Assembly (NCBI GenBank): GCA_016794505.1
Contig: JAEUJZ010000076.1
Location: 192,001-219,181 of the forward strand
Origin: Myxococcales bacterium
GTDB lineage: Bacteria > Myxococcota_A > Polyangia > Palsa-1104 > JAEUJZ01
Reading direction: 5' to 3'
Length of the DNA: 27,181 nt
The notes below the pieces were generated by a model. The model worked only from the letters and a program-made list of their open reading frames with translations. It did not search any database and had not been told where the DNA came from. The translations under genes and the position numbers were made by a program. Shown here one piece after another: positions 1 to 27,181 of this stretch (positions within the stretch are counted from its first letter, which is position 1; each line of letters begins with the position of its first letter).

Positions 1-271
1 TGTGATCGACGTTCTGCTGCACAAGCGCGGCGCGGATGCGACTCTCATGCTCGGCGCGCGGCAGGTTCGCGCTTTCGATCAACACGGCGGGATAGCCGTA
101 CTCGCCGGCTCGCTGCAGAATCGGCGCGCCGGAAACATTGCTGATCACAACGGCGAGCTCGGCCGCCAGCGAGCCATCGCGAAACGCCTGCATCAAGGCC
201 ACGGCATTGCTGCCGCGTCCAGATCCAAGGATCGCAAAGCGCGGCCGCTGGCTGTGTCTAGGACTGGGCAT
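1..271 (-). CDS. purN: Phosphoribosylglycinamide formyltransferase (PurN), N-terminal part; the gene continues past the window start
   Basis: The reverse-complement translation from ATG (269-271) reads MPSPRHSQRPRFAILGSGRGSNAVALMQAF...VVISN, matching the PurN N-terminal GSGxGSN motif. It overlaps the purM stop by ~14 nt. The supplied + ORF 2..397 is the antisense shadow. Confidence 0.75.
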   Translation of the reverse strand, partial: MPSPRHSQRPRFAILGSGRGSNAVALMQAFRDGSLAAELAVVISNVSGAPILQRAGEYGYPAVLIESANLPRAEHESRIRAALVQQNVDH

Positions 272-1319
272 AGCCAAGGTCGGCCCCGTGTCCCGCCGCG
301 ATGTGACCGACGCGTCGCCATGGCGACGCAGCGTCGGCCAAGATGGTCTCGGCGTGCTGTGGCGAAAGCACGACCAAAAAACCCAGGCCCATATTGAACG
401 TGCGGGCCAGCTCGGTTTCTTGCACGTAACCCAAGCGCGCGATCACATCGAAGATCGGCGGTCGCGCATACGAGTGTGGGTCGATAAGGATGCGCTGGTC
501 TTCGCGCACGAGCTTTTCGGCACGCCCCAGCAGACCGCCCCCGGTGATGTGCGCCGCAGCTTTGATGCGCACGCGGCCAAGCAGCGCCAGCACGGGCTCG
601 ACGTATAGCAGCGTGGGTTGCAGAAGCTCTGCCCCCAGCGAGCGATCGAGTCCGGGGAGCGTTTCACGATAGTCCAGTCCAGCCTGGGCAATGACGCGGC
701 GAACCAGCGAAAATCCGTTCGAGTGAACACCGCTCGATGGCAGCCCCAGCACGACATCGCCCACCTCGACATCGCCGCTTGGTACCTGCGCTTGATCGAC
801 CAGGCCTACGGCAAAGCCGGCTAGATCGCAGTCGCCGGGGTCATATAGATCCGGCATCTCTGCGGTCTCTCCGCCCAGCAGCGCGCAGCCGACTGCAGCA
901 CATGCGTCGACGATGCCCTGCGCCAGATCTAGCAGAGGCACCGCGGCTGCATCGGCCTCGCCGCTGGCCGAAAGCGCGATCTTGCCGACGGCCAAGTAAT
1001 CCAGAAAGAACAGCGGGCGGGCTCCGCGCGGCAGCAGATCGTTGACGTTCATCGCCACCAAGTCTTGCCCCAGCCCGCGATACGATCGGCAGGCTCGTGC
1101 GACCAGGATCTTGGTGCCCACCCCGTCGCAGGTTGCCGCCAGAAGCGGCGTGCGCAGCCCGGAAAGTGGTAAGCGGAAGAGACCGGCATAGGCATCTCCG
1201 CTGGGCAAGACGTCTGCGGTCTTGGTGCGCTGGGCCAGCTTGGAAATGGCACGGGCAAAGGCGTCTCCCGCTGCGATGTCGACGCCGGCATCACGATAGG
1301 TCAGAGGCAGCGTGCTCAT
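258..1319 (-). CDS. purM: Phosphoribosylformylglycinamidine cyclo-ligase (AIR synthetase, PurM)
   Basis: 353 aa, N-terminal LTYRDAGVDIAAGD, the typical PurM start, followed by the PurM/AIRS fold. The start overlaps the purF stop (ATGA at 1316-1319). Confidence 0.93.
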   Translation of the reverse strand: MSTLPLTYRDAGVDIAAGDAFARAISKLAQRTKTADVLPSGDAYAGLFRLPLSGLRTPLLAATCDGVGTKILVARACRSYRGLGQDLVAMNVNDLLPRGARPLFFLDYLAVGKIALSASGEADAAAVPLLDLAQGIVDACAAVGCALLGGETAEMPDLYDPGDCDLAGFAVGLVDQAQVPSGDVEVGDVVLGLPSSGVHSNGFSLVRRVIAQAGLDYRETLPGLDRSLGAELLQPTLLYVEPVLALLGRVRIKAAAHITGGGLLGRAEKLVREDQRILIDPHSYARPPIFDVIARLGYVQETELARTFNMGLGFLVVLSPQHAETILADAASPWRRVGHIAAGHGADLGYAQS

Positions 1320-2770
1320 ACGGGATACCTTCCATCCATGCAGCCCATGCAGAACGGGCGATCAAAGGTGGCGCGACGCAGGCCGTCTTGACTGAGATAG
1401 CGCAGGTGGTCGGCCCCGACGAAGCGGCGCACCCACTCGATGGCCTCAGCGCTGCTGGCGCGTTCGGCGGGCAGGGTCTTGGCCAAGCGCTCCCCCGCGA
1501 AGGCGCGGTTTAACAAAAGCTCGGACTGCGTTGGGGTATCGATGCCCAAAAAGCAGGGCATCACGATCGGGGGCGAGGCCAAGCGCAGCCAGATCTCTTT
1601 CGCACCGGCTTCGCGGACCATGGCGACGATCTGCCGCGCCGTGTTGCCACGCACCAGCGAGTCGTCAACCAGAAGCACCCGCTTGCCCGCGACCGCTGCC
1701 GCAATCACCGAGAGCTTCATCCGCAGCATCTGCGTTCGCGCGTCTTGGCTGGGCAAGATGAACGTGCGCCCGACGTAGTGGCTGCGCAGGATCGCCATCT
1801 CGAACGGCACGCCGCTACCGCGAGCATATCCGACGGCAGCGGATACTCCCGAATCGGGTACGGGCACCACGACATCGGGGCGCGGAAGATCGCGATCCTG
1901 CTCAGCAAGCTCCATGCCCATGCGCACGCGGGCTTCGTGTGGGCTCTGGCCAAAGATCTCGGAATCCGGGCGCGCGAAATAAATCAACTCGAACACGCAG
2001 GGCGCCGGTTGCACGCTGGCTGGCAAGAGCTGTGTGCTCGAAAGCCCTGTCGGTCCAAGCTCGACGAGCTCGCCCGGTGCCACCTCGCGCACCAGGCTGG
2101 CCCCAATCGCGCGCAGCGCACAGGTCTCGGATGCCACGACCCAGCCTGACTCAGGCTCGGGCAGGCGACCGATCACCAGCGGGCGAATGCCGTGCGCATC
2201 GCGCAGCGCCAACAGCCGCTGGCCACACAGAAGCGTCAGCGAATACGCACCGATCACTCCATCGCACGCGATGCGCAGCGCAGCATGCAGATCCGTCTTG
2301 CGCGAGCGTGTCAGCAGATGCACGAACAGCTCGGTGTCCATCGTCGTCGACAGCAGCGCGCCGTCTTGGCGTAGATCCGCGCTCAGCGAGTCGGCGTTCT
2401 TGAAGTTGCCGTTGTGCGCGATGGCCAACCGACCCAAGGGCGTGGTGGCCAGAAACGGCTGGATGTTCTCAGCGTGATCCACCGTCACCGTGGAATAGCG
2501 CACATGACCGATGGCCATGCAGCCCGGCAGTGCAGAGACCGCATCAAGCGGTAGCGCAGCCACAAGCCCTGGACTGCGCAGGCTGTGTAGCTCGCCCTGA
2601 TCATCGATCGAGGCCAAGCCAGCGGCTTCTTGCCCGCGGTGCTGCAGCGCAAACAGGCCGCGGTGGGCCAGCGCCGCCGCATTCCCGGACGCGCGATACA
2701 CCGCGATGACACCACACTCTTCATGCAGCTTGTCGGCATGCAGCGTGTCGACGTATTCGCTAGGAAACAT
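1316..2770 (-). CDS. purF: Amidophosphoribosyltransferase (PurF)
   Basis: The HEECGVIAV...ALQHRGQEAAG pattern is the Ntn-glutamine amidotransferase Cys plus PurF signature. The ORF track starts at 2818. I prefer the MFPSEYVD ATG at 2770, which overlaps the purL stop by only 11 nt. Confidence 0.9.
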   Translation of the reverse strand: MFPSEYVDTLHADKLHEECGVIAVYRASGNAAALAHRGLFALQHRGQEAAGLASIDDQGELHSLRSPGLVAALPLDAVSALPGCMAIGHVRYSTVTVDHAENIQPFLATTPLGRLAIAHNGNFKNADSLSADLRQDGALLSTTMDTELFVHLLTRSRKTDLHAALRIACDGVIGAYSLTLLCGQRLLALRDAHGIRPLVIGRLPEPESGWVVASETCALRAIGASLVREVAPGELVELGPTGLSSTQLLPASVQPAPCVFELIYFARPDSEIFGQSPHEARVRMGMELAEQDRDLPRPDVVVPVPDSGVSAAVGYARGSGVPFEMAILRSHYVGRTFILPSQDARTQMLRMKLSVIAAAVAGKRVLLVDDSLVRGNTARQIVAMVREAGAKEIWLRLASPPIVMPCFLGIDTPTQSELLLNRAFAGERLAKTLPAERASSAEAIEWVRRFVGADHLRYLSQDGLRRATFDRPFCMGCMDGRYPV

Positions 2771-5075
2771 GGGTCCCCGCGCTGCGCTGGGTGGACGTGC
2801 GTGCGGCATCTGGCGCATTGCCCCTCCAGGCCGTGCGCAGCTCGCGCATCGTCAGCGCGCCATGGCCGACAAGCTGGAAGTCGCTGCCGCCCACTTCGCC
2901 CAGCACGTGATAAGGCACTGCGTGTACATCGGCAAGCTGGCGCAGCGCTGCAACACGCTGTCGATCGAGCCACGCCAGAACCTGCGCGGGCTGTTCGCCA
3001 AATGCTTGAAAGTGTGGACGCGGACTCGCGGGCAAAGACAGCGCGGCCCCGATGTCGCTGCGCAGGCAGAGCTTGGCGAGCGCGATCACAAGACCTCCCT
3101 GCGTGACCGCGGACAGACCGGCGACGGCATCCGCGGCGATCAGCGCACACAGCAAGCGAGCCACGCGCTGCTCTGCCGAAAGATCACAGCGCGGCGAGCC
3201 CACATCGCTGCCATAGCGCAAGCGGGTGTATTGGGCAGCGCCAGGCTCATCGGACAACTCGCCGAGCACGAGCAGCGTATGGCCTGCCTGCAGCCGCGCC
3301 CGCGGCACCTTGCGAACATCGGGCACCACACCCAGCGCACCGACCATTGGCGTCGGTGGGATGGGGCCGCGCGGCGACTCGTTGTACAGCGAGACATTGC
3401 CCCCCGTGACCGGCACACCAAGCTGGCGCAGGCCATCGCCCAAGCCAGCGATCACCTCGGCGATGCGGCGATGTTCGATGGGATCACGCGGCGATGCGAA
3501 GTTGAGCCCATCGGTGATGGCGAGAAGCTCGGCACCGACGCAGGCCAGGCGGCGTGTGGCTTCAGCCAAAGCCGCCTGCGCACCGCGATATGGATCAACG
3601 GCACACAGATCGCCGCGGCCAGAAAGCGTCAGCGCAACACCGCGCATGCTGTCAGGCAAGCGCAAGACCGCGGCCGAAGCCTGCCCTGGACCGCAGACGG
3701 TGCGGTTGCCAACGGTCTGATCGAACTGCGAATAGATCGGCTCGGCATCCGCGCACTGCGCCAGCAACTTCTGCAGTGTCGTCAGCAGCGGCTCGTGCGG
3801 CGTGTTGTGATCAGCAGGCAGCTCGGGAAGCGGTGGCAGCGCAGCCGCGATGGCAAAGCGACTCGCGGGTGCCCCACCTGCGACCAAGCGCGCCGGCAGA
3901 TCGATGCAGACGCTCTGCTCTTTGCGCACCCGCACGCGCCCGCTGTCCGTCAAGACTGCGATGGCGGCTGCCGTCAGGCCGACGGAGCGAAAGTGCTCAA
4001 GAGCTGCCGGTACGTGCTCGGGCTGCACCACCAGCGCGAAGCGCTCTTGCGATTCAGAAAGGAAGATCTCAAGCGCGGTCATGTCGGCTTCGCGCAGCGG
4101 CACCGACGAAAGATCGACGTCCATTCCCACGCCGCCGAGCGCTGCCATCTCGAACGTCGCGCAGGCAATGCCGCAGGCGCCCAGGTCCTGCACCGCCACC
4201 GGGCCTAGCTCGGCAGGAAACGACAGCACGGCCTCCATCAGCAGCTTGCCGGCGAATGGATCGCCCACCTGGATGTGCGAGCGGCGTGTGCGGTTTTGTT
4301 CCTGCGAGCCCAGCGCCTCGCTGGCAAACGCGGCTCCCAAAATTCCATCGCGTCCGGTGGCCGCCCCGACCAGCAGCACGACGTTGCCGGTTCCGTGCGC
4401 GCGTGCCGTGCGCTGCGCATGCGGGCGGATCAGACCCGCGGCCAGCGCGTTGACGAGCGGGTTGCCTTCATATCCTGGGTGGTGCTGCGTGCGTCCGCCA
4501 ATATTGGGAATGCCGATGGCGTTGCCATACCCCGCGATGCCAGCCACCACCCCGCGCTGGATGCGCGCGGTCTGCGGGCTCTGCGCGTTGCCAAAGCACA
4601 GAAAGTCGAGCAGCGCACACGGTCGCGCGCCCTGGGCGATGACATCGCGCAGGATGCCCCCCACGCCCGTTGCTGCGCCCTGATATGGCTCGACGGCGCT
4701 GGGGTGATTGTGGCTCTCGATCTTAAACGCCACAGCCCAGCCCTCGCCGACATCAACGACCCCCGCGTGACTGCCGGGTCCAGCCAAGACACCGCGGCCT
4801 TCTTTCGGCAGGGTCGCAAGCAAGTGGCGCGTCGACTTGTATGAACAGTGCTCGCTCCACATGCCCGAAAAGACAGCAAGCTCTTCGTGCGTGGGGATGC
4901 GTTCCAGCGCGCTGCGGATCGTCTGATACTCGTGCGGCAACAGCCCCATCGCTTCTGCCAAGCGCGCTGCGGATCCTTCATCGTGCTCGTCGCGGTCAAG
5001 CCGTCGCGCGTCCAGGTCCGCCCCTGCGCTGCTGTGCGCGGGCTGCGCATCGTGTTCTCGTGTGGCGATCGTCAT
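2760..5075 (-). CDS. purL: Phosphoribosylformylglycinamidine synthase subunit II (small-type PurL)
   Basis: 771 aa with FSGMWSEHCSYKSTRHLL and duplicated AIRS-like domains, which is the split-type PurL. The start overlaps the purQ stop (ATGA). Confidence 0.94.
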   Translation of the reverse strand: MTIATREHDAQPAHSSAGADLDARRLDRDEHDEGSAARLAEAMGLLPHEYQTIRSALERIPTHEELAVFSGMWSEHCSYKSTRHLLATLPKEGRGVLAGPGSHAGVVDVGEGWAVAFKIESHNHPSAVEPYQGAATGVGGILRDVIAQGARPCALLDFLCFGNAQSPQTARIQRGVVAGIAGYGNAIGIPNIGGRTQHHPGYEGNPLVNALAAGLIRPHAQRTARAHGTGNVVLLVGAATGRDGILGAAFASEALGSQEQNRTRRSHIQVGDPFAGKLLMEAVLSFPAELGPVAVQDLGACGIACATFEMAALGGVGMDVDLSSVPLREADMTALEIFLSESQERFALVVQPEHVPAALEHFRSVGLTAAAIAVLTDSGRVRVRKEQSVCIDLPARLVAGGAPASRFAIAAALPPLPELPADHNTPHEPLLTTLQKLLAQCADAEPIYSQFDQTVGNRTVCGPGQASAAVLRLPDSMRGVALTLSGRGDLCAVDPYRGAQAALAEATRRLACVGAELLAITDGLNFASPRDPIEHRRIAEVIAGLGDGLRQLGVPVTGGNVSLYNESPRGPIPPTPMVGALGVVPDVRKVPRARLQAGHTLLVLGELSDEPGAAQYTRLRYGSDVGSPRCDLSAEQRVARLLCALIAADAVAGLSAVTQGGLVIALAKLCLRSDIGAALSLPASPRPHFQAFGEQPAQVLAWLDRQRVAALRQLADVHAVPYHVLGEVGGSDFQLVGHGALTMRELRTAWRGNAPDAARTSTQRSAGTHVS

Positions 5076-5800
5076 GCCGACTCCTGGCTCGTCAAGAACT
5101 GCCGAGCCGATTGAAACAGCGCTGCGCCATCGTCCGATCCCAGGACCGCTTCGCAGGCTCGCTCGGGATGCGGCATGATGCCGAGCACGCGACCGCTGTC
5201 ATCGAGCACCGCCGCGGTATCTGCCAGCGAGCCGTTGGGGTTTTCGCAGTAGACCAGTGGCACGCGCGTCGCGATCACGTCGTCCCCTTGCGGATGGACA
5301 TAGCGACCTTCGGCATGCGCGATCGGCATGCGCAGCCGGTCGCCTACGCGAGCCTGCCCAAACCACGGGCTCTGGTTTCGCAGGGCAGCCGGCGTGACCT
5401 CGACTTCGATCCAGCGATGCACGAAGCGCGGTGGCTGATTGTACGAGAGCGCCCCCGGCAAGATCCCCGCTTCAACGAGGATCTGAAAGCCGTTGCACAC
5501 GCCGATCACCAGCCCCCCTGCGGCGAGCCACGCTGGCAGCGACTGCACCGCGCGAGCGCGACTGGCCAACATGCCGGCCCGCCAATAGTCGCCGTATGAA
5601 AAGCCACCCGGTAAGCCGACCAGATCGACATCGGCTGGCAGCGCCATGTGGGCCGGATGAAGGCGCGCTGAAAAGCCCGACAGGTTCAGCGCCTCTAGAA
5701 GATCGCGATCTCCGTTGCTGCCCGGAAAGACCACGACTGCTGCGCGTGGAGTACGACCGCGACCGCGGCCGGAATCATTCACAGCCGCGGCCGGGGTCAT
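5072..5800 (-). CDS. purQ: Phosphoribosylformylglycinamidine synthase subunit I (glutaminase, PurQ)
   Basis: AAVVVFPGSNGDRD...GVCNGFQILVEAGILPG is a class-I glutamine amidotransferase with the catalytic Cys in the GVCNGFQ motif. The true start may be a later codon than the ORF-track M. Confidence 0.9.
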   Translation of the reverse strand: MTPAAAVNDSGRGRGRTPRAAVVVFPGSNGDRDLLEALNLSGFSARLHPAHMALPADVDLVGLPGGFSYGDYWRAGMLASRARAVQSLPAWLAAGGLVIGVCNGFQILVEAGILPGALSYNQPPRFVHRWIEVEVTPAALRNQSPWFGQARVGDRLRMPIAHAEGRYVHPQGDDVIATRVPLVYCENPNGSLADTAAVLDDSGRVLGIMPHPERACEAVLGSDDGAALFQSARQFLTSQESA

Positions 5801-6081
5801 GGCTGACCTTCCCGGTACACGGCAGACGCCGCGGGCTTGGCAGCCGACCGCAGCACATAGGTCTCAAGCAGAGGATTCACCAACATGCCTTCACAGACAG
5901 CACGCGCCTTGGCTGCCGCTTGCTCGCTGTCGGCTTCGTCGACAGACAACAGCAAAAAGCGTCCAACCGACTGCGCGCTGCAGCCGTCATAGCCGCTGTC
6001 ATGCATCGCAGCCGAGATGGCATCCGCCTGTGGATCGCGCACACCCGGCCGTGGCTGCACGATGACTTCAAAGTGCGTCAT
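5797..6081 (-). CDS. purS: PurS subunit of FGAM synthase
   Basis: The ORF track gives a 146-aa ORF. The conserved ~94-aa PurS core begins at the internal Met, MTHFEVIVQPRPGVRDPQADAI...VNPLLETYVL. The ATG at 6079-6081 overlaps the purC TGA (ATGA coupling). Confidence 0.85.
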   Translation of the reverse strand: MTHFEVIVQPRPGVRDPQADAISAAMHDSGYDGCSAQSVGRFLLLSVDEADSEQAAAKARAVCEGMLVNPLLETYVLRSAAKPAASAVYREGQP

Positions 6082-6818
6082 GCGACCTCTTGATGCGAAA
6101 AGGCGGGCACTTGCAGAGCTGGTATTTTTTCCAGTCGCGCAAGCAGCGCCGCGTAGGTTGGCACTAGCTCGGCAAGGTCTTGGCGAAAGACGTCTTTGTC
6201 GAGCACTTGACCGCTGTGAACATCCCGAAAGCGGCACGTGTCCGGCGAGATCTCATCGGCCAGCCACACCCTGCCATCGGCACGCCCGAACTCGAACTTC
6301 AGATCAAACAGCGCCACATCGGCTTGCAGAAACAGCGTGCGCAGCGCCTGTGCTGCGGTCAAAGCCAAGCTGCGCAGCGTCGCAAGCTCAGCCGGCGACG
6401 CGATGCCAAGCAGCCGCACATGATCGTCGTTGATCAGCGGATCGCTGAGATCATCGCGCTTGTAATAAAGCTCGCAAACCGGCGGCGTGCAGGGATGCCC
6501 GTACGGCAGTCCGGTTCGCGTACAAAGCGAGCCCGCCACTGCGAAGCGCACGACCACTTCCAGCGGAATGATCTCGACCGCGCGGCAGATCAGCGTGCGC
6601 TCATCTTTGCGCTGCACAAGATGCGTAGGAATCTGCTCGCGCGCTAGATACGCCAGCAATCGCTCGCTGATGCGACAGCACAGCTCTCCTTTGCCGGGAA
6701 ATGTCGCGCGCTTCTTGCCATTCCCCGCTGTCGCGTCGTCCTTGAAATAGATCTCGGCCAGTCCATTGGGCAGCAGTCGGACCTGCTTGGCTTTGCCCTC
6801 GTACAGATCATCTCGCAT
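6078..6818 (-). CDS. purC: SAICAR synthetase (PurC)
   Basis: MRDDLYEGKAKQVRLLPNGLAEIYFKDDATA is the typical PurC N-terminus, 246 aa. An AAGGAAG Shine-Dalgarno lies 9 nt upstream of the ATG. Confidence 0.93.
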   Translation of the reverse strand: MRDDLYEGKAKQVRLLPNGLAEIYFKDDATAGNGKKRATFPGKGELCCRISERLLAYLAREQIPTHLVQRKDERTLICRAVEIIPLEVVVRFAVAGSLCTRTGLPYGHPCTPPVCELYYKRDDLSDPLINDDHVRLLGIASPAELATLRSLALTAAQALRTLFLQADVALFDLKFEFGRADGRVWLADEISPDTCRFRDVHSGQVLDKDVFRQDLAELVPTYAALLARLEKIPALQVPAFSHQEVA

Positions 6819-7028
6819 GCACGCTGTCTTCCTTGCGAAGCGCTGCGTTGTTTGCCGTGAGATCGCGCAACCTTTGCACGCCGCGGTGAGTGCATCCCGC
6901 GCTGTGTTTTGTTGCGCGCAATGGGTGCTTCATCGGCCTTTCAAAGTCAAGTGACGTTTTTGTTTCTGAAGGAAAAAAAACGGAACGCGCTTGACGCAAG
7001 CCACCGGAACTCGCTAGAAGCACGCCCC
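6819..7028. promoter_or_regulatory. Divergent intergenic control region between purC (minus) and pyrD (plus); candidate sigma70-like promoter for pyrD and candidate purC promoter
   Basis: The region has an A8 run at 6973-6980. On the plus strand TTGACG (6991-6996) is followed by an 18-nt spacer and TAGAAG (7015-7020). On the minus strand TTGACT is followed by ~17 nt, upstream of purC. Hexamer assignments are weak. Confidence 0.3.
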
Positions 7029-8087
7029 GTGAGCGAACCAACTGCACGTGTGCTGAGTTCCTCGCTGCCCGCTTTCGATCGCGCCGATCATCGCGAGATC
7101 ACGGAAGCGTCAGCGGATCCTGGTTTGCCGCTGCGCTCTGCGCCGCGCGACCGTTCTTTAAGTGAACGCGATCCGTTCTTTGCACTGTCGGCACGCAGTC
7201 CGCTGTGGGCGGCCGCGGGTCCATGGTCAAGCGGCGAACAGAGCGCGGATGCGCTGTCGACAGCCGGTGCGGTGGTCGCCAAGACCGTCACGGCAGAGCC
7301 ACGAGCCGGCAATCCTCCGCCCGTCTTACACAAGTATGCGGGTGGAAGTGGCGGCTATCTGAATCGCATTGGCCTGCGCAATGTCGGTGCCGCCGAGTTC
7401 GCGCGAGCGCGCTTGCCGATTGTGCGCGCCTGCAACGCGCCAACGATTCAGAGCTTCACCGCACAGACCGAAGCTGAAGTCGAAGCGATTCTGCAGGTGT
7501 TCACACCCGAAGCCATCGTGGGATATGAGCTCAATGCCTCGTGTCCCAATGCTCCCTCGGGTCAGCTCGATGATGCGGTCTTGCGAGCGGTGCTGCGCTG
7601 CGCCCGTCGGCTTTCGCCGCGGCCGATCTGGGTCAAGCTTGCCTATGCACCGGCCGAGCTGTTGCGGTCCCGAGCTCGCATCTGCGCCGACGAAGGTGCC
7701 GATGGCATCACCGCCATCAACACCCTGCCTGCGCTGGCCGTGACGCTGCCAAGCATCGACTCTGCGCAGCGCAAACCCGATGATCCCTTTTTGTTTCGCG
7801 GGGGCGTGTCAGGTCCTACGCTGACGCCGCTTGCGCAGTGGGCCGTCGACTTCCTGGTGCGCGAGCAGCCGCTGCCTGTGATCGCCTGTGGCGGCGTCGG
7901 ATCGCTGCACGAGGTCTTGGCCTTTGCCGCGCTGGGAGCGAGCGCCGTCCAAGTGGGCTCGGCCCTGCTCGATGACGCGACCGTGCTGCGCCGCTTGCAG
8001 CGCGAGCTAGCGCACGCCGCGCAGCGCGCCCAGATCACATCGTGGAATGAGCTCGTCGAGGTCCTATGTCCGCACAAGCGAAGCTAG
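7029..8087 (+). CDS. pyrD: Dihydroorotate dehydrogenase, class 1 (Cys active-site base), catalytic subunit
   Basis: GNPPPV...GGYLNRIGLRNVG...ELNASCPNAP...PIWVKLAY...ITAINTLP...GGVSGP...IACGGVGS match the class-1 DHODH motifs. The ORF-track start at 6909 is TTG. The core begins near DPFFALSARSPLWAAAG. I chose the in-frame GTG at 7029, with GTG 7050 as an alternative, so the start is uncertain. Confidence 0.85.
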   Translation: MSEPTARVLSSSLPAFDRADHREITEASADPGLPLRSAPRDRSLSERDPFFALSARSPLWAAAGPWSSGEQSADALSTAGAVVAKTVTAEPRAGNPPPVLHKYAGGSGGYLNRIGLRNVGAAEFARARLPIVRACNAPTIQSFTAQTEAEVEAILQVFTPEAIVGYELNASCPNAPSGQLDDAVLRAVLRCARRLSPRPIWVKLAYAPAELLRSRARICADEGADGITAINTLPALAVTLPSIDSAQRKPDDPFLFRGGVSGPTLTPLAQWAVDFLVREQPLPVIACGGVGSLHEVLAFAALGASAVQVGSALLDDATVLRRLQRELAHAAQRAQITSWNELVEVLCPHKRS

Positions 8088-8899
8088 CCATCGGCATGTC
8101 GCAGCGCGGACCGCTGTGCATTGGCCTAGATCCCGATCGCGATCGCCTGCCCGCCTGCGTGCGCGGTGATGTTGCCGTCTTCTTGCGCGAGATCATCGCC
8201 ACCACAGCCGATATCGCATGCGGCTTCAAGATCAACAGCGCGTTTTTCGAATCGATGGGTCTTGATGCGAGCGGTGAAGGCCACGTGCTTGCGAGCACGC
8301 GCGCGGCCCTGCCTTCTTCTGCTCTCTTCATCTGGGACGGCAAGCGCGGCGACATCGGCAACACCAATCGCCACTATGCCCACGCCGCGTTTGAAGTGCT
8401 GGGGGCCGATGCGGTGACAGTGCATCCGTATCTTGGCCTTGAGCCACTTGAGCCCTTCCTGCGCTACCGCGAGCGCTTGACCTTTGTCTTGTGCGCCACC
8501 AGCGAAGGATCACAGATGCAAGACCTTTGCATTTCTGATCGCGAAGGCGAAGCGATGGCGCAGCCGCTGTGGCAGTGGGTCGCGCGCAAGGTCGCGCAGC
8601 AAAGTGACGGTCAGTGCGGCCTGGTCGTCGGGGCAACGCAGCCCGAGCGCTTGGCCTGGGTGCGCAAGGTCGCTCCGCAGCTGCCGCTTTTGGTGCCGGG
8701 CGTCGGCGCGCAGGGCGGACAGATCCCGGCACAAGGAAGTGGAGCCCCCCTCTTGATCAACGCCTCGCGCTCGATCTTGTACGCGAGTGCGGGCCCTGAC
8801 TTTGCTGCGGCGGCACGCGCCGCTGCCCTGTCCCTGCGCACGGCGTGTGTCAACGCATCCGTCGCATCCGCGATCGCGCCGAACCCTGTCTCTCACTAA
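8066..8899 (+). CDS. pyrF: Orotidine-5'-phosphate decarboxylase (long/type-2 form)
   Basis: 277 aa with LCIGLDPD...KINSAFFE...WDGKRGDIGNT, giving the PyrF Asp-x-Lys-x-x-Asp and K..DIGNT motifs. It overlaps the pyrD 3' end by 22 nt. Confidence 0.88.
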   Translation: MSAQAKLAIGMSQRGPLCIGLDPDRDRLPACVRGDVAVFLREIIATTADIACGFKINSAFFESMGLDASGEGHVLASTRAALPSSALFIWDGKRGDIGNTNRHYAHAAFEVLGADAVTVHPYLGLEPLEPFLRYRERLTFVLCATSEGSQMQDLCISDREGEAMAQPLWQWVARKVAQQSDGQCGLVVGATQPERLAWVRKVAPQLPLLVPGVGAQGGQIPAQGSGAPLLINASRSILYASAGPDFAAAARAAALSLRTACVNASVASAIAPNPVSH

Positions 8900-8913
8900 C
8901 GAGGTCTTCGCCC

Positions 8914-9513
8914 ATGTCGCTGTCCGCTGTTTCGTCCGCTCAAGAAGTCGAGGCGCGCTTGCACGAAACCGGAGCCTTGCTGCACGGTCACTTTCTTTTG
9001 AGCTCGGGCCTGCACTCCGATCAATACATTCAGTGCGCACGCTTGCTGTCGTATCCACAGCACGCCGAGTTCGCCGGCAAGGCCCTGGCCGCAGCCTGTC
9101 GCGAGCGTGGACTCCAGCCGATCGACGTCGTGTTGGGACCGGCACTCGGCGGCATCGTGATCGCGCATGAGGTTGCTCGCGCACTGGGGGTACGGGCGCT
9201 GTTTGCCGAACGGGAAGCCGGCGCGCTGACCCTGCGCCGCGGCTTTGCGATGTCGCCTGGTGAACGCGTGCTGATTGTCGAAGACGTCATCACCACAGGG
9301 GGCTCTGCCGTCGAGACCGCCACCCTGGCGCAAGCGCACGGCGCGCGGATCGCAGGCTACGCCGCAATCGTAGAGCGCGGCAGCGACCATGGCTTGCAGC
9401 CGCTGTGCGCACTGTGGCGTGTGCGACCGCAGGTCTTCGCAGCCGAAGCCTGCCCCCTGTGCCAAGCCGGCAGCCCGGCCATCAAGCCCGGCTCGCGCGG
9501 ACCCAAGCCGTAG
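8914..9513 (+). CDS. pyrE: Orotate phosphoribosyltransferase
   Basis: LIVEDVITTGGS is the PRPP-binding motif of type-I PRTases, with OPRT-like length and context. I chose the ATG at 8914 (MSLSAVSS...), which follows GAGG 9 nt upstream. The ORF-track start at 8845 lacks an RBS. Confidence 0.88.
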   Translation: MSLSAVSSAQEVEARLHETGALLHGHFLLSSGLHSDQYIQCARLLSYPQHAEFAGKALAAACRERGLQPIDVVLGPALGGIVIAHEVARALGVRALFAEREAGALTLRRGFAMSPGERVLIVEDVITTGGSAVETATLAQAHGARIAGYAAIVERGSDHGLQPLCALWRVRPQVFAAEACPLCQAGSPAIKPGSRGPKP

Positions 9514-9599
9514 CGCGCGTTGACCCACAGCTTCCCCATCGGTCGCACGGACGAAGCGCAGCCCCCCGCTCGGCTAGAACACTGCTCGGAATCGGGACC

Positions 9600-9845
9600 C
9601 TATTGATTGCCTGCCGCGGGCCCGCGTATGCCCTGCAGGATCCACAGCGAGCCGTTGATGAGGTCTCGACGTGTAGCAGTGTCGGCCACGATCACATCCA
9701 GTGGACTGTCCGCACCGCCCAGCAGCTGGCCAACTGCCACCCAGTTTGGCGCAGGCCCCAGCGCGTAGTGCCGACGGCTCACCATGTTCGGATTATCCCC
9801 ACTTACCAAGCTCAGCGCCTTCCGCTGCCGATGCAACCCCACCAC
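9600..9845 (-). pseudogene. Short ORF or fragment carrying FG-GAP/Ca-binding-like motifs (DLNKDGRADVV upstream of a GTG start); possible remnant of an FG-GAP repeat gene
   Basis: The reverse-complement translation reads ...AADLNKDGRADVVGLHRQ...VIVADTATRRDLINGSLWIL, which is the Dx[DN]xDGxxD pattern of FG-GAP/VCBS blades. It is only ~80-100 aa, has no signal peptide, and sits inside a 650-bp gap. Confidence 0.3.
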
Positions 9846-10171
9846 ATCCGCCCGCCCATCTTTGTTTAGGTCCGCTGCAAGAACCCTTCGGCAAGACGTC
9901 GTGTTCGGCTTAATTCATGATGCTTTGTGCAGTGCGGTGAAGCGCTCGGGCATGCATGTTTGGACTCCCACTTGATGTACTCACGACGAGCACACAGACC
10001 CCGTGTCGGCGAAAACATGCCGGGTGCGGCAGCGCAACGAATGGAATCTAGGGCGCCACCCAATCGACATGGAAAACGCATCTCCGGCGATTCCGGTCGG
10101 AACGTACTGGCAGTTGTCCGCTTTCCTTCAGTCCGGTAGACCAACGTGCAGGCCAATGGGCCCATTGCGCC

Positions 10172-10946
10172 TTACAGGAACATGCCTCCTGAGATCTCGA
10201 TGCGCTGGCCGTTGATCCAGCGGTTTTCGTCCGACAGCAGCGAGGCCACGGCGGCGCCGATGTCGTCGGGCACGCCCACACGACCCAGTGCCGTCTGTCC
10301 CGCGATAAAGGCGTTTAGCTGCGGGTTGTCGCGCACCTGGCCCCCGCCGAAGTCGGTTTCGATCGCACCGGGGGCGACGGTGTTGACGGCGATGTGCCGG
10401 CTGCCTAGCTCTTTGGCCAGATAGCGCGACAGGACCTCGATCGCGCCCTTCATCGCGGCATAGGCGGCATACCCTGGCATCGCGAAACGAGCCAAGCCGC
10501 TCGACAGATTGACGATGCGTCCACCATCGGCAAGAAGCGGCAGCAGGGCCTGGGTCAGGAAGAAGGGGCCCTTGAAGTGAACATTCATCAGCTCATCGAA
10601 CTGCGCTTCGCTAGTCTGCGCGAAAAGCGCGTGGTGACCGAGGCCCGCATTGTTGACCAGAAAGTCCAGTTGTTCGCGTCCCAGCGTGGTGCGCAGCGCC
10701 TGCCGCAAGGACGTGACGAAGCCTGCAAACGACGCGACATCGCCGACATCAAGCGGCAGCACTACGGCTCGCCGCCCCAACGCCTCGACTGCGGCGACCA
10801 CGGCATCGGCATCGGCCTGGGCGCGACGATAGGTGAACACGACATCAGCGCCGCGCTTGGCAAGGTGCAGCACGGTGCTCTTGCCCAGTCCGCGACTGCC
10901 GCCTGTGACCAGAGCAATCTTGGGGAACTCCGATGAACTCGACATA
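10172..10946 (-). CDS. Short-chain dehydrogenase/reductase (SDR) family oxidoreductase
   Basis: The N-terminus reads KIALVTGGSRGLGKS, a TGxxxGxG Rossmann motif, and the length and pattern are SDR-like. I prefer the second ATG at 10946, because AAGGAG lies 6 nt upstream. The ORF track starts at 10963. Confidence 0.88.
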
Positions 10947-11042
10947 TGAGGCTCCTTTTGCATGTGTTTTCGACGGCAGACGCGCTTCGCAGGCCCGCCA
11001 TGACAAGCAGTCTATTGTTCTTCATTGCTGCCATAAACCAGG

Positions 11043-11072
11043 AAGAATTGATTTCACTGTTCAAGAATTGAT
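11043..11072. promoter_or_regulatory. Candidate LysR-type operator in the SDR/LysR divergent intergenic region
   Basis: A TTGA-N9-TCAA dyad sits at 11047-11063, matching the T-N11-A architecture. The 10-bp direct repeat aagaattgat occurs at 11043-11052 and 11063-11072, two helical turns apart. Confidence 0.35.
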
Positions 11073-11084
11073 AACAATAGGCTG

Positions 11085-12020
11085 ATGATGAAGTCCGTGG
11101 ATGCCATGCGGGTGTTCGCGCGCGTTGCCGAGCTGGCCAGCTTTACGCTGGCCGCCGACAGCCTGGGCCAGCCCAAGGCCAGCGTCTCGCTGGCTGTGCA
11201 GCGACTGGAAAGCGAGCTCGGCACGCGGCTTCTGCACCGCACGACGCGCCGTGTGCAGCTCACGCAGGATGGGCAGGTGTTCTATGAGCGCTGCCGCGAT
11301 CTGCTGGTCGATCTCGATGAGCTTTACAACCTGTTTCGCAACGACGGGCAGGCGCTTACCGGCCGCCTGCGCGTCGATATGCCCGTGGGGGTGGCGCGCG
11401 ATGTCGTGCTGCCGCACCTGCCGGCATTCCTTTCGGCCCATCCCGCGTTAGAGCTAGAGCTTTCAAGCACTGATCGTCGCGTCGATCTGATCCGCGAGGG
11501 CTTCGACTGCGTGCTGCGCGTCGGCACGCTCGGCGAATCGAGCCTGATCGCCCGGCCGTTGGGGCAGTACCGCATGATCAACTGCGCCAGCCGCAAATAC
11601 CTGGCTCGCTGCGGTCGGCCGCGGCGTCCCGCCGATCTGCACAAGCACCGCATGATTCATTACGCTGCGACGCTCGGCAGCCGCGACAGCGGCTTTGAGT
11701 ACGTCGACCCAAAGAACCCTGAGCGCATCGTCACGGTCTCTGTGCCGGCAGCGCTCACCGTCAATAACTCGGATGCCTACTACGGCGCCTGCGTGGCCGG
11801 ACTCGGCATCATCCAGGTACCAGAGCCCGGCGCACGCGCGGCCCTCAAGGCCGGTCGGCTCGTCGAGATCCTGCCGCGATATCGCGCTGCACCGATGCCG
11901 GTCACGCTGCTTTACGCCAACCGCCGACACCTGCCGCGCCGCGTCCAAATGTTCATGAGCTGGCTGGAAGCGCTCTTGCGCCCACGCTTGACCAAGCTCT
12001 CGGCCGCCGCAATCGGCTAG
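11085..12020 (+). CDS. LysR-family transcriptional regulator
   Basis: An N-terminal wHTH (MRVFARVAELASFTLAADSLGQPKASVSLAVQRLESELGTRLLHRTTRRVQLTQDG) is followed by a LysR substrate-binding domain. The gene is divergent from the SDR gene. Confidence 0.9.
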   Translation: MMKSVDAMRVFARVAELASFTLAADSLGQPKASVSLAVQRLESELGTRLLHRTTRRVQLTQDGQVFYERCRDLLVDLDELYNLFRNDGQALTGRLRVDMPVGVARDVVLPHLPAFLSAHPALELELSSTDRRVDLIREGFDCVLRVGTLGESSLIARPLGQYRMINCASRKYLARCGRPRRPADLHKHRMIHYAATLGSRDSGFEYVDPKNPERIVTVSVPAALTVNNSDAYYGACVAGLGIIQVPEPGARAALKAGRLVEILPRYRAAPMPVTLLYANRRHLPRRVQMFMSWLEALLRPRLTKLSAAAIG

Positions 12021-12258
12021 GACTGCGCGCTTGCGTCAGGCAGCGATGGGAGGATCCTGCGCAGGTCGCTGGGCAGCGACAATTTTGTCCGGCTCGTCGT
12101 CAAATTCCTGAAGGGTTCTCGCAGAATAGAGTGCCCGCCATGCGCGAGTCCGACCGCAGTCCACCCGACTGGTATCCGCGTCGAGCCTTCATCCGAGCTT
12201 TGCGCCGCGTGGGCCCGCCGTGCTGCGCGTGGCATGTCCGTTGCTGTGGCATACGAAA

Positions 12259-13167
12259 ATGAGACCATCCCTGCGATTCATCGCCTGCCTTCTTTTGGTG
12301 TCCGTGGTTGGTACGTCGTCCGCAAGGGCAGCGGGCATCCAAGCAGAGACGCACGCAAACGAGCAGCGCGTGTCGTTTGCCCTAGGTGACGCCGGCATCC
12401 TGGTAGTCGATGACGGCGCACCCGCCGCCGAGCGCGTGCTGGCCACGCTGCCACTTGCTGCGCCCCTTTTTGATCTGCTGTTCATCGACAATCGCTTGTA
12501 TGTGGCGCGCGGTCCGGCTGGCATCACGGTGATCGATGTCAGCGATCACATGCGGCCCGTTGAGCTGTTCAGCTTCGGCAGCAACCACGCGCCCATCAAG
12601 CTCAGTCGTCAGGGCTCTTCGCTGGTGGCTGTCGACGATCGTGGCAACAAGGTGGCCTATGATCTAAGCCGGCGCGATACACCGCGACTCGTGCCGCCGC
12701 CGCAGCCGCCCGCACCGCCGGGAGAGAGAGCAGCATTCGCTTCGTTCCATCCAGCGGATGATCCGCCAAGGGACGTAGCGGTTCGTTTCATCGCGGCGGG
12801 TTCATCGCTGTTGGCAAGCAGTCTGATCGTCGCGGCCGTTGGCGCACTGCTGTTTGCTGCGAGCGACCAAGCCATCGCGCAGGATCGGCAGCGCCAGCAA
12901 GAACGGCAAGCTGCGTGCAAGCAGCGCATGGAGAGCGTCTGCGGCTGGTTTTATTTCTCGCTCGCCGGTCTGCCTGAGCTAGCGGCCGGCTACATCGTCG
13001 TGGGCCATGCCGTCCTGCGCAGCGCCGTGTCGATTCCGATCCTGGCGGTAGGACTGCACAAGCTTCGGCGATCTGCGACGGTGCGCCCGGTCGTGGCTTT
13101 CTTACCAGGCGCGCCTGCTACAACGCCGGGCGTGTTGGTCGGCGCGAACCTGGGGCTGCGCTTCTGA
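12259..13167 (+). CDS. Hypothetical secreted/membrane protein with LVIVD-like beta-strand repeats, a Pro-rich linker and two C-terminal TM helices
   Basis: A signal peptide (MRPSLRFIACLLLVSVVGTSSARA) is followed by the repeats ILVVDDGAP, ITVIDVSD and LVAVDDRGN, then PPPQPPAPP and two hydrophobic segments. No family was recognised beyond the repeat pattern. Confidence 0.55.
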   Translation: MRPSLRFIACLLLVSVVGTSSARAAGIQAETHANEQRVSFALGDAGILVVDDGAPAAERVLATLPLAAPLFDLLFIDNRLYVARGPAGITVIDVSDHMRPVELFSFGSNHAPIKLSRQGSSLVAVDDRGNKVAYDLSRRDTPRLVPPPQPPAPPGERAAFASFHPADDPPRDVAVRFIAAGSSLLASSLIVAAVGALLFAASDQAIAQDRQRQQERQAACKQRMESVCGWFYFSLAGLPELAAGYIVVGHAVLRSAVSIPILAVGLHKLRRSATVRPVVAFLPGAPATTPGVLVGANLGLRF

Positions 13168-13386
13168 GCCATCCTGCCATCGCTGCAACGTCGACTAAAG
13201 GGCGCTGAACTGTTGCCGCAACAGCCCCGCATCGGACGAAACGTTCGCGCCTGCCCGACGCGGCTTTTGGTGCAGCGACCTCGATGAAGACGGCGCGATC
13301 TGGCCAGGCATCGCTGCATGCGGCGGTCAGGCCTGAAACGCAGGCTGCAAAGGGGCCAAACAGGGACCGCAGAGTCACCGCGGGCT

Positions 13387-15166
13387 TCAGCGCGAGGATG
13401 CATGGGCTACGCAGTCCTCGGCCGTGGGCACGCGGGGGATGACGATGTTCGTGTTGTTGGGATCGAACTGCGCCGGCAAATGGCAGCGAAGGAACGCCGC
13501 AAGCTGCTCGGGCCCGCGCGCTTCGGGCGAGACGTCCCATATGCGCGCCGTCTTGTCCCAGCTCGCGGTGACGATGCGCCGACCATCCGGGCTATACATC
13601 GCGCCCACCACGCTGCCCCCGTGGCCCATGAGAACGGCCTTGGGAGCGCCTGCGGCGTGGACTGTACTCGCGAGCAAGTCAGGCAGTGCCGCATCCTTGC
13701 TGCCTTCCGCCTGGGCTCGATGCAGCCAGAGCAGTCCTTCACTGGGGTTGCCGCGCTCAAAGACCAGCTGCCTGCCGCGCTCCACATACTCCAGGTGCGC
13801 AGCGCCGCCCAGTGATCGAACAGCGCCTCGTGCGTGACCTCGGCCAGAGGCTCAGCCCCGTCGCCGCTCAGCGTCACCAGGCGCGCCTGTTCGGTGGCAA
13901 ATTTTCGCAGCACCCCGAGCACACGCGCTTCCGTCTCGCCCCGCCCGCACAGCTCAGAAATCGGAGCCCGACGCCGCGTGTCGCGCGTGCCTTCGCCGAG
14001 CCGCACCAAGCGCACCAGCGCCCGCTGCGCCGTCGCTTGCTTGCTCGGATCGAGCTGGTTGCAGATCGCCTGCGCCTTGCCGGCCAGCGCACCGCCGACG
14101 CCGCCCATTTTTCGCAGCGTCTCGCCGGGCTCTTGGCCTGCGTGCATGCCCTCCCAAATGTTCGTCAGCGCAAACTCAAGCAGCGGCAGCGTGCCTTCGT
14201 TGCCCCAAGCCTGATCGAGCAGCAGCTCGACCGTCGCATCGTCGATCGGCTGGCCGGCTTGTGCGGCGGGCTCTGTGATGGCCTGGCGCAGCTCGTCGCG
14301 GTTCATCGCCGTCACGATGACTTCCTGCGCGCCAATCAAGCGATGGAGCTCGACGTGATGGCGGTGCGTCTCACCCAGGAAGTCGCTGCGCAGCGTCAGC
14401 ACGATCGACACATGACGGCTGCGCGCGGCGGCGGCGTGAAGCAGGACACCGATGAAGGCCTCGCGCTCGTCCTTGTGGCTGCACAGCGTGTAGACCTCTT
14501 CAAGCTGATCGACCAACACGACAAACGGCGACCGCTCGACGCCGGGCCGACTCGCCGCCCACTGGCTGAGCCCATCGAATTCGCCGCGCCCATTGGGCTT
14601 GCGCAGAAAGTCGGCCAGGTCCCGCTGCGCCGATAGCTCGGCTGCCGTCGCCGGATTGTGGCCCGGTGGCAAGAGCGCCATCGCCAGCACGCCGACCGGA
14701 TGTTCCCCGGCTTGAACGCGATGGACTGCAGCGGATCCGGCCCCGGAATCGGCGCGGTCTGAAGCTCGGCCAAAAGCCCCGCTCGCGCCACCGACGACTT
14801 GCCCGAGCCCGACGGCCCCAGCACCGCCAAAAGCCGCGTCGATCCCGCCTGCTCGTACAGCGCCTTGAAGCGCTGCCAAAGTCGCTCGGTCAGCTCGTCG
14901 CGGCCAAAGAACAGGTCGGTCTCGTCGACTTGGAACGCCGACAGCCCACGATACGGATTCTTCGCGGCCTGGCCCGCTGCCGACCGAGGCGACAAGAGCA
15001 GCCGCTTGTGCCGCGCAGCGCGTCGCGGATTCCTTTTCGAAAGGGCCGCGACCAGCTCTTCGCCGTCGACGATCTGCCGTTTATGGGCTCGGCTGCGTCC
15101 CGTGGCTTCGCAGCGTTCACCTCGTCCGCCCCATCGGCCTGACTGCTGTGTCCGCTCTCTGGTCAT
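13387..15166 (-). pseudogene. Degraded STAND (NACHT-like) NTPase with a single C-terminal WD40 repeat, disrupted by two frameshifts and truncated
   Basis: Three consecutive reading frames carry successive parts of one protein. Frame 1 (ORF 14396..15232) has NPYRGLSAFQVDETDLFFGRDELTERL...LAVLGPSGSGKSSVARAGLLAEL, i.e. Walker A. Frame 2 (ORF 13407..14879) has HRVQAGEHPVGVLAMALLPPGHNP...VVLVDQLEE (Walker B-like)...LPLLEFALTNIWE...EALFDHWAALRTW. Frame 3 (ORF 13387..13785) has ERGRQLVFERGN...LMGHGGSVVGAMYSPDGRRIVTASWDKTARIWDV, one WD40 repeat, then a stop. The frame switches fall near 14725-14740 and near 13790. Confidence 0.6.
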
Positions 15167-15725
15167 TCTTGCAAAATATCTGCATTCATATTTGAATATT
15201 AAAATCAAACCCATAATTAGTTTACTTGCCATACATCACCTGCAATTCACGATGCGCCATGTAGTAATTTACATAAATATAATATCTCCAATAAAACTCT
15301 ATCGACTCTACACGGGATCCACTATCTGCATTTGACAGGAAAAACCAAGCGGCTCCACAGGGTCTCATTTCGGCAATGATCTCGCGACTTCGCTCTAGAG
15401 CGTTTGCTCCATCCGCCGACATTACCGCCAGGGAGGTCCACCGACAGAGTGGCTTGCCTTGCAATGTTTGCACAGATAAACAAATCATCCACATTGATTA
15501 TTGAAACGGATAGGCATGTCACTAATAACATTCTTCATACATTCCAGATAAATCAGGATTATTTTCAATGATAAATTAACGTGTGAATCGACACAAAAAA
15601 CAGAACCCAGCGGCCGCGTACGACCGCAGGCCATGCCGAGCTTGGGGCGCGCACGGCCGATACGAAAAAAGGATTTTGATACTGTCTAAAACAAGCTACG
15701 ATAGGTTCCTATGAGGAGTATTGGC

Positions 15726-16265
15726 ATGCGACATGGTGAGATCCTGCCTGTTGTATTTTCGCTGAGTATGACCGCTTGCTTTGGGATGTTTGGGGACTCA
15801 AGCAGAGACGAGGCGACCCCAGGGCGAAGCCGCTTTCCCATCAGACCACTGCCGCGGGTCGCGATGGAAAACCCCGCGCTGCTCGATGCCGCCATTCGGG
15901 GGCTAAACCCGTCGGATAAGGAATATCAGCTCTTCCATGCCCACATCGCGAGCCAGCCAAGGTACATGCGGCACCAGATGTCCGGGCAGCTTATAGCCCG
16001 ATGTTACGACTTCGCCCTCGTCTACCACACCCGCACGACGCCGCCGGCCTGCCACTGGAGCGTCTTTCGACTCTGCCAAGAACACCTGGGCAACGGCACC
16101 TTTGCCGAAGAGCTGACCGTCCCCCGCCTTTCAATCGCCATCGCCTCCGGGGGAATCGAGTGCAACAGCCCCGAATTGCCGCCAGGGGTTGCTCCGAAGC
16201 AGCCTCCTCCCGCGGCGACGGCACCCGCGGCGACGGCACCCGCGGCGACGGCACCGCCGCAGTAG
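15726..16265 (+). CDS. Small secreted or lipoprotein-like hypothetical protein with a C-terminal (ATAPA)3 repeat
   Basis: GAGGAG lies 6 nt upstream of the ATG at 15726 (the ORF track starts at 15711). The N-terminus MRHGEILPVVFSLSMTAC is a hydrophobic h-region ending in Cys, a non-canonical lipobox. The C-terminus reads AATAPAATAPAATAPPQ. Confidence 0.5.
   Translation: MRHGEILPVVFSLSMTACFGMFGDSSRDEATPGRSRFPIRPLPRVAMENPALLDAAIRGLNPSDKEYQLFHAHIASQPRYMRHQMSGQLIARCYDFALVYHTRTTPPACHWSVFRLCQEHLGNGTFAEELTVPRLSIAIASGGIECNSPELPPGVAPKQPPPAATAPAATAPAATAPPQ
16212..16256. repeat. 15-bp perfect or near-perfect tandem repeat x3 (gcggcgacggcaccc) inside the 3' end of the CDS above
   Basis: Direct reading: gcggcgacggcaccc gcggcgacggcaccc gcggcgacggcaccg. 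It encodes the ATAPA repeats. Confidence 0.9.
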
Positions 16266-16294
16266 GCTCAGGCACTGGCAGGCCGACCCGCCTT

Positions 16295-16369
16295 CATCCC
16301 CTGCTCCGTAAGCACGCTGCATCCCTTGCTCTGTAAGTACGCTGCATCCCTTGCTCCGTAAGCACGGCC
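16295..16369. repeat. 25-bp tandem repeat x3 in the non-coding region downstream of the lipoprotein gene
   Basis: The copies are catcccctgctccgtaagcacgctg / catcccttgctctgtaagtacgctg / catcccttgctccgtaagcacggcc, with few mismatches. Confidence 0.85.
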
Positions 16370-16378
16370 GCTTCTTTT

Positions 16379-16407
16379 CTGTCTGCTCTGTCGAGACTCG
16401 CAGACAG
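16379..16407. terminator. Stem-loop (8-bp stem ctgtctgc/gcagacag, 13-nt loop) between convergent genes; no U-tract
   Basis: Seen directly in the sequence. It lies between the 3' ends of the + lipoprotein gene and the - FG-GAP gene. It lacks a T-run, so it is at best a non-canonical terminator. Confidence 0.25.
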
Positions 16408-16550
16408 CCAAGCGCTTCGCGACCGCTCCATTGCCACATAAAATCGCGCTGCCGTTCCGCGTGTTCCGCGCCGCGCAACGACGAATCCCGGTCCTGACCT
16501 GGCCCGGCGCCGCGCGCTCTGTGGGTGCAGCTCGCAGAGGCTTAATTCGG

Positions 16551-18737
16551 TCAGGCGTCCGCTGCGACGAGCTGGTCGGTCGGCATGGGCAGGGGGGTGC
16601 TGGCGGACTGAAGAAGGGTCGTGCCGCTGTCTGGAAGCTGCAGCCAGATGAGCTGGCTTGTCGCTTGGGTGTTGAACACAGCGACGAGCTCGCGCTTGCC
16701 TTGGCCGCGGAAGTCGCCGACGGCGAAGTCGCTCAACGTCGCTCCGGGCAGGGATGCAAGCGAGAACGAAAACTGGCTTCCCCCCAGGGGCCGATCCGTG
16801 GCGCCCAGATACGCGCGTAGCTGCTGTGGCTCGCCAAGAATCAGATCCGTCAGGCCGTCGCCGTTGAGATCTGCGAGTCGAATCATGCGACTCGCCGGAG
16901 GCAAAAACCACGGCAGGAAGTTCGCGTCGGGCGTTACGAATGCGCTCTGAAAAGAACAGGGCTGCGTCTTCACGCCGAGTAGGAACCACAGCTTGCCATC
17001 GTCGCTGCGCGCCACAATGTCTGGAGCGCCATCGTTGTCGATGTCGCCGACTTCTAGCTGTCCGACGGGATCGGGCACCACAGCGAGCTGGCGCGTTCCG
17101 GGTTGGCCGCTCAGCGTGACCAGCTCGACGGCGCGGTTGGCGTTGGCTCCGATGATTTGTGTGGGCTGATCCGCGCACTGGATCGTGGTGGCCGTTACAA
17201 ACGGCATCGATACCGTCTGCGAGCTGGGGCAGCTAAACCCTTGGTTGCCATCGGGGCCGCAGCGCAGAACCAGGCTGGCGCCGCCGCTTCCAGCCACGGC
17301 AAAGTCGCTGCTGCCCGCCGCGGCAAACGAGCCCGAAAGCACGATGGCGTCGGGGTTGTTCGTGCCGTCCCGACGGAAATCAAACGGCAGGGTAAAGCTT
17401 GCGGTGGCGCCGCCCTGATTGCGGGCGATCGACAGCGTTGCGCCCTCGCTGCTGTCATTGAAGACGACGATGTCATCGCGCGAGCTGCCCACGGCAAAGT
17501 GCCCGGTCACCACGTGCTCGCCGATCAAGCTGCGGTTCGCGATGCGCGCGGGCGCGCTGGCCCAGCCGCCGCCGCCGGCATAGACCGAAAGAAAGCCATA
17601 GGCATGCAGCACCACCAAGTCGTCGAGCTGGTTGGCAACCGAGCCGCTAAGCAAGCGCCCGACCGCAATCTTTCCTTTGTTGGGCGGCCGGTAATCCAAG
17701 TCATACGTGGCAAGATTGATAACGTCTTTGTTTATGACGTTGCTCTCAACAGATTGAAAAATTTCAAGATCTTGCGGGCCGCTGACAACGACTGCGTCGT
17801 AATTGGTGGGATTCCTAAAATGACCGACTACAACGTCCGATGCTCTGTTGCTAACCACAAATGACATGATCGTGGGAAGATAATTTGCGGCAAATCGAAT
17901 CTTTCCTAAACGACCATCCGCGCCACTGCCAGAGGAATACGATATCAATATGTCTTGCGTATTCACCGTGGCATTTCTATATGCAGGAACCGCCATGGAA
18001 GTTGGAACATAACCAGAAAATTCGGCATCTGAGATGATCGATCTTGCGCGCTCATATCCCATTGGCATTTTATTTGCCAGTATATCAATTCCATTTGAAA
18101 TATAAGCAACAGCAATATCTTTTTTGTTATCGCCATTGAAATCACCAATGGCTATGCCGCGCGGTTCGGATACCAGCGCAGGGACAGCGGGGGCAGCTTG
18201 CTGATTGCCCATGATCAGATCGACGTAGGCGTTCGTACCAGAGAGCACCACGGCGACGTCGTCCTTGCCATCGTCGTCGATATCAGCGACAGCGGCCATC
18301 TCTGGATTTCGCCCAGGCTGACTGTAGTTACCAAAACTAATAACTGGAGAACCTGCCGATGGGTTCATAATTTTCGTATATCTCTTTTTTCCCATCACAA
18401 AAATGTCATCAAGACCATTGCCATCAAAATCTCCGCGATAGAGAAGTCCCTGTTCTGAAGTCATTATGTCGTTGATTTTTTCAATCGACAACAGAGCTGG
18501 CGCAATCAGCTCCACTGGACTATATGGCAGTGTTCCACCATCGCTACCACCATCAACCATATCGGCAATATCGGCCATGACGCAGCGATGCAATGACTCA
18601 TGACAACGCATCCCAGCCATGCACCTTCCATCATTCGGCTCACAGTAATCAGGATCTTGCTGACTGAGGCCACCGAATAAATGTTCACAAGCCACTGCCA
18701 GAAAACACGAAAACACGAATAACGTTCGATACCGCAT
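16551..18737 (-). CDS. Large secreted protein or lipoprotein with multiple FG-GAP (integrin-alpha-type beta-propeller) repeats and an N-terminal Cys-rich module
   Basis: The signal peptide is MRYRTLFVFSCFLAVAC. A Cys-rich stretch follows: CEPNDGRCMAGMRCHESLHRC. At least 6 Ca-binding FG-GAP motifs are present: GDFDGNGLDDIFV, ADIDDDGKDDVAVV, GDFNGDNKKDIAVA, GDIDNDGAPDIVA, ADLNGDGLTDLIL and GDFRGQGKRELVAV. AGGAGG lies 5 nt upstream of the ATG. The 5' third of the gene has visibly lower GC. Confidence 0.85.
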   Translation of the reverse strand: MRYRTLFVFSCFLAVACEHLFGGLSQQDPDYCEPNDGRCMAGMRCHESLHRCVMADIADMVDGGSDGGTLPYSPVELIAPALLSIEKINDIMTSEQGLLYRGDFDGNGLDDIFVMGKKRYTKIMNPSAGSPVISFGNYSQPGRNPEMAAVADIDDDGKDDVAVVLSGTNAYVDLIMGNQQAAPAVPALVSEPRGIAIGDFNGDNKKDIAVAYISNGIDILANKMPMGYERARSIISDAEFSGYVPTSMAVPAYRNATVNTQDILISYSSGSGADGRLGKIRFAANYLPTIMSFVVSNRASDVVVGHFRNPTNYDAVVVSGPQDLEIFQSVESNVINKDVINLATYDLDYRPPNKGKIAVGRLLSGSVANQLDDLVVLHAYGFLSVYAGGGGWASAPARIANRSLIGEHVVTGHFAVGSSRDDIVVFNDSSEGATLSIARNQGGATASFTLPFDFRRDGTNNPDAIVLSGSFAAAGSSDFAVAGSGGASLVLRCGPDGNQGFSCPSSQTVSMPFVTATTIQCADQPTQIIGANANRAVELVTLSGQPGTRQLAVVPDPVGQLEVGDIDNDGAPDIVARSDDGKLWFLLGVKTQPCSFQSAFVTPDANFLPWFLPPASRMIRLADLNGDGLTDLILGEPQQLRAYLGATDRPLGGSQFSFSLASLPGATLSDFAVGDFRGQGKRELVAVFNTQATSQLIWLQLPDSGTTLLQSASTPLPMPTDQLVAADA

Positions 18738-18762
18738 AACTCCTCCTACTGCATACGTGTTC

Positions 18763-20400
18763 TTATTTCATCGGGCCAGGAATGCCAACAAGGACACCGC
18801 CAGCGATCGCCACCCCCAGCCCGACGCTCAGCGTGATGGCACCGGGGATCGTGGTGACATAGCGGCGCTCGCAGGTGCCACCATCCACCAGCGGTGGCTG
18901 AACACACTGGTCGTGAATGCTGAGCATGGCGACGCCAAAGCCGGCGGTCACAAGCCCGCCAAGCATCGCCACGCTGCCCAGTGCCAGACGCCACGTCGGG
19001 CGCGGCTGCTGACGCGGCAGAAGCGGCGGCGGGGGCGGCGGGATCAAGGCGGCGGGGGCTGGCTCTGCTTCCAAGAGGCGAATGTCGAGCGTGCGCTTTT
19101 CGCCCGCGCGCAGAGTCAAGCGCTGTTCGTCAGAGGCATAGCCGGGCTTGTTCACCACGATGTGATGCTCGCCGGCAAACACCGCCTTGCCATAGCGACA
19201 CACGGGAAGCGCGGTTCCGTCGAGCACCAGCGCGGCATCGGCAGGCTCGCAGGTGATGGCAAGCTCGGCGCGCGGGCGACCGCTGCCCTGCTCATAGACG
19301 CGGCTCACCATGGCAAGCAGGCTGGCCCCTGCCTGTTCGGCGACAAGGCCGGCCGTGCGCAGCTCCTCCATCGCGGCGGCTTGTTCCACGACGGTGTCGA
19401 TAAGTTGGACGCGCATGTGCAGGGTCTCTTTTTCGATCTCGCCCCGCACGTGCAAGATCGCTTCGGCTTCGACCTGCTTGGCTAGCTCGATCTGGCAGGC
19501 TGTTTCTTGCAGACAGTCCCCCAGCTTGTGACTTGTCGACGGCAGCAACGAGACGGCCAGCTCACTTCCCAGCGGAGACACGCGTCGCGACAGCAAGGCC
19601 TTTTCGATCGACTGCCGCAGCCGCGCTTGCAGCTCAGGGGACAGGCCGGAAAAGTCCGAGACCACCAGCACACCCGGCAGCGTGCTTTGAAGCAGCGTGC
19701 GGCTCGACACATCGCTGCGCAGCTCGCCGAGACGACCGGCGGGGATCTGCACCGTGTCTTCGATGCGCTTCTGATGAAGCTCCAGCACGATCGAGTGCTC
19801 ACGCGGGCTCACAAGCAGCGGCAGCGCCAGCGGCAGCACCCCCACAAGACGGCCGTCGACATAGACCCGCGTGCCTCGCTCGCCCAGGATGTTGAGGGTT
19901 CCGGCGAGCGGGCGCCGCTGGCTTAGGACCTGCTCGGCCTCTTTGATCTCGGGCGACACCCCGCCTGGGCTTGTGCCGGTGCGGGCCTGCGCTTCGCTCT
20001 CGTTCTCTAGATCGGGGTCGGCCAGATAGCGACGCATCAAGTCGTGGGCGTCGAGCTCACGCTGTTCGGCCAGCGCCAAGCGTCCCAGATCATGCAGCCC
20101 CTGCGGACTGGGCGCCGCCGCATACGCCGCGCTCAACAGACGAGCCGCATCGGCAAACCGCGCGGCCTGCAGCGCCACAAGCCCCTCACTGCGCAGGCGA
20201 CTGGCGTCATCCTTTTGGGCCGAAGACGCGCTGGCCCGGCTGCTGTGCGTTTTGCTTCGGCTCTGCGCCGCGCTCGGCACAAGACCGCTCAGCAGCAGAA
20301 CCAAACACAGCCAGCCTCGGGAACGTGTCCTTCGTCGCGGCTGCGATTGCGCCACCAGCTTTACCGCTCTCTGGTCGGCGCGCTGGGCCCCCCTGCGCAC
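18763..20400 (-). CDS. PEGA-domain membrane protein (signal peptide, helical/TPR-like region, two PEGA-like beta-sandwich domains, poly-Pro linker, C-terminal TM helices)
   Basis: Read from the translation: a leader WLCLVLLLSGLVPSAAQ; PEGA-like GTRVYVDGRLVGVLPL...SPREHSIVLEL; a second PEGA-like region CEPADAALVLDGTALPVCRYGKAVFAGEHHIVVNKPGYASDEQRLTLRAGEKRTLDIRL; a PPPPPPLLP linker; and two hydrophobic C-terminal segments. The stop lies 25 nt upstream of the FG-GAP gene start, so the two genes are probably co-transcribed. Confidence 0.8.
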   Translation of the reverse strand: MRRGAQRADQRAVKLVAQSQPRRRTRSRGWLCLVLLLSGLVPSAAQSRSKTHSSRASASSAQKDDASRLRSEGLVALQAARFADAARLLSAAYAAAPSPQGLHDLGRLALAEQRELDAHDLMRRYLADPDLENESEAQARTGTSPGGVSPEIKEAEQVLSQRRPLAGTLNILGERGTRVYVDGRLVGVLPLALPLLVSPREHSIVLELHQKRIEDTVQIPAGRLGELRSDVSSRTLLQSTLPGVLVVSDFSGLSPELQARLRQSIEKALLSRRVSPLGSELAVSLLPSTSHKLGDCLQETACQIELAKQVEAEAILHVRGEIEKETLHMRVQLIDTVVEQAAAMEELRTAGLVAEQAGASLLAMVSRVYEQGSGRPRAELAITCEPADAALVLDGTALPVCRYGKAVFAGEHHIVVNKPGYASDEQRLTLRAGEKRTLDIRLLEAEPAPAALIPPPPPPLLPRQQPRPTWRLALGSVAMLGGLVTAGFGVAMLSIHDQCVQPPLVDGGTCERRYVTTIPGAITLSVGLGVAIAGGVLVGIPGPMK

Positions 20401-20518
20401 GCGCCCATGATAGCAGCGCCCTCAGACGACGTGTCGAACCAATTGCGCGCGGGTTCTGCGCCGCTTGCAGCAAAGTGAGCCAGCCGGAGCTAGGGATGTT
20501 TTTATATAGTGATCTCTC

Positions 20519-22840
20519 GTGGACAGAGCTGTCTTGCCCACACCAAAGCGGGTCGTATGCTTGGCCGCGCTGTGTCTTTGGCTCGTGGCCATGGGTCACG
20601 CGCACAGCCACACAAAGGCGGAATCTGCAGCCGGACCGCCTCTGCGGGCCCAGCAAATCGTGCGCTATGCCGGCGCCTGGGAATATCGCTTTGGCGACTC
20701 GCCCCGCGATGCAGCCGGCGAGCTTCTGTGGACTCGACGAGCGACGTCGGCTGCGTCCGAGTGGCGCCCCATTGCCCTGCCGAACAGCCCACCGGGACAT
20801 GGCGATCATCGCTTCTTGTGGCTGCGCAGTCAGCTTGTCGGCCCGCCCATCGCAGATCCGGCCTCGCGGCCGGCGCTGTTCCTTTTGGTCGTCGACCAGA
20901 TCTTTGAAGCCTATGTCGATGGCAAGCTGGTCTATCGCTTCGGTGTTCTCGACGGCGATGGACCGCACGTTCGACAGTTTCTCGGCTACAAACCGCACTA
21001 CATTCCGCTTGATCCGGCGTACCAGGGCAAGACGCTGGCCCTGCGCATCTATTCCGACCACATCAACATCGGCGTGGTCGGAGAGCCCTATCTGGGCAGC
21101 CAGCTGGCCTTAACCAAGGCCACCGTCGTGCGCGGGCAGAGCAAGTTCATCACAGGCGCCATCCTGATCGTCGTCGGGCTCGCGGCGCTGGGGCTGTGGC
21201 TCGTGCAGCGCGAGGCGCAGACGCTGCACTACGCCGGCTTTGCCATCACCGTCGGCATCTGGAGCCTCTGCCAGTCGCAGAGCCGCATCCTATTTCTCGA
21301 CAACGCCCTTTTCTGGGTCCACATCGAGATGTGGGCGCTGTATCTGATTCCCGGTTTCTTGGTGGGCTATCTGATGAGCTTCCTCGGGCCGGGACCCTTT
21401 CAGCTCAACCTGCGCTTGATGCAGCTGTTTTTTCTGTACGCCATCGGGGCCGCGCTGCTGGTGTTTCTCGGCGGTGTGCCACTGATGGCCACCTGGCTGC
21501 CAGCCGTGCTGCTCATGATGTCGATGGCGATCTACATCACCGGCATGACCGTGCTCGCCATCTTGCAGGGCCACGTCGAAGCGCGGATCTATTTCGCGGG
21601 TCAGTGCGTCGCCGTGCTGTTCTTTCTGTACGACACCCTGGCGTCGATGGGCATCTTGCCGCGCCACGACACGACGACCAGCCACATCGGCATCGGGGCG
21701 TTTGTCGTGTCGATGGGTGTCTTGGCCGCGCGCCGCTTCATCTTGTTGCAGCGCGAGCACCGCGTCACGGCCAGCGAGCTGCAAAAGAGAGTGCAAGAGG
21801 CGCAGCAGAAAAGCAGCGAGCTGCGCATGCTCAACGACGAGCTCATGCGCCAGATCGATCAGCGCTCGCGCCGCTTGCTCGATGCGCTGCTGGCTCGCAT
21901 CGACGAAGACAGCGGCGACCCCACGGCCGGCATTCAGCCGCTTGCCGCGGGCAGCTTGCTCAATGAAGCCTATCGCGTCGTGCGTCCCATCGGTGCCGGT
22001 GGCTTCGGTTCCGTCTATGAAGTCGAGCGCATCGCTGACGGGCAGCACCTGGCCGCCAAGCTCATCGCGGGCTCGGCCAACCGCGGCGCTCTTCTGCGCT
22101 TTGGACGCGAAGCCCAGCTCTTATCGCGCCTGCATCACCCCAACCTGGTCAGCATCTTCGACGTCGATGTCACCGCCGATTCCCGCCTGTTCATCATCAT
22201 GGAGCTCGTGCAAGGCGTCACCCTGCGCGACGTACGCCAGCGCTATGGTGACCCCCGCTGGGCCCTACCCATCCTGCAGCAGATCGCCGCCAGCCTCGCC
22301 GCCGTCCACGAGCGCGGCATCGTGCATCGCGACTTGAAACCCGCGAACATTCTCTTGACGGCGTCCGCGGTCGACGAGCCGCCGCGCGTCAAGCTGGTCG
22401 ACTTTGGCATCTCGGTCCTGGCCCGCGAAGATGGACGGCCCGAGCCCACGCCGACGCCGTCCAAGCGCAGCGAGGCCACGAGCTTGCTGCCCGATGCCAC
22501 CAGCACAGGCGTCTTGGTCGGCACGCCCGCTTATATGGCGCCCGAGCTCTGGGTTGGCTCGCGCTTGGCGCAGGTCTCGTCCGACATCTTCAGCTTTGGC
22601 GTCATCGCCTATGAGCTCCTGACGCGCAAGATGCCGTACGAGAGCCCCGCCGTGCGTTCCATGCTGCGCAGCGAGCGCCTGCCCATTCCCGCCGAGCTTC
22701 GCACCTGCGCCGAGCTCGATCCCGCGCTCACCCAGCTCTTCGAGCGCTGCTTGGGACTCGAACCCAGCGAGCGCCCCACCGCCGCCGAGCTGGCCCACGC
22801 TCTCTCGCAGGCTCTGTCCGCCCCGCCGCCTGCGGCCTAG
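20519..22840 (+). CDS. 7TMR-DISM-type receptor (extracellular 7TMR-DISMED2-like domain plus 7 TM helices) fused to a C-terminal Ser/Thr protein kinase
   Basis: The N-terminal extracellular region is ~190 aa (LWLRSQLVG...LFLLVVDQIFEAYVDGKLVYRFG...RIYSDHINIGVVGEPYLGSQ). Seven hydrophobic helices follow, spanning ~200 aa, then a coiled-coil (ELQKRVQEAQQKSSELRMLNDELMRQ). The Hanks kinase motifs are IGAGGFGSVY, AAK, HRDLKPANILL, DFG and GTPAYMAPE. The start is GTG at 20519, with TTG at 20534 as an alternative. Confidence 0.88.
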   Translation: MDRAVLPTPKRVVCLAALCLWLVAMGHAHSHTKAESAAGPPLRAQQIVRYAGAWEYRFGDSPRDAAGELLWTRRATSAASEWRPIALPNSPPGHGDHRFLWLRSQLVGPPIADPASRPALFLLVVDQIFEAYVDGKLVYRFGVLDGDGPHVRQFLGYKPHYIPLDPAYQGKTLALRIYSDHINIGVVGEPYLGSQLALTKATVVRGQSKFITGAILIVVGLAALGLWLVQREAQTLHYAGFAITVGIWSLCQSQSRILFLDNALFWVHIEMWALYLIPGFLVGYLMSFLGPGPFQLNLRLMQLFFLYAIGAALLVFLGGVPLMATWLPAVLLMMSMAIYITGMTVLAILQGHVEARIYFAGQCVAVLFFLYDTLASMGILPRHDTTTSHIGIGAFVVSMGVLAARRFILLQREHRVTASELQKRVQEAQQKSSELRMLNDELMRQIDQRSRRLLDALLARIDEDSGDPTAGIQPLAAGSLLNEAYRVVRPIGAGGFGSVYEVERIADGQHLAAKLIAGSANRGALLRFGREAQLLSRLHHPNLVSIFDVDVTADSRLFIIMELVQGVTLRDVRQRYGDPRWALPILQQIAASLAAVHERGIVHRDLKPANILLTASAVDEPPRVKLVDFGISVLAREDGRPEPTPTPSKRSEATSLLPDATSTGVLVGTPAYMAPELWVGSRLAQVSSDIFSFGVIAYELLTRKMPYESPAVRSMLRSERLPIPAELRTCAELDPALTQLFERCLGLEPSERPTAAELAHALSQALSAPPPAA

Positions 22841-22888
22841 GTTCCTGCGATCCCCCCTGTCCAGCGCCCTGCCCCTTCGGCCGCGGTC

Positions 22889-24310
22889 TTAGGCTCGCGC
22901 GCTGCGTCCGCGAAACGTCGTCGGGTCGATGCCGTATTGATCGAGCCAGCGGCGGAACTGACGGCGCGAATAGCCCGATGCCGCTTCGATGTGGGTCAGG
23001 TTGCCGCGATGCGCGACCAGAAGCGCGACCAGCTGATCTTTTTCCGGGATCGGATCGCCGTGCTGCCAGCTTCGCGGGCGCGGCGCAGCCGAGCGCGGCG
23101 GCGTGCTCACAGCGGGTGCCGGCGACAGCGCAACGGCCACCCCGCGTGCGAGCGCTGGCGTCAGCGCCTGCAGGACTTCTTCCTGTACATCCACCGCATC
23201 CGCACCGGCATCGGCCAGCCGCCGCACCACATGACCTAGCTCGCGGATGTTGCGCGGAAAGTCATAGCGCAGAAGCGCCGCCACCAGCTTCGGCGACAGC
23301 ACCAGCGCGCCCCCGACATACTTCGCGGCCAAAAGCAGGATGTCTTCGCGCCGCTCGCGCAGCGGAGGCAGCGAAATCGTCTCCGCCGCCAGGCGCGCAT
23401 ACAAGTCCTCGCGAAACTGGCCCTCGTGCAGTGCCGCCGACAGGTCGCGGTTGGTCGCCGCGACGATGCGCACCGAGCGCCGGATCGGTCGCTGGCTGCC
23501 GACCGCAAACACCTCGCCGGTTTCCAGCACCCGCAAGAGCTTGGGCTGTAGCTCGCGCGGCAGATCCCCGACTTCATCGAGAAACAGCGTGCCGCCCTCG
23601 GCCTCGCCAAACAGCCCGACGTGCGGCACCGCCCCCGTAAAGGCCCCGCGCGCAACGCCAAACAGCGTCGCTTCCGCCAGCGAAGCCGGGATCGCCGCGC
23701 AGTTCACCGCCACAAGCGGCCCCGTGCGTCCGCTCGCGCTGTGGATCGCCTGCGCCGTCACGTCCTTGCCGGTCCCCGACTCGCCCGTGATCAAGACCGA
23801 GCGCTCGCGTCCCGCCACCCGCGCGATCGCCGCGCGCAGCCGACAGGCCGCCTGCGACACGCCGATCAGCGTCGGAATCTCGGCATCGGCAAGCGCCACC
23901 GGCTCGCGCCGAACGATCAGAAACGAATCGCCGAGCCGCAGCACATCGCCGTCCACCACCGCCTGCGCCTGCCCGTTCGCCAGGCGCGCTCCGTTCAGAA
24001 ACGAGCCATTGCGGCTGCCCAGATCCTCGACGAGGACCTCGGCGCCCTGTCTGTACAGCCGGGCGTGCTCGCGCGATACCCGCTCGTCTTCGATCGAAAG
24101 CCAGCTCTCGTCCGGCTCGCCGCGACGCCGCCCCAGGCCCAGCGCCCGGCTCGGCTGCCACGTCTGCGCCGCCCCATCGCTGATGCCGCGCCCCCCAACA
24201 TAGACCACGCGCAGCCGCAAGGCCTCGCCAGCCGTCCGCCCTCGTCCCTCGGAGCGCGAGCCATCCCCCGTCGGACCACTCGTCTCTAGCTCGGCAAGCT
24301 CTGGCCCCAT
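22889..24310 (-). CDS. Sigma-54-dependent transcriptional activator (enhancer-binding protein) with an N-terminal FHA domain and a C-terminal Fis-type HTH
   Basis: The FHA-like N-terminus reads LGRRRGEPDESWLSIEDERVSREHARLYRQGAEVLVEDLGSRNGSFLNG. The AAA+ sigma-54 interaction domain carries GESGTGKDV (Walker A), the GAFTGA loop and FLDEVGDL (Walker B). The C-terminal HTH reads VALLVAHRGNLTHIEAASGYSRRQFRRWL. I chose the ATG at 24310; the ORF track uses GTG at 24340. Confidence 0.9.
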   Translation of the reverse strand: MGPELAELETSGPTGDGSRSEGRGRTAGEALRLRVVYVGGRGISDGAAQTWQPSRALGLGRRRGEPDESWLSIEDERVSREHARLYRQGAEVLVEDLGSRNGSFLNGARLANGQAQAVVDGDVLRLGDSFLIVRREPVALADAEIPTLIGVSQAACRLRAAIARVAGRERSVLITGESGTGKDVTAQAIHSASGRTGPLVAVNCAAIPASLAEATLFGVARGAFTGAVPHVGLFGEAEGGTLFLDEVGDLPRELQPKLLRVLETGEVFAVGSQRPIRRSVRIVAATNRDLSAALHEGQFREDLYARLAAETISLPPLRERREDILLLAAKYVGGALVLSPKLVAALLRYDFPRNIRELGHVVRRLADAGADAVDVQEEVLQALTPALARGVAVALSPAPAVSTPPRSAAPRPRSWQHGDPIPEKDQLVALLVAHRGNLTHIEAASGYSRRQFRRWLDQYGIDPTTFRGRSARA

Positions 24311-24410
24311 CGAGCCACTGGATGTCCCTTTTCGCACCACCCTTGCATGCTACGGACACCGCCGAAAAAAAGACAAGCGCCCCGCCCATCCTCGCCGTCC
24401 TCTGGGGCGA

Positions 24411-24434
24411 CTTCTCGGCTTGCTTCTCGGCTTG
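24411..24434. repeat. 12-bp perfect tandem duplication (cttctcggcttg x2) in the EBP/hypothetical-gene divergent intergenic region
   Basis: Seen directly in the sequence. It lies 55 nt upstream of the ATG at 24489. Confidence 0.8.
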
Positions 24435-24488
24435 CCTGGGATCGGATGACTGCGTACGCTGCCGCCACATTTCCCCAAGGAGGGTCCG

Positions 24489-25235
24489 ATGGCCTCGAAA
24501 CAAGTCCTCGATCGACAGAAACTGACGAGCCTCGTCGTCGCCGCCGGGCAGAGCCATGGCGCCCTGATCGCGCAGCGCCTGGGCGACACGCTCTTGCCCT
24601 ACGTCAAGCGCGGCGAGACGCTGCCTGACCTCAAGCTCGTGTCCGATCTCTGTCTGCGCTGGCTGTCCGACGCCGAGTCCACGCTCGTCGCAGCCGATCT
24701 CGCCCACGAGCGCGAGCTGGCCGATGACTCGGAACCGCGCCGCCGCCGCGATGAGCACGCCGCCGCCCTGCGCGAGCAGCTCATCGACCTGCGCGATCTC
24801 GTCAGCGCGCTGTATGGAACCGATGCCACCCTCGCCCTGGGCATGTCCGGCGAGACCCCCACCGACGCCGTGGCCCTGTCGCGTCAGGGTAAGAACGTCC
24901 TTTTGGCCCTCGCTAGCGTGCGCCTGCCCAAGCCGCGCCGTCGCGGTGCCGAGCTTTCCCCCAAAGAGATCGAGGCCGAGCTAAAGCCCGCCGTAGCCGC
25001 CCTCGATCAGGCGCTCGCCGACGTCGCCCGCGAGTCCCGCGAGGCCCAAGCGACCCTGGCCGCCCGCGACACCGCCTGGGCTGAATTCGAGCGCCGCTAC
25101 AGCGCCACCACCGCCGTCCTCGCCGCCCTCCTCGCTGCAGCCGGCGAGACCGCCCTCTCTGAAAAGCTGCGCCCCAGCGCCGGCCGCAAGCCGCAACCCC
25201 AGCCCGAACCCGAGCCCGCCCCCGCCCCCACCTAA
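24489..25235 (+). CDS. Hypothetical acidic, predominantly helical protein with a C-terminal PQPEPEPAPAP low-complexity tail
   Basis: AAGGAGGG lies 5 nt upstream of the ATG. The product is 248 aa with no TM segment and no recognisable motif. It is divergent from the sigma-54 EBP gene. Confidence 0.55.
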   Translation: MASKQVLDRQKLTSLVVAAGQSHGALIAQRLGDTLLPYVKRGETLPDLKLVSDLCLRWLSDAESTLVAADLAHERELADDSEPRRRRDEHAAALREQLIDLRDLVSALYGTDATLALGMSGETPTDAVALSRQGKNVLLALASVRLPKPRRRGAELSPKEIEAELKPAVAALDQALADVARESREAQATLAARDTAWAEFERRYSATTAVLAALLAAAGETALSEKLRPSAGRKPQPQPEPEPAPAPT

Positions 25236-25296
25236 CAGCCCCCAGCCAAGCCTTCCTTACATGTAGGGAAAGCTCCCCGAAACGCCTGTTCTAAAT

Positions 25297-25492
25297 TAAA
25301 ACGCGCGCTCCAAGCCCTCCCAAACGCCTCCCAAAATTTACGACGCCCCCGAAAAGCCCTGCCAAACGCCCCCAAAAACTCAGAACACCCGCTCCAACCC
25401 CTCCCGAGCGCCTCCCAAAATTTCCGACCCCCCCAAAAAACCCTTCCGACCCCCCCAAGACATACGACGCCCCCAAAAACCCCTTCCGATCC
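25297..25492. repeat. Duplicated ~90-100-bp C/A-rich element (the plus strand is C-rich and G-poor; the minus strand carries G4-G7 tracts) in a convergent intergenic gap
   Basis: The two copies share cgctccaa[g/c]ccctccc[aaac/gagc]gcctcccaaaattt[a/c]cgac... and acgacgccccc[g]aaaa[g]ccc. On the minus strand the runs GGGGGG, GGGG, GGGGG, GGGGGGG, GGG and GGGGGGG are closely spaced. Confidence 0.8.
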
Positions 25493-25521
25493 CCCCGCTT
25501 TAGAGCATGTTCAAGCTCCGG

Positions 25522-25866
25522 CTAGATGTGCTTCACATTCGCGCCCGCCTCGCGCGCATCCAGCTCTGTCTGCACGCGATCCAGCAAGGTCTGCAGCCAC
25601 TGCCGCTGCTCCGCTTCGGTGACGAGGTAGCGGTTGGCGTTGGTCGCGATCAGTCGCAGCGGCAATTCATGTTGGCCCAGAAAACGCTGAGCATCTGCTA
25701 GCACCTTCACTATCCAGCTTGGATCGTATTCCAGAACCGCTTGTTGCGTAATCTCCGCGTCCGTCTGGCCATCGTCGGGATCAGCGAACAACGCCAACAG
25801 GGTGGACAAACTTCGGTACTCCTCAAAGAATCGCTTTTCCTCATTTGAGGTAGGCCGTGAGGACAT
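25522..25866 (-). CDS. Small hypothetical protein (114 aa), third gene of the putative toxin/immunity module
   Basis: A strong RBS (AAGGAGG) lies 6 nt upstream of the ATG at 25866. The product is acidic and helical (…LADAQRFLGQHELPLRLIATNANRYLVTEAEQRQWLQTLLDRV). No family was recognised. Confidence 0.55.
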   Translation of the reverse strand: MSSRPTSNEEKRFFEEYRSLSTLLALFADPDDGQTDAEITQQAVLEYDPSWIVKVLADAQRFLGQHELPLRLIATNANRYLVTEAEQRQWLQTLLDRVQTELDAREAGANVKHI

Positions 25867-25948
25867 AGAAGCCTCCTTGCAAGTCTCGCTCTAGAACCAC
25901 CTTCGCCACAGTGTGCGGCGTTGCCCGCAGCGACCCGTTGCCGAGCCC

Positions 25949-26575
25949 TCAAAACCAGTGCGCCGCTTCCTCCGCCGGCACGAGCGGGCAATTCAACAGC
26001 CCATTCTCCTCGACGAACCGCTTGAAGTGCTCGTCGACCAGCACCTCGCCAAAGCCGCGCACCGTGCAGATGTTTTCGCGTGGTTCTTCTTCCAGCACGA
26101 TCCGCTCCCAGCCTTTCTTGATTCCGCCCTCGCGGCACACGTCACATGGCGGCGATGGTGGCTCCACCCACTGCATGCCTGAGGCCACAAAATCGAGCGC
26201 CGCCTGCGAGCGCTGCGCCACGACGCGGAAGTACGCGGGCGGTGCGTCCTTGAAGCGCTTGCCACGCCGCACCACCTTCACGATCTCCACCGGCTCAAAT
26301 CCTTCCAAACCAATCAATCCCGACTTCAGCCACAGATCTTTGAAGCGCTCGCTGATCAGGATGCTCTCGCCAGGACCAAAGGCCATGTCGCCGAAGCGCT
26401 TGCCCCAGGTTTCTAGCTCGGCGCGCAGAGGGGGTGCCCAACGAAACATTCCGATCGGCCCGCCACAGGCCAGGCAGTTTGGCCCATCACTCACGTTATG
26501 CGGGTCTGCCTGGATAAAATCCGTCGTCGCCGCATAGCTGGGGTCGGTATGCTTCAGCAGATAGATCTTCTTCAT
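25949..26575 (-). CDS. Double-CxxC-motif protein (208 aa) resembling the myxobacterial 'double-CXXCG' paralogous family; candidate immunity or Zn-ribbon protein
   Basis: Two Cys pairs are present, NCLACGGP (CxxCG) and CDVCREGG (CxxC). The ATG overlaps the upstream gene's TGA (ATGA at 26572-26575). The family assignment is from memory of the TIGRFAM description, not from a search. Confidence 0.6.
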   Translation of the reverse strand: MKKIYLLKHTDPSYAATTDFIQADPHNVSDGPNCLACGGPIGMFRWAPPLRAELETWGKRFGDMAFGPGESILISERFKDLWLKSGLIGLEGFEPVEIVKVVRRGKRFKDAPPAYFRVVAQRSQAALDFVASGMQWVEPPSPPCDVCREGGIKKGWERIVLEEEPRENICTVRGFGEVLVDEHFKRFVEENGLLNCPLVPAEEAAHWF

Positions 26576-27181
26576 TTCGACTGCTCTCTCTGGATGGCTT
26601 CAAACCCGTTGGGGAAGCGCTGCTTCAGCTCGGGACGCTCATATAGCGAGCGTAGATACGCCTCGAAGTTCTCCGGTGTCGCTTTCCTGTTGTCATAGAT
26701 CCACTTCGAAATCTCCTCATCGAGTTCGCGGTGCCAGCTTTGGTACCCGCGGTGTGCGTCGTCATCTCCTGCGCGCAGCACAAAACGCGGATCCCGCGGT
26801 TGATATCGGCCGCGCAAGATGCGGTGCTCTTCTAGTGCGCGATGCACCCGCCGCGAGATCGCGTGATGCATCTGCCCTGGTTTTAACGGCGCATCGATGT
26901 GCTCTGCGATACTCGGCTTGGTGCGCAGCGGTCCGCGGCCGCCGAGCTTGCCCAAGAACGGCAACAACAACTGCGCGCCCTGCGCCTCGGGATTGCACGT
27001 GATCTCGCGATAGATCTGCATCCCGAGCACGGCGGCACGACCGCCGAAGTCGTCATTCGCAACGACGGCAGCCCAGCCTGCATCAATGCCCTGCGGAATC
27101 GGATCGAGCTTCCCTTCGCACAGCTTCGGATCCGGCTCATGGCGCATCAAGCCGTCGACGTAGTCGAGGACGGCTTTGTGC
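26572..27181 (-). CDS. C-terminal ~200 aa of a larger protein (the gene continues past the window end); His-rich motifs suggest an HNH/EndoVII-fold (AHH-like) nuclease toxin domain
   Basis: The frame stays open to the window edge (...HKAVLDYVDGLMRHEPDPK...). Motifs are GQMHHAISRRVHRALEEH (xHHxI...H...H), DDAHRGYQSWHRELDEEISKW and the tail ATPENFEAYLRSLYERPELKQ. No signal peptide is visible in this part. Confidence 0.45.
   Translation of the reverse strand, partial: HKAVLDYVDGLMRHEPDPKLCEGKLDPIPQGIDAGWAAVVANDDFGGRAAVLGMQIYREITCNPEAQGAQLLLPFLGKLGGRGPLRTKPSIAEHIDAPLKPGQMHHAISRRVHRALEEHRILRGRYQPRDPRFVLRAGDDDAHRGYQSWHRELDEEISKWIYDNRKATPENFEAYLRSLYERPELKQRFPNGFEAIQREQSK

Follow-up and report, generated by a model that had tools for sequence, protein, structure and literature searches.

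Three overlapping open reading frames (ORFs) on the minus strand (14396-15232, 13407-14879, and 13387-13785) are present in the ORF list of a 27,181-nucleotide stretch of DNA from a Myxococcales bacterium (hereinafter, the window). The question that this locus raises is whether these ORFs are genes in their own right, a product of faulty assembly, or the remains of one longer gene and, in the last case, what that gene encoded and how it was lost.

Identification of the pseudogene

Joining of the three ORFs, based on the six-frame translation, gave one conceptual protein of 594 aa. A Pfam search with this three-frame conceptual translation returned nSTAND1 (PF20703) as a single unbroken match, extending over residues 71-466 of the conceptual protein and positions 1-357 of the 379 positions of the profile (328.4 bits vs. 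the Pfam gathering cut-off of 27.1; E=1.2e-97), as well as one WD40 repeat (E=1.5e-8). We are highly confident that the locus is a recently inactivated nSTAND1-WD40 pseudogene, whose parent had the order EAD7-like domain, nSTAND1, transmembrane (TM) helix and linker, WD40 repeats and tail, and which has accumulated at least four independent lesions. The remnant is a new instance of an already known family (nSTAND1-WD40).

The initial annotation of this region had proposed a decayed STAND NTPase-WD40 gene, with a single protein that runs across three reading frames. The former is confirmed by the Pfam matches to nSTAND1 and WD40 and by an intact syntenic orthologue (see below), while the latter lies far beyond chance, considering the E-value of the nSTAND1 match and the dN/dS of each frame. 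The description of the NTPase as "NACHT-like" has to be corrected to nSTAND1, as NACHT (PF05729) gave no match to the conceptual protein at E<=0.1 in the Pfam search. Other NTPase families found by Pfam (nSTAND3, AAA_16, and AAA_22) matched only weakly, and nothing informative was returned by an NCBIfam search of the conceptual protein.

In the first frame, the protein reads ...DGEELVAALSKRNPRR...NPYRGLSAFQVDETDLFFGRDE...GPSGSGKSSVARAGLLAEL...AFKPG; in the second, EHPVGVLAMALL...VVLVDQLEE...LPLLEFALTNIWE...FDHWAALRTW; and in the third, (E)YVERGRQLVFERGN...GHGGSVVGAMYSPDGRRIVTASWDKTARIWDVSPEARGPEQLAAFLRCHLPAQFDPNNTNIVIPRVPTAEDCVAHASSR, followed by a stop codon. There are no stop codons inside any of the pieces (six-frame translation). 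Both motifs of a P-loop NTPase are present, i.e., Walker A (GxxGxGK[ST]) and Walker B (hhhhD followed by acidic residues), and they are located in different frames. No single uninterrupted ORF encodes the whole NTPase module, which contains a 1-nt deletion and is cut at profile position 357. The features of the locus were summarized in Table 1.

Table 1. Features of the nSTAND1-WD40 pseudogene and of its neighborhood (window coordinates).
Feature	Position	Strand	Evidence or remark
Pseudogene remnant, whole	13387..15184	-	Begins with the window-specific 5' segment, ends with the native stop codon
85-nt segment, in the window lineage and absent at the L010 locus	15100..15184	-	Also in L001
5' deletion junction	15078..15079	-	~215 nt missing, equal to L010 positions 1071-1285
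Piece 1: final ~40% of the EAD7-like domain and start of nSTAND1 (NPYRGLSAFQVDETDLFFGRDE), terminating ...AFKPG	14709..15077	-	Translation, Pfam, alignment
Walker A / P-loop GPSGSGKSS, piece-1 frame	14792..14818	-	Translation
Frameshift site: G4 in the window, 1-nt deletion in KPG/EHP	14705..14708	-	Compared with L010 and L002
Piece 2: remainder of nSTAND1 (EHPVGVLAMALL...FDHWAALRTW), second frame	13790..14707	-	Translation, Pfam, alignment
Walker B region FVVLVDQLEE, piece-2 frame	14496..14525	-	Translation
367-nt out-of-frame deletion junction	13789..13790	-	L002 gene positions 1454-1820 absent
Piece 3a: pre-propeller linker remnant (YVERGRQLVFERGNPSEGLLWLHRAQAEGSKD...APK), third frame	13639..13789	-	Translation, alignment
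Lone chimeric WD40 blade (AVLMGHGGSVVGAMYSPDGRRIVTASWDKTARIWDV)	13531..13638	-	Pfam, alignment to orthologue blades
Native conserved C-terminal tail (SPEARGPEQLAAFLRCHLPAQFDPNNTNIVIPRVPTAEDCVAHASSR), 47 codons	13390..13530	-	Homologous to the C-terminus of intact relatives
Native stop codon TGA	13387..13389	-	Sequence, alignment
pur and pyr biosynthesis genes	258-9513		Pfam

Intact relatives and the syntenic orthologue

A protein search revealed an intact relative, P0001 (908 aa, 76% identity), whose gene is located in sequence L002. It is composed of an N-terminal domain of ~95 aa, nSTAND1 (profile positions 1-378 of 379), a linker of ~120 aa with a hydrophobic helix (SLGAVAAIIIVLLVAASVYLV), five WD40 repeats, and a conserved tail (...LPEQLAAFIRCHLPVQFDPTNKNILIP...). 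P0001 is collinear with all three pieces of the remnant, and this alignment to an intact homologue, which the initial annotation had suggested as a check, gave the exact sizes of three lesions (1, 367, and 504 nt). In general, the intact relatives carry an EAD7-like domain at the N-terminus and either WD40 or FGE-sulfatase as the C-terminal sensor. The tentative assignment to EAD7 (PF19960) reflects matches in five of the eight relatives' N-termini, with no other family being consistent; none of these matches reached the cut-off of 32 bits (17.7-18.5 bits in two scored tables; best E=1.1e-4). The search also returned P0006 (424 aa, 99% identity), which corresponds to the middle ORF of the window, including its out-of-frame tail, in another assembly.

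The 5' part of an intact syntenic orthologue was found in the contig CAZKOY010000345.1 (L010), originating from the MAG of an uncultured Myxococcales bacterium. Its nucleotide identity with window positions 15077-13790 equals 93.6%, and the only gap is placed at the site of the frameshift (G5 vs. G4). Positions 1-858 of L010 correspond to window positions 16241-15379 at 81% identity, i.e., the upstream neighbor is common to both loci. L010 carries the complete N-terminal domain with its ATG and is read as one ORF from this codon (MPNSLRFDRSSLRKLLGAVLPTASDLEAFCVDCFPDVAARF...), through KPGEHPVG and ...FDHWAALRTWIEQGRKDRG...LSLGAVAA, up to the end of the contig. The concern that the three frames might not form one continuous protein was thus checked directly, as L010 reads the homologous DNA as one ORF.

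The 3' part of the sister-lineage gene was found in L006 (the same MAG as L010) and L007 (another sample). Both encode the convergent 302-aa neighbor (90-91% identity), and beside it a WD40 gene is represented by its 3' end, with the tail also seen in the window; in L007, at least five blades precede the end of the contig. The sister-lineage gene is therefore known in two parts, 5' (L010) and 3' (L006/L007), which leave the stretch from the TM helix to the first blade uncovered. The scan of metagenome_contigs gave no close orthologue for the linker, blade, and tail (the best hit showed 65% identity), and the tail region was matched in many metagenome loci.

Lesions of the gene

The deletion at the 5' end took 51 nt of leader, the ATG (L010 position 1122), and the first 55 codons of the EAD7-like N-terminal domain; at the junction, the shared motif GACGCAGCCGAGCCCA(T/C)AAAC now adjoins GCAGATCGTCGAC. 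A profile of the N-terminal domain, built from the domains of eight relatives (95 columns) and run on all six frames of the window, matched only at its positions 56-95 (E=2e-7). This loss of ~215 nt deprived the gene of its start codon and of half of the adaptor; the 85-nt segment adjoins the site. The ATG at 15166, placed inside this segment, opens the present piece-1 ORF in frame (MTRERTQQ...). No source of the segment was found by short-query BLAST in the window, L002, L006, L007, or L010, and neither the gene nor the segment proved to be flanked by IS-like inverted repeats in a repeat search around the locus. Likewise, nothing significant was returned when the missing N-terminal and linker segments were sought elsewhere in the window with relaxed tblastn and, in six frames, with the N-terminal profile, and the profile search found no second copy of the N-terminal domain within the 27 kb. 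The best additional match of this profile is located at 13372-13292 (-), just 3' of the stop codon (6 bits, E=0.45). The 5' deletion had been overlooked in the initial annotation.

The second lesion is a frameshift in a homopolymer. The window reads AAGCCGGGGAAC (G4) at this site and L001, another assembly of the same locus, also has G4, while the intact L010 (AAGCCGGGGGAACA) and the homologue L002 read AAGCCGGGGGAA (G5). The loss of one G from the G5 run parted the frames of Walker A and Walker B. The initial annotation had named homopolymer-type indels as informative, and this first frame switch is indeed one; its position, previously placed near 14725-14740, has to be moved to the G run at 14705-14708, according to the comparison with L010 and L002.

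The second frame switch was predicted near 13790, and this position is exact (13790/13789), although its nature is different: it is the junction of a 367-nt deletion and not a small indel. Of the two frameshifts originally postulated, one is a 1-nt frameshift and the other is this out-of-frame deletion (367=3x122+1), by which ~122 codons are gone, including the final ~20 positions of the nSTAND1 profile, the linker, and the TM helix. The L010 ORF continues past ALRTW into the linker and the TM helix, as ...ALRTWIEQGRKDRG...LSLGAVAA, and the junction is common to L001, L003, and L124. The pentanucleotide CTGGA at the junction, visible only against L002, is a speculative candidate for microhomology.

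The fourth lesion concerns the propeller. In comparison with P0001, 504 nt (4x126) of blade DNA are missing in frame; it should be stressed that both this size and that of the 367-nt deletion were measured against a gene whose protein is 76% identical and not against the true ancestor. One WD40 repeat is present in the window, compared with five in P0001, at least seven in P0002, and at least five in L007. The 3' half of the lone blade equals the last L007 blade at 60 of 63 positions, while its 5' half, which runs on from the linker, is no closer to the last blade than to the others. Such a chimeric blade is the pattern that would be expected from recombination or slippage inside the conserved YSPDGRRIVTAS core; the blades were probably lost by an in-frame inter-blade recombination. 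A propeller typically needs seven tandem blades, and a single WD40 blade cannot form one; the number of blades sufficient to close it (five or more in the closest relatives, compared with one in the window) is absent here. The gene was described earlier as truncated after one WD40 blade, with no coding sequence continuing. Neither statement holds, because an in-frame internal deletion took out the blades and kept the native tail and stop, and the frame goes on for 47 codons beyond ...ARIWDV to the stop codon at 13387-13389.

The loss of an exact multiple of the 126-nt unit and the crossover in the YSPDGRRIVTAS core resemble the known instability of tandem WD40 arrays. The difference is that the window was left with one blade, beside other inactivating lesions and without a gain in sensor diversity.

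Selection and timing of the decay

The dN/dS values calculated against P0001 were 0.18, 0.13, and 0.20 for the three frames, and the value against L010 was 0.24 (48 synonymous and 34 non-synonymous differences; dS=0.156). Low dN/dS in all three frames indicates that all of them were once coding and that the decay is recent; judging from these substitutions, all three frames were under purifying selection during most of their history. There is no sign yet of relaxed selection in the substitutions (dN/dS 0.24). The lesions are younger than the split from the L010 lineage and older than the separation of the strains represented by the window, L001, and L124. Within ~dS 0.16 of a lineage that kept the gene, four or more independent lesions accumulated, one of them the contraction of the WD40 array, and the locus is a small, clean example of fast loss of a STAND gene (a putative conflict or sensor gene) in myxobacteria.

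Authenticity of the lesions and alternative explanations

The initial annotation had also considered a sequencing or assembly problem, under which the organism would have an intact gene, and the frame changes and the loss of blades would be errors of metagenome assembly. The window does stem from a MAG, one of the lesions falls in a homopolymer, and de Bruijn graphs can collapse tandem blades over the exact stretches that these have in common (at most 54 nt in L002 and 29 nt in L007). Against this, L001 (Logan, DRR438501; 99.3% identity over window positions 11954-16565) can be told from the window by 17 SNPs and one 15-nt VNTR unit in the neighboring gene, but carries all four lesions, namely the G4 run, the two deletion junctions, and the lone blade. 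L124 (ENA, MEGAHIT k141, a different assembler; 99.65% identity over 13319-13887), with two SNPs of its own, shows the same 13790/13789 junction and the single blade, and so does L003 (Logan, SRR12425356), which is identical to the window (100%) over 9870-14192; a further sequence, L005 (98.6%), ends at window position 16455, short of the gene. The three assemblies thus share every lesion that they cover, and since lesions are common to assemblies with their own SNPs, a sequencing error is excluded for the first three lesions and is unlikely for the fourth. Moreover, the 215-nt and 367-nt deletions are not associated with repeats, and the arrays of both L007 and L002 were still resolved, by assemblers of the same kinds, despite their exact repeats, with at least five blades recovered by Logan in the sister-lineage L007. 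All of the compared sequences, including the window, are metagenome assemblies, and a recurrent collapse of blades is conceivable for the fourth lesion only. As an explanation of the locus, the artefact is very improbable.

A different reading treats the three frames as neighboring or overlapping unrelated short genes in their native arrangement, as the deposited annotation does at least for the third ORF, which it makes a CDS of its own. This was already refuted: one Pfam nSTAND1 match covers pieces 1 and 2, P0001 is aligned collinearly with all three, and L010 reads the 93.6%-identical DNA as a single ORF, which leaves this reading practically no chance of being correct. It may also be asked whether the locus is still functional, either by recoding (slippage at CCGGGGA) or through separate products, such as a small protein from the 132-aa third ORF. 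If the ribosome slipped by -1 on the G4 run, exactly the ancestral KPGEHP would result; piece 1 has an in-frame opening codon in the new ATG (15166) of the 85-nt segment, the pieces are devoid of internal stops, the third ORF has a GTG start and a CDS annotation, and the dN/dS is still low. However, AAG CCG GGG AAC departs from the pattern of a slippery heptamer (X XXY YYZ), and a ribosome that had slipped would cross 13790/13789 into a 128-codon out-of-frame tail extending to 13407, so two recoding events would be needed. Furthermore, half of the adaptor, the TM helix, and at least four blades are gone, with the lone blade forming no propeller, and in both L010 and L002 the run is G5 and the ORF goes on without a break; as the sister lineage keeps it uninterrupted, the split arrangement is derived and not a conserved design. 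We consider continued function of this kind highly unlikely. It is hardly more plausible that one or more fragments are expressed and kept to act as a decoy for, or to regulate, intact nSTAND1 paralogues in other parts of the genome, or that a double-recoded "mini-STAND" is made; to such a proposal we assign a very low probability. The candidates for a decoy are the P-loop piece starting from the ATG at 15166 and the 132-aa ORF with the single blade and the tail; the low dN/dS and the stop-free pieces are compatible with this proposal without showing it.

The parent protein and its relation to known systems

The nSTAND1 proteins are a STAND clade with N-terminal EAD1/2/7/8 or effector domains, and the combination of an EAD at the N-terminus with C-terminal sensors was described for nSTAND1, NACHT, and MNS proteins (Kaur, Iyer, Burroughs & Aravind 2021, eLife, PMC8195603). 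On the basis of the STAND switches and the EAD principle (Kaur et al. 2020/2021, PMC7159879, PMC8195603), the intact parent of the pseudogene may be envisaged as a membrane-spanning switch of the Apaf-1/NLR type, a role suggested by comparative genomics. In this model, the WD40 propeller would sense a cue, probably across the membrane from the NTPase, because a TM helix lies between them; the nSTAND1 module would then oligomerize in an NTP-dependent manner, and the EAD7-like domain would subsequently recruit an effector bearing a matching domain. In the window copy, every one of these steps is disabled, and no functional product is expected.

The remnant shares with the nSTAND1 clade (PF20703) the start NPYRGLxxF...FFGR(D/E), the Walker A GPSGSGKSS, and the Walker B VVLVDQLEE. 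It differs from the clade in being split over three frames, without a start codon and with only half of the EAD, and in missing the last ~20 profile positions, the linker, the TM helix, and all blades but one. The order of adaptor or effector, STAND NTPase, and repeat sensor is also that of Apaf-1/NACHT-WD40 (NWD), bNACHT, and Avs proteins, and sequence similarity links the WD40 blades of P0001 to the propellers of Apaf-1. Unlike in these systems, the NTPase of the window is, according to Pfam, neither NACHT nor AP-ATPase, and in the nSTAND1-WD40 family a TM helix separates the NTPase from the propeller. A search of the PDB by sequence gave only WD40 proteins and no solved relative of the NTPase module. 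With respect to antiphage STAND systems (Avs, bNACHT), the defence models of PADLOC-DB v2 gave no family assignment, but only weak matches to mad3/mad8 (18-21 bits) at the level of the P-loop region, and the defence role is putative.

Genomic neighborhood

Apart from the biosynthetic genes listed in Table 1, the neighborhood of the pseudogene (locus tags JNJ46_157xx) comprises genes encoding an SDR and a LysR regulator (MBL9005708.1), as well as a 315-aa hypothetical protein that is convergent with the pseudogene. Upstream, there are genes for a 184-aa hypothetical protein, an FG-GAP protein, a PEGA-domain protein, a 7TMR-DISM Ser/Thr kinase, and an FHA-sigma54 activator. The third ORF of the pseudogene (132 aa, 13387-13785, GTG start) was annotated by NCBI as a hypothetical protein (MBL9005710.1). 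The significance of the locus, which raises no new question, is mostly a matter of annotation hygiene, as the deposited MAG calls one fragment of a pseudogene a "hypothetical protein".

An AT-rich patch (GC about 0.45-0.52) adjoins the gene, and the position of a decayed copy beside it was previously taken to suggest a dying accessory or defence gene. The patch is not a sign of foreign DNA, since most of it is conserved upstream of the intact L010 orthologue, and only the 5' deletion and the 85-nt window-specific segment are located at its edge. It consists of ancestral intergenic or promoter DNA and a small low-GC gene and is no evidence of a foreign insertion. Neither Rfam families nor tRNAs were detected in the whole window, so that known RNA genes and tRNA integration sites are both absent from the patch. 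The only signals revealed by a promoter and terminator scan were two weak and uninformative promoter-like sites in the patch, at 15587-15558 and 15305-15276.

Conserved C-terminal tail, tandem family genes in L002 and a possible remnant in the window

Behind its last WD40 blade, the pseudogene encodes a tail (PEQLAAFLRCHLPAQFDP...) for which no family was found in Pfam. In many metagenome contigs from soil and peat (loci L044-L123), matches to this tail followed the WD40 arrays, extending up to about query residue 116 with roughly 45-65% identity. The tail is possibly a conserved C-terminal module that has yet to be described.

The end of another WD40 gene, carrying the same tail, is located 315 nt upstream of the gene encoding P0001, the closest intact homologue, in the metagenome contig L002, and the family therefore occurs there in tandem arrays. 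Directly downstream of the pseudogene stop, the frame containing TLRSLFGPFAACVSGLTAACSDAWPDRA showed a weak similarity (tblastn, 44% identity over 27 aa) to residues 12-38 of the family N-terminal domain; the search of this region with the profile of that domain was not significant (6 bits, E=0.45). Since L002 contains a second gene of the same kind in tandem, this non-significant resemblance could mark the remnant of a lost tandem paralogue.

Features of the window and of the metagenome contig L002
Feature	Sequence	Coordinates	Strand	Remark
Purine and pyrimidine genes	window	258-9513		compact block
Frame with TLRSLFGPFAACVSGLTAACSDAWPDRA	window	13292-13372	-	just 3' of pseudogene stop
C-terminal tail (PEQLAAFLRCHLPAQFDP...)	window	13390-13530	-	~45 aa, after last WD40 blade
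Hypothetical ORF	window	15711-16265	+	184 aa
15-nt tandem repeat (CCCGCGGCGACGGCA...)	window	16209-16255		within C-terminus of 184-aa ORF
25-nt unit CTTCATCCCCTGCTCCGTAAGCACG	window	16292-16366		three tandem copies, 84-100% identical
FG-GAP/VCBS-repeat gene	window	16551-18737	-	728 aa
WD40 gene end	L002	1-597		family's conserved C-terminal tail
P0001 region	L002	913-3639

Genomic setting and local repeats

In the deposited annotation of this metagenome-assembled genome, a fragment of the pseudogene (13387-13785, minus strand, GTG start, 132 aa) appears as a gene product in its own right, the "hypothetical protein" MBL9005710.1 (locus tag JNJ46_15750). The pseudogene adjoins the core chromosome, as indicated by the block of purine (purM, purF, purL, purQ, and purC-like) and pyrimidine (pyrD, pyrF, and pyrE-like) genes.

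At its C-terminus, the 184-aa ORF carries PAATA repeats, encoded by the 15-nt tandem repeat (CCCGCGGCGACGGCA...), of which there are three copies in the window and four in L001, the assembly of a 99.3%-identical strain; this copy difference is the sole indel between the two assemblies. The 25-nt repeats occupy the convergent intergenic region that separates this ORF from the FG-GAP gene; they are identical in L001, and no Rfam family was matched at them. Within the 5' half of the FG-GAP gene (17500-18500), the GC content is markedly low at 0.46-0.53 (about 0.65 for the window), which makes this a second AT-rich stretch in addition to 15100-15900.

Follow-up and report, generated by a model that had tools for sequence, protein, structure and literature searches.

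FG-GAP/VCBS repeats are known from propeller proteins such as integrin alpha, TcdB/YenB and ITFG2, and PEGA domains from myxobacterial Ser/Thr kinases to which they are fused. Other described systems relevant here are the Myxococcota 7TMR-DISM kinases with FHA/sigma-54 activators, and the group formed by LpoB, PelC, FlgT, GNA1162 and the TolB N-terminal domain, which have the alpha/beta fold of periplasmic lipoproteins. Among mobile elements, the closest are those which insert precisely inside a coding sequence: skin in Bacillus subtilis sigK, SPbeta in spsM and the Anabaena fdxN element (XisF). Skin and SPbeta are serine-recombinase elements which rebuild sigK and spsM (PMC5025042, PMC4191935, PMC5499854). 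Here we describe a locus of an uncultured myxobacterium with points of likeness to each of these systems. We refer to the entire 27,181-nt stretch analysed as the window, and all coordinates are window positions.

The locus centres on two minus-strand ORFs, which are present as described in the first-pass annotation of this DNA, and the FG-GAP, PEGA and neighbouring 7TMR-DISM kinase assignments are confirmed by Pfam.

18763–20400, minus strand: PEGA-family gene, 545 aa, GTG start (ORF; Pfam PEGA; AF2 model; Foldseek against PDB; alignment A3 of 25 sequences)
18742–18747, minus strand: ribosome-binding site AGGAGG, in the 25-nt gap 18738–18762, 4 nt before the FG-GAP ATG (sequence)
16551–18737, minus strand: 5' part of the FG-GAP lipoprotein gene, 728-aa ORF, ATG start; 727 native codons plus GCC TGA (Ala, stop) supplied by an inserted element

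The 25 nt separate the PEGA stop codon from the FG-GAP start codon, and not, as had been annotated, the PEGA gene from the ribosome-binding site. The AGGAGG falls within this short gap, and there is no terminator-like site between the two genes. The suggested co-transcription of the pair is supported, and orthologous PEGA/FG-GAP gaps measure 26–40 nt.

The PEGA protein is a secreted scaffold which starts with a signal peptide, followed by a helical TPR-like region (aa 54–159), a first beta-sandwich (aa 167–240), a central alpha/beta domain of the TolB-N/LpoB/PelC type (aa 243–373), the PEGA domain (aa 377–441), a Pro-rich linker and a TM hairpin (aa 469–494 and 517–539). The poly-Pro spacer and the TM anchors noted in the first-pass annotation are borne out by the sequence and by the AF2 model (mean pLDDT 85), the anchors being two C-terminal TM helices. 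Two PEGA-like beta-sandwiches had been proposed, but Pfam detects one only (PF08308, E=2.4e-7, 31.0 bits against a cut-off of 20.8, aa 379–442); the other, at aa 167–240, is seen in the AF2 model alone, as a seven-strand sandwich with pLDDT above 90. Similarly, the TPR-like segment is helical in the model, but the TPR_16 profile is not significant (E=0.22, 12 bits, cut-off 32.7). With one Pfam-significant PEGA domain and a second structural one, the protein resembles other PEGA-domain proteins. However, it is free-standing and has no kinase domain, unlike the PEGA-fused myxobacterial Ser/Thr kinases, and it differs from other PEGA proteins in that its PEGA domains occur together with a domain of the TolB-N/LpoB/PelC type and a TM hairpin at the C-terminus. 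In Foldseek searches the central domain matched the folds of LpoB, PelC, TolB-N, FlgT and GNA1162, with E between 6.5e-6 and 5e-3 and a target-normalised TM-score of 0.5–0.6 for LpoB and PelC. Nevertheless, sequence identity to this group is 9–15%, the domain is embedded between beta-sandwiches, the PEGA protein is not a lipoprotein, and there is no indication of a ring assembly or of a PBP partner for it. Proteins with this overall architecture form a separate family, which has 762 representatives at E<=1e-30 and neither an NCBIfam model nor a solved relative.

In the partner protein, both repeat profiles score above the Pfam gathering score (FG-GAP_3, PF13517, E=5e-21, 75.4 bits against a cut-off of 26.9; FG-GAP, PF01839, E=9e-15, 54.6 bits against 22.1), which upholds the FG-GAP assignment. 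The profiles detect eight repeats, the spacing of which points to a total of about 14; roughly 12.5 of these are carried by the 728-aa ORF. Where at least six Dx[DN]xDGxxD blades had been counted, three strict motifs (aa 152, 565 and 623) and two near-canonical ones (aa 103 and 199) are intact in the ORF, but the sixth is split by an insertion. The AF2 model of an intact relative is poor (pLDDT 61, pTM 0.45), and Foldseek matched it to tandem or multi-propeller proteins at TM of only 0.2–0.3; together with the repeat spacing, these low-scoring matches suggest that the head of about 14 repeats is probably a tandem 7+7 propeller. The five intact repeats, with their D-x-[DN]-x-[DN]-G-x-x-D loop, are like those of integrin alpha, TcdB/YenB and ITFG2, and the PDB sequence matches are the FG-GAP regions of TcdB, YenB and ITFG2. 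Unlike known FG-GAP/VCBS proteins, this one is a bacterial lipoprotein with a four-Cys N-terminus and about 14 repeats rather than 7, encoded by an interrupted gene.

Lipoboxes of the PROSITE PS51257 type comprise a basic N-terminus, a hydrophobic region and the pattern [LIVMFWSTAG](2)-[LIVMFYSTAGCQ]-[AGS]-C, with the Cys at 15–35. The N-terminus of the FG-GAP protein, MRYRTLFVFSCFLAVAC, satisfies this rule with Cys17, and lipidation is predicted.

18582–18689, minus strand: lipobox Cys17, CEHLFG and C-x6-C-x5-C-x6-C module, aa 17–52; invariant columns in alignments A1 and A7

The signal peptide and N-terminal four-Cys module of the first-pass annotation are real, as is the lipobox Cys, but the Cys spacing is the one given here. 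All ten sequences of the FG-GAP family alignment (A1) share C17, C32, C39, C45 and C52, and Ala16 does not vary within the FG-GAP orthogroup of this alignment. Cys17 is also invariant in A7, which comprises 25 loci whose partner lipoproteins differ in their C-terminal domains. The N-terminus (lipid Cys, C-E-x-L-F-G and four-Cys knot) is the most conserved part of the lipoprotein, and the alignments show this module, a putative adaptor, to be common to partner lipoproteins with quite different C-terminal domains.

The gene pair proved to be co-conserved: FG-GAP orthologues occur in eight non-redundant loci (L001–L005, L009, L014 and L166), and in each of them the FG-GAP gene comes directly after the PEGA gene. 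For the lipoprotein, only seven full-length relatives were found among 5.8 billion clustered proteins. All loci sharing the PEGA/partner adjacency belong to uncultured Polyangia/Myxococcales MAGs, in which PEGA-family genes are present in multiple copies. The gene downstream of the PEGA paralogue encodes a lipoprotein with the same lipobox/N-terminal Cys module in 41 of 64 cases, and an FG-GAP partner is present in 26 of the 64. The N-terminal module of these partners consists of the lipobox Cys, C-[EDS]-x-[LI]-[WFY] and the Cys knot, and their C-terminal heads differ.

We favour, with confidence somewhat above even, the explanation that scaffold and lipoprotein are a conserved envelope unit and putative co-receptor, whose lipoprotein gene has been split in this genome by an element. 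The PEGA scaffold and the lipoprotein would associate in the envelope by way of the conserved N-terminal adaptor, an interaction which we infer from two observations only, the conserved adjacency and the common N-terminal module. This complex could be an extracytoplasmic ligand-binding unit or co-receptor feeding receptor Ser/Thr kinases; in the window the kinase concerned would be the divergent 7TMR-DISM one, and the output would probably run through the FHA/sigma-54 activator.

20519–22840, plus strand: receptor Ser/Thr kinase, 773 aa, divergent from the pair; 7TMR-DISM_7TM and Pkinase domains; orthologues in L001, L003 and L166
22889–24340, minus strand: FHA and sigma-54 activator gene (Pfam), convergent with the kinase gene; also in L166

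That a separately encoded 7TM receptor kinase lies beside the pair was confirmed by its 7TMR-DISM_7TM (PF07695, E=1e-14, 55 bits against a cut-off of 29) and Pkinase (E=9e-46, 157 bits) domains. As in the Myxococcota 7TMR-DISM systems, the kinase gene is followed by an FHA-bEBP gene, whose product is possibly a phospho-Thr-dependent output regulator; unlike in those systems, no DISMED ectodomain was found by Pfam in aa 1–210 of the kinase, and the link to the PEGA/FG-GAP pair is one of adjacency only.

The co-receptor idea, already put forward in the first-pass annotation, holds in part. Receptor Ser/Thr kinases directly flank 12 of 49 loci (about a quarter) in two architectures, and in 11 of 49 paralogous loci a co-directional single-TM receptor kinase with HEAT repeats lies immediately upstream. 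In loci of the L004 type, a Pkinase-PEGA fusion is found 6 kb from the pair. However, the divergent 7TMR-DISM kinase is retained only in the closest relatives (L001, L003 and L166), and many loci are kinase-free: there is no adjacent kinase in about three quarters of the paralogous loci, nor in L002, L004 and L005, the closest orthogroup beyond the near relatives of the window, and kinase coupling may therefore be incidental. An alternative possibility, which we consider rather unlikely although clearly worth weighing, is that the two proteins act by themselves as an adhesion or surface-layer module, in which the membrane-anchored PEGA scaffold displays a Ca-binding propeller lipoprotein and the kinase is coincidental. 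Polysaccharide, prey or matrix would be its candidate targets, and it would have no signalling role. The predominance of loci with no adjacent kinase fits such a module, as do the unrelated neighbours in L002, L004 and L005 (gas-vesicle genes, an RR-GerE regulator and a lyase), the FG-GAP and TIG heads, which are typical of adhesins, and the expansion of paralogues with variable heads, as expected for diversifying binding specificities. It accounts less well for the kinases of two architectures flanking 12 of 49 loci, which is unlikely to arise by chance for one gene family. We retain the co-receptor unit as the preferred explanation, and turn to the state of its lipoprotein gene in the window.

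Judging from the DNA sequence, the FG-GAP gene is cut in two by a 6,678-bp decayed mobile element, and the 728-aa ORF is incomplete.

16557–16565, minus strand: 9-bp direct repeat GCAGCGGAC, left copy, encoding A-A-D in repeat 13
9879–16556, no strand: insertion of 6,678 bp, absent from the 92–93%-identical relative L003 (blastn of the window)
9870–9878, minus strand: 9-bp direct repeat GCAGCGGAC, right copy
9600–9869, minus strand: displaced FG-GAP 3' end, 89 codons (LNKDGRADVV...GNQ) plus stop (translation, tblastn, dN/dS)

By blastn, the window is colinear with L003, broken only by 9879–16556 with a 9-bp overlap, and the independent contig L166 has a junction identical to that of the window. 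Intact FG-GAP relatives are proteins of 813 and 805 aa (P0002 and P0004); the 813-aa relative, 86% identical, continues 85 residues beyond the 728-aa ORF. The displaced 3' end is open and in frame, holds the remainder of repeat 13 and repeat 14, is 91.6% identical to the P0002 tail over 95 aa (tblastn), and adjoins pyrE exactly as the tail of the intact orthologue does. A stretch of it (9600–9845) had been read as an FG-GAP-like fragment hinting at former paralogues, but it is the 3' end of the same gene, 92% identical to the intact tail; the interruption itself had been missed. The insertion point lies after a GAC codon, inside the Ca-motif codons of repeat 13 (AAD/LNKDG, with the slash at the junction), and in silico removal of 9879–16556 restores both the frame and the canonical FG-GAP Ca motif DLNKDGRAD.

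We interpret 9879–16556 as a putative decayed serine-recombinase integrative element because of a shared end motif and a 13-residue recombinase remnant, there being no intact recombinase in the insert.

16517–16556, minus strand: element-end motif of 40 nt, GCCTGACCGAATTAAGCCTCTGCGAGCTGCACCCAC, conserved (alignment A2, nhmmer); supplies the stop codon
16383–16421, minus strand: remnant of a serine recombinase N-terminal catalytic motif, REALGCLRVSTEQ, against RRAIGYVRVSTDM in L002, 28 of 36 nt identical

The 40-nt motif is also found after the same GAC codon in seven further loci (L001, L002, L004, L005, L014, L026 and L071), and an nhmmer search with it matched the first six of these, L026 twice. 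An intact serine recombinase gene, with its start codon about 55 nt past the junction, is present in L002 and L071; the closest NCBIfam models of the L002 recombinase are CcrB and XisF. The remnant in the window is as far from the junction as its counterpart in L002 and spans about 13 codons; its pairwise support is weak (E=0.05), and this end of the insert lacks a functional serine recombinase gene. The cargo, according to Pfam, comprises genes for an SDR, a LysR and a membrane protein, an nSTAND1 NTPase gene with a frameshift, and a small secreted ORF. Related elements have hit different repeats and different FG-GAP genes (repeat 11 in L002; also L071 and L026). The likeness to skin, SPbeta and the fdxN element extends from the precise insertion inside a coding sequence to the uninterrupted gene in a relative, the restoration of frame upon removal and the end-located serine recombinase of related elements. 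Unlike in those elements, the recombinase in the window is degraded, the insertion site is DNA coding for a repeated protein motif and the host is an uncultured myxobacterium.

With its last ~1.5 blades lost, the predicted head is probably crippled or altered in this strain, unless the element is excised in trans. Most FG-GAP family members are "short" forms kept under selection, and truncation may therefore not abolish function. Could the element be a reversible switch, in which a serine recombinase acting in trans excises it across the 9-bp repeat and toggles a short and a long propeller? Skin and SPbeta provide precedents, deletion of the insert rebuilds frame and motif exactly, related elements occupy the same kind of site in several lineages with intact genes interspersed, and contig L166 is broken off 96 nt past the junction. 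Furthermore, the separated tail is undecayed, with a dN/dS against L003 of 0.13 (6 non-synonymous and 14 synonymous changes) compared with 0.24 for the gene body, but a recent insertion explains this low value equally well. Given that the recombinase of the window is a remnant, that no directionality factor was identified for its element, and that in distant short orthologues only the 40-nt motif was retained and no nearby tail was detected, a pattern resembling fixed truncation, we consider such a switch improbable.

The remaining alternative, that the 728-aa ORF is native and complete and the downstream fragment an ex-paralogue leftover, is contradicted by the blastn comparison with L003 and can practically be discarded: 7 of 10 family members do end at the same place, but the fragment matches the tail of the intact orthologue with pyrE as neighbour in both, the junction falls inside a Ca motif, and the sequence after it is a mobile-element end found elsewhere beside recombinase genes.

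We thus return to a conserved scaffold and lipoprotein unit, with the lipoprotein gene split in the window by an element. A much bolder reading, in which we place little confidence, is that these loci represent an undescribed and diversified envelope sensing system of uncultured Polyangia, made of a PEGA/TolB-N-like membrane scaffold, a lipoprotein and often a receptor Ser/Thr kinase, together with serine-recombinase elements which target Ca-motif DNA. If this were true, the lipoproteins would combine a universal Cys-knot adaptor with interchangeable heads, the DNA encoding the FG-GAP calcium motif would be the attachment site of a dedicated family of serine-recombinase elements, and integration and excision of these elements would switch individual sensors off, and possibly back on.

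The PEGA and FG-GAP genes lie on the minus strand of the window (G+C about 65%), within a purine/pyrimidine biosynthesis cluster (purM, purF, purL, purQ, purC, pyrD, pyrF and pyrE). The first-pass annotation had called these domains in a two-gene operon, and both calls were borne out by Pfam, with a PEGA domain (E=2.4e-7) at aa 379-442 of the upstream protein and FG-GAP_3 (E=5e-21) and FG-GAP (E=9e-15) matches in the downstream protein. What it described is real but incomplete, and its interpretation was partly right overall; the main new finding is that a site-specific element splits the FG-GAP gene. The relevant features are as follows.

20519-22840, divergent from the pair: 7TMR-DISM_7TM (1e-14) and Pkinase (9e-46) gene (Pfam)
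18763-20400, minus strand: PEGA-family ORF, 545 aa, GTG start
18742-18747: AGGAGG in the intergenic gap, 4 nt ahead of the FG-GAP ATG
16551-18737, minus strand: FG-GAP ORF, 728 aa, ATG start
16556/16557: attL
9878/9879: attR
9600-9869, minus strand: 3' tail of the FG-GAP gene, stop-free translation LNKDGRADVVGLHRQ...GNQ-stop

The two ORFs are separated by 25 nt, and no terminator-like site was found between the genes in a promoter/terminator scan, whose matches were at chance level. For sigma-54 promoters, 19 sites matched where chance predicts 17, and none was convincing either upstream of the operon or elsewhere in the window; an Rfam scan of the window and four other loci gave 0 matches.

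The FG-GAP gene is almost certainly split by a 6,678-bp insert. In the family alignment, its uninterrupted relatives P0002 (813 aa, 86% identical) and P0004 (805 aa) pass from ...QLIAAD into LNKDGRADVV... and extend by a further 85 residues or so, where the ORF of the window ends in AADA-stop. Translated, 9600-9869 is 91.6% identical to the P0002 tail over 95 aa. By blastn, L003, the contig encoding P0002, matches the window in two colinear blocks which share 9 bp in L003, window 1599-9878 corresponding to L003 14040-5762 (93% identity) and window 16557-22335 to L003 5770-1 (91.7% identity), and the 6,678 bp at 9879-16556 match neither L003 nor any other locus compared. Both insert junctions carry GCAGCGGAC. 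The uninterrupted sequence GCCGCGGAC/CTAAACAAAGATGGG (slashes mark the junction) encodes A-A-D/L-N-K-D-G, a canonical FG-GAP Ca motif; the reconstructed empty site reads ...GTCGCAGCGGAC/CTAAACAAAGATGG, and the hypothetical circular junction of the excised insert ...GGGTTCTTGCAGCGGAC/GCCTGACCGAATTAAGCC. In both intact relatives a convergent pyrE follows the FG-GAP gene, at the place matching the tail piece of the window. Given the match to the P0002 tail, the colinearity with L003, the shared junctions and the position of pyrE, the FG-GAP-like fragment at 9600-9845, previously read as a hint of former paralogues, is the displaced 3' end of the FG-GAP gene itself. The gene model is corrected accordingly: what would be annotated as a protein of 728 aa plus an orphan ORF of 81 aa is one gene of the 813-aa type, split by a mobile element.

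An assembly chimera is unlikely and was rejected, given the identical junction, extending 102 nt into the insert, in L166, an independent contig (separate sample, independent assembly) encoding a 99%-identical protein. The L166 contig ends 96 nt past the element junction (L166 9941-10037), perhaps because strains differ at the insertion or simply through a repeat-induced assembly break.

Genes for an SDR, a LysR protein and an nSTAND1 NTPase lie in the insert, along with ORFs for a membrane protein and a small secreted protein, and no intact recombinase was found in it. Its end beside the gene body, GCCTGACCGAATTAAGCCTCTGCGAGCTGCACCCAC, gives the truncated ORF its Ala-stop. In several other loci (L-numbers denote the loci compared), this same motif of approximately 40 nt (GCCTGACCSAATTA after GAC) comes behind a GAC codon where an FG-GAP gene has its 3' end.

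L001, L004, L005, L014: junction motif at the repeat-13 site, as in the window
L002: junction motif at repeat 11, after LLTD
L026: junction motif at the end of a TIG + FG-GAP partner gene
L071: junction motif after AAGD of another FG-GAP gene

The start of a serine recombinase gene lies about 55 nt past the junction in both L002 and L071, and the NCBIfam models nearest to the L002 recombinase are CcrB and XisF. At the same distance from the junction as in L002, 28 of 36 nt of the catalytic-motif region (REALGCLRVSTEQ vs RRAIGYVRVSTDM) survive in the window, after which similarity ends. Taken together, the insert is probably a decayed element that belongs to a family of integrative elements with a serine recombinase, and we conclude that the attachment site of this family is the DNA encoding the FG-GAP calcium loop. 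RNAalifold found no consensus structure among eight copies of the junction motif, which is therefore a sequence motif and not a conserved hairpin. Readings of the junction as an integron attC site, a group I or II intron, an IS110 bridge-RNA element, a DGR or a shufflon were rejected on our judgement rather than with a tool, on grounds taken jointly: the end sequences are wrong, neither a reverse transcriptase nor a DEDD transposase is present, the two gene pieces lie in direct orientation, and the insert is a multi-gene segment with genes in both orientations.

The element resembles skin/sigK, SPbeta/spsM and fdxN/XisF in interrupting a coding gene (PMC5025042, PMC4191935, PMC5499854). Unlike in those systems, the recombinase in the window is dead and the target is a repeated motif, so that several repeats and several genes are affected.

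Outside these loci, a metagenome scan for the motif returned six matches, of which only L071 was genuine, the other five being in low G+C or unrelated contexts (about that number of chance matches was expected by our estimate), and a scan of viral contigs returned ten, the estimated chance level. One viral gene, in L086, is related to the L002 recombinase (58% identical), with no clear copy of the junction motif beside it. L086 (an IMG/VR contig classed as viral, 4,247 nt) encodes two divergently transcribed serine recombinases at 422-2768, separated by sequence only loosely like the motif. At L026 13094-21416, a 6,111-bp unit occurs twice in tandem, its first copy starting precisely with the junction motif (GAC/GCCTGACCGAATTACGCC), where the TIG + FG-GAP partner gene has its stop; the copies are 100% identical over the comparable 2,212 nt and encode a 1,530-aa ORF without a Pfam match and no recombinase. 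This repeat may stem from integration in tandem or from an artefact of assembly.

PADLOC and NCBIfam returned only weak P-loop matches for the cargo ORFs of the insert and for the L026 element. The nSTAND1 gene (13387-15232, minus strand) is broken across three overlapping frames, and is either a pseudogene or the product of assembly errors.

14396-15232, minus strand: N-terminal P-loop piece of nSTAND1
13407-14879, minus strand: core piece of nSTAND1
13387-13785, minus strand: WD40-like tail piece of nSTAND1

Between this gene and a divergent 184-aa secreted ORF lies an AT-rich stretch (15100-15700, 44-46% G+C) holding two of the three sigma-70-like matches of the region scanned. At the right end of the insert, a 99-aa ORF (9866-10165, minus strand) crosses the junction in a frame other than that of the tail, its stop being the TAA within CTAAAC of the FG-GAP tail.

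Between the window and L003, dN/dS is 0.24 for the FG-GAP gene body, 0.23 for the PEGA gene and 0.13 for the detached tail (6 non-synonymous and 14 synonymous changes); relaxed selection is not seen in the tail. This fits equally well a recent insertion and a tail that is still used. More distant short forms have bodies of 720-727 aa under clear constraint in the alignment, suggesting that truncated FG-GAP proteins may still be functional; tblastn found no displaced tails in the flanks searched of the other short-form loci. Because long forms are also present in distant subfamilies, such as that of L049, the ancestral state is the long form. Intact and interrupted genes are intermixed within the family, which implies several independent integrations or some precise excisions.

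The N-terminus of the FG-GAP protein, MRYRTLFVFSCFLAVAC, fits a lipoprotein signal with an invariant Cys17, and is followed by C-E-x-L-F-G-x-L-S and C32-x6-C39-x5-C45-x6-C52, among the best-conserved segments in the family alignment. The ORF has three strict Dx[DN]xDGxxD motifs, at aa 152, 565 and 623, and near matches at 103 and 199. In P0002, a repeat profile detected eight repeats, whose spacing implies about 14 in total. The AF2 model of P0002 is poor (pLDDT 61) and its Foldseek matches are multi-propeller proteins with low TM-scores, so that a tandem 7+7 propeller is plausible for the head but not established.

The first 900-1,100 nt or so of the FG-GAP gene (17650-18737) have 42-56% G+C and a GC3 of 0.35-0.51, against a GC3 of 0.75-0.82 in the remainder, in a 65% G+C genome. 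The dip recurs in L001, L003, L004 and L005 orthologues only 35-50% identical, and is clearest in bins one and three of 300 nt each. Synonymous divergence between the window and L003 is 0.52 in the low-GC half of the gene and 0.18 in the other.

For the PEGA protein, an AF2 model built with 25 homologues (mean pLDDT 85) begins with a short hydrophobic helix, consistent with a cleaved signal peptide, and predicts the following regions.

aa 54-159: helical region
aa 167-240: seven-strand beta-sandwich
aa 243-373: alpha/beta domain
aa 377-441: Pfam PEGA sandwich, then a Pro-rich linker
aa 469-494 and 517-539: two long helices, coinciding with hydropathy peaks

The segment described earlier as TPR-like is helical in the model, but its TPR assignment by sequence is not significant. 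In a Foldseek search of the PDB, the central domain matched the N-terminal domain of TolB as well as LpoB, PelC, FlgT and GNA1162, and a profile search of PDB sequences found no solved relative of the protein.

The gene pair is conserved, the PEGA gene being directly upstream in every locus carrying the FG-GAP orthogroup. This orthogroup comprises seven clusters among 5.8 billion proteins, and no new full-length members came from a third round of homology searching with the FG-GAP profile. The PEGA family is much larger: among 1.84 billion it has 762 representatives (E<=1e-30), and of the best 150 listed the majority are 500-590 aa long and align over their whole length. When 185,579 species genomes were scanned, 62 loci came out, all in MAGs, either of uncultured Polyangia/Myxococcales or bearing the label Pseudomonadota or Deltaproteobacteria, several MAGs having four to about eleven PEGA paralogues. 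Among 64 PEGA genes with sufficient downstream sequence, 26 are followed by an FG-GAP protein and 41 by a partner lipoprotein whose N-terminus has a lipobox Cys ahead of C-[EDSQG]-x-[LI]-[WFY] and further Cys residues, with the full four-Cys pattern in 33 of the 41. In 25 aligned partner N-termini C17, C32 and C39 are invariant, and the C-terminal parts differ widely.

720-830 aa: FG-GAP arrays
About 500-560 aa: TIG + FG-GAP proteins
About 290, 400-440 and 710-770 aa: no significant Pfam match

As judged from these alignments, what the partners have in common is thus their N-terminal module, the obvious candidate for the surface contacting the scaffold. Tandem PEGA-partner-PEGA-partner arrays are found in L034, L052 and L062. 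One subfamily (L007, L026, L029 and L030) has a second FG-GAP gene, of about 350-410 aa, upstream of and divergent from the PEGA gene; in L007 it adjoins genes for an ECF sigma factor and a caspase-like peptidase. The components belong to known domain families (FG-GAP, PEGA, the LpoB/PelC-like fold and 7TMR-DISM), but no curated NCBIfam model covers the combined architecture, and the combination was not found in a full-text literature search that paired the PEGA domain with either FG-GAP or lipoprotein.

It had also been suggested that the pair might act as a co-receptor of the neighbouring kinase. The divergent 7TMR-DISM kinase is present in L001, L003 and L166 and absent from L002, L004 and L005. 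In 11 of 49 paralogous loci with sufficient upstream sequence, a kinase gene lies immediately upstream and co-directional, encoding a Pkinase + HEAT-repeat protein of 900-1,400 aa with one TM after the kinase domain, and a Pkinase-PEGA fusion lies about 6 kb away in L004-type loci. Two receptor-kinase architectures beside one family are more than we would expect by chance; this recurrence lends the co-receptor idea partial support, although most loci have no kinase. The upstream kinase genes (L013, L016, L019, L021, L027, L028, L032, L043, L062 and L066, the last with two loci) encode an N-terminal kinase domain, one TM and long HEAT repeats, presumably periplasmic. Weak TPR_2 matches (Pfam) were seen in two of six checked, and most of the C-termini inspected finish in ...GRCREVTEWMLPGTNVVTINGAQTFVKVRPGE...C, which looks PEGA-like by eye. 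Beyond the 7TMR-DISM Ser/Thr kinase of the window lies an FHA + sigma-54 activator gene convergent with it (kinase and activator together spanning 20519-24340), an arrangement also found in L166, which suggests a kinase to FHA-bEBP pathway.

What the analysis shows is the anatomy of both proteins, the conserved adjacency of their genes, the adaptor module, kinases that recur as neighbours, the splitting of the gene and a family of elements. Beyond this, we propose a mechanism in which the scaffold would sit in the membrane via its hairpin, with its domains in the periplasm, and would hold the lipoprotein through the Cys-knot adaptor. The lipoprotein head would bind a ligand, and the unit would modulate a receptor kinase. 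In the window that would be the 7TMR-DISM kinase, its output being the FHA/sigma-54 activator; in the strain of the window, the head would lack its last 1.5 blades or so. Such a signalling role for the pair is possible, and we put it forward tentatively.

These results define an uncharacterised, multi-copy gene-pair family, found in the genome scan only in uncultured myxobacterial MAGs, with a PEGA scaffold and the lipoprotein motif C-[EDS]-x-[LI]-[WFY]...C-x6-C-x5-C-x6-C as its signature. Its recurrent link to receptor kinases offers a concrete hypothesis for how some of the numerous myxobacterial Ser/Thr kinases get extracytoplasmic input. An element family whose attachment site is repeated-motif coding DNA has many potential landing sites per genome, which bears on the evolution of repeat proteins, and its recombinases may be of interest as tools.

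Follow-up and report, generated by a model that had tools for sequence, protein, structure and literature searches.

When the gene of a receptor Ser/Thr kinase adjoins that of a sigma-54 activator with an FHA domain, do the two encode a dedicated phospho-threonine (pThr) signalling pair, and which promoter does the activator serve? The question is raised by a 27,181-nt stretch of DNA from a Myxococcales bacterium (GCA_016794505.1; the whole stretch is the window in what follows), in which the kinase gene (20519–22840, plus strand) faces the gene of an FHA-type sigma-54 enhancer-binding protein (EBP; 22889–24310, minus strand). The first-pass annotation had described the two genes as adjacent and converging, and this is correct: their stop codons are separated by a 48-bp spacer (22841–22888), in which no terminator-like site was reported.

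The kinase gene encodes 773 aa, or 768 aa from an alternative TTG start, as the gene caller begins five codons later. The predicted fusion of a seven-helix receptor to a Hanks kinase with all canonical motifs is well founded. Pfam places 7TMR-DISM_7TM (PF07695) at aa 214–402 (E 1e-14, above the gathering score) and Pkinase at aa 485–760 (E 9e-46), and every motif was located (GAGGFGSV 492–499, AAK 512–514, E531, HRDLKPAN 603–610, DFG 628–630 and TPAYMAPE 669–676). The family alignment agrees with this assignment of the kinase domain (21971–22798, plus strand), and it shows a Thr/Pro-rich insert in the activation loop that is kept across the family. An AlphaFold2 model of aa 31–472 (pLDDT 85) consists of an N-terminal beta-sandwich, seven transmembrane (TM) helices and a long coiled coil. 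The beta-sandwich is the predicted extracellular sensor domain (aa ~41–194; 20639–21100), which carries a conserved WEYRxGDSPR motif; it is followed by the TM helices (aa ~195–410; 21101–21748) and by a cytoplasmic coiled-coil linker (aa ~411–465; 21749–21913) that prolongs TM7, the model having one long helix at 388–465. A signal would pass from the periplasmic jelly roll and the 7TMR-DISM membrane module through the coiled coil to the C-terminal Hanks kinase.

The sensor had been labelled a carbohydrate-binding-like 7TMR-DISM extracellular domain. The first half of that label survives as fold similarity, its only basis: in a Foldseek search the domain resembles the sugar-binding jelly roll found at the N terminus of GH2 glycosidases (E about 2e-4). 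The second half found no match, as no Pfam family hits the domain at E ≤ 1, the 7TMR-DISMED2 model included. The modelled sensor fits a galactose-binding-like jelly roll that is compatible with DISMED2-like folds, a likeness that does not in itself prove membership. Orthologues of the kinase occur at 81%, 80% and 68–70% identity, and the architecture is rare, with only about 24 clusters among 5.8 billion proteins; the sole taxon name that any source gives for these clusters is Polyangiaceae (MAGs). The layout recalls the 7TMR-DISM receptors, such as RetS and LadS of Pseudomonas aeruginosa, reportedly described by Anantharaman and Aravind in 2003, in which a periplasmic, carbohydrate-binding-like jelly roll and seven TM helices drive a cytoplasmic signalling domain. 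Their output is a histidine kinase, GGDEF or phosphatase domain, whereas here it is a Hanks Ser/Thr kinase, and unlike theirs the window sensor goes unrecognised by the 7TMR-DISMED2 model.

For the EBP (473 aa from its ATG), the description of an NtrC-class AAA+ activator with an FHA input domain in place of a receiver is confirmed by Pfam matches to FHA (E 5e-14) and Sigma54_activat (E 2e-57), and the core is complete. The AAA+ domain for sigma-54 interaction (23204–23869, minus strand) contains Walker A (GESGTGK, aa 176–182), the GAFTGA loop (222–227), Walker B (LFLDEVG, 242–248) and the R-finger region. It had been considered that the FHA domain (23909–24142, minus strand) might lack the conserved pThr-binding residues; these are intact, with G60-R61, S79-R80-x-H82 and N101-G102 invariant in the 27 clade members of alignment A2. 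No Thr is invariant in the N-terminal 165 residues of the EBP, so its pThr ligand is probably supplied in trans, by another protein whose phospho-threonine the FHA domain would read as input. A C-terminal HTH is present (aa 436–456; 22943–23005, minus strand; located by C-terminal alignment), yet its naming as Fis-type calls for a caveat: the Pfam HTH_8 model does not match, and HTH_28 does so weakly (E 7.5e-4, below the cutoff). The closest relatives (P0121–P0135) have exactly its recognition helix, GYSRRQFRRW, which is conserved in the clade. The EBP cluster contains MBL9005716.1, from a Myxococcales MAG, and the identical protein is recorded in Logan assemblies with the same gene neighbours.

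The same layout, with FHA for receiver, an AAA+ domain with GAFTGA and a C-terminal HTH, is found in the FHA-domain NtrC-like activators of Myxococcus xanthus that were reportedly described by Jelsbak, Givskov and Kaiser in 2005 (PNAS). The logic proposed for them is also the same, from a Ser/Thr kinase through pThr and FHA to sigma-54 transcription; we know of no cognate kinase that has been shown for them biochemically. The window EBP, from a Polyangia-type MAG, is at most 45% identical to its Corallococcus and Myxococcus matches, and its subfamily differs from the M. xanthus activators in having its own recognition helix and candidate binding motif. With NtrB/NtrC the system would share an AAA+ activator, upstream sites about 100–150 bp from a -24/-12 promoter and a target operon that often lies beside the regulator gene, but NtrC responds to Asp phosphorylation of a receiver and a histidine kinase, whereas the window EBP would respond to pThr recognised by FHA, with no histidine kinase.

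Two neighbours had been put forward as targets of this activator: as the natural one, the gene of an acidic, all-helical 248-aa protein divergent from the EBP gene (24489–25235, plus strand), and as the alternative, the PEGA/FG-GAP operon on the divergent side of the kinase gene (PEGA 18763–20400 and FG-GAP 16551–18737, both minus strand). Neither proposal is supported. With a PWM that approximates the published sigma-54 consensus (maximum possible score 18.15), no site of ≥12.5 bits was found within 350 bp of the EBP gene. The best site in 24311–24488, TCGCACCACCCTTGCA, is without the -24 GG and reaches 10.5 bits, under the scores of shuffled sequence. The 12-bp tandem repeat claimed for this spacer is real (CTTCTCGGCTTG x2.1, 24411–24435, plus strand), is followed by no -24/-12 element and is unrelated to the upstream activating sequence (UAS) of the EBP subfamily given below. 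The acidic protein belongs to a family that is conserved in Polyangia and has no Pfam model; its orthologues are not encoded next to FHA-EBPs. Upstream of PEGA no sigma-54 promoter was found. The top site of the window is at 12230–12245.

In the four closest EBP relatives, which have the recognition helix YSRRQFRRW in common with the window EBP, the 13-mer GTCGCTGCCCAGC stands directly after the EBP gene, 117–150 bp upstream of a sigma-54 promoter. The -24/-12 element beyond the EBP stop is strong in L008, L009 and L102 (TGGCA[CT]CGGGCTTGCT, 15.9 bits) and weaker in L103 (12.7 bits); the exact 13-mer copies ahead of these promoters form arrays and are conserved in alignment A3. The cassette of the subfamily in related genomes is compact: EBP gene, GTCGCTGCCCAGC array, sigma-54 promoter and target genes, with a kinase gene ahead of the EBP gene in three of the four relatives. 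A search of 0.96 Mb of fetched loci and of the window finds no exact copy of the 13-mer other than those beside these four EBP genes and a single one in the window. L010 and L044 (53–54% identity, same recognition helix) have no 13-mer nearby, so the recognition helix alone is no predictor of an adjacent 13-mer. In 11 of 32 loci (1.2 expected), an FHA-EBP gene has a sigma-54 site within 350 bp. The motif link was drawn post hoc from four related loci, three of them mutually orthologous.

The window copy of GTCGCTGCCCAGC (12068–12080; one match, 0.02 expected by chance) is part of a perfect palindrome, GTCGCTG-GG-CAGCGAC (12065–12080), which is a candidate UAS of the EBP subfamily. The palindrome lies 150–165 bp, and the 13-mer 150–162 bp, upstream of the best sigma-54 -24/-12 element of the window, TGGCATGTCCGTTGCT (12230–12245, plus strand), with a PWM score of 17.9 against a maximum of 16.4 in 30 shuffles. 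Site and promoter are 10.6 kb from the EBP gene and stand ahead of a candidate sigma-54-dependent gene (12259–13167, plus strand) with a coding-like GC1/2/3 pattern. In its 302-aa product, a signal peptide and a weak LVIVD-like repeat region (Pfam LVIVD, E 0.02) are joined by hydrophobic stretches at the C-terminal end, which suggest a membrane anchor. Gene calls in 13 assemblies include the ORF, and the protein cluster has 13 members including MBL9005709.1, which on the MAG contig is seven numbers from the EBP accession; homologues form a small family of ~290–305 aa, and its repeats also match giant proteins. Two features count against this promoter as a target: just 14 nt separate the -12 element from the ATG at 12259, so that the mRNA would have next to no leader, and where the relatives have arrays the window has one palindrome. 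In the window the cassette would be dispersed, with its only matching site and promoter at 12065–12245 ahead of this gene, and the 12230–12245 promoter appears to be the likeliest local target of the EBP, over the acidic-protein gene or the PEGA operon.

The general link between eukaryotic-like kinases and FHA sigma-54 activators, which the annotation had assumed, is substantiated at the level of the class. In an FHA-pattern scan of 32 non-redundant loci, a kinase domain lies within 1 kb of the FHA-EBP gene in 12, against about 1.5 expected (Poisson P 7e-8), and P0196 is a Pkinase+FHA+Sigma54 fusion protein. In PknH–EmbR of Mycobacterium tuberculosis, an experimentally established pairing, the FHA domain of EmbR docks on the phosphorylated kinase and EmbR is then phosphorylated. 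There, too, a transmembrane receptor Hanks kinase is encoded beside an FHA-containing transcriptional activator. However, the window EBP is an AAA+ sigma-54 activator and EmbR a sigma-70 activator of the SARP/OmpR type, PknH differs in its sensor and crosses the membrane with one TM helix, and the kinase/EBP pairing in the window is a putative one.

As a dedicated pair, the window kinase would autophosphorylate and the adjacent EBP would dock via its FHA domain and be activated, with the acidic-protein gene or the PEGA/FG-GAP operon as target. The short distance between the genes, the class enrichment with its fusion protein and the Thr-rich activation loop argue for this, as do one other convergent kinase/FHA-EBP case (L054) and a 7TMR-DISM-family sensor 4.7 kb from an FHA-EBP/kinase operon (L071). 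The enrichment, however, is due to six co-directional and six divergent arrangements, and the single case of L054 puts convergent pairs at about the chance rate. The window genes are neither co-transcribed nor divergent with a shared control region, unlike the module of L008, L009 and L102, where the EBP gene directly follows a Pkinase gene on the same strand. In addition, none of 32 species-representative kinase-family loci (0/32) has an FHA-EBP within 8 kb, and adjacency is absent in L003/L004 (81%), L005 and L012–14 (66–68%). With neither proposed target gene showing a credible -24/-12 element, the acidic-protein orthologues unlinked to EBPs and the 12-bp repeat unrelated to the subfamily motif, we consider the annotated dedicated pair unlikely. 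Alternatively, the genes may be neighbours by chance, a reading to which we give somewhat less than an even chance: the kinase would serve the PEGA/FG-GAP surface-protein genes or other substrates, and the EBP would take its input from an orthologue of its relatives' operon kinase elsewhere in the genome. The kinase/PEGA/FG-GAP arrangement is indeed conserved in the 81% lineage (L003/L004), in which the downstream side differs and holds an unrelated gene (767 aa), and in the 68% orthologue that side is taken by a peptidase-like fragment. The nearest EBP relatives (57–59% identity) form an operon with a different kinase that is only 36–40% identical to that of the window, and in MAG GCA_964628555.1 a 68% kinase orthologue and a 57% EBP relative are on separate contigs in differing contexts. 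The background is about one kinase per 32 kb, at which adjacency by chance is no rarity in these genomes. Against this reading, the class-level enrichment makes any adjacent kinase a likelier partner a priori, and the other kinase is postulated elsewhere in the genome, the host DNA examined being the window. The window kinase would be the best local candidate source of pThr for the EBP; that it is the cognate input we find doubtful, if possible, and the pairing is, across the loci compared, lineage-specific and without backing from conservation. Any phosphotransfer or docking between the two is a matter of inference.

At the promoter, a different EBP might act at 12230 while the targets of the window EBP all lie outside the window, a prospect that we rate distinctly below an even chance. 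Myxobacterial genomes encode dozens of EBPs, at least 7993 relatives of the window EBP are found at E ≤ 1e-30, and L010 and L044 combine the same helix with the lack of an adjacent 13-mer; the site might in truth be bound by a closer paralogue from elsewhere in the genome. What counts against a different EBP is that the exact 13-mer is otherwise confined to the flanks of the four closest relatives of the window EBP, and that it is so rarely expected in the window by chance. We are evenly divided on whether the window EBP, or a subfamily paralogue, acts at 12230; its DNA-binding specificity and promoter use are inferred from sequence comparison. The best overall explanation, which we hold with belief and doubt in about equal measure, is that of two intact Polyangia-type signalling genes and a dispersed cassette with its target promoter at 12230.

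The full pathway would run from a kinase that senses an extracellular, possibly glycan, cue through pThr that recruits the EBP to a bound palindrome and the firing of the 12230 promoter of the gene for the secreted LVIVD-like membrane protein. We think it improbable that all of these steps hold together; if they did, no earlier route from a receptor kinase through FHA to sigma-54 would, to our knowledge, have been defined all the way from sensor to promoter, and the binding motif would let the regulon be read across Polyangia.

An intact receptor Ser/Thr kinase adjoins an intact FHA-type sigma-54 enhancer-binding protein (EBP) in the window, which has a G+C content of 64% and begins, at its 5' end, with genes for purine and pyrimidine biosynthesis. 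The kinase gene (20519-22840, plus strand) encodes 773 aa with Pfam matches to 7TMR-DISM_7TM (aa 214-402, E 1e-14) and Pkinase (aa 485-760, E 9e-46). The EBP gene (22889-24310, minus strand) encodes 473 aa from its ATG, with Pfam matches to FHA (E 5e-14) and Sigma54_activat (E 2e-57) followed by a C-terminal HTH. The two genes are convergent with 48 bp between their stop codons, in agreement with the first-pass annotation, which had described an NtrC-class activator with a GAFTGA loop and an FHA input domain converging on the 3' end of the kinase gene. Myxobacteria encode many FHA-type sigma-54 activators, and the window EBP is a further member of this known kind of protein. The closest analogy to the kinase and EBP is PknH-EmbR; PexR, being a GAF-type EBP, was set aside as a precedent. 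To our knowledge, kinase, binding site and promoter have not been defined for any FHA-type sigma-54 activator, and we found no literature on a cognate kinase for any FHA-EBP.

The Hanks motifs of the kinase are complete (GAGGFGSV 492-499, the AAK lysine, E531, HRDLKPAN 603-610, DFG 628-630 and TPAYMAPE). An AlphaFold2 model of aa 31-472, built on a 17-sequence family alignment (pLDDT 85), has a beta-sandwich and seven TM helices, with TM7 extended as a coiled coil of ~50 residues, so that the seven-helix, Hanks-type architecture originally proposed is borne out. The extracellular domain matched no Pfam model at E<=1, including 7TMR-DISMED2, yet in a Foldseek comparison the beta-sandwich resembled the sugar-binding jelly roll found at the N-terminus of GH2 glycosidases (E about 2e-4, probability 1.0). 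Its earlier description as carbohydrate-binding-like is thus valid only at the level of the fold. The combination of 7TMR-DISM and Pkinase is rare and seldom described: about 24 clusters were found among 5.8 billion proteins, with Polyangiaceae as the sole source name, and none of the papers listed in a literature search names the two domains together. Outside Myxococcota, homologues of the sensor and 7TM region occur in Sporomusaceae (L039, L040 and L043, 27-31% identity) and in Brevinematales (L042, 43% over the best segment). None of these four has a kinase domain 3' of the homologous region, which indicates a sensor module common to other output types. A sigma-70 scan of 20200-25400 returned no sites. 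Directly 5' of the kinase start, a block at 20480-20545 (ATGTTTTT[A/G]TATAGTGATCTCT...) is conserved with the locus of an 81% identical kinase orthologue (L004, 9960-10025) and includes a TATAGT -10-like hexamer; a sigma-70-type promoter belonging to the kinase gene itself is the probable reading.

The AAA+ core of the EBP is complete, with Walker A, GAFTGA (222-227) and Walker B. Across 27 aligned clade members, the pThr-binding residues of the FHA domain (G60 R61, S79 R80 H82, N101 G102) are invariant, leaving intact the phospho-Thr reader that had been proposed. The N-terminal 165 residues contain no invariant Thr in the same alignment, pointing to a second protein as the carrier of the pThr ligand. 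The HTH had been called Fis-type; Pfam instead gives a weak HTH_28 match and none to the Fis-type HTH_8. An identical protein with the same neighbours is recorded on Logan contigs, and the 90% cluster of the EBP includes MBL9005716.1 from a Myxococcales MAG.

Adjacency had been taken to suggest a dedicated pair, a reading that comparison of related loci does not uphold from either side. At the 81% kinase orthologue (L003 and L004), the divergent PEGA and FG-GAP genes are kept, at 66% and 51% identity, the gene downstream is an unrelated one of 767 aa, and the locus has no sequence homologous to window 22841-27181. Upstream of the 68% orthologue (L005) lie a radical SAM gene and a classical HK/receiver-EBP pair. 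The partial gene downstream of it resembles a peptidase fragment and was ruled out as an EBP C-terminus. A scan of the sensor and 7TM alignment against one genome per GTDB species returned 32 loci, mostly from Polyangia/Myxococcales and with a kinase domain directly 3' of the sensor in most, and by tblastn and HMM search none of the 32 had an FHA-EBP within 8 kb. A 94% cluster aside, the nearest relatives of the EBP show 57-60% identity. Three of these (P0123/L008, P0124/L009 and P0125/L102) share the gene order Pkinase, EBP, 135-159-aa gene and 280-293-aa gene, with the Pkinase gene on the same strand 23-129 bp 5' of the EBP gene. This kinase shares no more than 36-40% identity with that of the window. 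L009 and the 68% kinase orthologue lie on separate contigs of one MAG. The three independent assemblies all end at the HRD motif of the EBP-upstream kinase (L008 1-860, L009 1-870, L102 2-811), likely because this conserved DNA is repeated among many kinase paralogues. The adjacency of kinase and EBP is most likely specific to the window lineage.

FHA-EBPs as a class are nevertheless linked to kinases. Metagenomes were scanned with a pattern restricted to the FHA region, giving 32 loci after duplicate removal. In 12 of them a kinase domain lies no more than 1 kb from the EBP gene, against about 1.5 expected at the background density of extra kinases, which is one per 32 kb (Poisson P 7e-8); taking the width of the kinase domain into account roughly doubles the expectation and leaves the enrichment significant. 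By orientation, these kinases are co-directional upstream (3), co-directional downstream (3), divergent (6) and convergent (1), the sole convergent case sitting at a locus that also carries a divergent kinase. On these counts, the convergent arrangement of the window is the only orientation class without enrichment. Sigma-54 sites of at least 12.5 bits occur within 350 bp of 11 of the 32 FHA-EBP genes (expectation 1.2, P 5e-8), but not of the window EBP gene. One 805-aa protein from a Logan contig (P0196, a singleton cluster) joins Pkinase, FHA and Sigma54_activat on one polypeptide. The general logic from kinase through FHA to sigma-54, earlier presented as the myxobacterial solution, is therefore well supported for the class, while the specific pairing in the window lacks such support. 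The neighbouring kinase is a tentative and rather doubtful candidate for the source of the pThr signal read by the window EBP.

At another locus (L071 1-8750, also L094), an FHA-EBP gene (5950-7308) and the Ser/Thr kinase gene that follows it (7293-8750) overlap. On the minus strand, a divergent sigma-54 promoter of 16.8 bits (5722-5707), with tandem GGCGGCCCGATC repeats upstream, heads a run of genes encoding proteins of 442 aa and 224 aa, a TPR protein, an FGE-sulfatase, a 145-aa protein and then a sensor of the same 7TMR-DISM family as that of the window kinase, cut by the locus edge.

Two neighbours had been named as candidate targets: the divergent acidic-protein gene (24489-25235, plus strand) and the PEGA/FG-GAP operon (18763-20400 and 16551-18737, both minus strand). 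Searching for TGGCAC-N5-TTGC gave 33 matches against 41 expected, hence no enrichment, and neither this consensus nor our PWM, an approximation of the published one, revealed a credible -24/-12 element in 24311-24488 or 20300-20520. The best site between the EBP and acidic-protein genes, TCGCACCACCCTTGCA, scores 10.5 bits, lacks the -24 GG and falls under the shuffle background; upstream of PEGA no sigma-54 site was found. Neither proposal therefore gains a promoter beside the pair. The acidic protein is a member of a family conserved in Polyangia, and its orthologues have differing neighbours: an FHA-EBP and a divergent kinase 3 kb away at L104, no EBP nearby at L105-107 and an upstream ECF sigma factor gene at L108. 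Because of these differences, it was rejected as a conserved EBP partner.

The single outstanding PWM match in the window lies far from the pair, at 12230-12245 on the plus strand (TGGCATGTCCGTTGCT), with 17.9 of a possible 18.15 bits and a maximum of 16.4 over 30 shuffles. In L008, L009 and L102, the spacer that separates the EBP gene from the gene after it holds a conserved promoter, TGGCA[CT]CGGGCTTGCT (15.9 bits). Alignment of the three spacers shows that CGTCGCTGCCCAGC recurs in conserved copies 117-150 bp 5' of this promoter. The same layout precedes a different, secreted protein gene in L103 (P0122, 60% identity). Neither this secreted protein nor the 135-159-aa and 280-293-aa proteins have a homologue among the window genes. 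In about 0.96 Mb, comprising all fetched loci and the window, the exact UAS-type 13-mer GTCGCTGCCCAGC occurs only at these four loci and once in the window, at 12068-12080 on the minus strand (chance expectation in the window 0.02). The window copy lies within a perfect 16-bp palindrome (GTCGCTG-GG-CAGCGAC, 12065-12080), 150-162 bp upstream of the 12230-12245 site.

The window EBP and the four relatives have the same recognition helix, GYSRRQFRRW, which differs in more distant FHA-EBPs. The 13-mer is absent near L010 and L044, relatives at 53-54% identity with the same helix, and the window carries one site versus arrays at the relatives. This link was found post hoc and is based on four related loci, three of them mutually orthologous. 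From motif and helix, we consider it about an even chance that the window EBP, or a paralogue of the same subfamily, acts at this candidate site and promoter (12065-12245); the protein that actually binds there may be a paralogue encoded at another place in the genome.

The candidate target gene (12259-13167, ATG at 12259) has a coding-like GC1/2/3 pattern and is called in 13 assemblies. Its 302-aa product, one of a small family of proteins of about 290-305 aa, carries a signal peptide and a weak LVIVD-like region, and its C-terminal part is hydrophobic, suggestive of membrane anchoring. In one MAG contig, it is MBL9005709.1, seven accession numbers from the EBP. The ATG is 14 nt from the -12 element, implying an almost leaderless mRNA.

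Several further features were observed. An nSTAND1 NTPase (13407-15232, minus strand) is split into two ORFs that overlap and lie in different frames (13407-14879 and 14396-15232), suggesting a frameshift, pseudogene or sequencing error. Between it and a small ORF (15711-16265) is an AT-rich intergenic stretch (15150-15700, G+C about 0.41). The 5' half of the FG-GAP gene has a G+C of 0.42-0.56 versus 0.62-0.69 in the 3' half, a conserved within-gene feature given the same split in the orthologue of the 81% lineage (L004 6010-8178). After the acidic-protein gene, intergenic C-rich degenerate repeats (25315-25496) have about 4 copies of a unit of about 42 bp with 68% matches; their function is not obvious, and an Rfam scan of the whole window, repeats included, gave no matches.

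The 7TMR-DISM kinase should be regarded as a candidate input to the EBP, not an established one, and the place to look for the EBP target is the 12230 promoter instead of the two neighbouring genes. The added value here is a predicted binding site and promoter that are open to testing. Experimental handles on the wider class come from the strong enrichment of FHA-EBP genes for directly adjoining kinase genes and sigma-54 promoters, and from one FHA-EBP subfamily in which the 13-mer upstream motif is conserved and the recognition helix does not vary.

Follow-up and report, generated by a model that had tools for sequence, protein, structure and literature searches.

Genes and repeats at the locus

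The stretch of DNA analysed here (27,181 nt; hereafter the window) includes a 286-nt gap between two convergent genes (25236-25521), and everything that the original prediction had described about positions 25236-25500 was borne out by our analysis, starting with the strand asymmetry: the plus strand there is 28% A, 46% C, 12.8% G and 13.2% T, and this G content is the lowest in the whole 27-kb window (mean over all 265-nt windows, 30.0%; sd, 4.0). The features of the locus are as follows:

24489..25235, plus strand: conserved partner gene of the array, encoding an all-helical protein of 248 aa (ORF call and homologues)
25249..25274, no strand assigned: imperfect palindrome CCTTCCTTACATGTAGGGAAAG, with 15-nt arms, overlapping the leader motif
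25259..25278, plus strand: leader motif ACATGTAGGGAAAGCTCCCC, with the invariant core TGTAGGGAA..CT.CC, 24 nt past the stop codon and directly 5' of the array
25279..25302, plus strand: degenerate first half-unit (from alignment; copy seen at 25285-25330)
25291..25476, minus strand: Gly-rich ORF of 61 aa, starting at TTG, that we do not consider a gene (frames not kept open in homologous arrays)
25303..25497, plus strand: array of 42-nt tandem repeats (~4.6 units), overlaid by a super-period of 84 nt and a sub-period of ~21 nt
25522..25866, minus strand: convergent 114-aa gene bounding the element, the first ORF of a lower-GC run of small uncharacterised genes

Tandem Repeats Finder located at 25315-25484 a repeat with a period of 42 nt and 4.1 copies (68% matches, score 151), and a repeat search of the window recovered five copies of 46 nt at spacings of 42, 42, 42 and 40 nt, together with 84-nt copies. 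The two 84-nt halves (25293-25376 and 25377-25460) share 78.6% identity, and the autocorrelation identity of the array reaches 0.595 at lag 42 and 0.64 at lag 84, vs. a maximum of 0.526 at any lag in 5000 shuffles. That is, the duplication described originally as two copies of ~90-100 bp is real, but its unit is different, being the 84-nt super-period of a 42-nt array that also has a looser ~21-nt sub-period. The motif CGCCCCCAAAAA (≤2 mismatches) occurs nine times in the window vs. 2.2 ± 1.3 times expected, with seven of the nine occurrences inside the array, where TT(C/A)CGA cores are also found at 25338, 25422, 25444 and 25484. The plus strand of the array is C/A-rich and G-depleted, with the G-runs on the minus strand (C 51%, G 10% and a GC skew of -0.66 over the array core, 25315-25497), and direct reading of the sequence shows A-tracts alternating with C-tracts at roughly the helical period. 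The degenerate half-unit contains the sole A+T-rich patch, TTCTAAATTAAAA, and aligns as the counterpart of an inverted-repeat half-unit (CGCGA...TCGCG) of the relatives. Inverted repeats are absent from the window's own units, the only ones found being the palindrome at the leader and a single weak pair of 11 nt, and searching the window for more copies of the unit or the leader outside the array locus returned none. GC content falls after the array in the window.

Among the flanking and overlapping ORFs, the product of the convergent 114-aa gene has only faint similarity to Barstar / CdiI_2 (E about 0.1), and no tRNA or tmRNA genes were found. The Gly-rich minus-strand ORF noted originally does exist (25291-25476) but is spurious as a gene, since no frame stays open throughout the homologous arrays. 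More broadly, a six-frame analysis of 20 arrays, in which those of loci L030, L031, L033 and L034 carry stop codons in all six frames, ruled out a coding repeat or Gly-rich peptide; the gene-linked arrays are non-coding.

The leader motif is a sequence signal of the window's clade

The leader core is unchanged in nine aligned sequences from seven loci of the window's clade (60-77% protein identity) and is single-copy in the window even when three mismatches are allowed. Exact matches to the leader 19-mer were found in four metagenome contigs, with the gene directly upstream in 4/4, and the distant locus L033 has a 14/17 leader match flanking its array, while the metagenome contigs and homologous loci contained no leader motif away from the gene. 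The claimed palindrome is likewise present, with arms at 25249-25263 and 25260-25274 that are 87% complementary. As a conserved hairpin, however, the TACATGTA palindrome did not hold up, since its 5' arm is not kept in orthologous loci; what is conserved is the 3' half only, as sequence. The layout in the window clade is gene, stop codon, about 25 nt, leader (TGTAGGGAA..CT.CC) and array.

An unannotated helical protein family and its arrays across Myxococcota

The 248-aa protein has 33 close homologues and, at a threshold of E≤1e-3, matches 2,536 cluster representatives, the ~2,500 clusters of the family being defined at 50% identity. Its AlphaFold2 model (pLDDT 90) consists entirely of helices, and comparisons with Pfam, NCBIfam, PADLOC, PHROGs and PDB assigned nothing to it, giving generic helical-bundle fold matches only. 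Neither a recognisable RNA-binding, nuclease or toxin fold nor a DNA-binding fold or ParB/Rep/HTH/RHH signal was found in the protein, which is mildly acidic (pI 4.9-6.8), and the viral contigs scanned for relatives contained none. Two candidate assignments were rejected: the NCBIfam 'PQLLE' match is sub-threshold (20.5 vs. 80 bits), is missing in 10 other members and has no literature that we could find, and a PspA/PspF-like pairing with a divergent sigma54 activator is contradicted by the lack of conservation of that neighbour and of any similarity to PspA.

To place the array in context, we used as a comparison set 20 other Polyangia/Myxococcota lineages with a homologue of the 248-aa gene, the carriers including Sorangium cellulosum So ce56 and Minicystis rosea. 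In So ce56 (NC_010162.1) the gene occupies about 11,857,508-11,858,302 on the minus strand and the array about 11,857,194-11,857,314; in M. rosea (CP016211.1) the locus is found around 141-154 kb. In 17 of the 20 lineages, no more than about 1 kb separates the gene (or its operon) from an array with a 41-43-nt period; the homologue loci without an array are L035, L036 and L039. The array usually begins 10-230 nt past the gene's stop codon; in four lineages it is upstream instead, ahead of the gene itself in L033 and L037 and ahead of the operon in L047 and L048, and most arrays sit between convergent genes. The best autocorrelation lag (within a range of 15-60) is 41, 42 or 43 in 22/22 arrays, and gene and array stay paired over the whole range of protein identities, from 100% to about 28%. 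No unrelated non-coding 41-43-nt arrays were present in about 300 kb of flanking sequence: the sole other period-42 repeat (L031, 9182-9320) is probably coding, and unrelated repeats there have scattered periods.

The sequence of the unit behaves very differently from its length. Between lineages, unit sequences are barely more similar than random, and within arrays the units are near-identical or form two alternating subtypes, with no hypervariable segments. A TTCCG(A) core is shared only softly (~13/18 arrays; 24 occurrences on the sense strand vs. 14 on the other, a modest bias). Copy number is 2-7.3 in the relatives and varies even among close kin (four units in L007 vs. two in L043). Palindromes or inverted repeats occur in the units of L007, L019, L031 and L047 (in the last as GCGTTCCAGAC-C-GTCTGGAACGC), and the GGAGC/GCTCC palindrome of Sorangium has been lost without compensation in some strains; the predicted RNA structure of the arrays is inconsistent across lineages and favours neither strand. 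Base composition varies as well, with GC skew between -0.15 and +0.22 in homologous arrays vs. -0.66 in the window; G content is ordinary (21-42%) in 19-21 homologous arrays, many of which are strongly self-complementary. G-depletion, G-quadruplex (G4) potential and lack of structure are thus unique to the window's species.

Synteny around the gene among Sorangium strains often extends over just ~1.2 kb (promoter, gene, leader and array), breaking at the distal array end; the array of L043 carries a 2.15-kb insertion flanked by an 85-bp duplication; and in the duplicated loci L043, L028, L023 and L024 the second gene copy has decayed while the array has been kept. An ECF sigma gene adjoins in some lineages only. 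In L047 and L048, a distance of 500-600 nt separates the array from an ECF-sigma operon downstream of it, and a conserved block resembling a promoter follows about 70-90 nt after the array.

Taken together, these data show that the element in the window is the local member of a class of conserved non-coding 41-43-nt arrays that, in Polyangia and related Myxococcota, are linked to one family of all-helical proteins of ~250 aa. Within this class, unit length and linkage are conserved and unit sequence, copy number and base composition are not. The original prediction had allowed that the unit might be a low-complexity spacer found nowhere else, which is refuted by the related arrays of the relatives, or belong to a dispersed repeat family, which is not supported: in the window, about 300 kb of flanks and the metagenome contigs, array and leader were found only beside the gene, and the extra copies are local segmental duplicates. 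REP/BIMEs are present as hundreds of dispersed copies in alternating orientation. They resemble the arrays described here in being species-specific, often palindromic and located between convergent genes, but differ in that the latter are direct repeats found at one locus beside the gene, the roughly 300 kb of flanking DNA sampled containing no further copies.

The array as a possible RNA partner of the protein

What might such an array do? We tentatively favour, based on the comparative sequence data above, the hypothesis that the array is the protein's repeated nucleic-acid partner, co-transcribed with the gene as RNA in a layout resembling that of type III toxin-antitoxin (TA) systems. Under this hypothesis, read-through from the gene would yield the array RNA, a step we propose because no terminator separates gene and array: wherever the array is downstream, the interval from stop codon to array contains no hairpin with a T-run, making co-transcription plausible, and in each of the two distant loci with arrays in other positions, L047 and L048, a strong intrinsic terminator (-21 kcal/mol, with a T-run) is found 37 nt past the stop. 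Each transcript would then offer several equal-length units for the protein to bind and, perhaps, to cut, and a repeat measured by a protein would be expected to keep its unit length while its sequence drifts freely and in step with the protein lineage. In the window's species, the sense strand of the array is additionally G-depleted and unstructured, which would allow Rho to load past the stop codon; we regard this as a secondary, lineage-specific trait.

Several observations count for this hypothesis. Unit length and copy number are within the type III TA range, the persistence of arrays beside decayed gene copies agrees with a partner that does no harm, or is of use, when the protein is missing, and the flexible placement of the array has parallels in type III TA and TIGR arrays (PMC3401426; bioRxiv 10.64898/2026.09.09.750476). 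Other observations count against it, namely the acidic protein with no RNA-binding, nuclease or toxin fold and no PADLOC match, the strand-neutral and inconsistent RNA folding together with the uncompensated palindrome loss in Sorangium, and the three array-less homologue loci together with the softness of the TTCCG(A) core. The correspondence of 42 nt to four B-DNA turns, the 21-nt sub-period and the palindromes favour a DNA-level reading instead, and the L047/L048 arrays occupy the position expected of a DNA operator or UAS. As for the small RNA suggested originally, membership in a known family is not supported: Rfam 15 gave no match at gathering score in the window, only noise (E>3) at 25150-25600, and nothing at E≤1 in five related loci. 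A novel repeat RNA is possible, and it is the one that the hypothesis favoured here proposes.

The comparison with type III TA systems (toxIN, cptIN, tenpIN) is instructive in both directions. Shared with them are a single small protein gene adjoining a short direct-repeat array, an array of comparable adjacency and length (42 nt x 4.1 in the window vs. 31-62 nt and 1.9-5.6 copies in type III TA repeats; PMC3401426, Table 2), fast repeat divergence, and chromosomal loci that are often among defence/conflict genes. However, the protein here is an all-helical bundle and not a ToxN/AbiQ, CptN or TenpN endoribonuclease, with no PADLOC match; the array is usually downstream without a terminator, vs. 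upstream with a terminator in type III TA, where the reversed order (array after gene) is known once (PMC3401426); and unit length is much more tightly fixed here.

Alternative readings of the array

Alternatively, the units could be phased double-stranded DNA sites for the adjacent protein or another factor (e.g., an ECF sigma system), assembling a nucleoprotein complex, which our comparative analysis leaves as the main rival explanation, somewhat less probable than the RNA-partner hypothesis. A length of 42 bp corresponds to four helical turns and 21 bp to two. Periods of 41-43 in all 22 arrays adjoining the gene agree with integral-turn spacing, and the common occurrence of palindromes or inverted repeats in units, the lack of a consistent strand preference in folding energy, the rough helical phasing of A-tracts and C-tracts in the window, and the position of the L047/L048 arrays upstream of the ECF-sigma operon and promoter-like block all point in the same direction; the AA/TT 10.5-nt periodicity, by comparison, is no guide to DNA bending, as a 42-nt repeat has a 10.5-nt harmonic by construction. 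On the other hand, the protein is acidic with no DNA-binding fold and no ParB/Rep/HTH/RHH signal, no partition ATPase is linked to the array in the window, and the arrays are mostly between convergent genes, where there is nothing for an operator or UAS to regulate. Furthermore, helical phasing alone predicts 21-, 31- or 52-bp variants, whereas the observed unit length is fixed, and the window's array has been retained despite the loss of all palindromes. A more specific version, an ECF-sigma promoter array (GGAAC-N16/17-CGTC in units), was rejected based on a misfit in spacing, Sorangium units without AAC, and the adjacency of the sigma gene in some lineages only. The closest known parallel at the DNA level is sopC of the F plasmid, in which a run of 12 direct repeats of 43 bp follows sopB, every repeat containing an inverted repeat of 16 bp (PMC3177203). 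Like sopC and iterons, the arrays are direct repeats of ~4 turns right downstream of a gene, with an inverted repeat in many units and a lineage-specific sequence (PMC3177203); unlike them, they are chromosomal and single-copy, come without a ParB/SopB- or Rep-like protein and without a partner ATPase, and have no inverted repeat in the window's own units.

The interpretation offered originally, of a Rho-utilisation (rut) region or a G4 cluster, was supported in part, since both rut-like and G4 sequence traits were found in the window but not in the homologous arrays. Under the first reading, a C-rich unstructured transcript loads Rho and ends the mRNA of the 248-aa gene, the repeats being incidental. 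The window's species, and it alone, has the likeness: more than 180 nt of C-rich, G-poor and unstructured sequence right after the stop codon, without an intrinsic terminator (none was found for either convergent gene). Specifically, the 183 nt of the array core are 51% C and 10% G, a rut-like composition, and the plus-strand RNA over these 183 nt is predicted to be essentially unfolded (MFE of -5.7 kcal/mol, z 0.15). However, this composition is missing from the 19-21 homologous arrays at orthologous genes, and the reading leaves the unit length, the leader motif and the arrays upstream of genes unexplained; to our knowledge, rut sites do not take the form of precise 42-nt tandem arrays tied to one gene family. 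We therefore consider it unlikely that termination by Rho accounts for the element. The absence of rut-like and G4 traits from homologous arrays implies, more generally, that neither is what the element is conserved for.

It is also quite improbable that the arrays are functionless units at a recombination or rearrangement hot spot (an att-like site, the end of a mobile element, or a substrate of unequal crossing-over on the margin of a variable island). This reading would account for the synteny breaks at the distal array end in Sorangium, the insertion in the L043 array, the segmental duplications in L028, L023 and L024, the copy-number differences among close relatives and the GC drop after the window's array. 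However, neither integrase nor transposase was found in the inserted segments or flanks, inverted leader or unit copies are absent within +/-6 kb, and the duplications with decayed gene remnants are ordinary segmental duplications rather than site-specific insertions. Further, proneness to recombination goes with any tandem repeat, and conservation of unit length down to 28% protein identity is left unexplained. For the same reasons (no transposase and no inverted leader or unit copy within +/-6 kb), a Tn7-like/Mu-like transposon end (a TGT terminus and then sites of about 22 bp, downstream of a conserved gene) was rejected, the more so as synteny breaks after the leader and not before it; integron-like or att cassette insertion was rejected as well, the L043, L028, L023 and L024 copies being segmental duplications with no recombinase.

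The second reading offered originally, a minus-strand G4 cluster that blocks transcription or replication, has very little chance of explaining the element. Its sequence potential is pronounced (18 G-runs of ≥3, five canonical G4 motif starts and G4Hunter scores down to -2.2 on the minus strand, with scores >|1.5| at 25% of positions in 25236-25500 vs. 0.5% window-wide), and several short-read assemblies of the window's organism break in the array, two of them with poly-G tails; but this potential is limited to the array of the window species and is no property of the family, and any tandem repeat or homopolymer run can be expected to break an assembly, as also happens in the relatives L044-L046, the arrays of which have no G skew. 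An anti-Shine-Dalgarno (CCUCC) sponge was rejected, its motif being confined to the window's array.

Slippage can give rise to tandem repeats, and a neutral tract (of low complexity or produced by slippage) or a short repeat protein, Gly-rich or otherwise, would agree with the divisibility of 42 by 3, the open state of the window's array in five of six frames and the presence of the 61-aa ORF; yet some arrays have a period of 41 or 43, stop codons close all six frames in four arrays, and retention beside one gene family in 17 lineages, with length kept while sequence turns over, is not neutral behaviour, so that this explanation is hardly credible. Finally, a TIGR-like guide-RNA array with a divergent Tas protein is largely refuted and close to negligible as an explanation: the likeness to TIGR-Tas lies in a compact helical protein, an adjacent short-unit array of flexible position and a 21+21 unit sub-structure, and TIGR arrays can be upstream, downstream or on both sides with poor sequence conservation (PMC12045711; bioRxiv 10.64898/2026.09.09.750476), but no Nop domain was detected in the protein, and the units are 42 nt, not 36, without variable spacer pairs or box C/D motifs.

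Implications for the biology of Myxococcota

Systems that pair a protein with a tandem-repeat nucleic acid of its own have repeatedly proved mechanistically rich, as CRISPR, type III TA, TIGR-Tas and plasmid centromeres illustrate, and the myxobacterial hosts of the arrays are known for large genomes and dense conflict systems. It is possible, and we advance it with caution, that the protein family and its fixed-length array make up a previously undescribed two-part protein-nucleic-acid system of Myxococcota, located in toxin-/defence-rich variable regions. Such a system could take the form of a type III-TA-like or RNP-forming repeat-RNA/protein module, or of an ECF-sigma-linked nucleoprotein switch. 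The eye-catching composition of the window's array, with its C-rich strand and G4 motifs, is a species-specific overlay and not the conserved signal. If the array is indeed the RNA or DNA partner of the protein, the pair would represent a new and experimentally tractable module and would provide a lead to the function of thousands of hypothetical proteins in an unannotated family.

A tandem array of fixed unit length adjoins the gene family

The array next to the gene for the 248-aa protein occupies most of a short gap between two convergent genes, whose stop codons bound the element as follows:

24489-25235, plus strand: 248-aa ORF, stop codon bounding the element upstream
25522-25866, minus strand: convergent 114-aa ORF, stop codon bounding the element at its other side

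The strand asymmetry of the gap (25236-25500) described in the original prediction is real: C makes up 46%, A 28% and G 12.8% of the bases, the last being the minimum among all 265-nt windows of the 27-kb sequence (mean 30.0%, sd 4.0). Tandem Repeats Finder reports a period of 42 nt at 25315-25484 (4.1 copies, score 151), and a repeat search gives five copies at spacings of 42, 42, 42 and 40 nt, plus 84-nt copies. The duplicated unit noted originally is thus present as the two 84-nt halves (78.6% identity) of a period-42 array, with self-identity of 0.595 at lag 42 and 0.64 at lag 84 vs. a maximum of 0.526 over every lag in 5000 composition-matched shuffles. A palindrome (25249-25274), minus-strand G-runs (18 of length at least 3, with canonical G4 motifs among them) and a 61-aa minus-strand ORF also exist as described. 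No intrinsic terminator was predicted in the gap for either convergent gene, and the window holds no Rfam matches or tRNA genes.

Homologues of the 248-aa protein are confined to Polyangia and related Myxococcota (Sorangium, Minicystis, Sandaracinus and many MAGs). In the DNA around them, taken from assemblies, GTDB genomes and metagenomes, a 41-43-nt tandem array adjoins the gene at nearly every locus retrieved and, counting each lineage once, in 17 of 20 lineages; L035, L036 (fragment) and L039 are without it.

Period and position of the array at homologue loci (L numbers denote loci or contigs of relatives)
Period 42, 3' of the stop codon: L007, L008, L018, L019, eight Sorangium strains, L029
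Period 43, 3' of the stop codon: L028, L030
Period 41, 3' of the stop codon: L031, L034, L050 (Minicystis)
Weak period 42 or 41, 3' of the stop codon: L016, L020
Upstream of the gene: L033, L037
500-600 nt upstream of an operon: L047, L048, the most distant loci (protein identity 28-30%)

The best self-identity lag, searched from 15 to 60 nt, was 41, 42 or 43 in all 22 arrays; ~300 kb of flanking sequence held only one further period-42 repeat (in L031, a probable coding repeat), and unrelated repeats there have scattered periods. Unit sequences are barely above shuffled between lineages, with typically 15-22 identities of 42 vs. a null of 17.6 ± 1.7 (shuffled units, best rotation) and a few pairs reaching 23-26, and unit orientation is not comparable across distant lineages. 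A TTCCG(A)-type core, found in ~13 of 18 arrays at roughly one copy per unit, is modestly biased toward the sense strand and is not universal. Gene linkage, unit length, tandem direct layout and a copy number of 2-7 are what the arrays conserve, and two alternating unit subtypes are frequent (the window, as its 84-nt super-period, L023, L027 and L047). Across the loci and flanks sampled, the array does not encode protein, is tied specifically to this gene family and keeps its unit length fixed.

In the window's clade, a leader with the invariant TGTAGGGAA..CT.CC lies ~25 nt past the stop (alignment A3, covering the leader and first half-unit). Its exact 19-mer was found in four metagenome contigs only, with the gene directly upstream in all four, and the distant L033 has a 14/17 match beside its array. 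Covariation in the first half-unit, CGCGA[T/A/G]...[A/T/C]TCGCG, is seen in L018, L008 and L046 (three species only).

Other repeats near homologues include a 78-nt unit x 13.7 in Sorangium So ce56 (L021 3-1073), a 21-nt unit x 7.2 in Sorangium So ce118 (L038 13257-13408) and a (GTTCAG)11 microsatellite directly past the homologue in L033 (1860-1926). Short-read (Logan) contigs of the window organism and close relatives (L001-L006, L044-L046) nearly all end within the array, two of them in a poly-G tail right after ...AATTTCCG, probably reflecting repeat or homopolymer assembly failure together with a two-colour chemistry artefact. The array is systematically absent from short-read contigs because assemblies break inside it.

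Locus dynamics and genomic surroundings

Sorangium strains with 93-98% identical proteins often share just ~1.2 kb of synteny, a block of promoter, gene, leader and array that breaks at the array's distal end; flanking genes encode RHS/SpvB toxins, Imm1, NACHT and AAA_21/DUF4276-type proteins. Segmental duplications in four lineages left one gene copy decayed to fragments and its leader and/or array kept, and these loci and their flanks revealed neither a recombinase or transposase nor an inverted end copy:

L043 4846-7160, reverse strand: 2.15-kb insert after unit 1, with an 85-bp duplication and a gene remnant of 81% identity
L028 430-1334 vs. 6805-7708: 905-bp duplicate (99.3% identity) beginning inside the array; the other copy keeps just a 35-nt gene piece
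L023 3478-3810 and L024 488-721: duplicates of the same kind, with a decayed gene copy and leader and/or array kept

The window itself comes from the chromosome of a myxobacterium with high GC content. Genes on the upstream side of the array serve purine and pyrimidine biosynthesis or encode a LysR regulator, a short-chain dehydrogenase/reductase, FG-GAP and PEGA proteins, a 7TM Ser/Thr kinase and an FHA-sigma54 activator. GC content falls from ~0.72 before the array to 0.53-0.60 beyond it (25500-27181), where small minus-strand ORFs (114, 208 and 192 aa) carry no family assignment, the 114-aa protein shows only faint Barstar / CdiI_2 similarity and the 208-aa ORF has two CxxC(G) motifs; this stretch may represent horizontally acquired toxin/immunity-type cargo. 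Other features of the window are:

13407-14879, minus strand: nSTAND1 (novel STAND NTPase 1) protein, 490 aa (Pfam E 2e-69), of conflict-system type amid otherwise housekeeping genes
16209-16255: perfect 15-nt x 3.1 tandem repeat at the end of a 184-aa ORF (15711-16265)
16295-16366: 25-nt x 2.9 tandem repeat (89% matches) just past that ORF
24371-24387, minus strand: hairpin with T-run, a candidate terminator, probably of the sigma54-activator gene
24411-24435: perfect 12-nt tandem duplication (CTTCTCGGCTTG x2) in the 5' untranslated region of the 248-aa gene

The protein family

AlphaFold2 with the family alignment predicts an all-helical bundle of seven helices, one of 60 residues (pLDDT 90, pTM 0.74), for which Foldseek found no match at E < 0.001. 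Pfam gave no consistent match among members even at E <= 10, NCBIfam one sub-threshold match in one member and none in ten others, and PADLOC, PHROGs and a PDB profile search were all negative. At E <= 1e-3 the family counts 2,536 cluster representatives (clustering at 50% identity; 744 at E <= 1e-30); its members are mildly acidic (pI 4.9-6.8), begin with an invariant MxSK.. and carry a conserved ELADD..PR..RD motif.

In the distant clade (L047 3955-6852, L048 3768-6819), the family gene is third in an operon, after a 430-436-aa ECF sigma factor with a long C-terminal extension and a full-length family paralogue (hhalign probability 99%, E 2e-18), which suggests that family proteins work in pairs and take part in signalling through sigma factors. 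Several Sorangium strains likewise have an ECF sigma gene ahead of the family gene; the window does not. A ~75-nt block common to L047 (3535-3620) and L048 (3265-3345), downstream of otherwise unrelated arrays and upstream of the operon, holds an ECF-type promoter-like TGCAAC/TGCAGG-N17-TGTC and a perfectly conserved GTGGTGTCTTTA(A/T)TAGTAGAGGGTCAC. The array-less L039 homologue (8001-12602, Sandaracinus MAG; 36% identity) sits in a defence-island-like context: its stop codon overlaps the 5' end of a HerA_C/DUF87 ATPase gene, beyond which lie GmrSD and HipA-like genes.

Possible roles of the array

We tentatively favor, from comparison of these loci, the hypothesis that the array may be an RNA-level partner of the adjacent protein. 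Arrays lying 3' of the gene have no terminator between gene and array, unlike L047 and L048, with arrays elsewhere and strong canonical terminators right after the gene; hence, the array is probably transcribed as a 3' extension of the gene. The combination of a strictly fixed unit length and free sequence turnover would be expected of units that a protein measures or packs. Where the array sits with respect to the gene varies, as it does in type III TA and TIGR loci, and arrays outlive decayed gene copies, both of which argue for an RNA partner. Counting against it are the acidic character of the protein, its lack of any RNA-binding or nuclease signature, and predicted RNA structures that differ between lineages.

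The main alternative, which we consider somewhat less likely, is that the units act at the DNA level as phased binding sites. In its favor, 42 bp corresponds to four helical turns (sub-period 21), palindromes are common in units, folding shows no strand preference, the L047 and L048 arrays are promoter-proximal, and the F-plasmid sopC (12 x 43 bp after sopB; PMC3177203) offers an architectural precedent. Were helical phasing the sole constraint, units of 21, 31 or 52 bp would be permitted as well, so the fixed 41-43 nt favors the RNA partner.

Rho loading on the G-depleted sense transcript, as the original prediction proposed, is plausible in the window's species, where it could end both convergent transcripts, but it cannot be the conserved role of the arrays: GC skew is -0.66 in the window array vs. 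-0.15 to +0.22 elsewhere. The G4 motifs on the window's minus strand are likewise not conserved. Palindromes occur in units of many lineages, are missing from the window's units and were lost without compensation in some Sorangium strains; the hairpin after the stop codon is not a general feature of the element. Four arrays are closed in all six frames and no reading frame is conserved, which disposes of the Gly-rich minus-strand ORF. Since composition, palindromes and frames vary in this way, we regard the C-rich/G-poor strand, G4 motifs, hairpin and ORF as peculiar to this species.

In unit length and copy number the module lies inside the range published for type III TA (PMC3401426), but it differs from these systems in toxin fold, gene/array order and terminator. 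It lacks the Nop domain and spacers of TIGR-Tas and the ParB/Rep protein and ATPase of centromere/iteron arrays, its repeats are not dispersed as in REP/BIME within the flanks sampled, and its array matches no Rfam family. At least one defining feature of each known family considered is thus missing from the module. Full-text literature searches turned up no account of either a myxobacterial 42-bp repeat or the all-helical protein family. Therefore, we file the module under the general kind of a protein gene with its own tandem-repeat nucleic-acid partner; that it constitutes a distinct system in its own right is possible, though less likely than not.

Follow-up and report, generated by a model that had tools for sequence, protein, structure and literature searches.

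A polymorphic toxin-immunity locus in a Myxococcales bacterium, with an uncatalogued C-terminal tip and the relic of a probably displaced tip

The window, i.e. the whole stretch of 27 181 nucleotides analysed here, very probably ends with the 3′ part of a polymorphic toxin-immunity locus of the Myxococcota (Polyangia type), in which one toxin tip has been displaced by another at a conserved junction. The toxin is built of three parts: its trafficking region, conserved within the family and for the most part located outside the window, is followed by the junction motif GRGPLR.KP and then by a tip that can be exchanged. A cassette made of the present tip and its immunity gene would have entered by recombination at this motif, ousting an RNase-A-like tip. 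Of the old allele, the 35 terminal codons of the tip and the intact 114-aa immunity gene are left. As a whole this is a typical polymorphic toxin locus, parts of which are not covered by curated families. The tip, which belongs to an undescribed family, may be new, and so may the N-terminal delivery region that lies outside the window. Three of the traits by which polymorphic toxins have been defined (PMC3482391) were found: thirty homologues share an N-terminal region and carry alternative, unrelated tips; a tip-specific immunity gene lies directly downstream; and displaced tip fragments with orphan immunity genes follow in the window, in L004 and in L017-L020.

Organization of the three-gene module

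The sequence-only reading had proposed a module of three genes on the minus strand, and direct reading of the window sequence located all three ORFs where it had placed them (Table 1). They are more than chance ORFs, since each has homologues with E values of 1e-30 to 1e-122. The reading frame of the first runs right up to the window edge, and its product contains GQMHHAISRRVHRALEEH and AHRGYQSWHRELDEE. The 4-nt overlap described between its TGA and the ATG of the 208-aa gene is indeed there, as ATGA. The same overlap occurs in L001 and in the EndoU-tipped relative of L006/L007, and that of L003 is also 4 nt long, the called start there being GTG. In the window, the ATG that overlaps the toxin stop codon would provide the translation start of the 208-aa gene. 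The G+C content of the module is 55-64%, against 68-72% in the flanks, and this low value counts in favour of mobility.

Table 1. Features of the locus (positions are those of the window)
Feature	Position	Strand	Remarks
Toxin edge ORF	27180 (open end) to 26572-26574 (stop)	minus	202 visible residues
Pre-toxin (trafficking) region, 3′ part	26929..27181	minus	visible residues 1-84; ORF open at window edge
Junction motif GGRGPLRTKP	26914..26943	minus	end of conserved region, start of exchangeable tip
C-terminal toxin tip	26575..26877	minus	~101 aa, pI 9.4; GQMHH...RDPRF...AHRGYQSWH...RFPNGF
ATGA overlap, toxin stop codon/208-aa start codon	26572..26575	minus	direct sequence reading
Cognate immunity gene	25949..26575	minus	208 aa, Imm11 fold; conserved C34, C37, C144, C147
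Relic of RNase-A-like tip	25841..25948	minus	last 35 codons and stop (GLGNGSLRATPHTVAKVVLERDLQGGFYVLTAYLK, then stop); without catalytic part
Orphan immunity gene	25522..25866	minus	114 aa, pI 4.7

A toxin family with exchangeable tips

The toxin gene is a member of a Myxococcota/Polyangia family of polymorphic toxins with exchangeable C-terminal tips. The N-terminal region common to the thirty homologues is about 480 aa long and is followed by tips that belong to PF18431, PF14436 or PF18451, or that have no Pfam domain on record; the two homologues with the window-type tip fall in this last group. The tip types found in the family are RNase-A-like (RNAse_A_bac), EndoU (EndoU_bacteria), CdiA tRNase (CdiA_C) and that of the window. 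The visible pre-toxin stretch is 78-81% identical to the matching region in L004, L005 and L002, all of which bear other tips downstream of it (one without Pfam match in L004, an RNase tip in L005 and L002), and it aligns with a Cys-rich segment of 18 aligned, mostly full-length family members. The junction motif is kept in all family members (G[RK]GP.RAKP). Directly past it, conservation drops from ~0.65 to ~0.4, and in L004 an orphan RNase tip fragment begins exactly at this motif.

The association of tip and immunity gene was examined in loci gathered with the immunity family alone as query. The tip is encoded 3-20 nt upstream of the immunity gene in seven of the nine loci with upstream DNA; in an eighth the end of the tip survives as a relic (...YSRPELLARFPNGF, then stop), and IS elements interrupt the ninth. 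The same tip and Imm11-like linkage is seen in the window, L001, L003 and L017-L020. Among the loci compared, the HH tip is always followed by an Imm11-like gene and the RNase tip always by a homologue of the 114-aa gene, and a different gene, of 134 aa, comes after the EndoU tip.

This organization resembles that of CdiA-CT/Rhs-CT exchange in contact-dependent inhibition and Rhs systems, where a conserved delivery region and a short junction motif precede a variable cassette of tip and immunity gene, and where pieces of displaced tips and their orphaned immunity genes come to lie downstream. Moreover, alternative tips of the window family belong to CdiA-CT families (RNAse_A_bac, PF18431; CdiA_C, PF18451). 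In contrast to these systems, the carrier region is only ~480 aa long, no filamentous haemagglutinin repeats, VENN or PxxxxDPxGL motif were found in the toxin family, and neither CdiB/TpsB, nor T6SS genes, nor a dedicated secretion partner was found beside the full-length relatives.

One may ask whether the three genes could work inside the cell as a toxin-antitoxin (addiction) module, and not encode an exported competition toxin. Their small size and their close coupling through overlapping codons would fit, and a related DUF2380/double-CXXCG pair carried by plasmid pMF1 was first read as a post-segregational killing system (PMC6091211). But we hold this to be very improbable, because the toxin continues upstream, where its full-length relatives have a signal peptide and conserved paired cysteines, because the same tip ends RHS proteins, and because the toxin-then-immunity order and the exchange of tips are hallmarks of polymorphic toxins.

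The C-terminal tip and its likely activity

The end of the edge ORF had been taken for a polymorphic-toxin C-terminal domain, and rightly so, since this domain is also found at the end of RHS proteins and of many further carriers. A search with the tip profile brought at least 587 cluster representatives (clusters at 50% identity), 155 of them at E ≤ 1e-30. The match is C-terminal in 147 of 148 proteins and lies at most five residues from the C-terminus in 143 of the 148. Among the carriers are RHS proteins, where the tip comes after the Rhs-associated core, a Pre-toxin-TG protein, RCC1 proteins and OMP-barrel proteins. The family signature is GQxHH…RDPRF…AHxGYQxWH…RFPNGF, and the conserved histidines are residues 105, 106, 119, 143 and 150 of the visible product. 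No family covers the tip in Pfam (window tip, E ≤ 10) or in NCBIfam. This leaves an annotation gap: the domain is widespread, is also carried by RHS proteins and is firmly linked to a branch of the Imm11 clan that is rich in cysteines. A tblastn search of plasmids with the tip and the 208-aa protein gave no match, a metagenome scan seeded with the toxin found nothing, and the exact sequences of P0002, P0027 and the 208-aa protein are not on record.

Once delivered to a neighbouring cell, the basic tip would most likely function as an xHH (HNH/EndoVII-like) nuclease that depends on a metal. The sequence-only reading had pointed to a likeness with AHH/HNH-superfamily nucleases, but membership in that superfamily found no support. 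The HMM search of the edge ORF product against Pfam gave no match, and comparison of the tip with solved HNH nuclease structures gave no structural match. A link to the colicin-type DNases was not supported: hhalign gave a probability of 0.7% when the tip profile was compared with an alignment of the DNase domains of colicin E9, colicin E2, pyocin-type bacteriocins and klebicin, taken from plasmid records. The PDB sequence search with the tip profile returned Hsc70 alone, which we judged a chance match. AHH (PF14412) is the sole Pfam toxin family to recur among the tip relatives, and it does so faintly: it is weakly matched by 3 of 40, with a best E value of 0.078, and by the window tip not at all at E ≤ 10.

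An alternative would be that we are dealing with a toxin-immunity pair whose tip is another kind of His-dependent enzyme (a metallopeptidase, a phosphoesterase with a substrate other than nucleic acids, or an RNA-specific enzyme), its xHH likeness being superficial. The absence of any significant sequence or structural link to the HNH/EndoVII families or to solved structures is what one would expect in that case. The order of the tip residues H-x-G-Y-x-x-W-H also departs from the conserved AHH pattern, which is [AG]HH, N, H, H, Y (PMC3482391). The HH pair is ~90% or more conserved and the residue preceding it varies (M/V/L/I/Q/E); an RDPRF motif stands where AHH has its Asn, and His, Tyr and His are kept as H-x-G-Y-x-x-W-H. 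However, the partners from the Imm11 clan have been described only with toxins of the HNH/EndoVII type, namely Tox-AHH, Tox-HNH, Tox-SHH and the DNase of DUF2380/SitA6 (PMC3482391, PMC12077181, PMC6091211), and the one recurring Pfam toxin family is, as said, AHH. In the AF2 model of the tip (pLDDT 82), furthermore, xHH lies on a short strand, after which come another strand and a helix that bears a His; a beta-beta-alpha-metal finger into which a segment is inserted would be expected to show this predicted order of elements. We consider a non-nuclease tip rather unlikely.

A Cys-rich immunity protein of the Imm11 clan

The 208-aa protein is a relative within the Imm11 clan (CL0767), and its fold matches that of the Imm11 prototype MXAN_0049 (PDB 6a4c). 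The protein itself has no match to Imm11 (PF07791) even at E ≤ 10; this model is matched at E ≤ 10 by 8 of 27 relatives, and the relatives P0023 (27.0 bits) and P0026 (27.8 bits) pass the gathering score of 22.1 bits. A weak SH3-like match of the immunity profile in the PDB (E 6e-4) was taken as a sub-domain resemblance only. The two Cys pairs that had been noticed, CLACGG and CDVCREGG, are present. The first fits CxxCG, the second is CxxCR, both are conserved in the family, and the four cysteines are invariant or nearly so across the 27 homologues. They probably make up a metal site that stabilises the Imm11 fold. The proposed kinship with TIGR02264/PF09535 did not hold: the 208-aa protein matches neither PF09535 (Pfam, E ≤ 10) nor TIGR02264 (NCBIfam, E ≤ 1), and sub-threshold matches were obtained for only 2 of 27 relatives, and the best relative, P0023, reaches 20.7 bits for a cut-off of 25 bits. 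Nor is such a partner unusual. Cys-rich partners of the Imm11 clan have a precedent in myxobacteria with SitA6, the known immunity partners of SitA6 toxins being double-CXXCG proteins (PMC12077181).

That toxin and 208-aa protein are a toxin-immunity pair, as had been suggested from the overlap of their genes, is upheld by the linkage across loci, which points to this protein as the immunity partner of the tip. It would protect the producer by binding the tip, as we infer by analogy with the experiments on MXAN_0049/MXAN_0050 and pMF1.19/pMF1.20.

Two groups of known systems come closest. The first comprises the AHH/Imm11 pairs of Myxococcus xanthus (MXAN_0050/MXAN_0049; SitA5-SitI5). The window pair differs from them in that the tip stays below the AHH model PF14412, that the immunity protein stays below PF07791 and has two CxxC pairs, and that the toxin family has an uncurated N-terminal region instead of the T6SS PAAR or SitA lipoprotein escort. 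The second comprises the SitA6 (DUF2380, PF09533)/double-CXXCG (PF09535, TIGR02264) pairs, including pMF1.20/pMF1.19. As in the window, these are myxobacterial pairs of a His-rich toxin and an immunity protein of the Imm11 clan with two CxxC motifs, and for pMF1.20 it was established experimentally that the toxin is a DNase neutralised by its partner (PMC6091211, PMC12077181). Here the differences are that the window immunity protein has no reportable PF09535/TIGR02264 score, and that its toxin family has a signal peptide of the signal-peptidase-I type, whereas the SitA6 type has a lipobox. In addition, PF09533 was not matched (E ≤ 1) in the window toxin or in its L004 and L003 relatives, nor does it appear among the 25 families listed, of 31, for 40 members of the tip family (E ≤ 10).

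The 114-aa gene and the relic of an RNase-A-like tip

The third gene had been offered as either a second immunity gene or an orphan. It turns out to be an orphan whose cognate tip, of the RNase-A-like (RNAse_A_bac) kind, is now gone from the locus apart from a relic. Its homologues, with 55-77% identity, follow or overlap PF18431 tips in L002, L005, L009, L010 and L011, the overlap with the 3′ end of the RNAse_A_bac-tipped toxin gene being 26 nt in L009 and L010, and a relic of such a tip lies upstream of it. The Pfam matches of the 114-aa protein, to CdiI_2 and Barstar, are faint: with CdiI_2 (PF18593) it scores 13.8 bits (E 0.1), below the gathering cut-off of 26.7, and the L002 homologue scores 14.6 bits. 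The gene would still protect its host against kin that carry the RNase allele.

The identity of the relic was agreed upon by DNA alignment and tblastn. Aligned without gaps to the C-termini of the PF18431 tips of L002, L005, L009 and L010, it scores 76-98, compared to 18.5 +/- 3.7, with a maximum of 42, for shuffled sequences. The relic also bears on the strong RBS attributed to the 114-aa gene. AGGAGG does precede the ORF, but it is coding: it specifies the Gly-Gly of ...QGGFYVLTAYLK just before the stop codon of the relic, and as conserved coding sequence it was rejected as a dedicated strong RBS. The locus provides a clean example of tip displacement, with a breakpoint that the sequence places to the nearest few codons and with the final 35 codons of the old tip surviving together with its immunity gene.

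Could the window copy be silent, i.e. an orphan module of an N-terminally truncated toxin gene and immunity genes that serves as a recombination reservoir and immunity island? The window ends inside the toxin gene, and several observations on relatives would suit this view: the close relatives P0027 and P0029 are annotated by NCBI as 242-aa proteins starting at an internal Met, L002 looks degenerate (its barrel region is missing and there is a frameshift at the junction), and L004 and L017-L020 contain arrays of orphan tips and immunity genes. Yet throughout the 202 visible codons the frame stays open, with good conservation and no stop or frameshift, and L003 and P0028, which have the same tip, extend further upstream to reach the segment located after the predicted barrel. 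We think it unlikely that the window copy is silent, and keep to the reading of a toxin gene that extends past the window edge.

N-terminal region and possible export

The full-length gene would run for about 380 codons beyond the window, and this part would encode a signal peptide, the strands predicted in relatives and GGLQFSWGPHVRNPWAE. It does not encode a very long protein of the RHS or filamentous type, since the full-length relatives of the toxin measure only ~570-665 aa. The sequence-only reading had considered that delivery domains might lie upstream, and the homologues do begin with a signal peptide and have a trafficking region that is conserved among them. The signal peptide, present in family members with a complete N-terminus, is of the signal-peptidase-I type, without lipobox, and the pre-toxin region of these members has four further conserved cysteines. 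In the full-length relatives the signal peptide is followed by ~230 Cys-free residues with seven strongly alternating segments, a stretch in which about twelve strands can be read by eye, the last one ending in ...GGLQFSW. Neither IAT_beta nor any other OMP barrel model of Pfam or NCBIfam matched the N-terminal region of the relatives.

We tentatively propose, as a possibility that we rate below even, that the ~480-aa region is a self-contained device for outer-membrane export and anchoring, and that the HH tip represents a new clade or fold of interbacterial nuclease. The protein would then be arranged like an inverse autotransporter, its signal peptide preceding a 12-strand barrel, behind which would come a surface domain with disulfide bonds and then the toxin tip. 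Inverse autotransporters (type Ve, intimin/invasin) have in common with the full-length relatives the signal peptide, the strand-like stretch, the C-terminal position of the exported part and the lack of a partner nearby; but the likeness is one of sequence pattern only, lies outside the window and comes with no match to IAT_beta or OMP models. The delivery routes characterised so far for such toxins in Myxococcota are the T6SS and outer-membrane exchange only (PMC12077181). If an N-terminal barrel displays the toxin, this would be a new and simple route of contact-dependent competition in this group, and a so far undescribed way to deliver polymorphic toxins without T5b, T6 or T7 machinery.

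The same tip is also found on P0037, an OMP-barrel carrier. BLASTP of the N-terminal region of L004 against P0037 revealed no homology, so that the two carriers, the L004 type and the P0037 barrel type, are independent. On the export reading proposed above, the existence of this second, unrelated OMP-barrel carrier of the tip would suggest that the barrel-carrier design arose more than once.

A toxin gene followed by its probable immunity gene

The three minus-strand ORFs that the sequence-only reading had reported at the right end of the window were found exactly as described, and its interpretation is upheld in essentials. Since there are strong homologues for all three, they are real genes. 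The visible toxin product carries GQMHHAISRRVHRALEEH and AHRGYQSWHRELDEE, the ATG of the 208-aa gene overlaps the toxin TGA as ATGA, and 82 nt separate the 208-aa gene from the 114-aa ORF. At 55-64%, the G+C content of the whole module lies below the 68-72% of the chromosomal genes nearby, which fits mobility.

Features of the toxin module and its surroundings in the window
Feature	Position	Strand	Remarks
Toxin gene, 3' part	open from 27180 to TGA 26572-26574	minus	202 visible residues
Junction motif GGRGPLRTKP	26914-26943		counterpart of G[RK]GP.RAKP
208-aa gene	26575 to 25949	minus	ORF; carries CLACGG and CDVCREGG
114-aa gene	25866 to 25522	minus	ORF; pI 4.7
Tandem array	25315-25496		degenerate, G-rich; between 114-aa gene and 248-aa ORF
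248-aa ORF	24489-25235	plus	convergent with toxin module
nSTAND1 NTPase gene	13407-14879		about 11 kb from toxin locus

A metagenome scan seeded with the immunity family alone gave 11 loci, nine of them with upstream DNA. The toxin tip, i.e. the exchangeable C-terminal domain (HH tip), is encoded 3-20 nt upstream of the immunity gene in seven of these nine; another keeps a relic of the tip end (ending in YSRPELLARFPNGF and a stop) and the last is interrupted by IS elements. The same pairing of tip and Imm11-like gene occurs in the window, in two relatives' loci (L001 and L003) and in the arrays of L017-L020. Such linkage argues, as had been proposed, that the 208-aa protein is most probably the cognate immunity protein of the tip.

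The 208-aa protein has no direct match in Pfam or NCBIfam; among its 26 homologues, eight match Imm11 (PF07791), with two exceeding its gathering score, and two match Gmx_para_CXXCG (PF09535) below threshold. Imm11 and double-CXXCG proteins form one clan. The Imm11 prototype, MXAN_0049, has been proven by experiment to confer immunity to the AHH nuclease MXAN_0050 (PMC12077181, PMC12077131). SitA6/DUF2380 toxins have double-CXXCG proteins as their immunity partners (PMC12077181), and one toxin of this type, pMF1.20, is a DNase inhibited in vitro by its partner (PMC6091211). Because these myxobacterial AHH/Imm11 and DUF2380/double-CXXCG pairs are the closest relatives of the window pair, a Cys-rich partner of the Imm11 clan is not unusual, contrary to what had been supposed. 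In the 208-aa family, C34, C37, C144 and C147 are invariant or nearly so (homologue alignment), which suggests a structural metal site.

The L017-L020 array (e.g. L018 2990-7250) includes an HH tip, apparently frameshifted at the GQNHH motif, and an Imm11-like gene; a second Imm11-like gene comes next, then a 55-aa half tip accompanied by a third one, and after these an Imm6 gene. In L018, a large ORF (22-1746) lies upstream of the array.

A widespread tip, probably a nuclease

When 1.84 billion cluster representatives were scored with a profile built from the last ~120 residues, 587 matched at E<=0.001, of which 155 reached E<=1e-30. The match stops at most 5 residues from the C-terminus in 143 of the 148 proteins retrieved, which range from 99 to 2753 aa and include five RHS-repeat proteins (with the Rhs-associated core directly before the tip in one), one protein with RCC1 repeats, one with Pre-toxin-TG and one of 696 aa that has two OMP beta-barrel domains. 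This distribution is a classic mark of a polymorphic-toxin domain. Although widespread, the tip family is found in neither Pfam nor NCBIfam and appears to be undescribed.

Alignment of the profile matches gives the signature tGQ.HH.IS..al..Hp.L.G.y..RDpRfvt.A.d..aH.GYq.WHR.lD.Ev..W...Fe..Lr..Y..pdl..RFPnG. A metal-dependent nuclease of the xHH type is a reasonably probable reading, because in the structure model the HH pair sits on one strand, ahead of a second strand and a helix that bears His, because the conserved HH, Asp, His, Tyr and His resemble the motifs of the many HNH/EndoVII toxin clades that PMC3482391 lists, and because the partner's immunity clan is described only with such nucleases. 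As for the AHH/HNH likeness noticed earlier, AHH matches are faint and confined to 3 of 40 tip relatives (E 0.078), and hhalign gives a probability of 0.7% against authentic colicin/pyocin-type HNH DNases. The window tip sequence has no Pfam or NCBIfam match, nor has the tip a sequence match in the PDB.

A modular carrier with a possible barrel

Residues 1-84 of the window toxin are 78-81% identical to proteins of Polyangia and Myxococcales MAGs whose C-termini are quite different. The N-terminal 475 aa of a full-length example, the 603-aa product of locus L004, recovered 30 homologues. Complete members (~570-665 aa) share the N-terminal region, or carrier, and differ in their ends: RNAse_A_bac (PF18431), EndoU_bacteria (PF14436), CdiA_C tRNase (PF18451), a weak ParB-like match in P0198 only (E 0.047), and tips with no Pfam domain on record, including those of P0028 and the frameshifted P0035, both from the earlier search with the window toxin. 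The toxin gene belongs to a modular family whose exchange point lies at the motif G[RK]GP.RAKP, directly after which conservation drops in the family alignment. Tip exchange is of the same type as in CDI/Rhs systems, and the locus is a standard polymorphic toxin locus in function and layout.

The conserved region of the relatives comprises, in order, a signal peptide, a CGF.APC motif, ~230 Cys-free residues with several strongly alternating segments, the last ending in GGLQFSW, and a ~190-aa segment with four conserved Cys. This suggests a possible outer-membrane barrel before an exported part, an arrangement like that of inverse autotransporters as far as the sequence pattern of a region beyond the window goes. 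No Pfam or NCBIfam family covers the region and a full-text literature search yielded no account of a putative barrel carrier of this kind; the region appears to be undescribed. L003 and P0028, with the same tip as the window, reach on their upstream side the segment that follows the predicted barrel, if not beyond, and for two close relatives the annotation gives 242-aa proteins with an internal Met as start. Beside full-length relatives, no T6SS, CdiB/TpsB or other secretion genes were found; their only companion is their own immunity gene.

The 696-aa tip carrier, P0037, has a signal-peptide-like N-terminus, OMP_b-brl (42-206) and OMP_b-brl_2 (262-393) domains and the tip at 597-695. BLAST shows no similarity to the L004 family, and therefore the fusion of HH tip and outer-membrane barrel may have arisen twice.

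A degenerate-looking family member lies in L002 (4402-5929): a signal-peptide ORF (4463-4732) nearly abuts the post-barrel segment, the barrel region being absent, and a frameshift at the LLGK/VGGKGP junction parts carrier from RNase tip. Two long contigs, L006 and L007, carry an identical EndoU-tipped toxin, immunity gene and downstream genes (positions 1-9400), with wholly different genes upstream of ~600 nt before the toxin; the change may mark the edge of a rearrangement or insertion beside the toxin gene, or else reflect chimeric assembly.

Traces of a tip exchange

Genes for homologues of the 114-aa product (55-77% identity) come immediately behind those for RNAse_A_bac-tipped toxins of this carrier family: in L009 and L010 they overlap the toxin 3' end by 26 nt, and in L002, L005 and L011 they likewise follow RNase tips. 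In Pfam, the product itself shows only faint resemblances to CdiI_2 and Barstar. Between the two options raised earlier, a second immunity gene or an orphan, these homologues point to an orphan immunity gene for an RNase tip. In the 105 nt from the stop of the 208-aa gene to just past the 114-aa ATG, the third frame reads GLGNGSLRATPHTVAKVVLERDLQGGFYVLTAYLK and a stop, which aligns ungapped with the C-termini of the RNase tips at the homologues' loci (score 76-98, against 18.5 +/- 3.7 for shuffles). The AGGAGG taken for a strong RBS codes for Gly-Gly of this relic. A cassette of HH tip and Imm11-like gene thus very probably replaced most of an RNase tip, from the GRGP junction to a point ~35 codons before its end, leaving the old immunity gene intact.

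In L004 (2580-3752), the full-length toxin is followed by a small ORF with CxxC, presumably the immunity gene for its tip, and this ORF reads through into a 114-aa gene homologue. An orphan RNAse_A_bac tip fragment comes next, its start lying exactly at the junction motif GGRGP, and the whole makes up an orphan array.

Surroundings

The rest of the window holds a sigma-54 activator with an FHA domain, a 7TM Ser/Thr kinase, PEGA and FG-GAP proteins, a LysR regulator and pyrD-like and purine-biosynthesis genes; Pfam and NCBIfam scans found no secretion system there. On three unrelated contigs (the window, L009 213-4814 and L017 6819-8720), nSTAND1 NTPase genes occur within a few kb of such toxin loci, the distance in the window being about 11 kb; this may be chance, since Myxococcota genomes are rich in STAND genes. 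The convergent 248-aa ORF has a Pro/Glu-rich C-terminal tail and, in NCBIfam, gives no more than a weak match to the 'PQLLE family' (E 3e-4; 20.5 bits for a cut-off of 80). The tandem array next to it has ~4 copies with a period of ~21 or 42 nt (68% match), minus-strand units resembling GGGGGGTCGGAAGGGGTTTTTTGGGGG and a strongly negative GC skew (-0.5).
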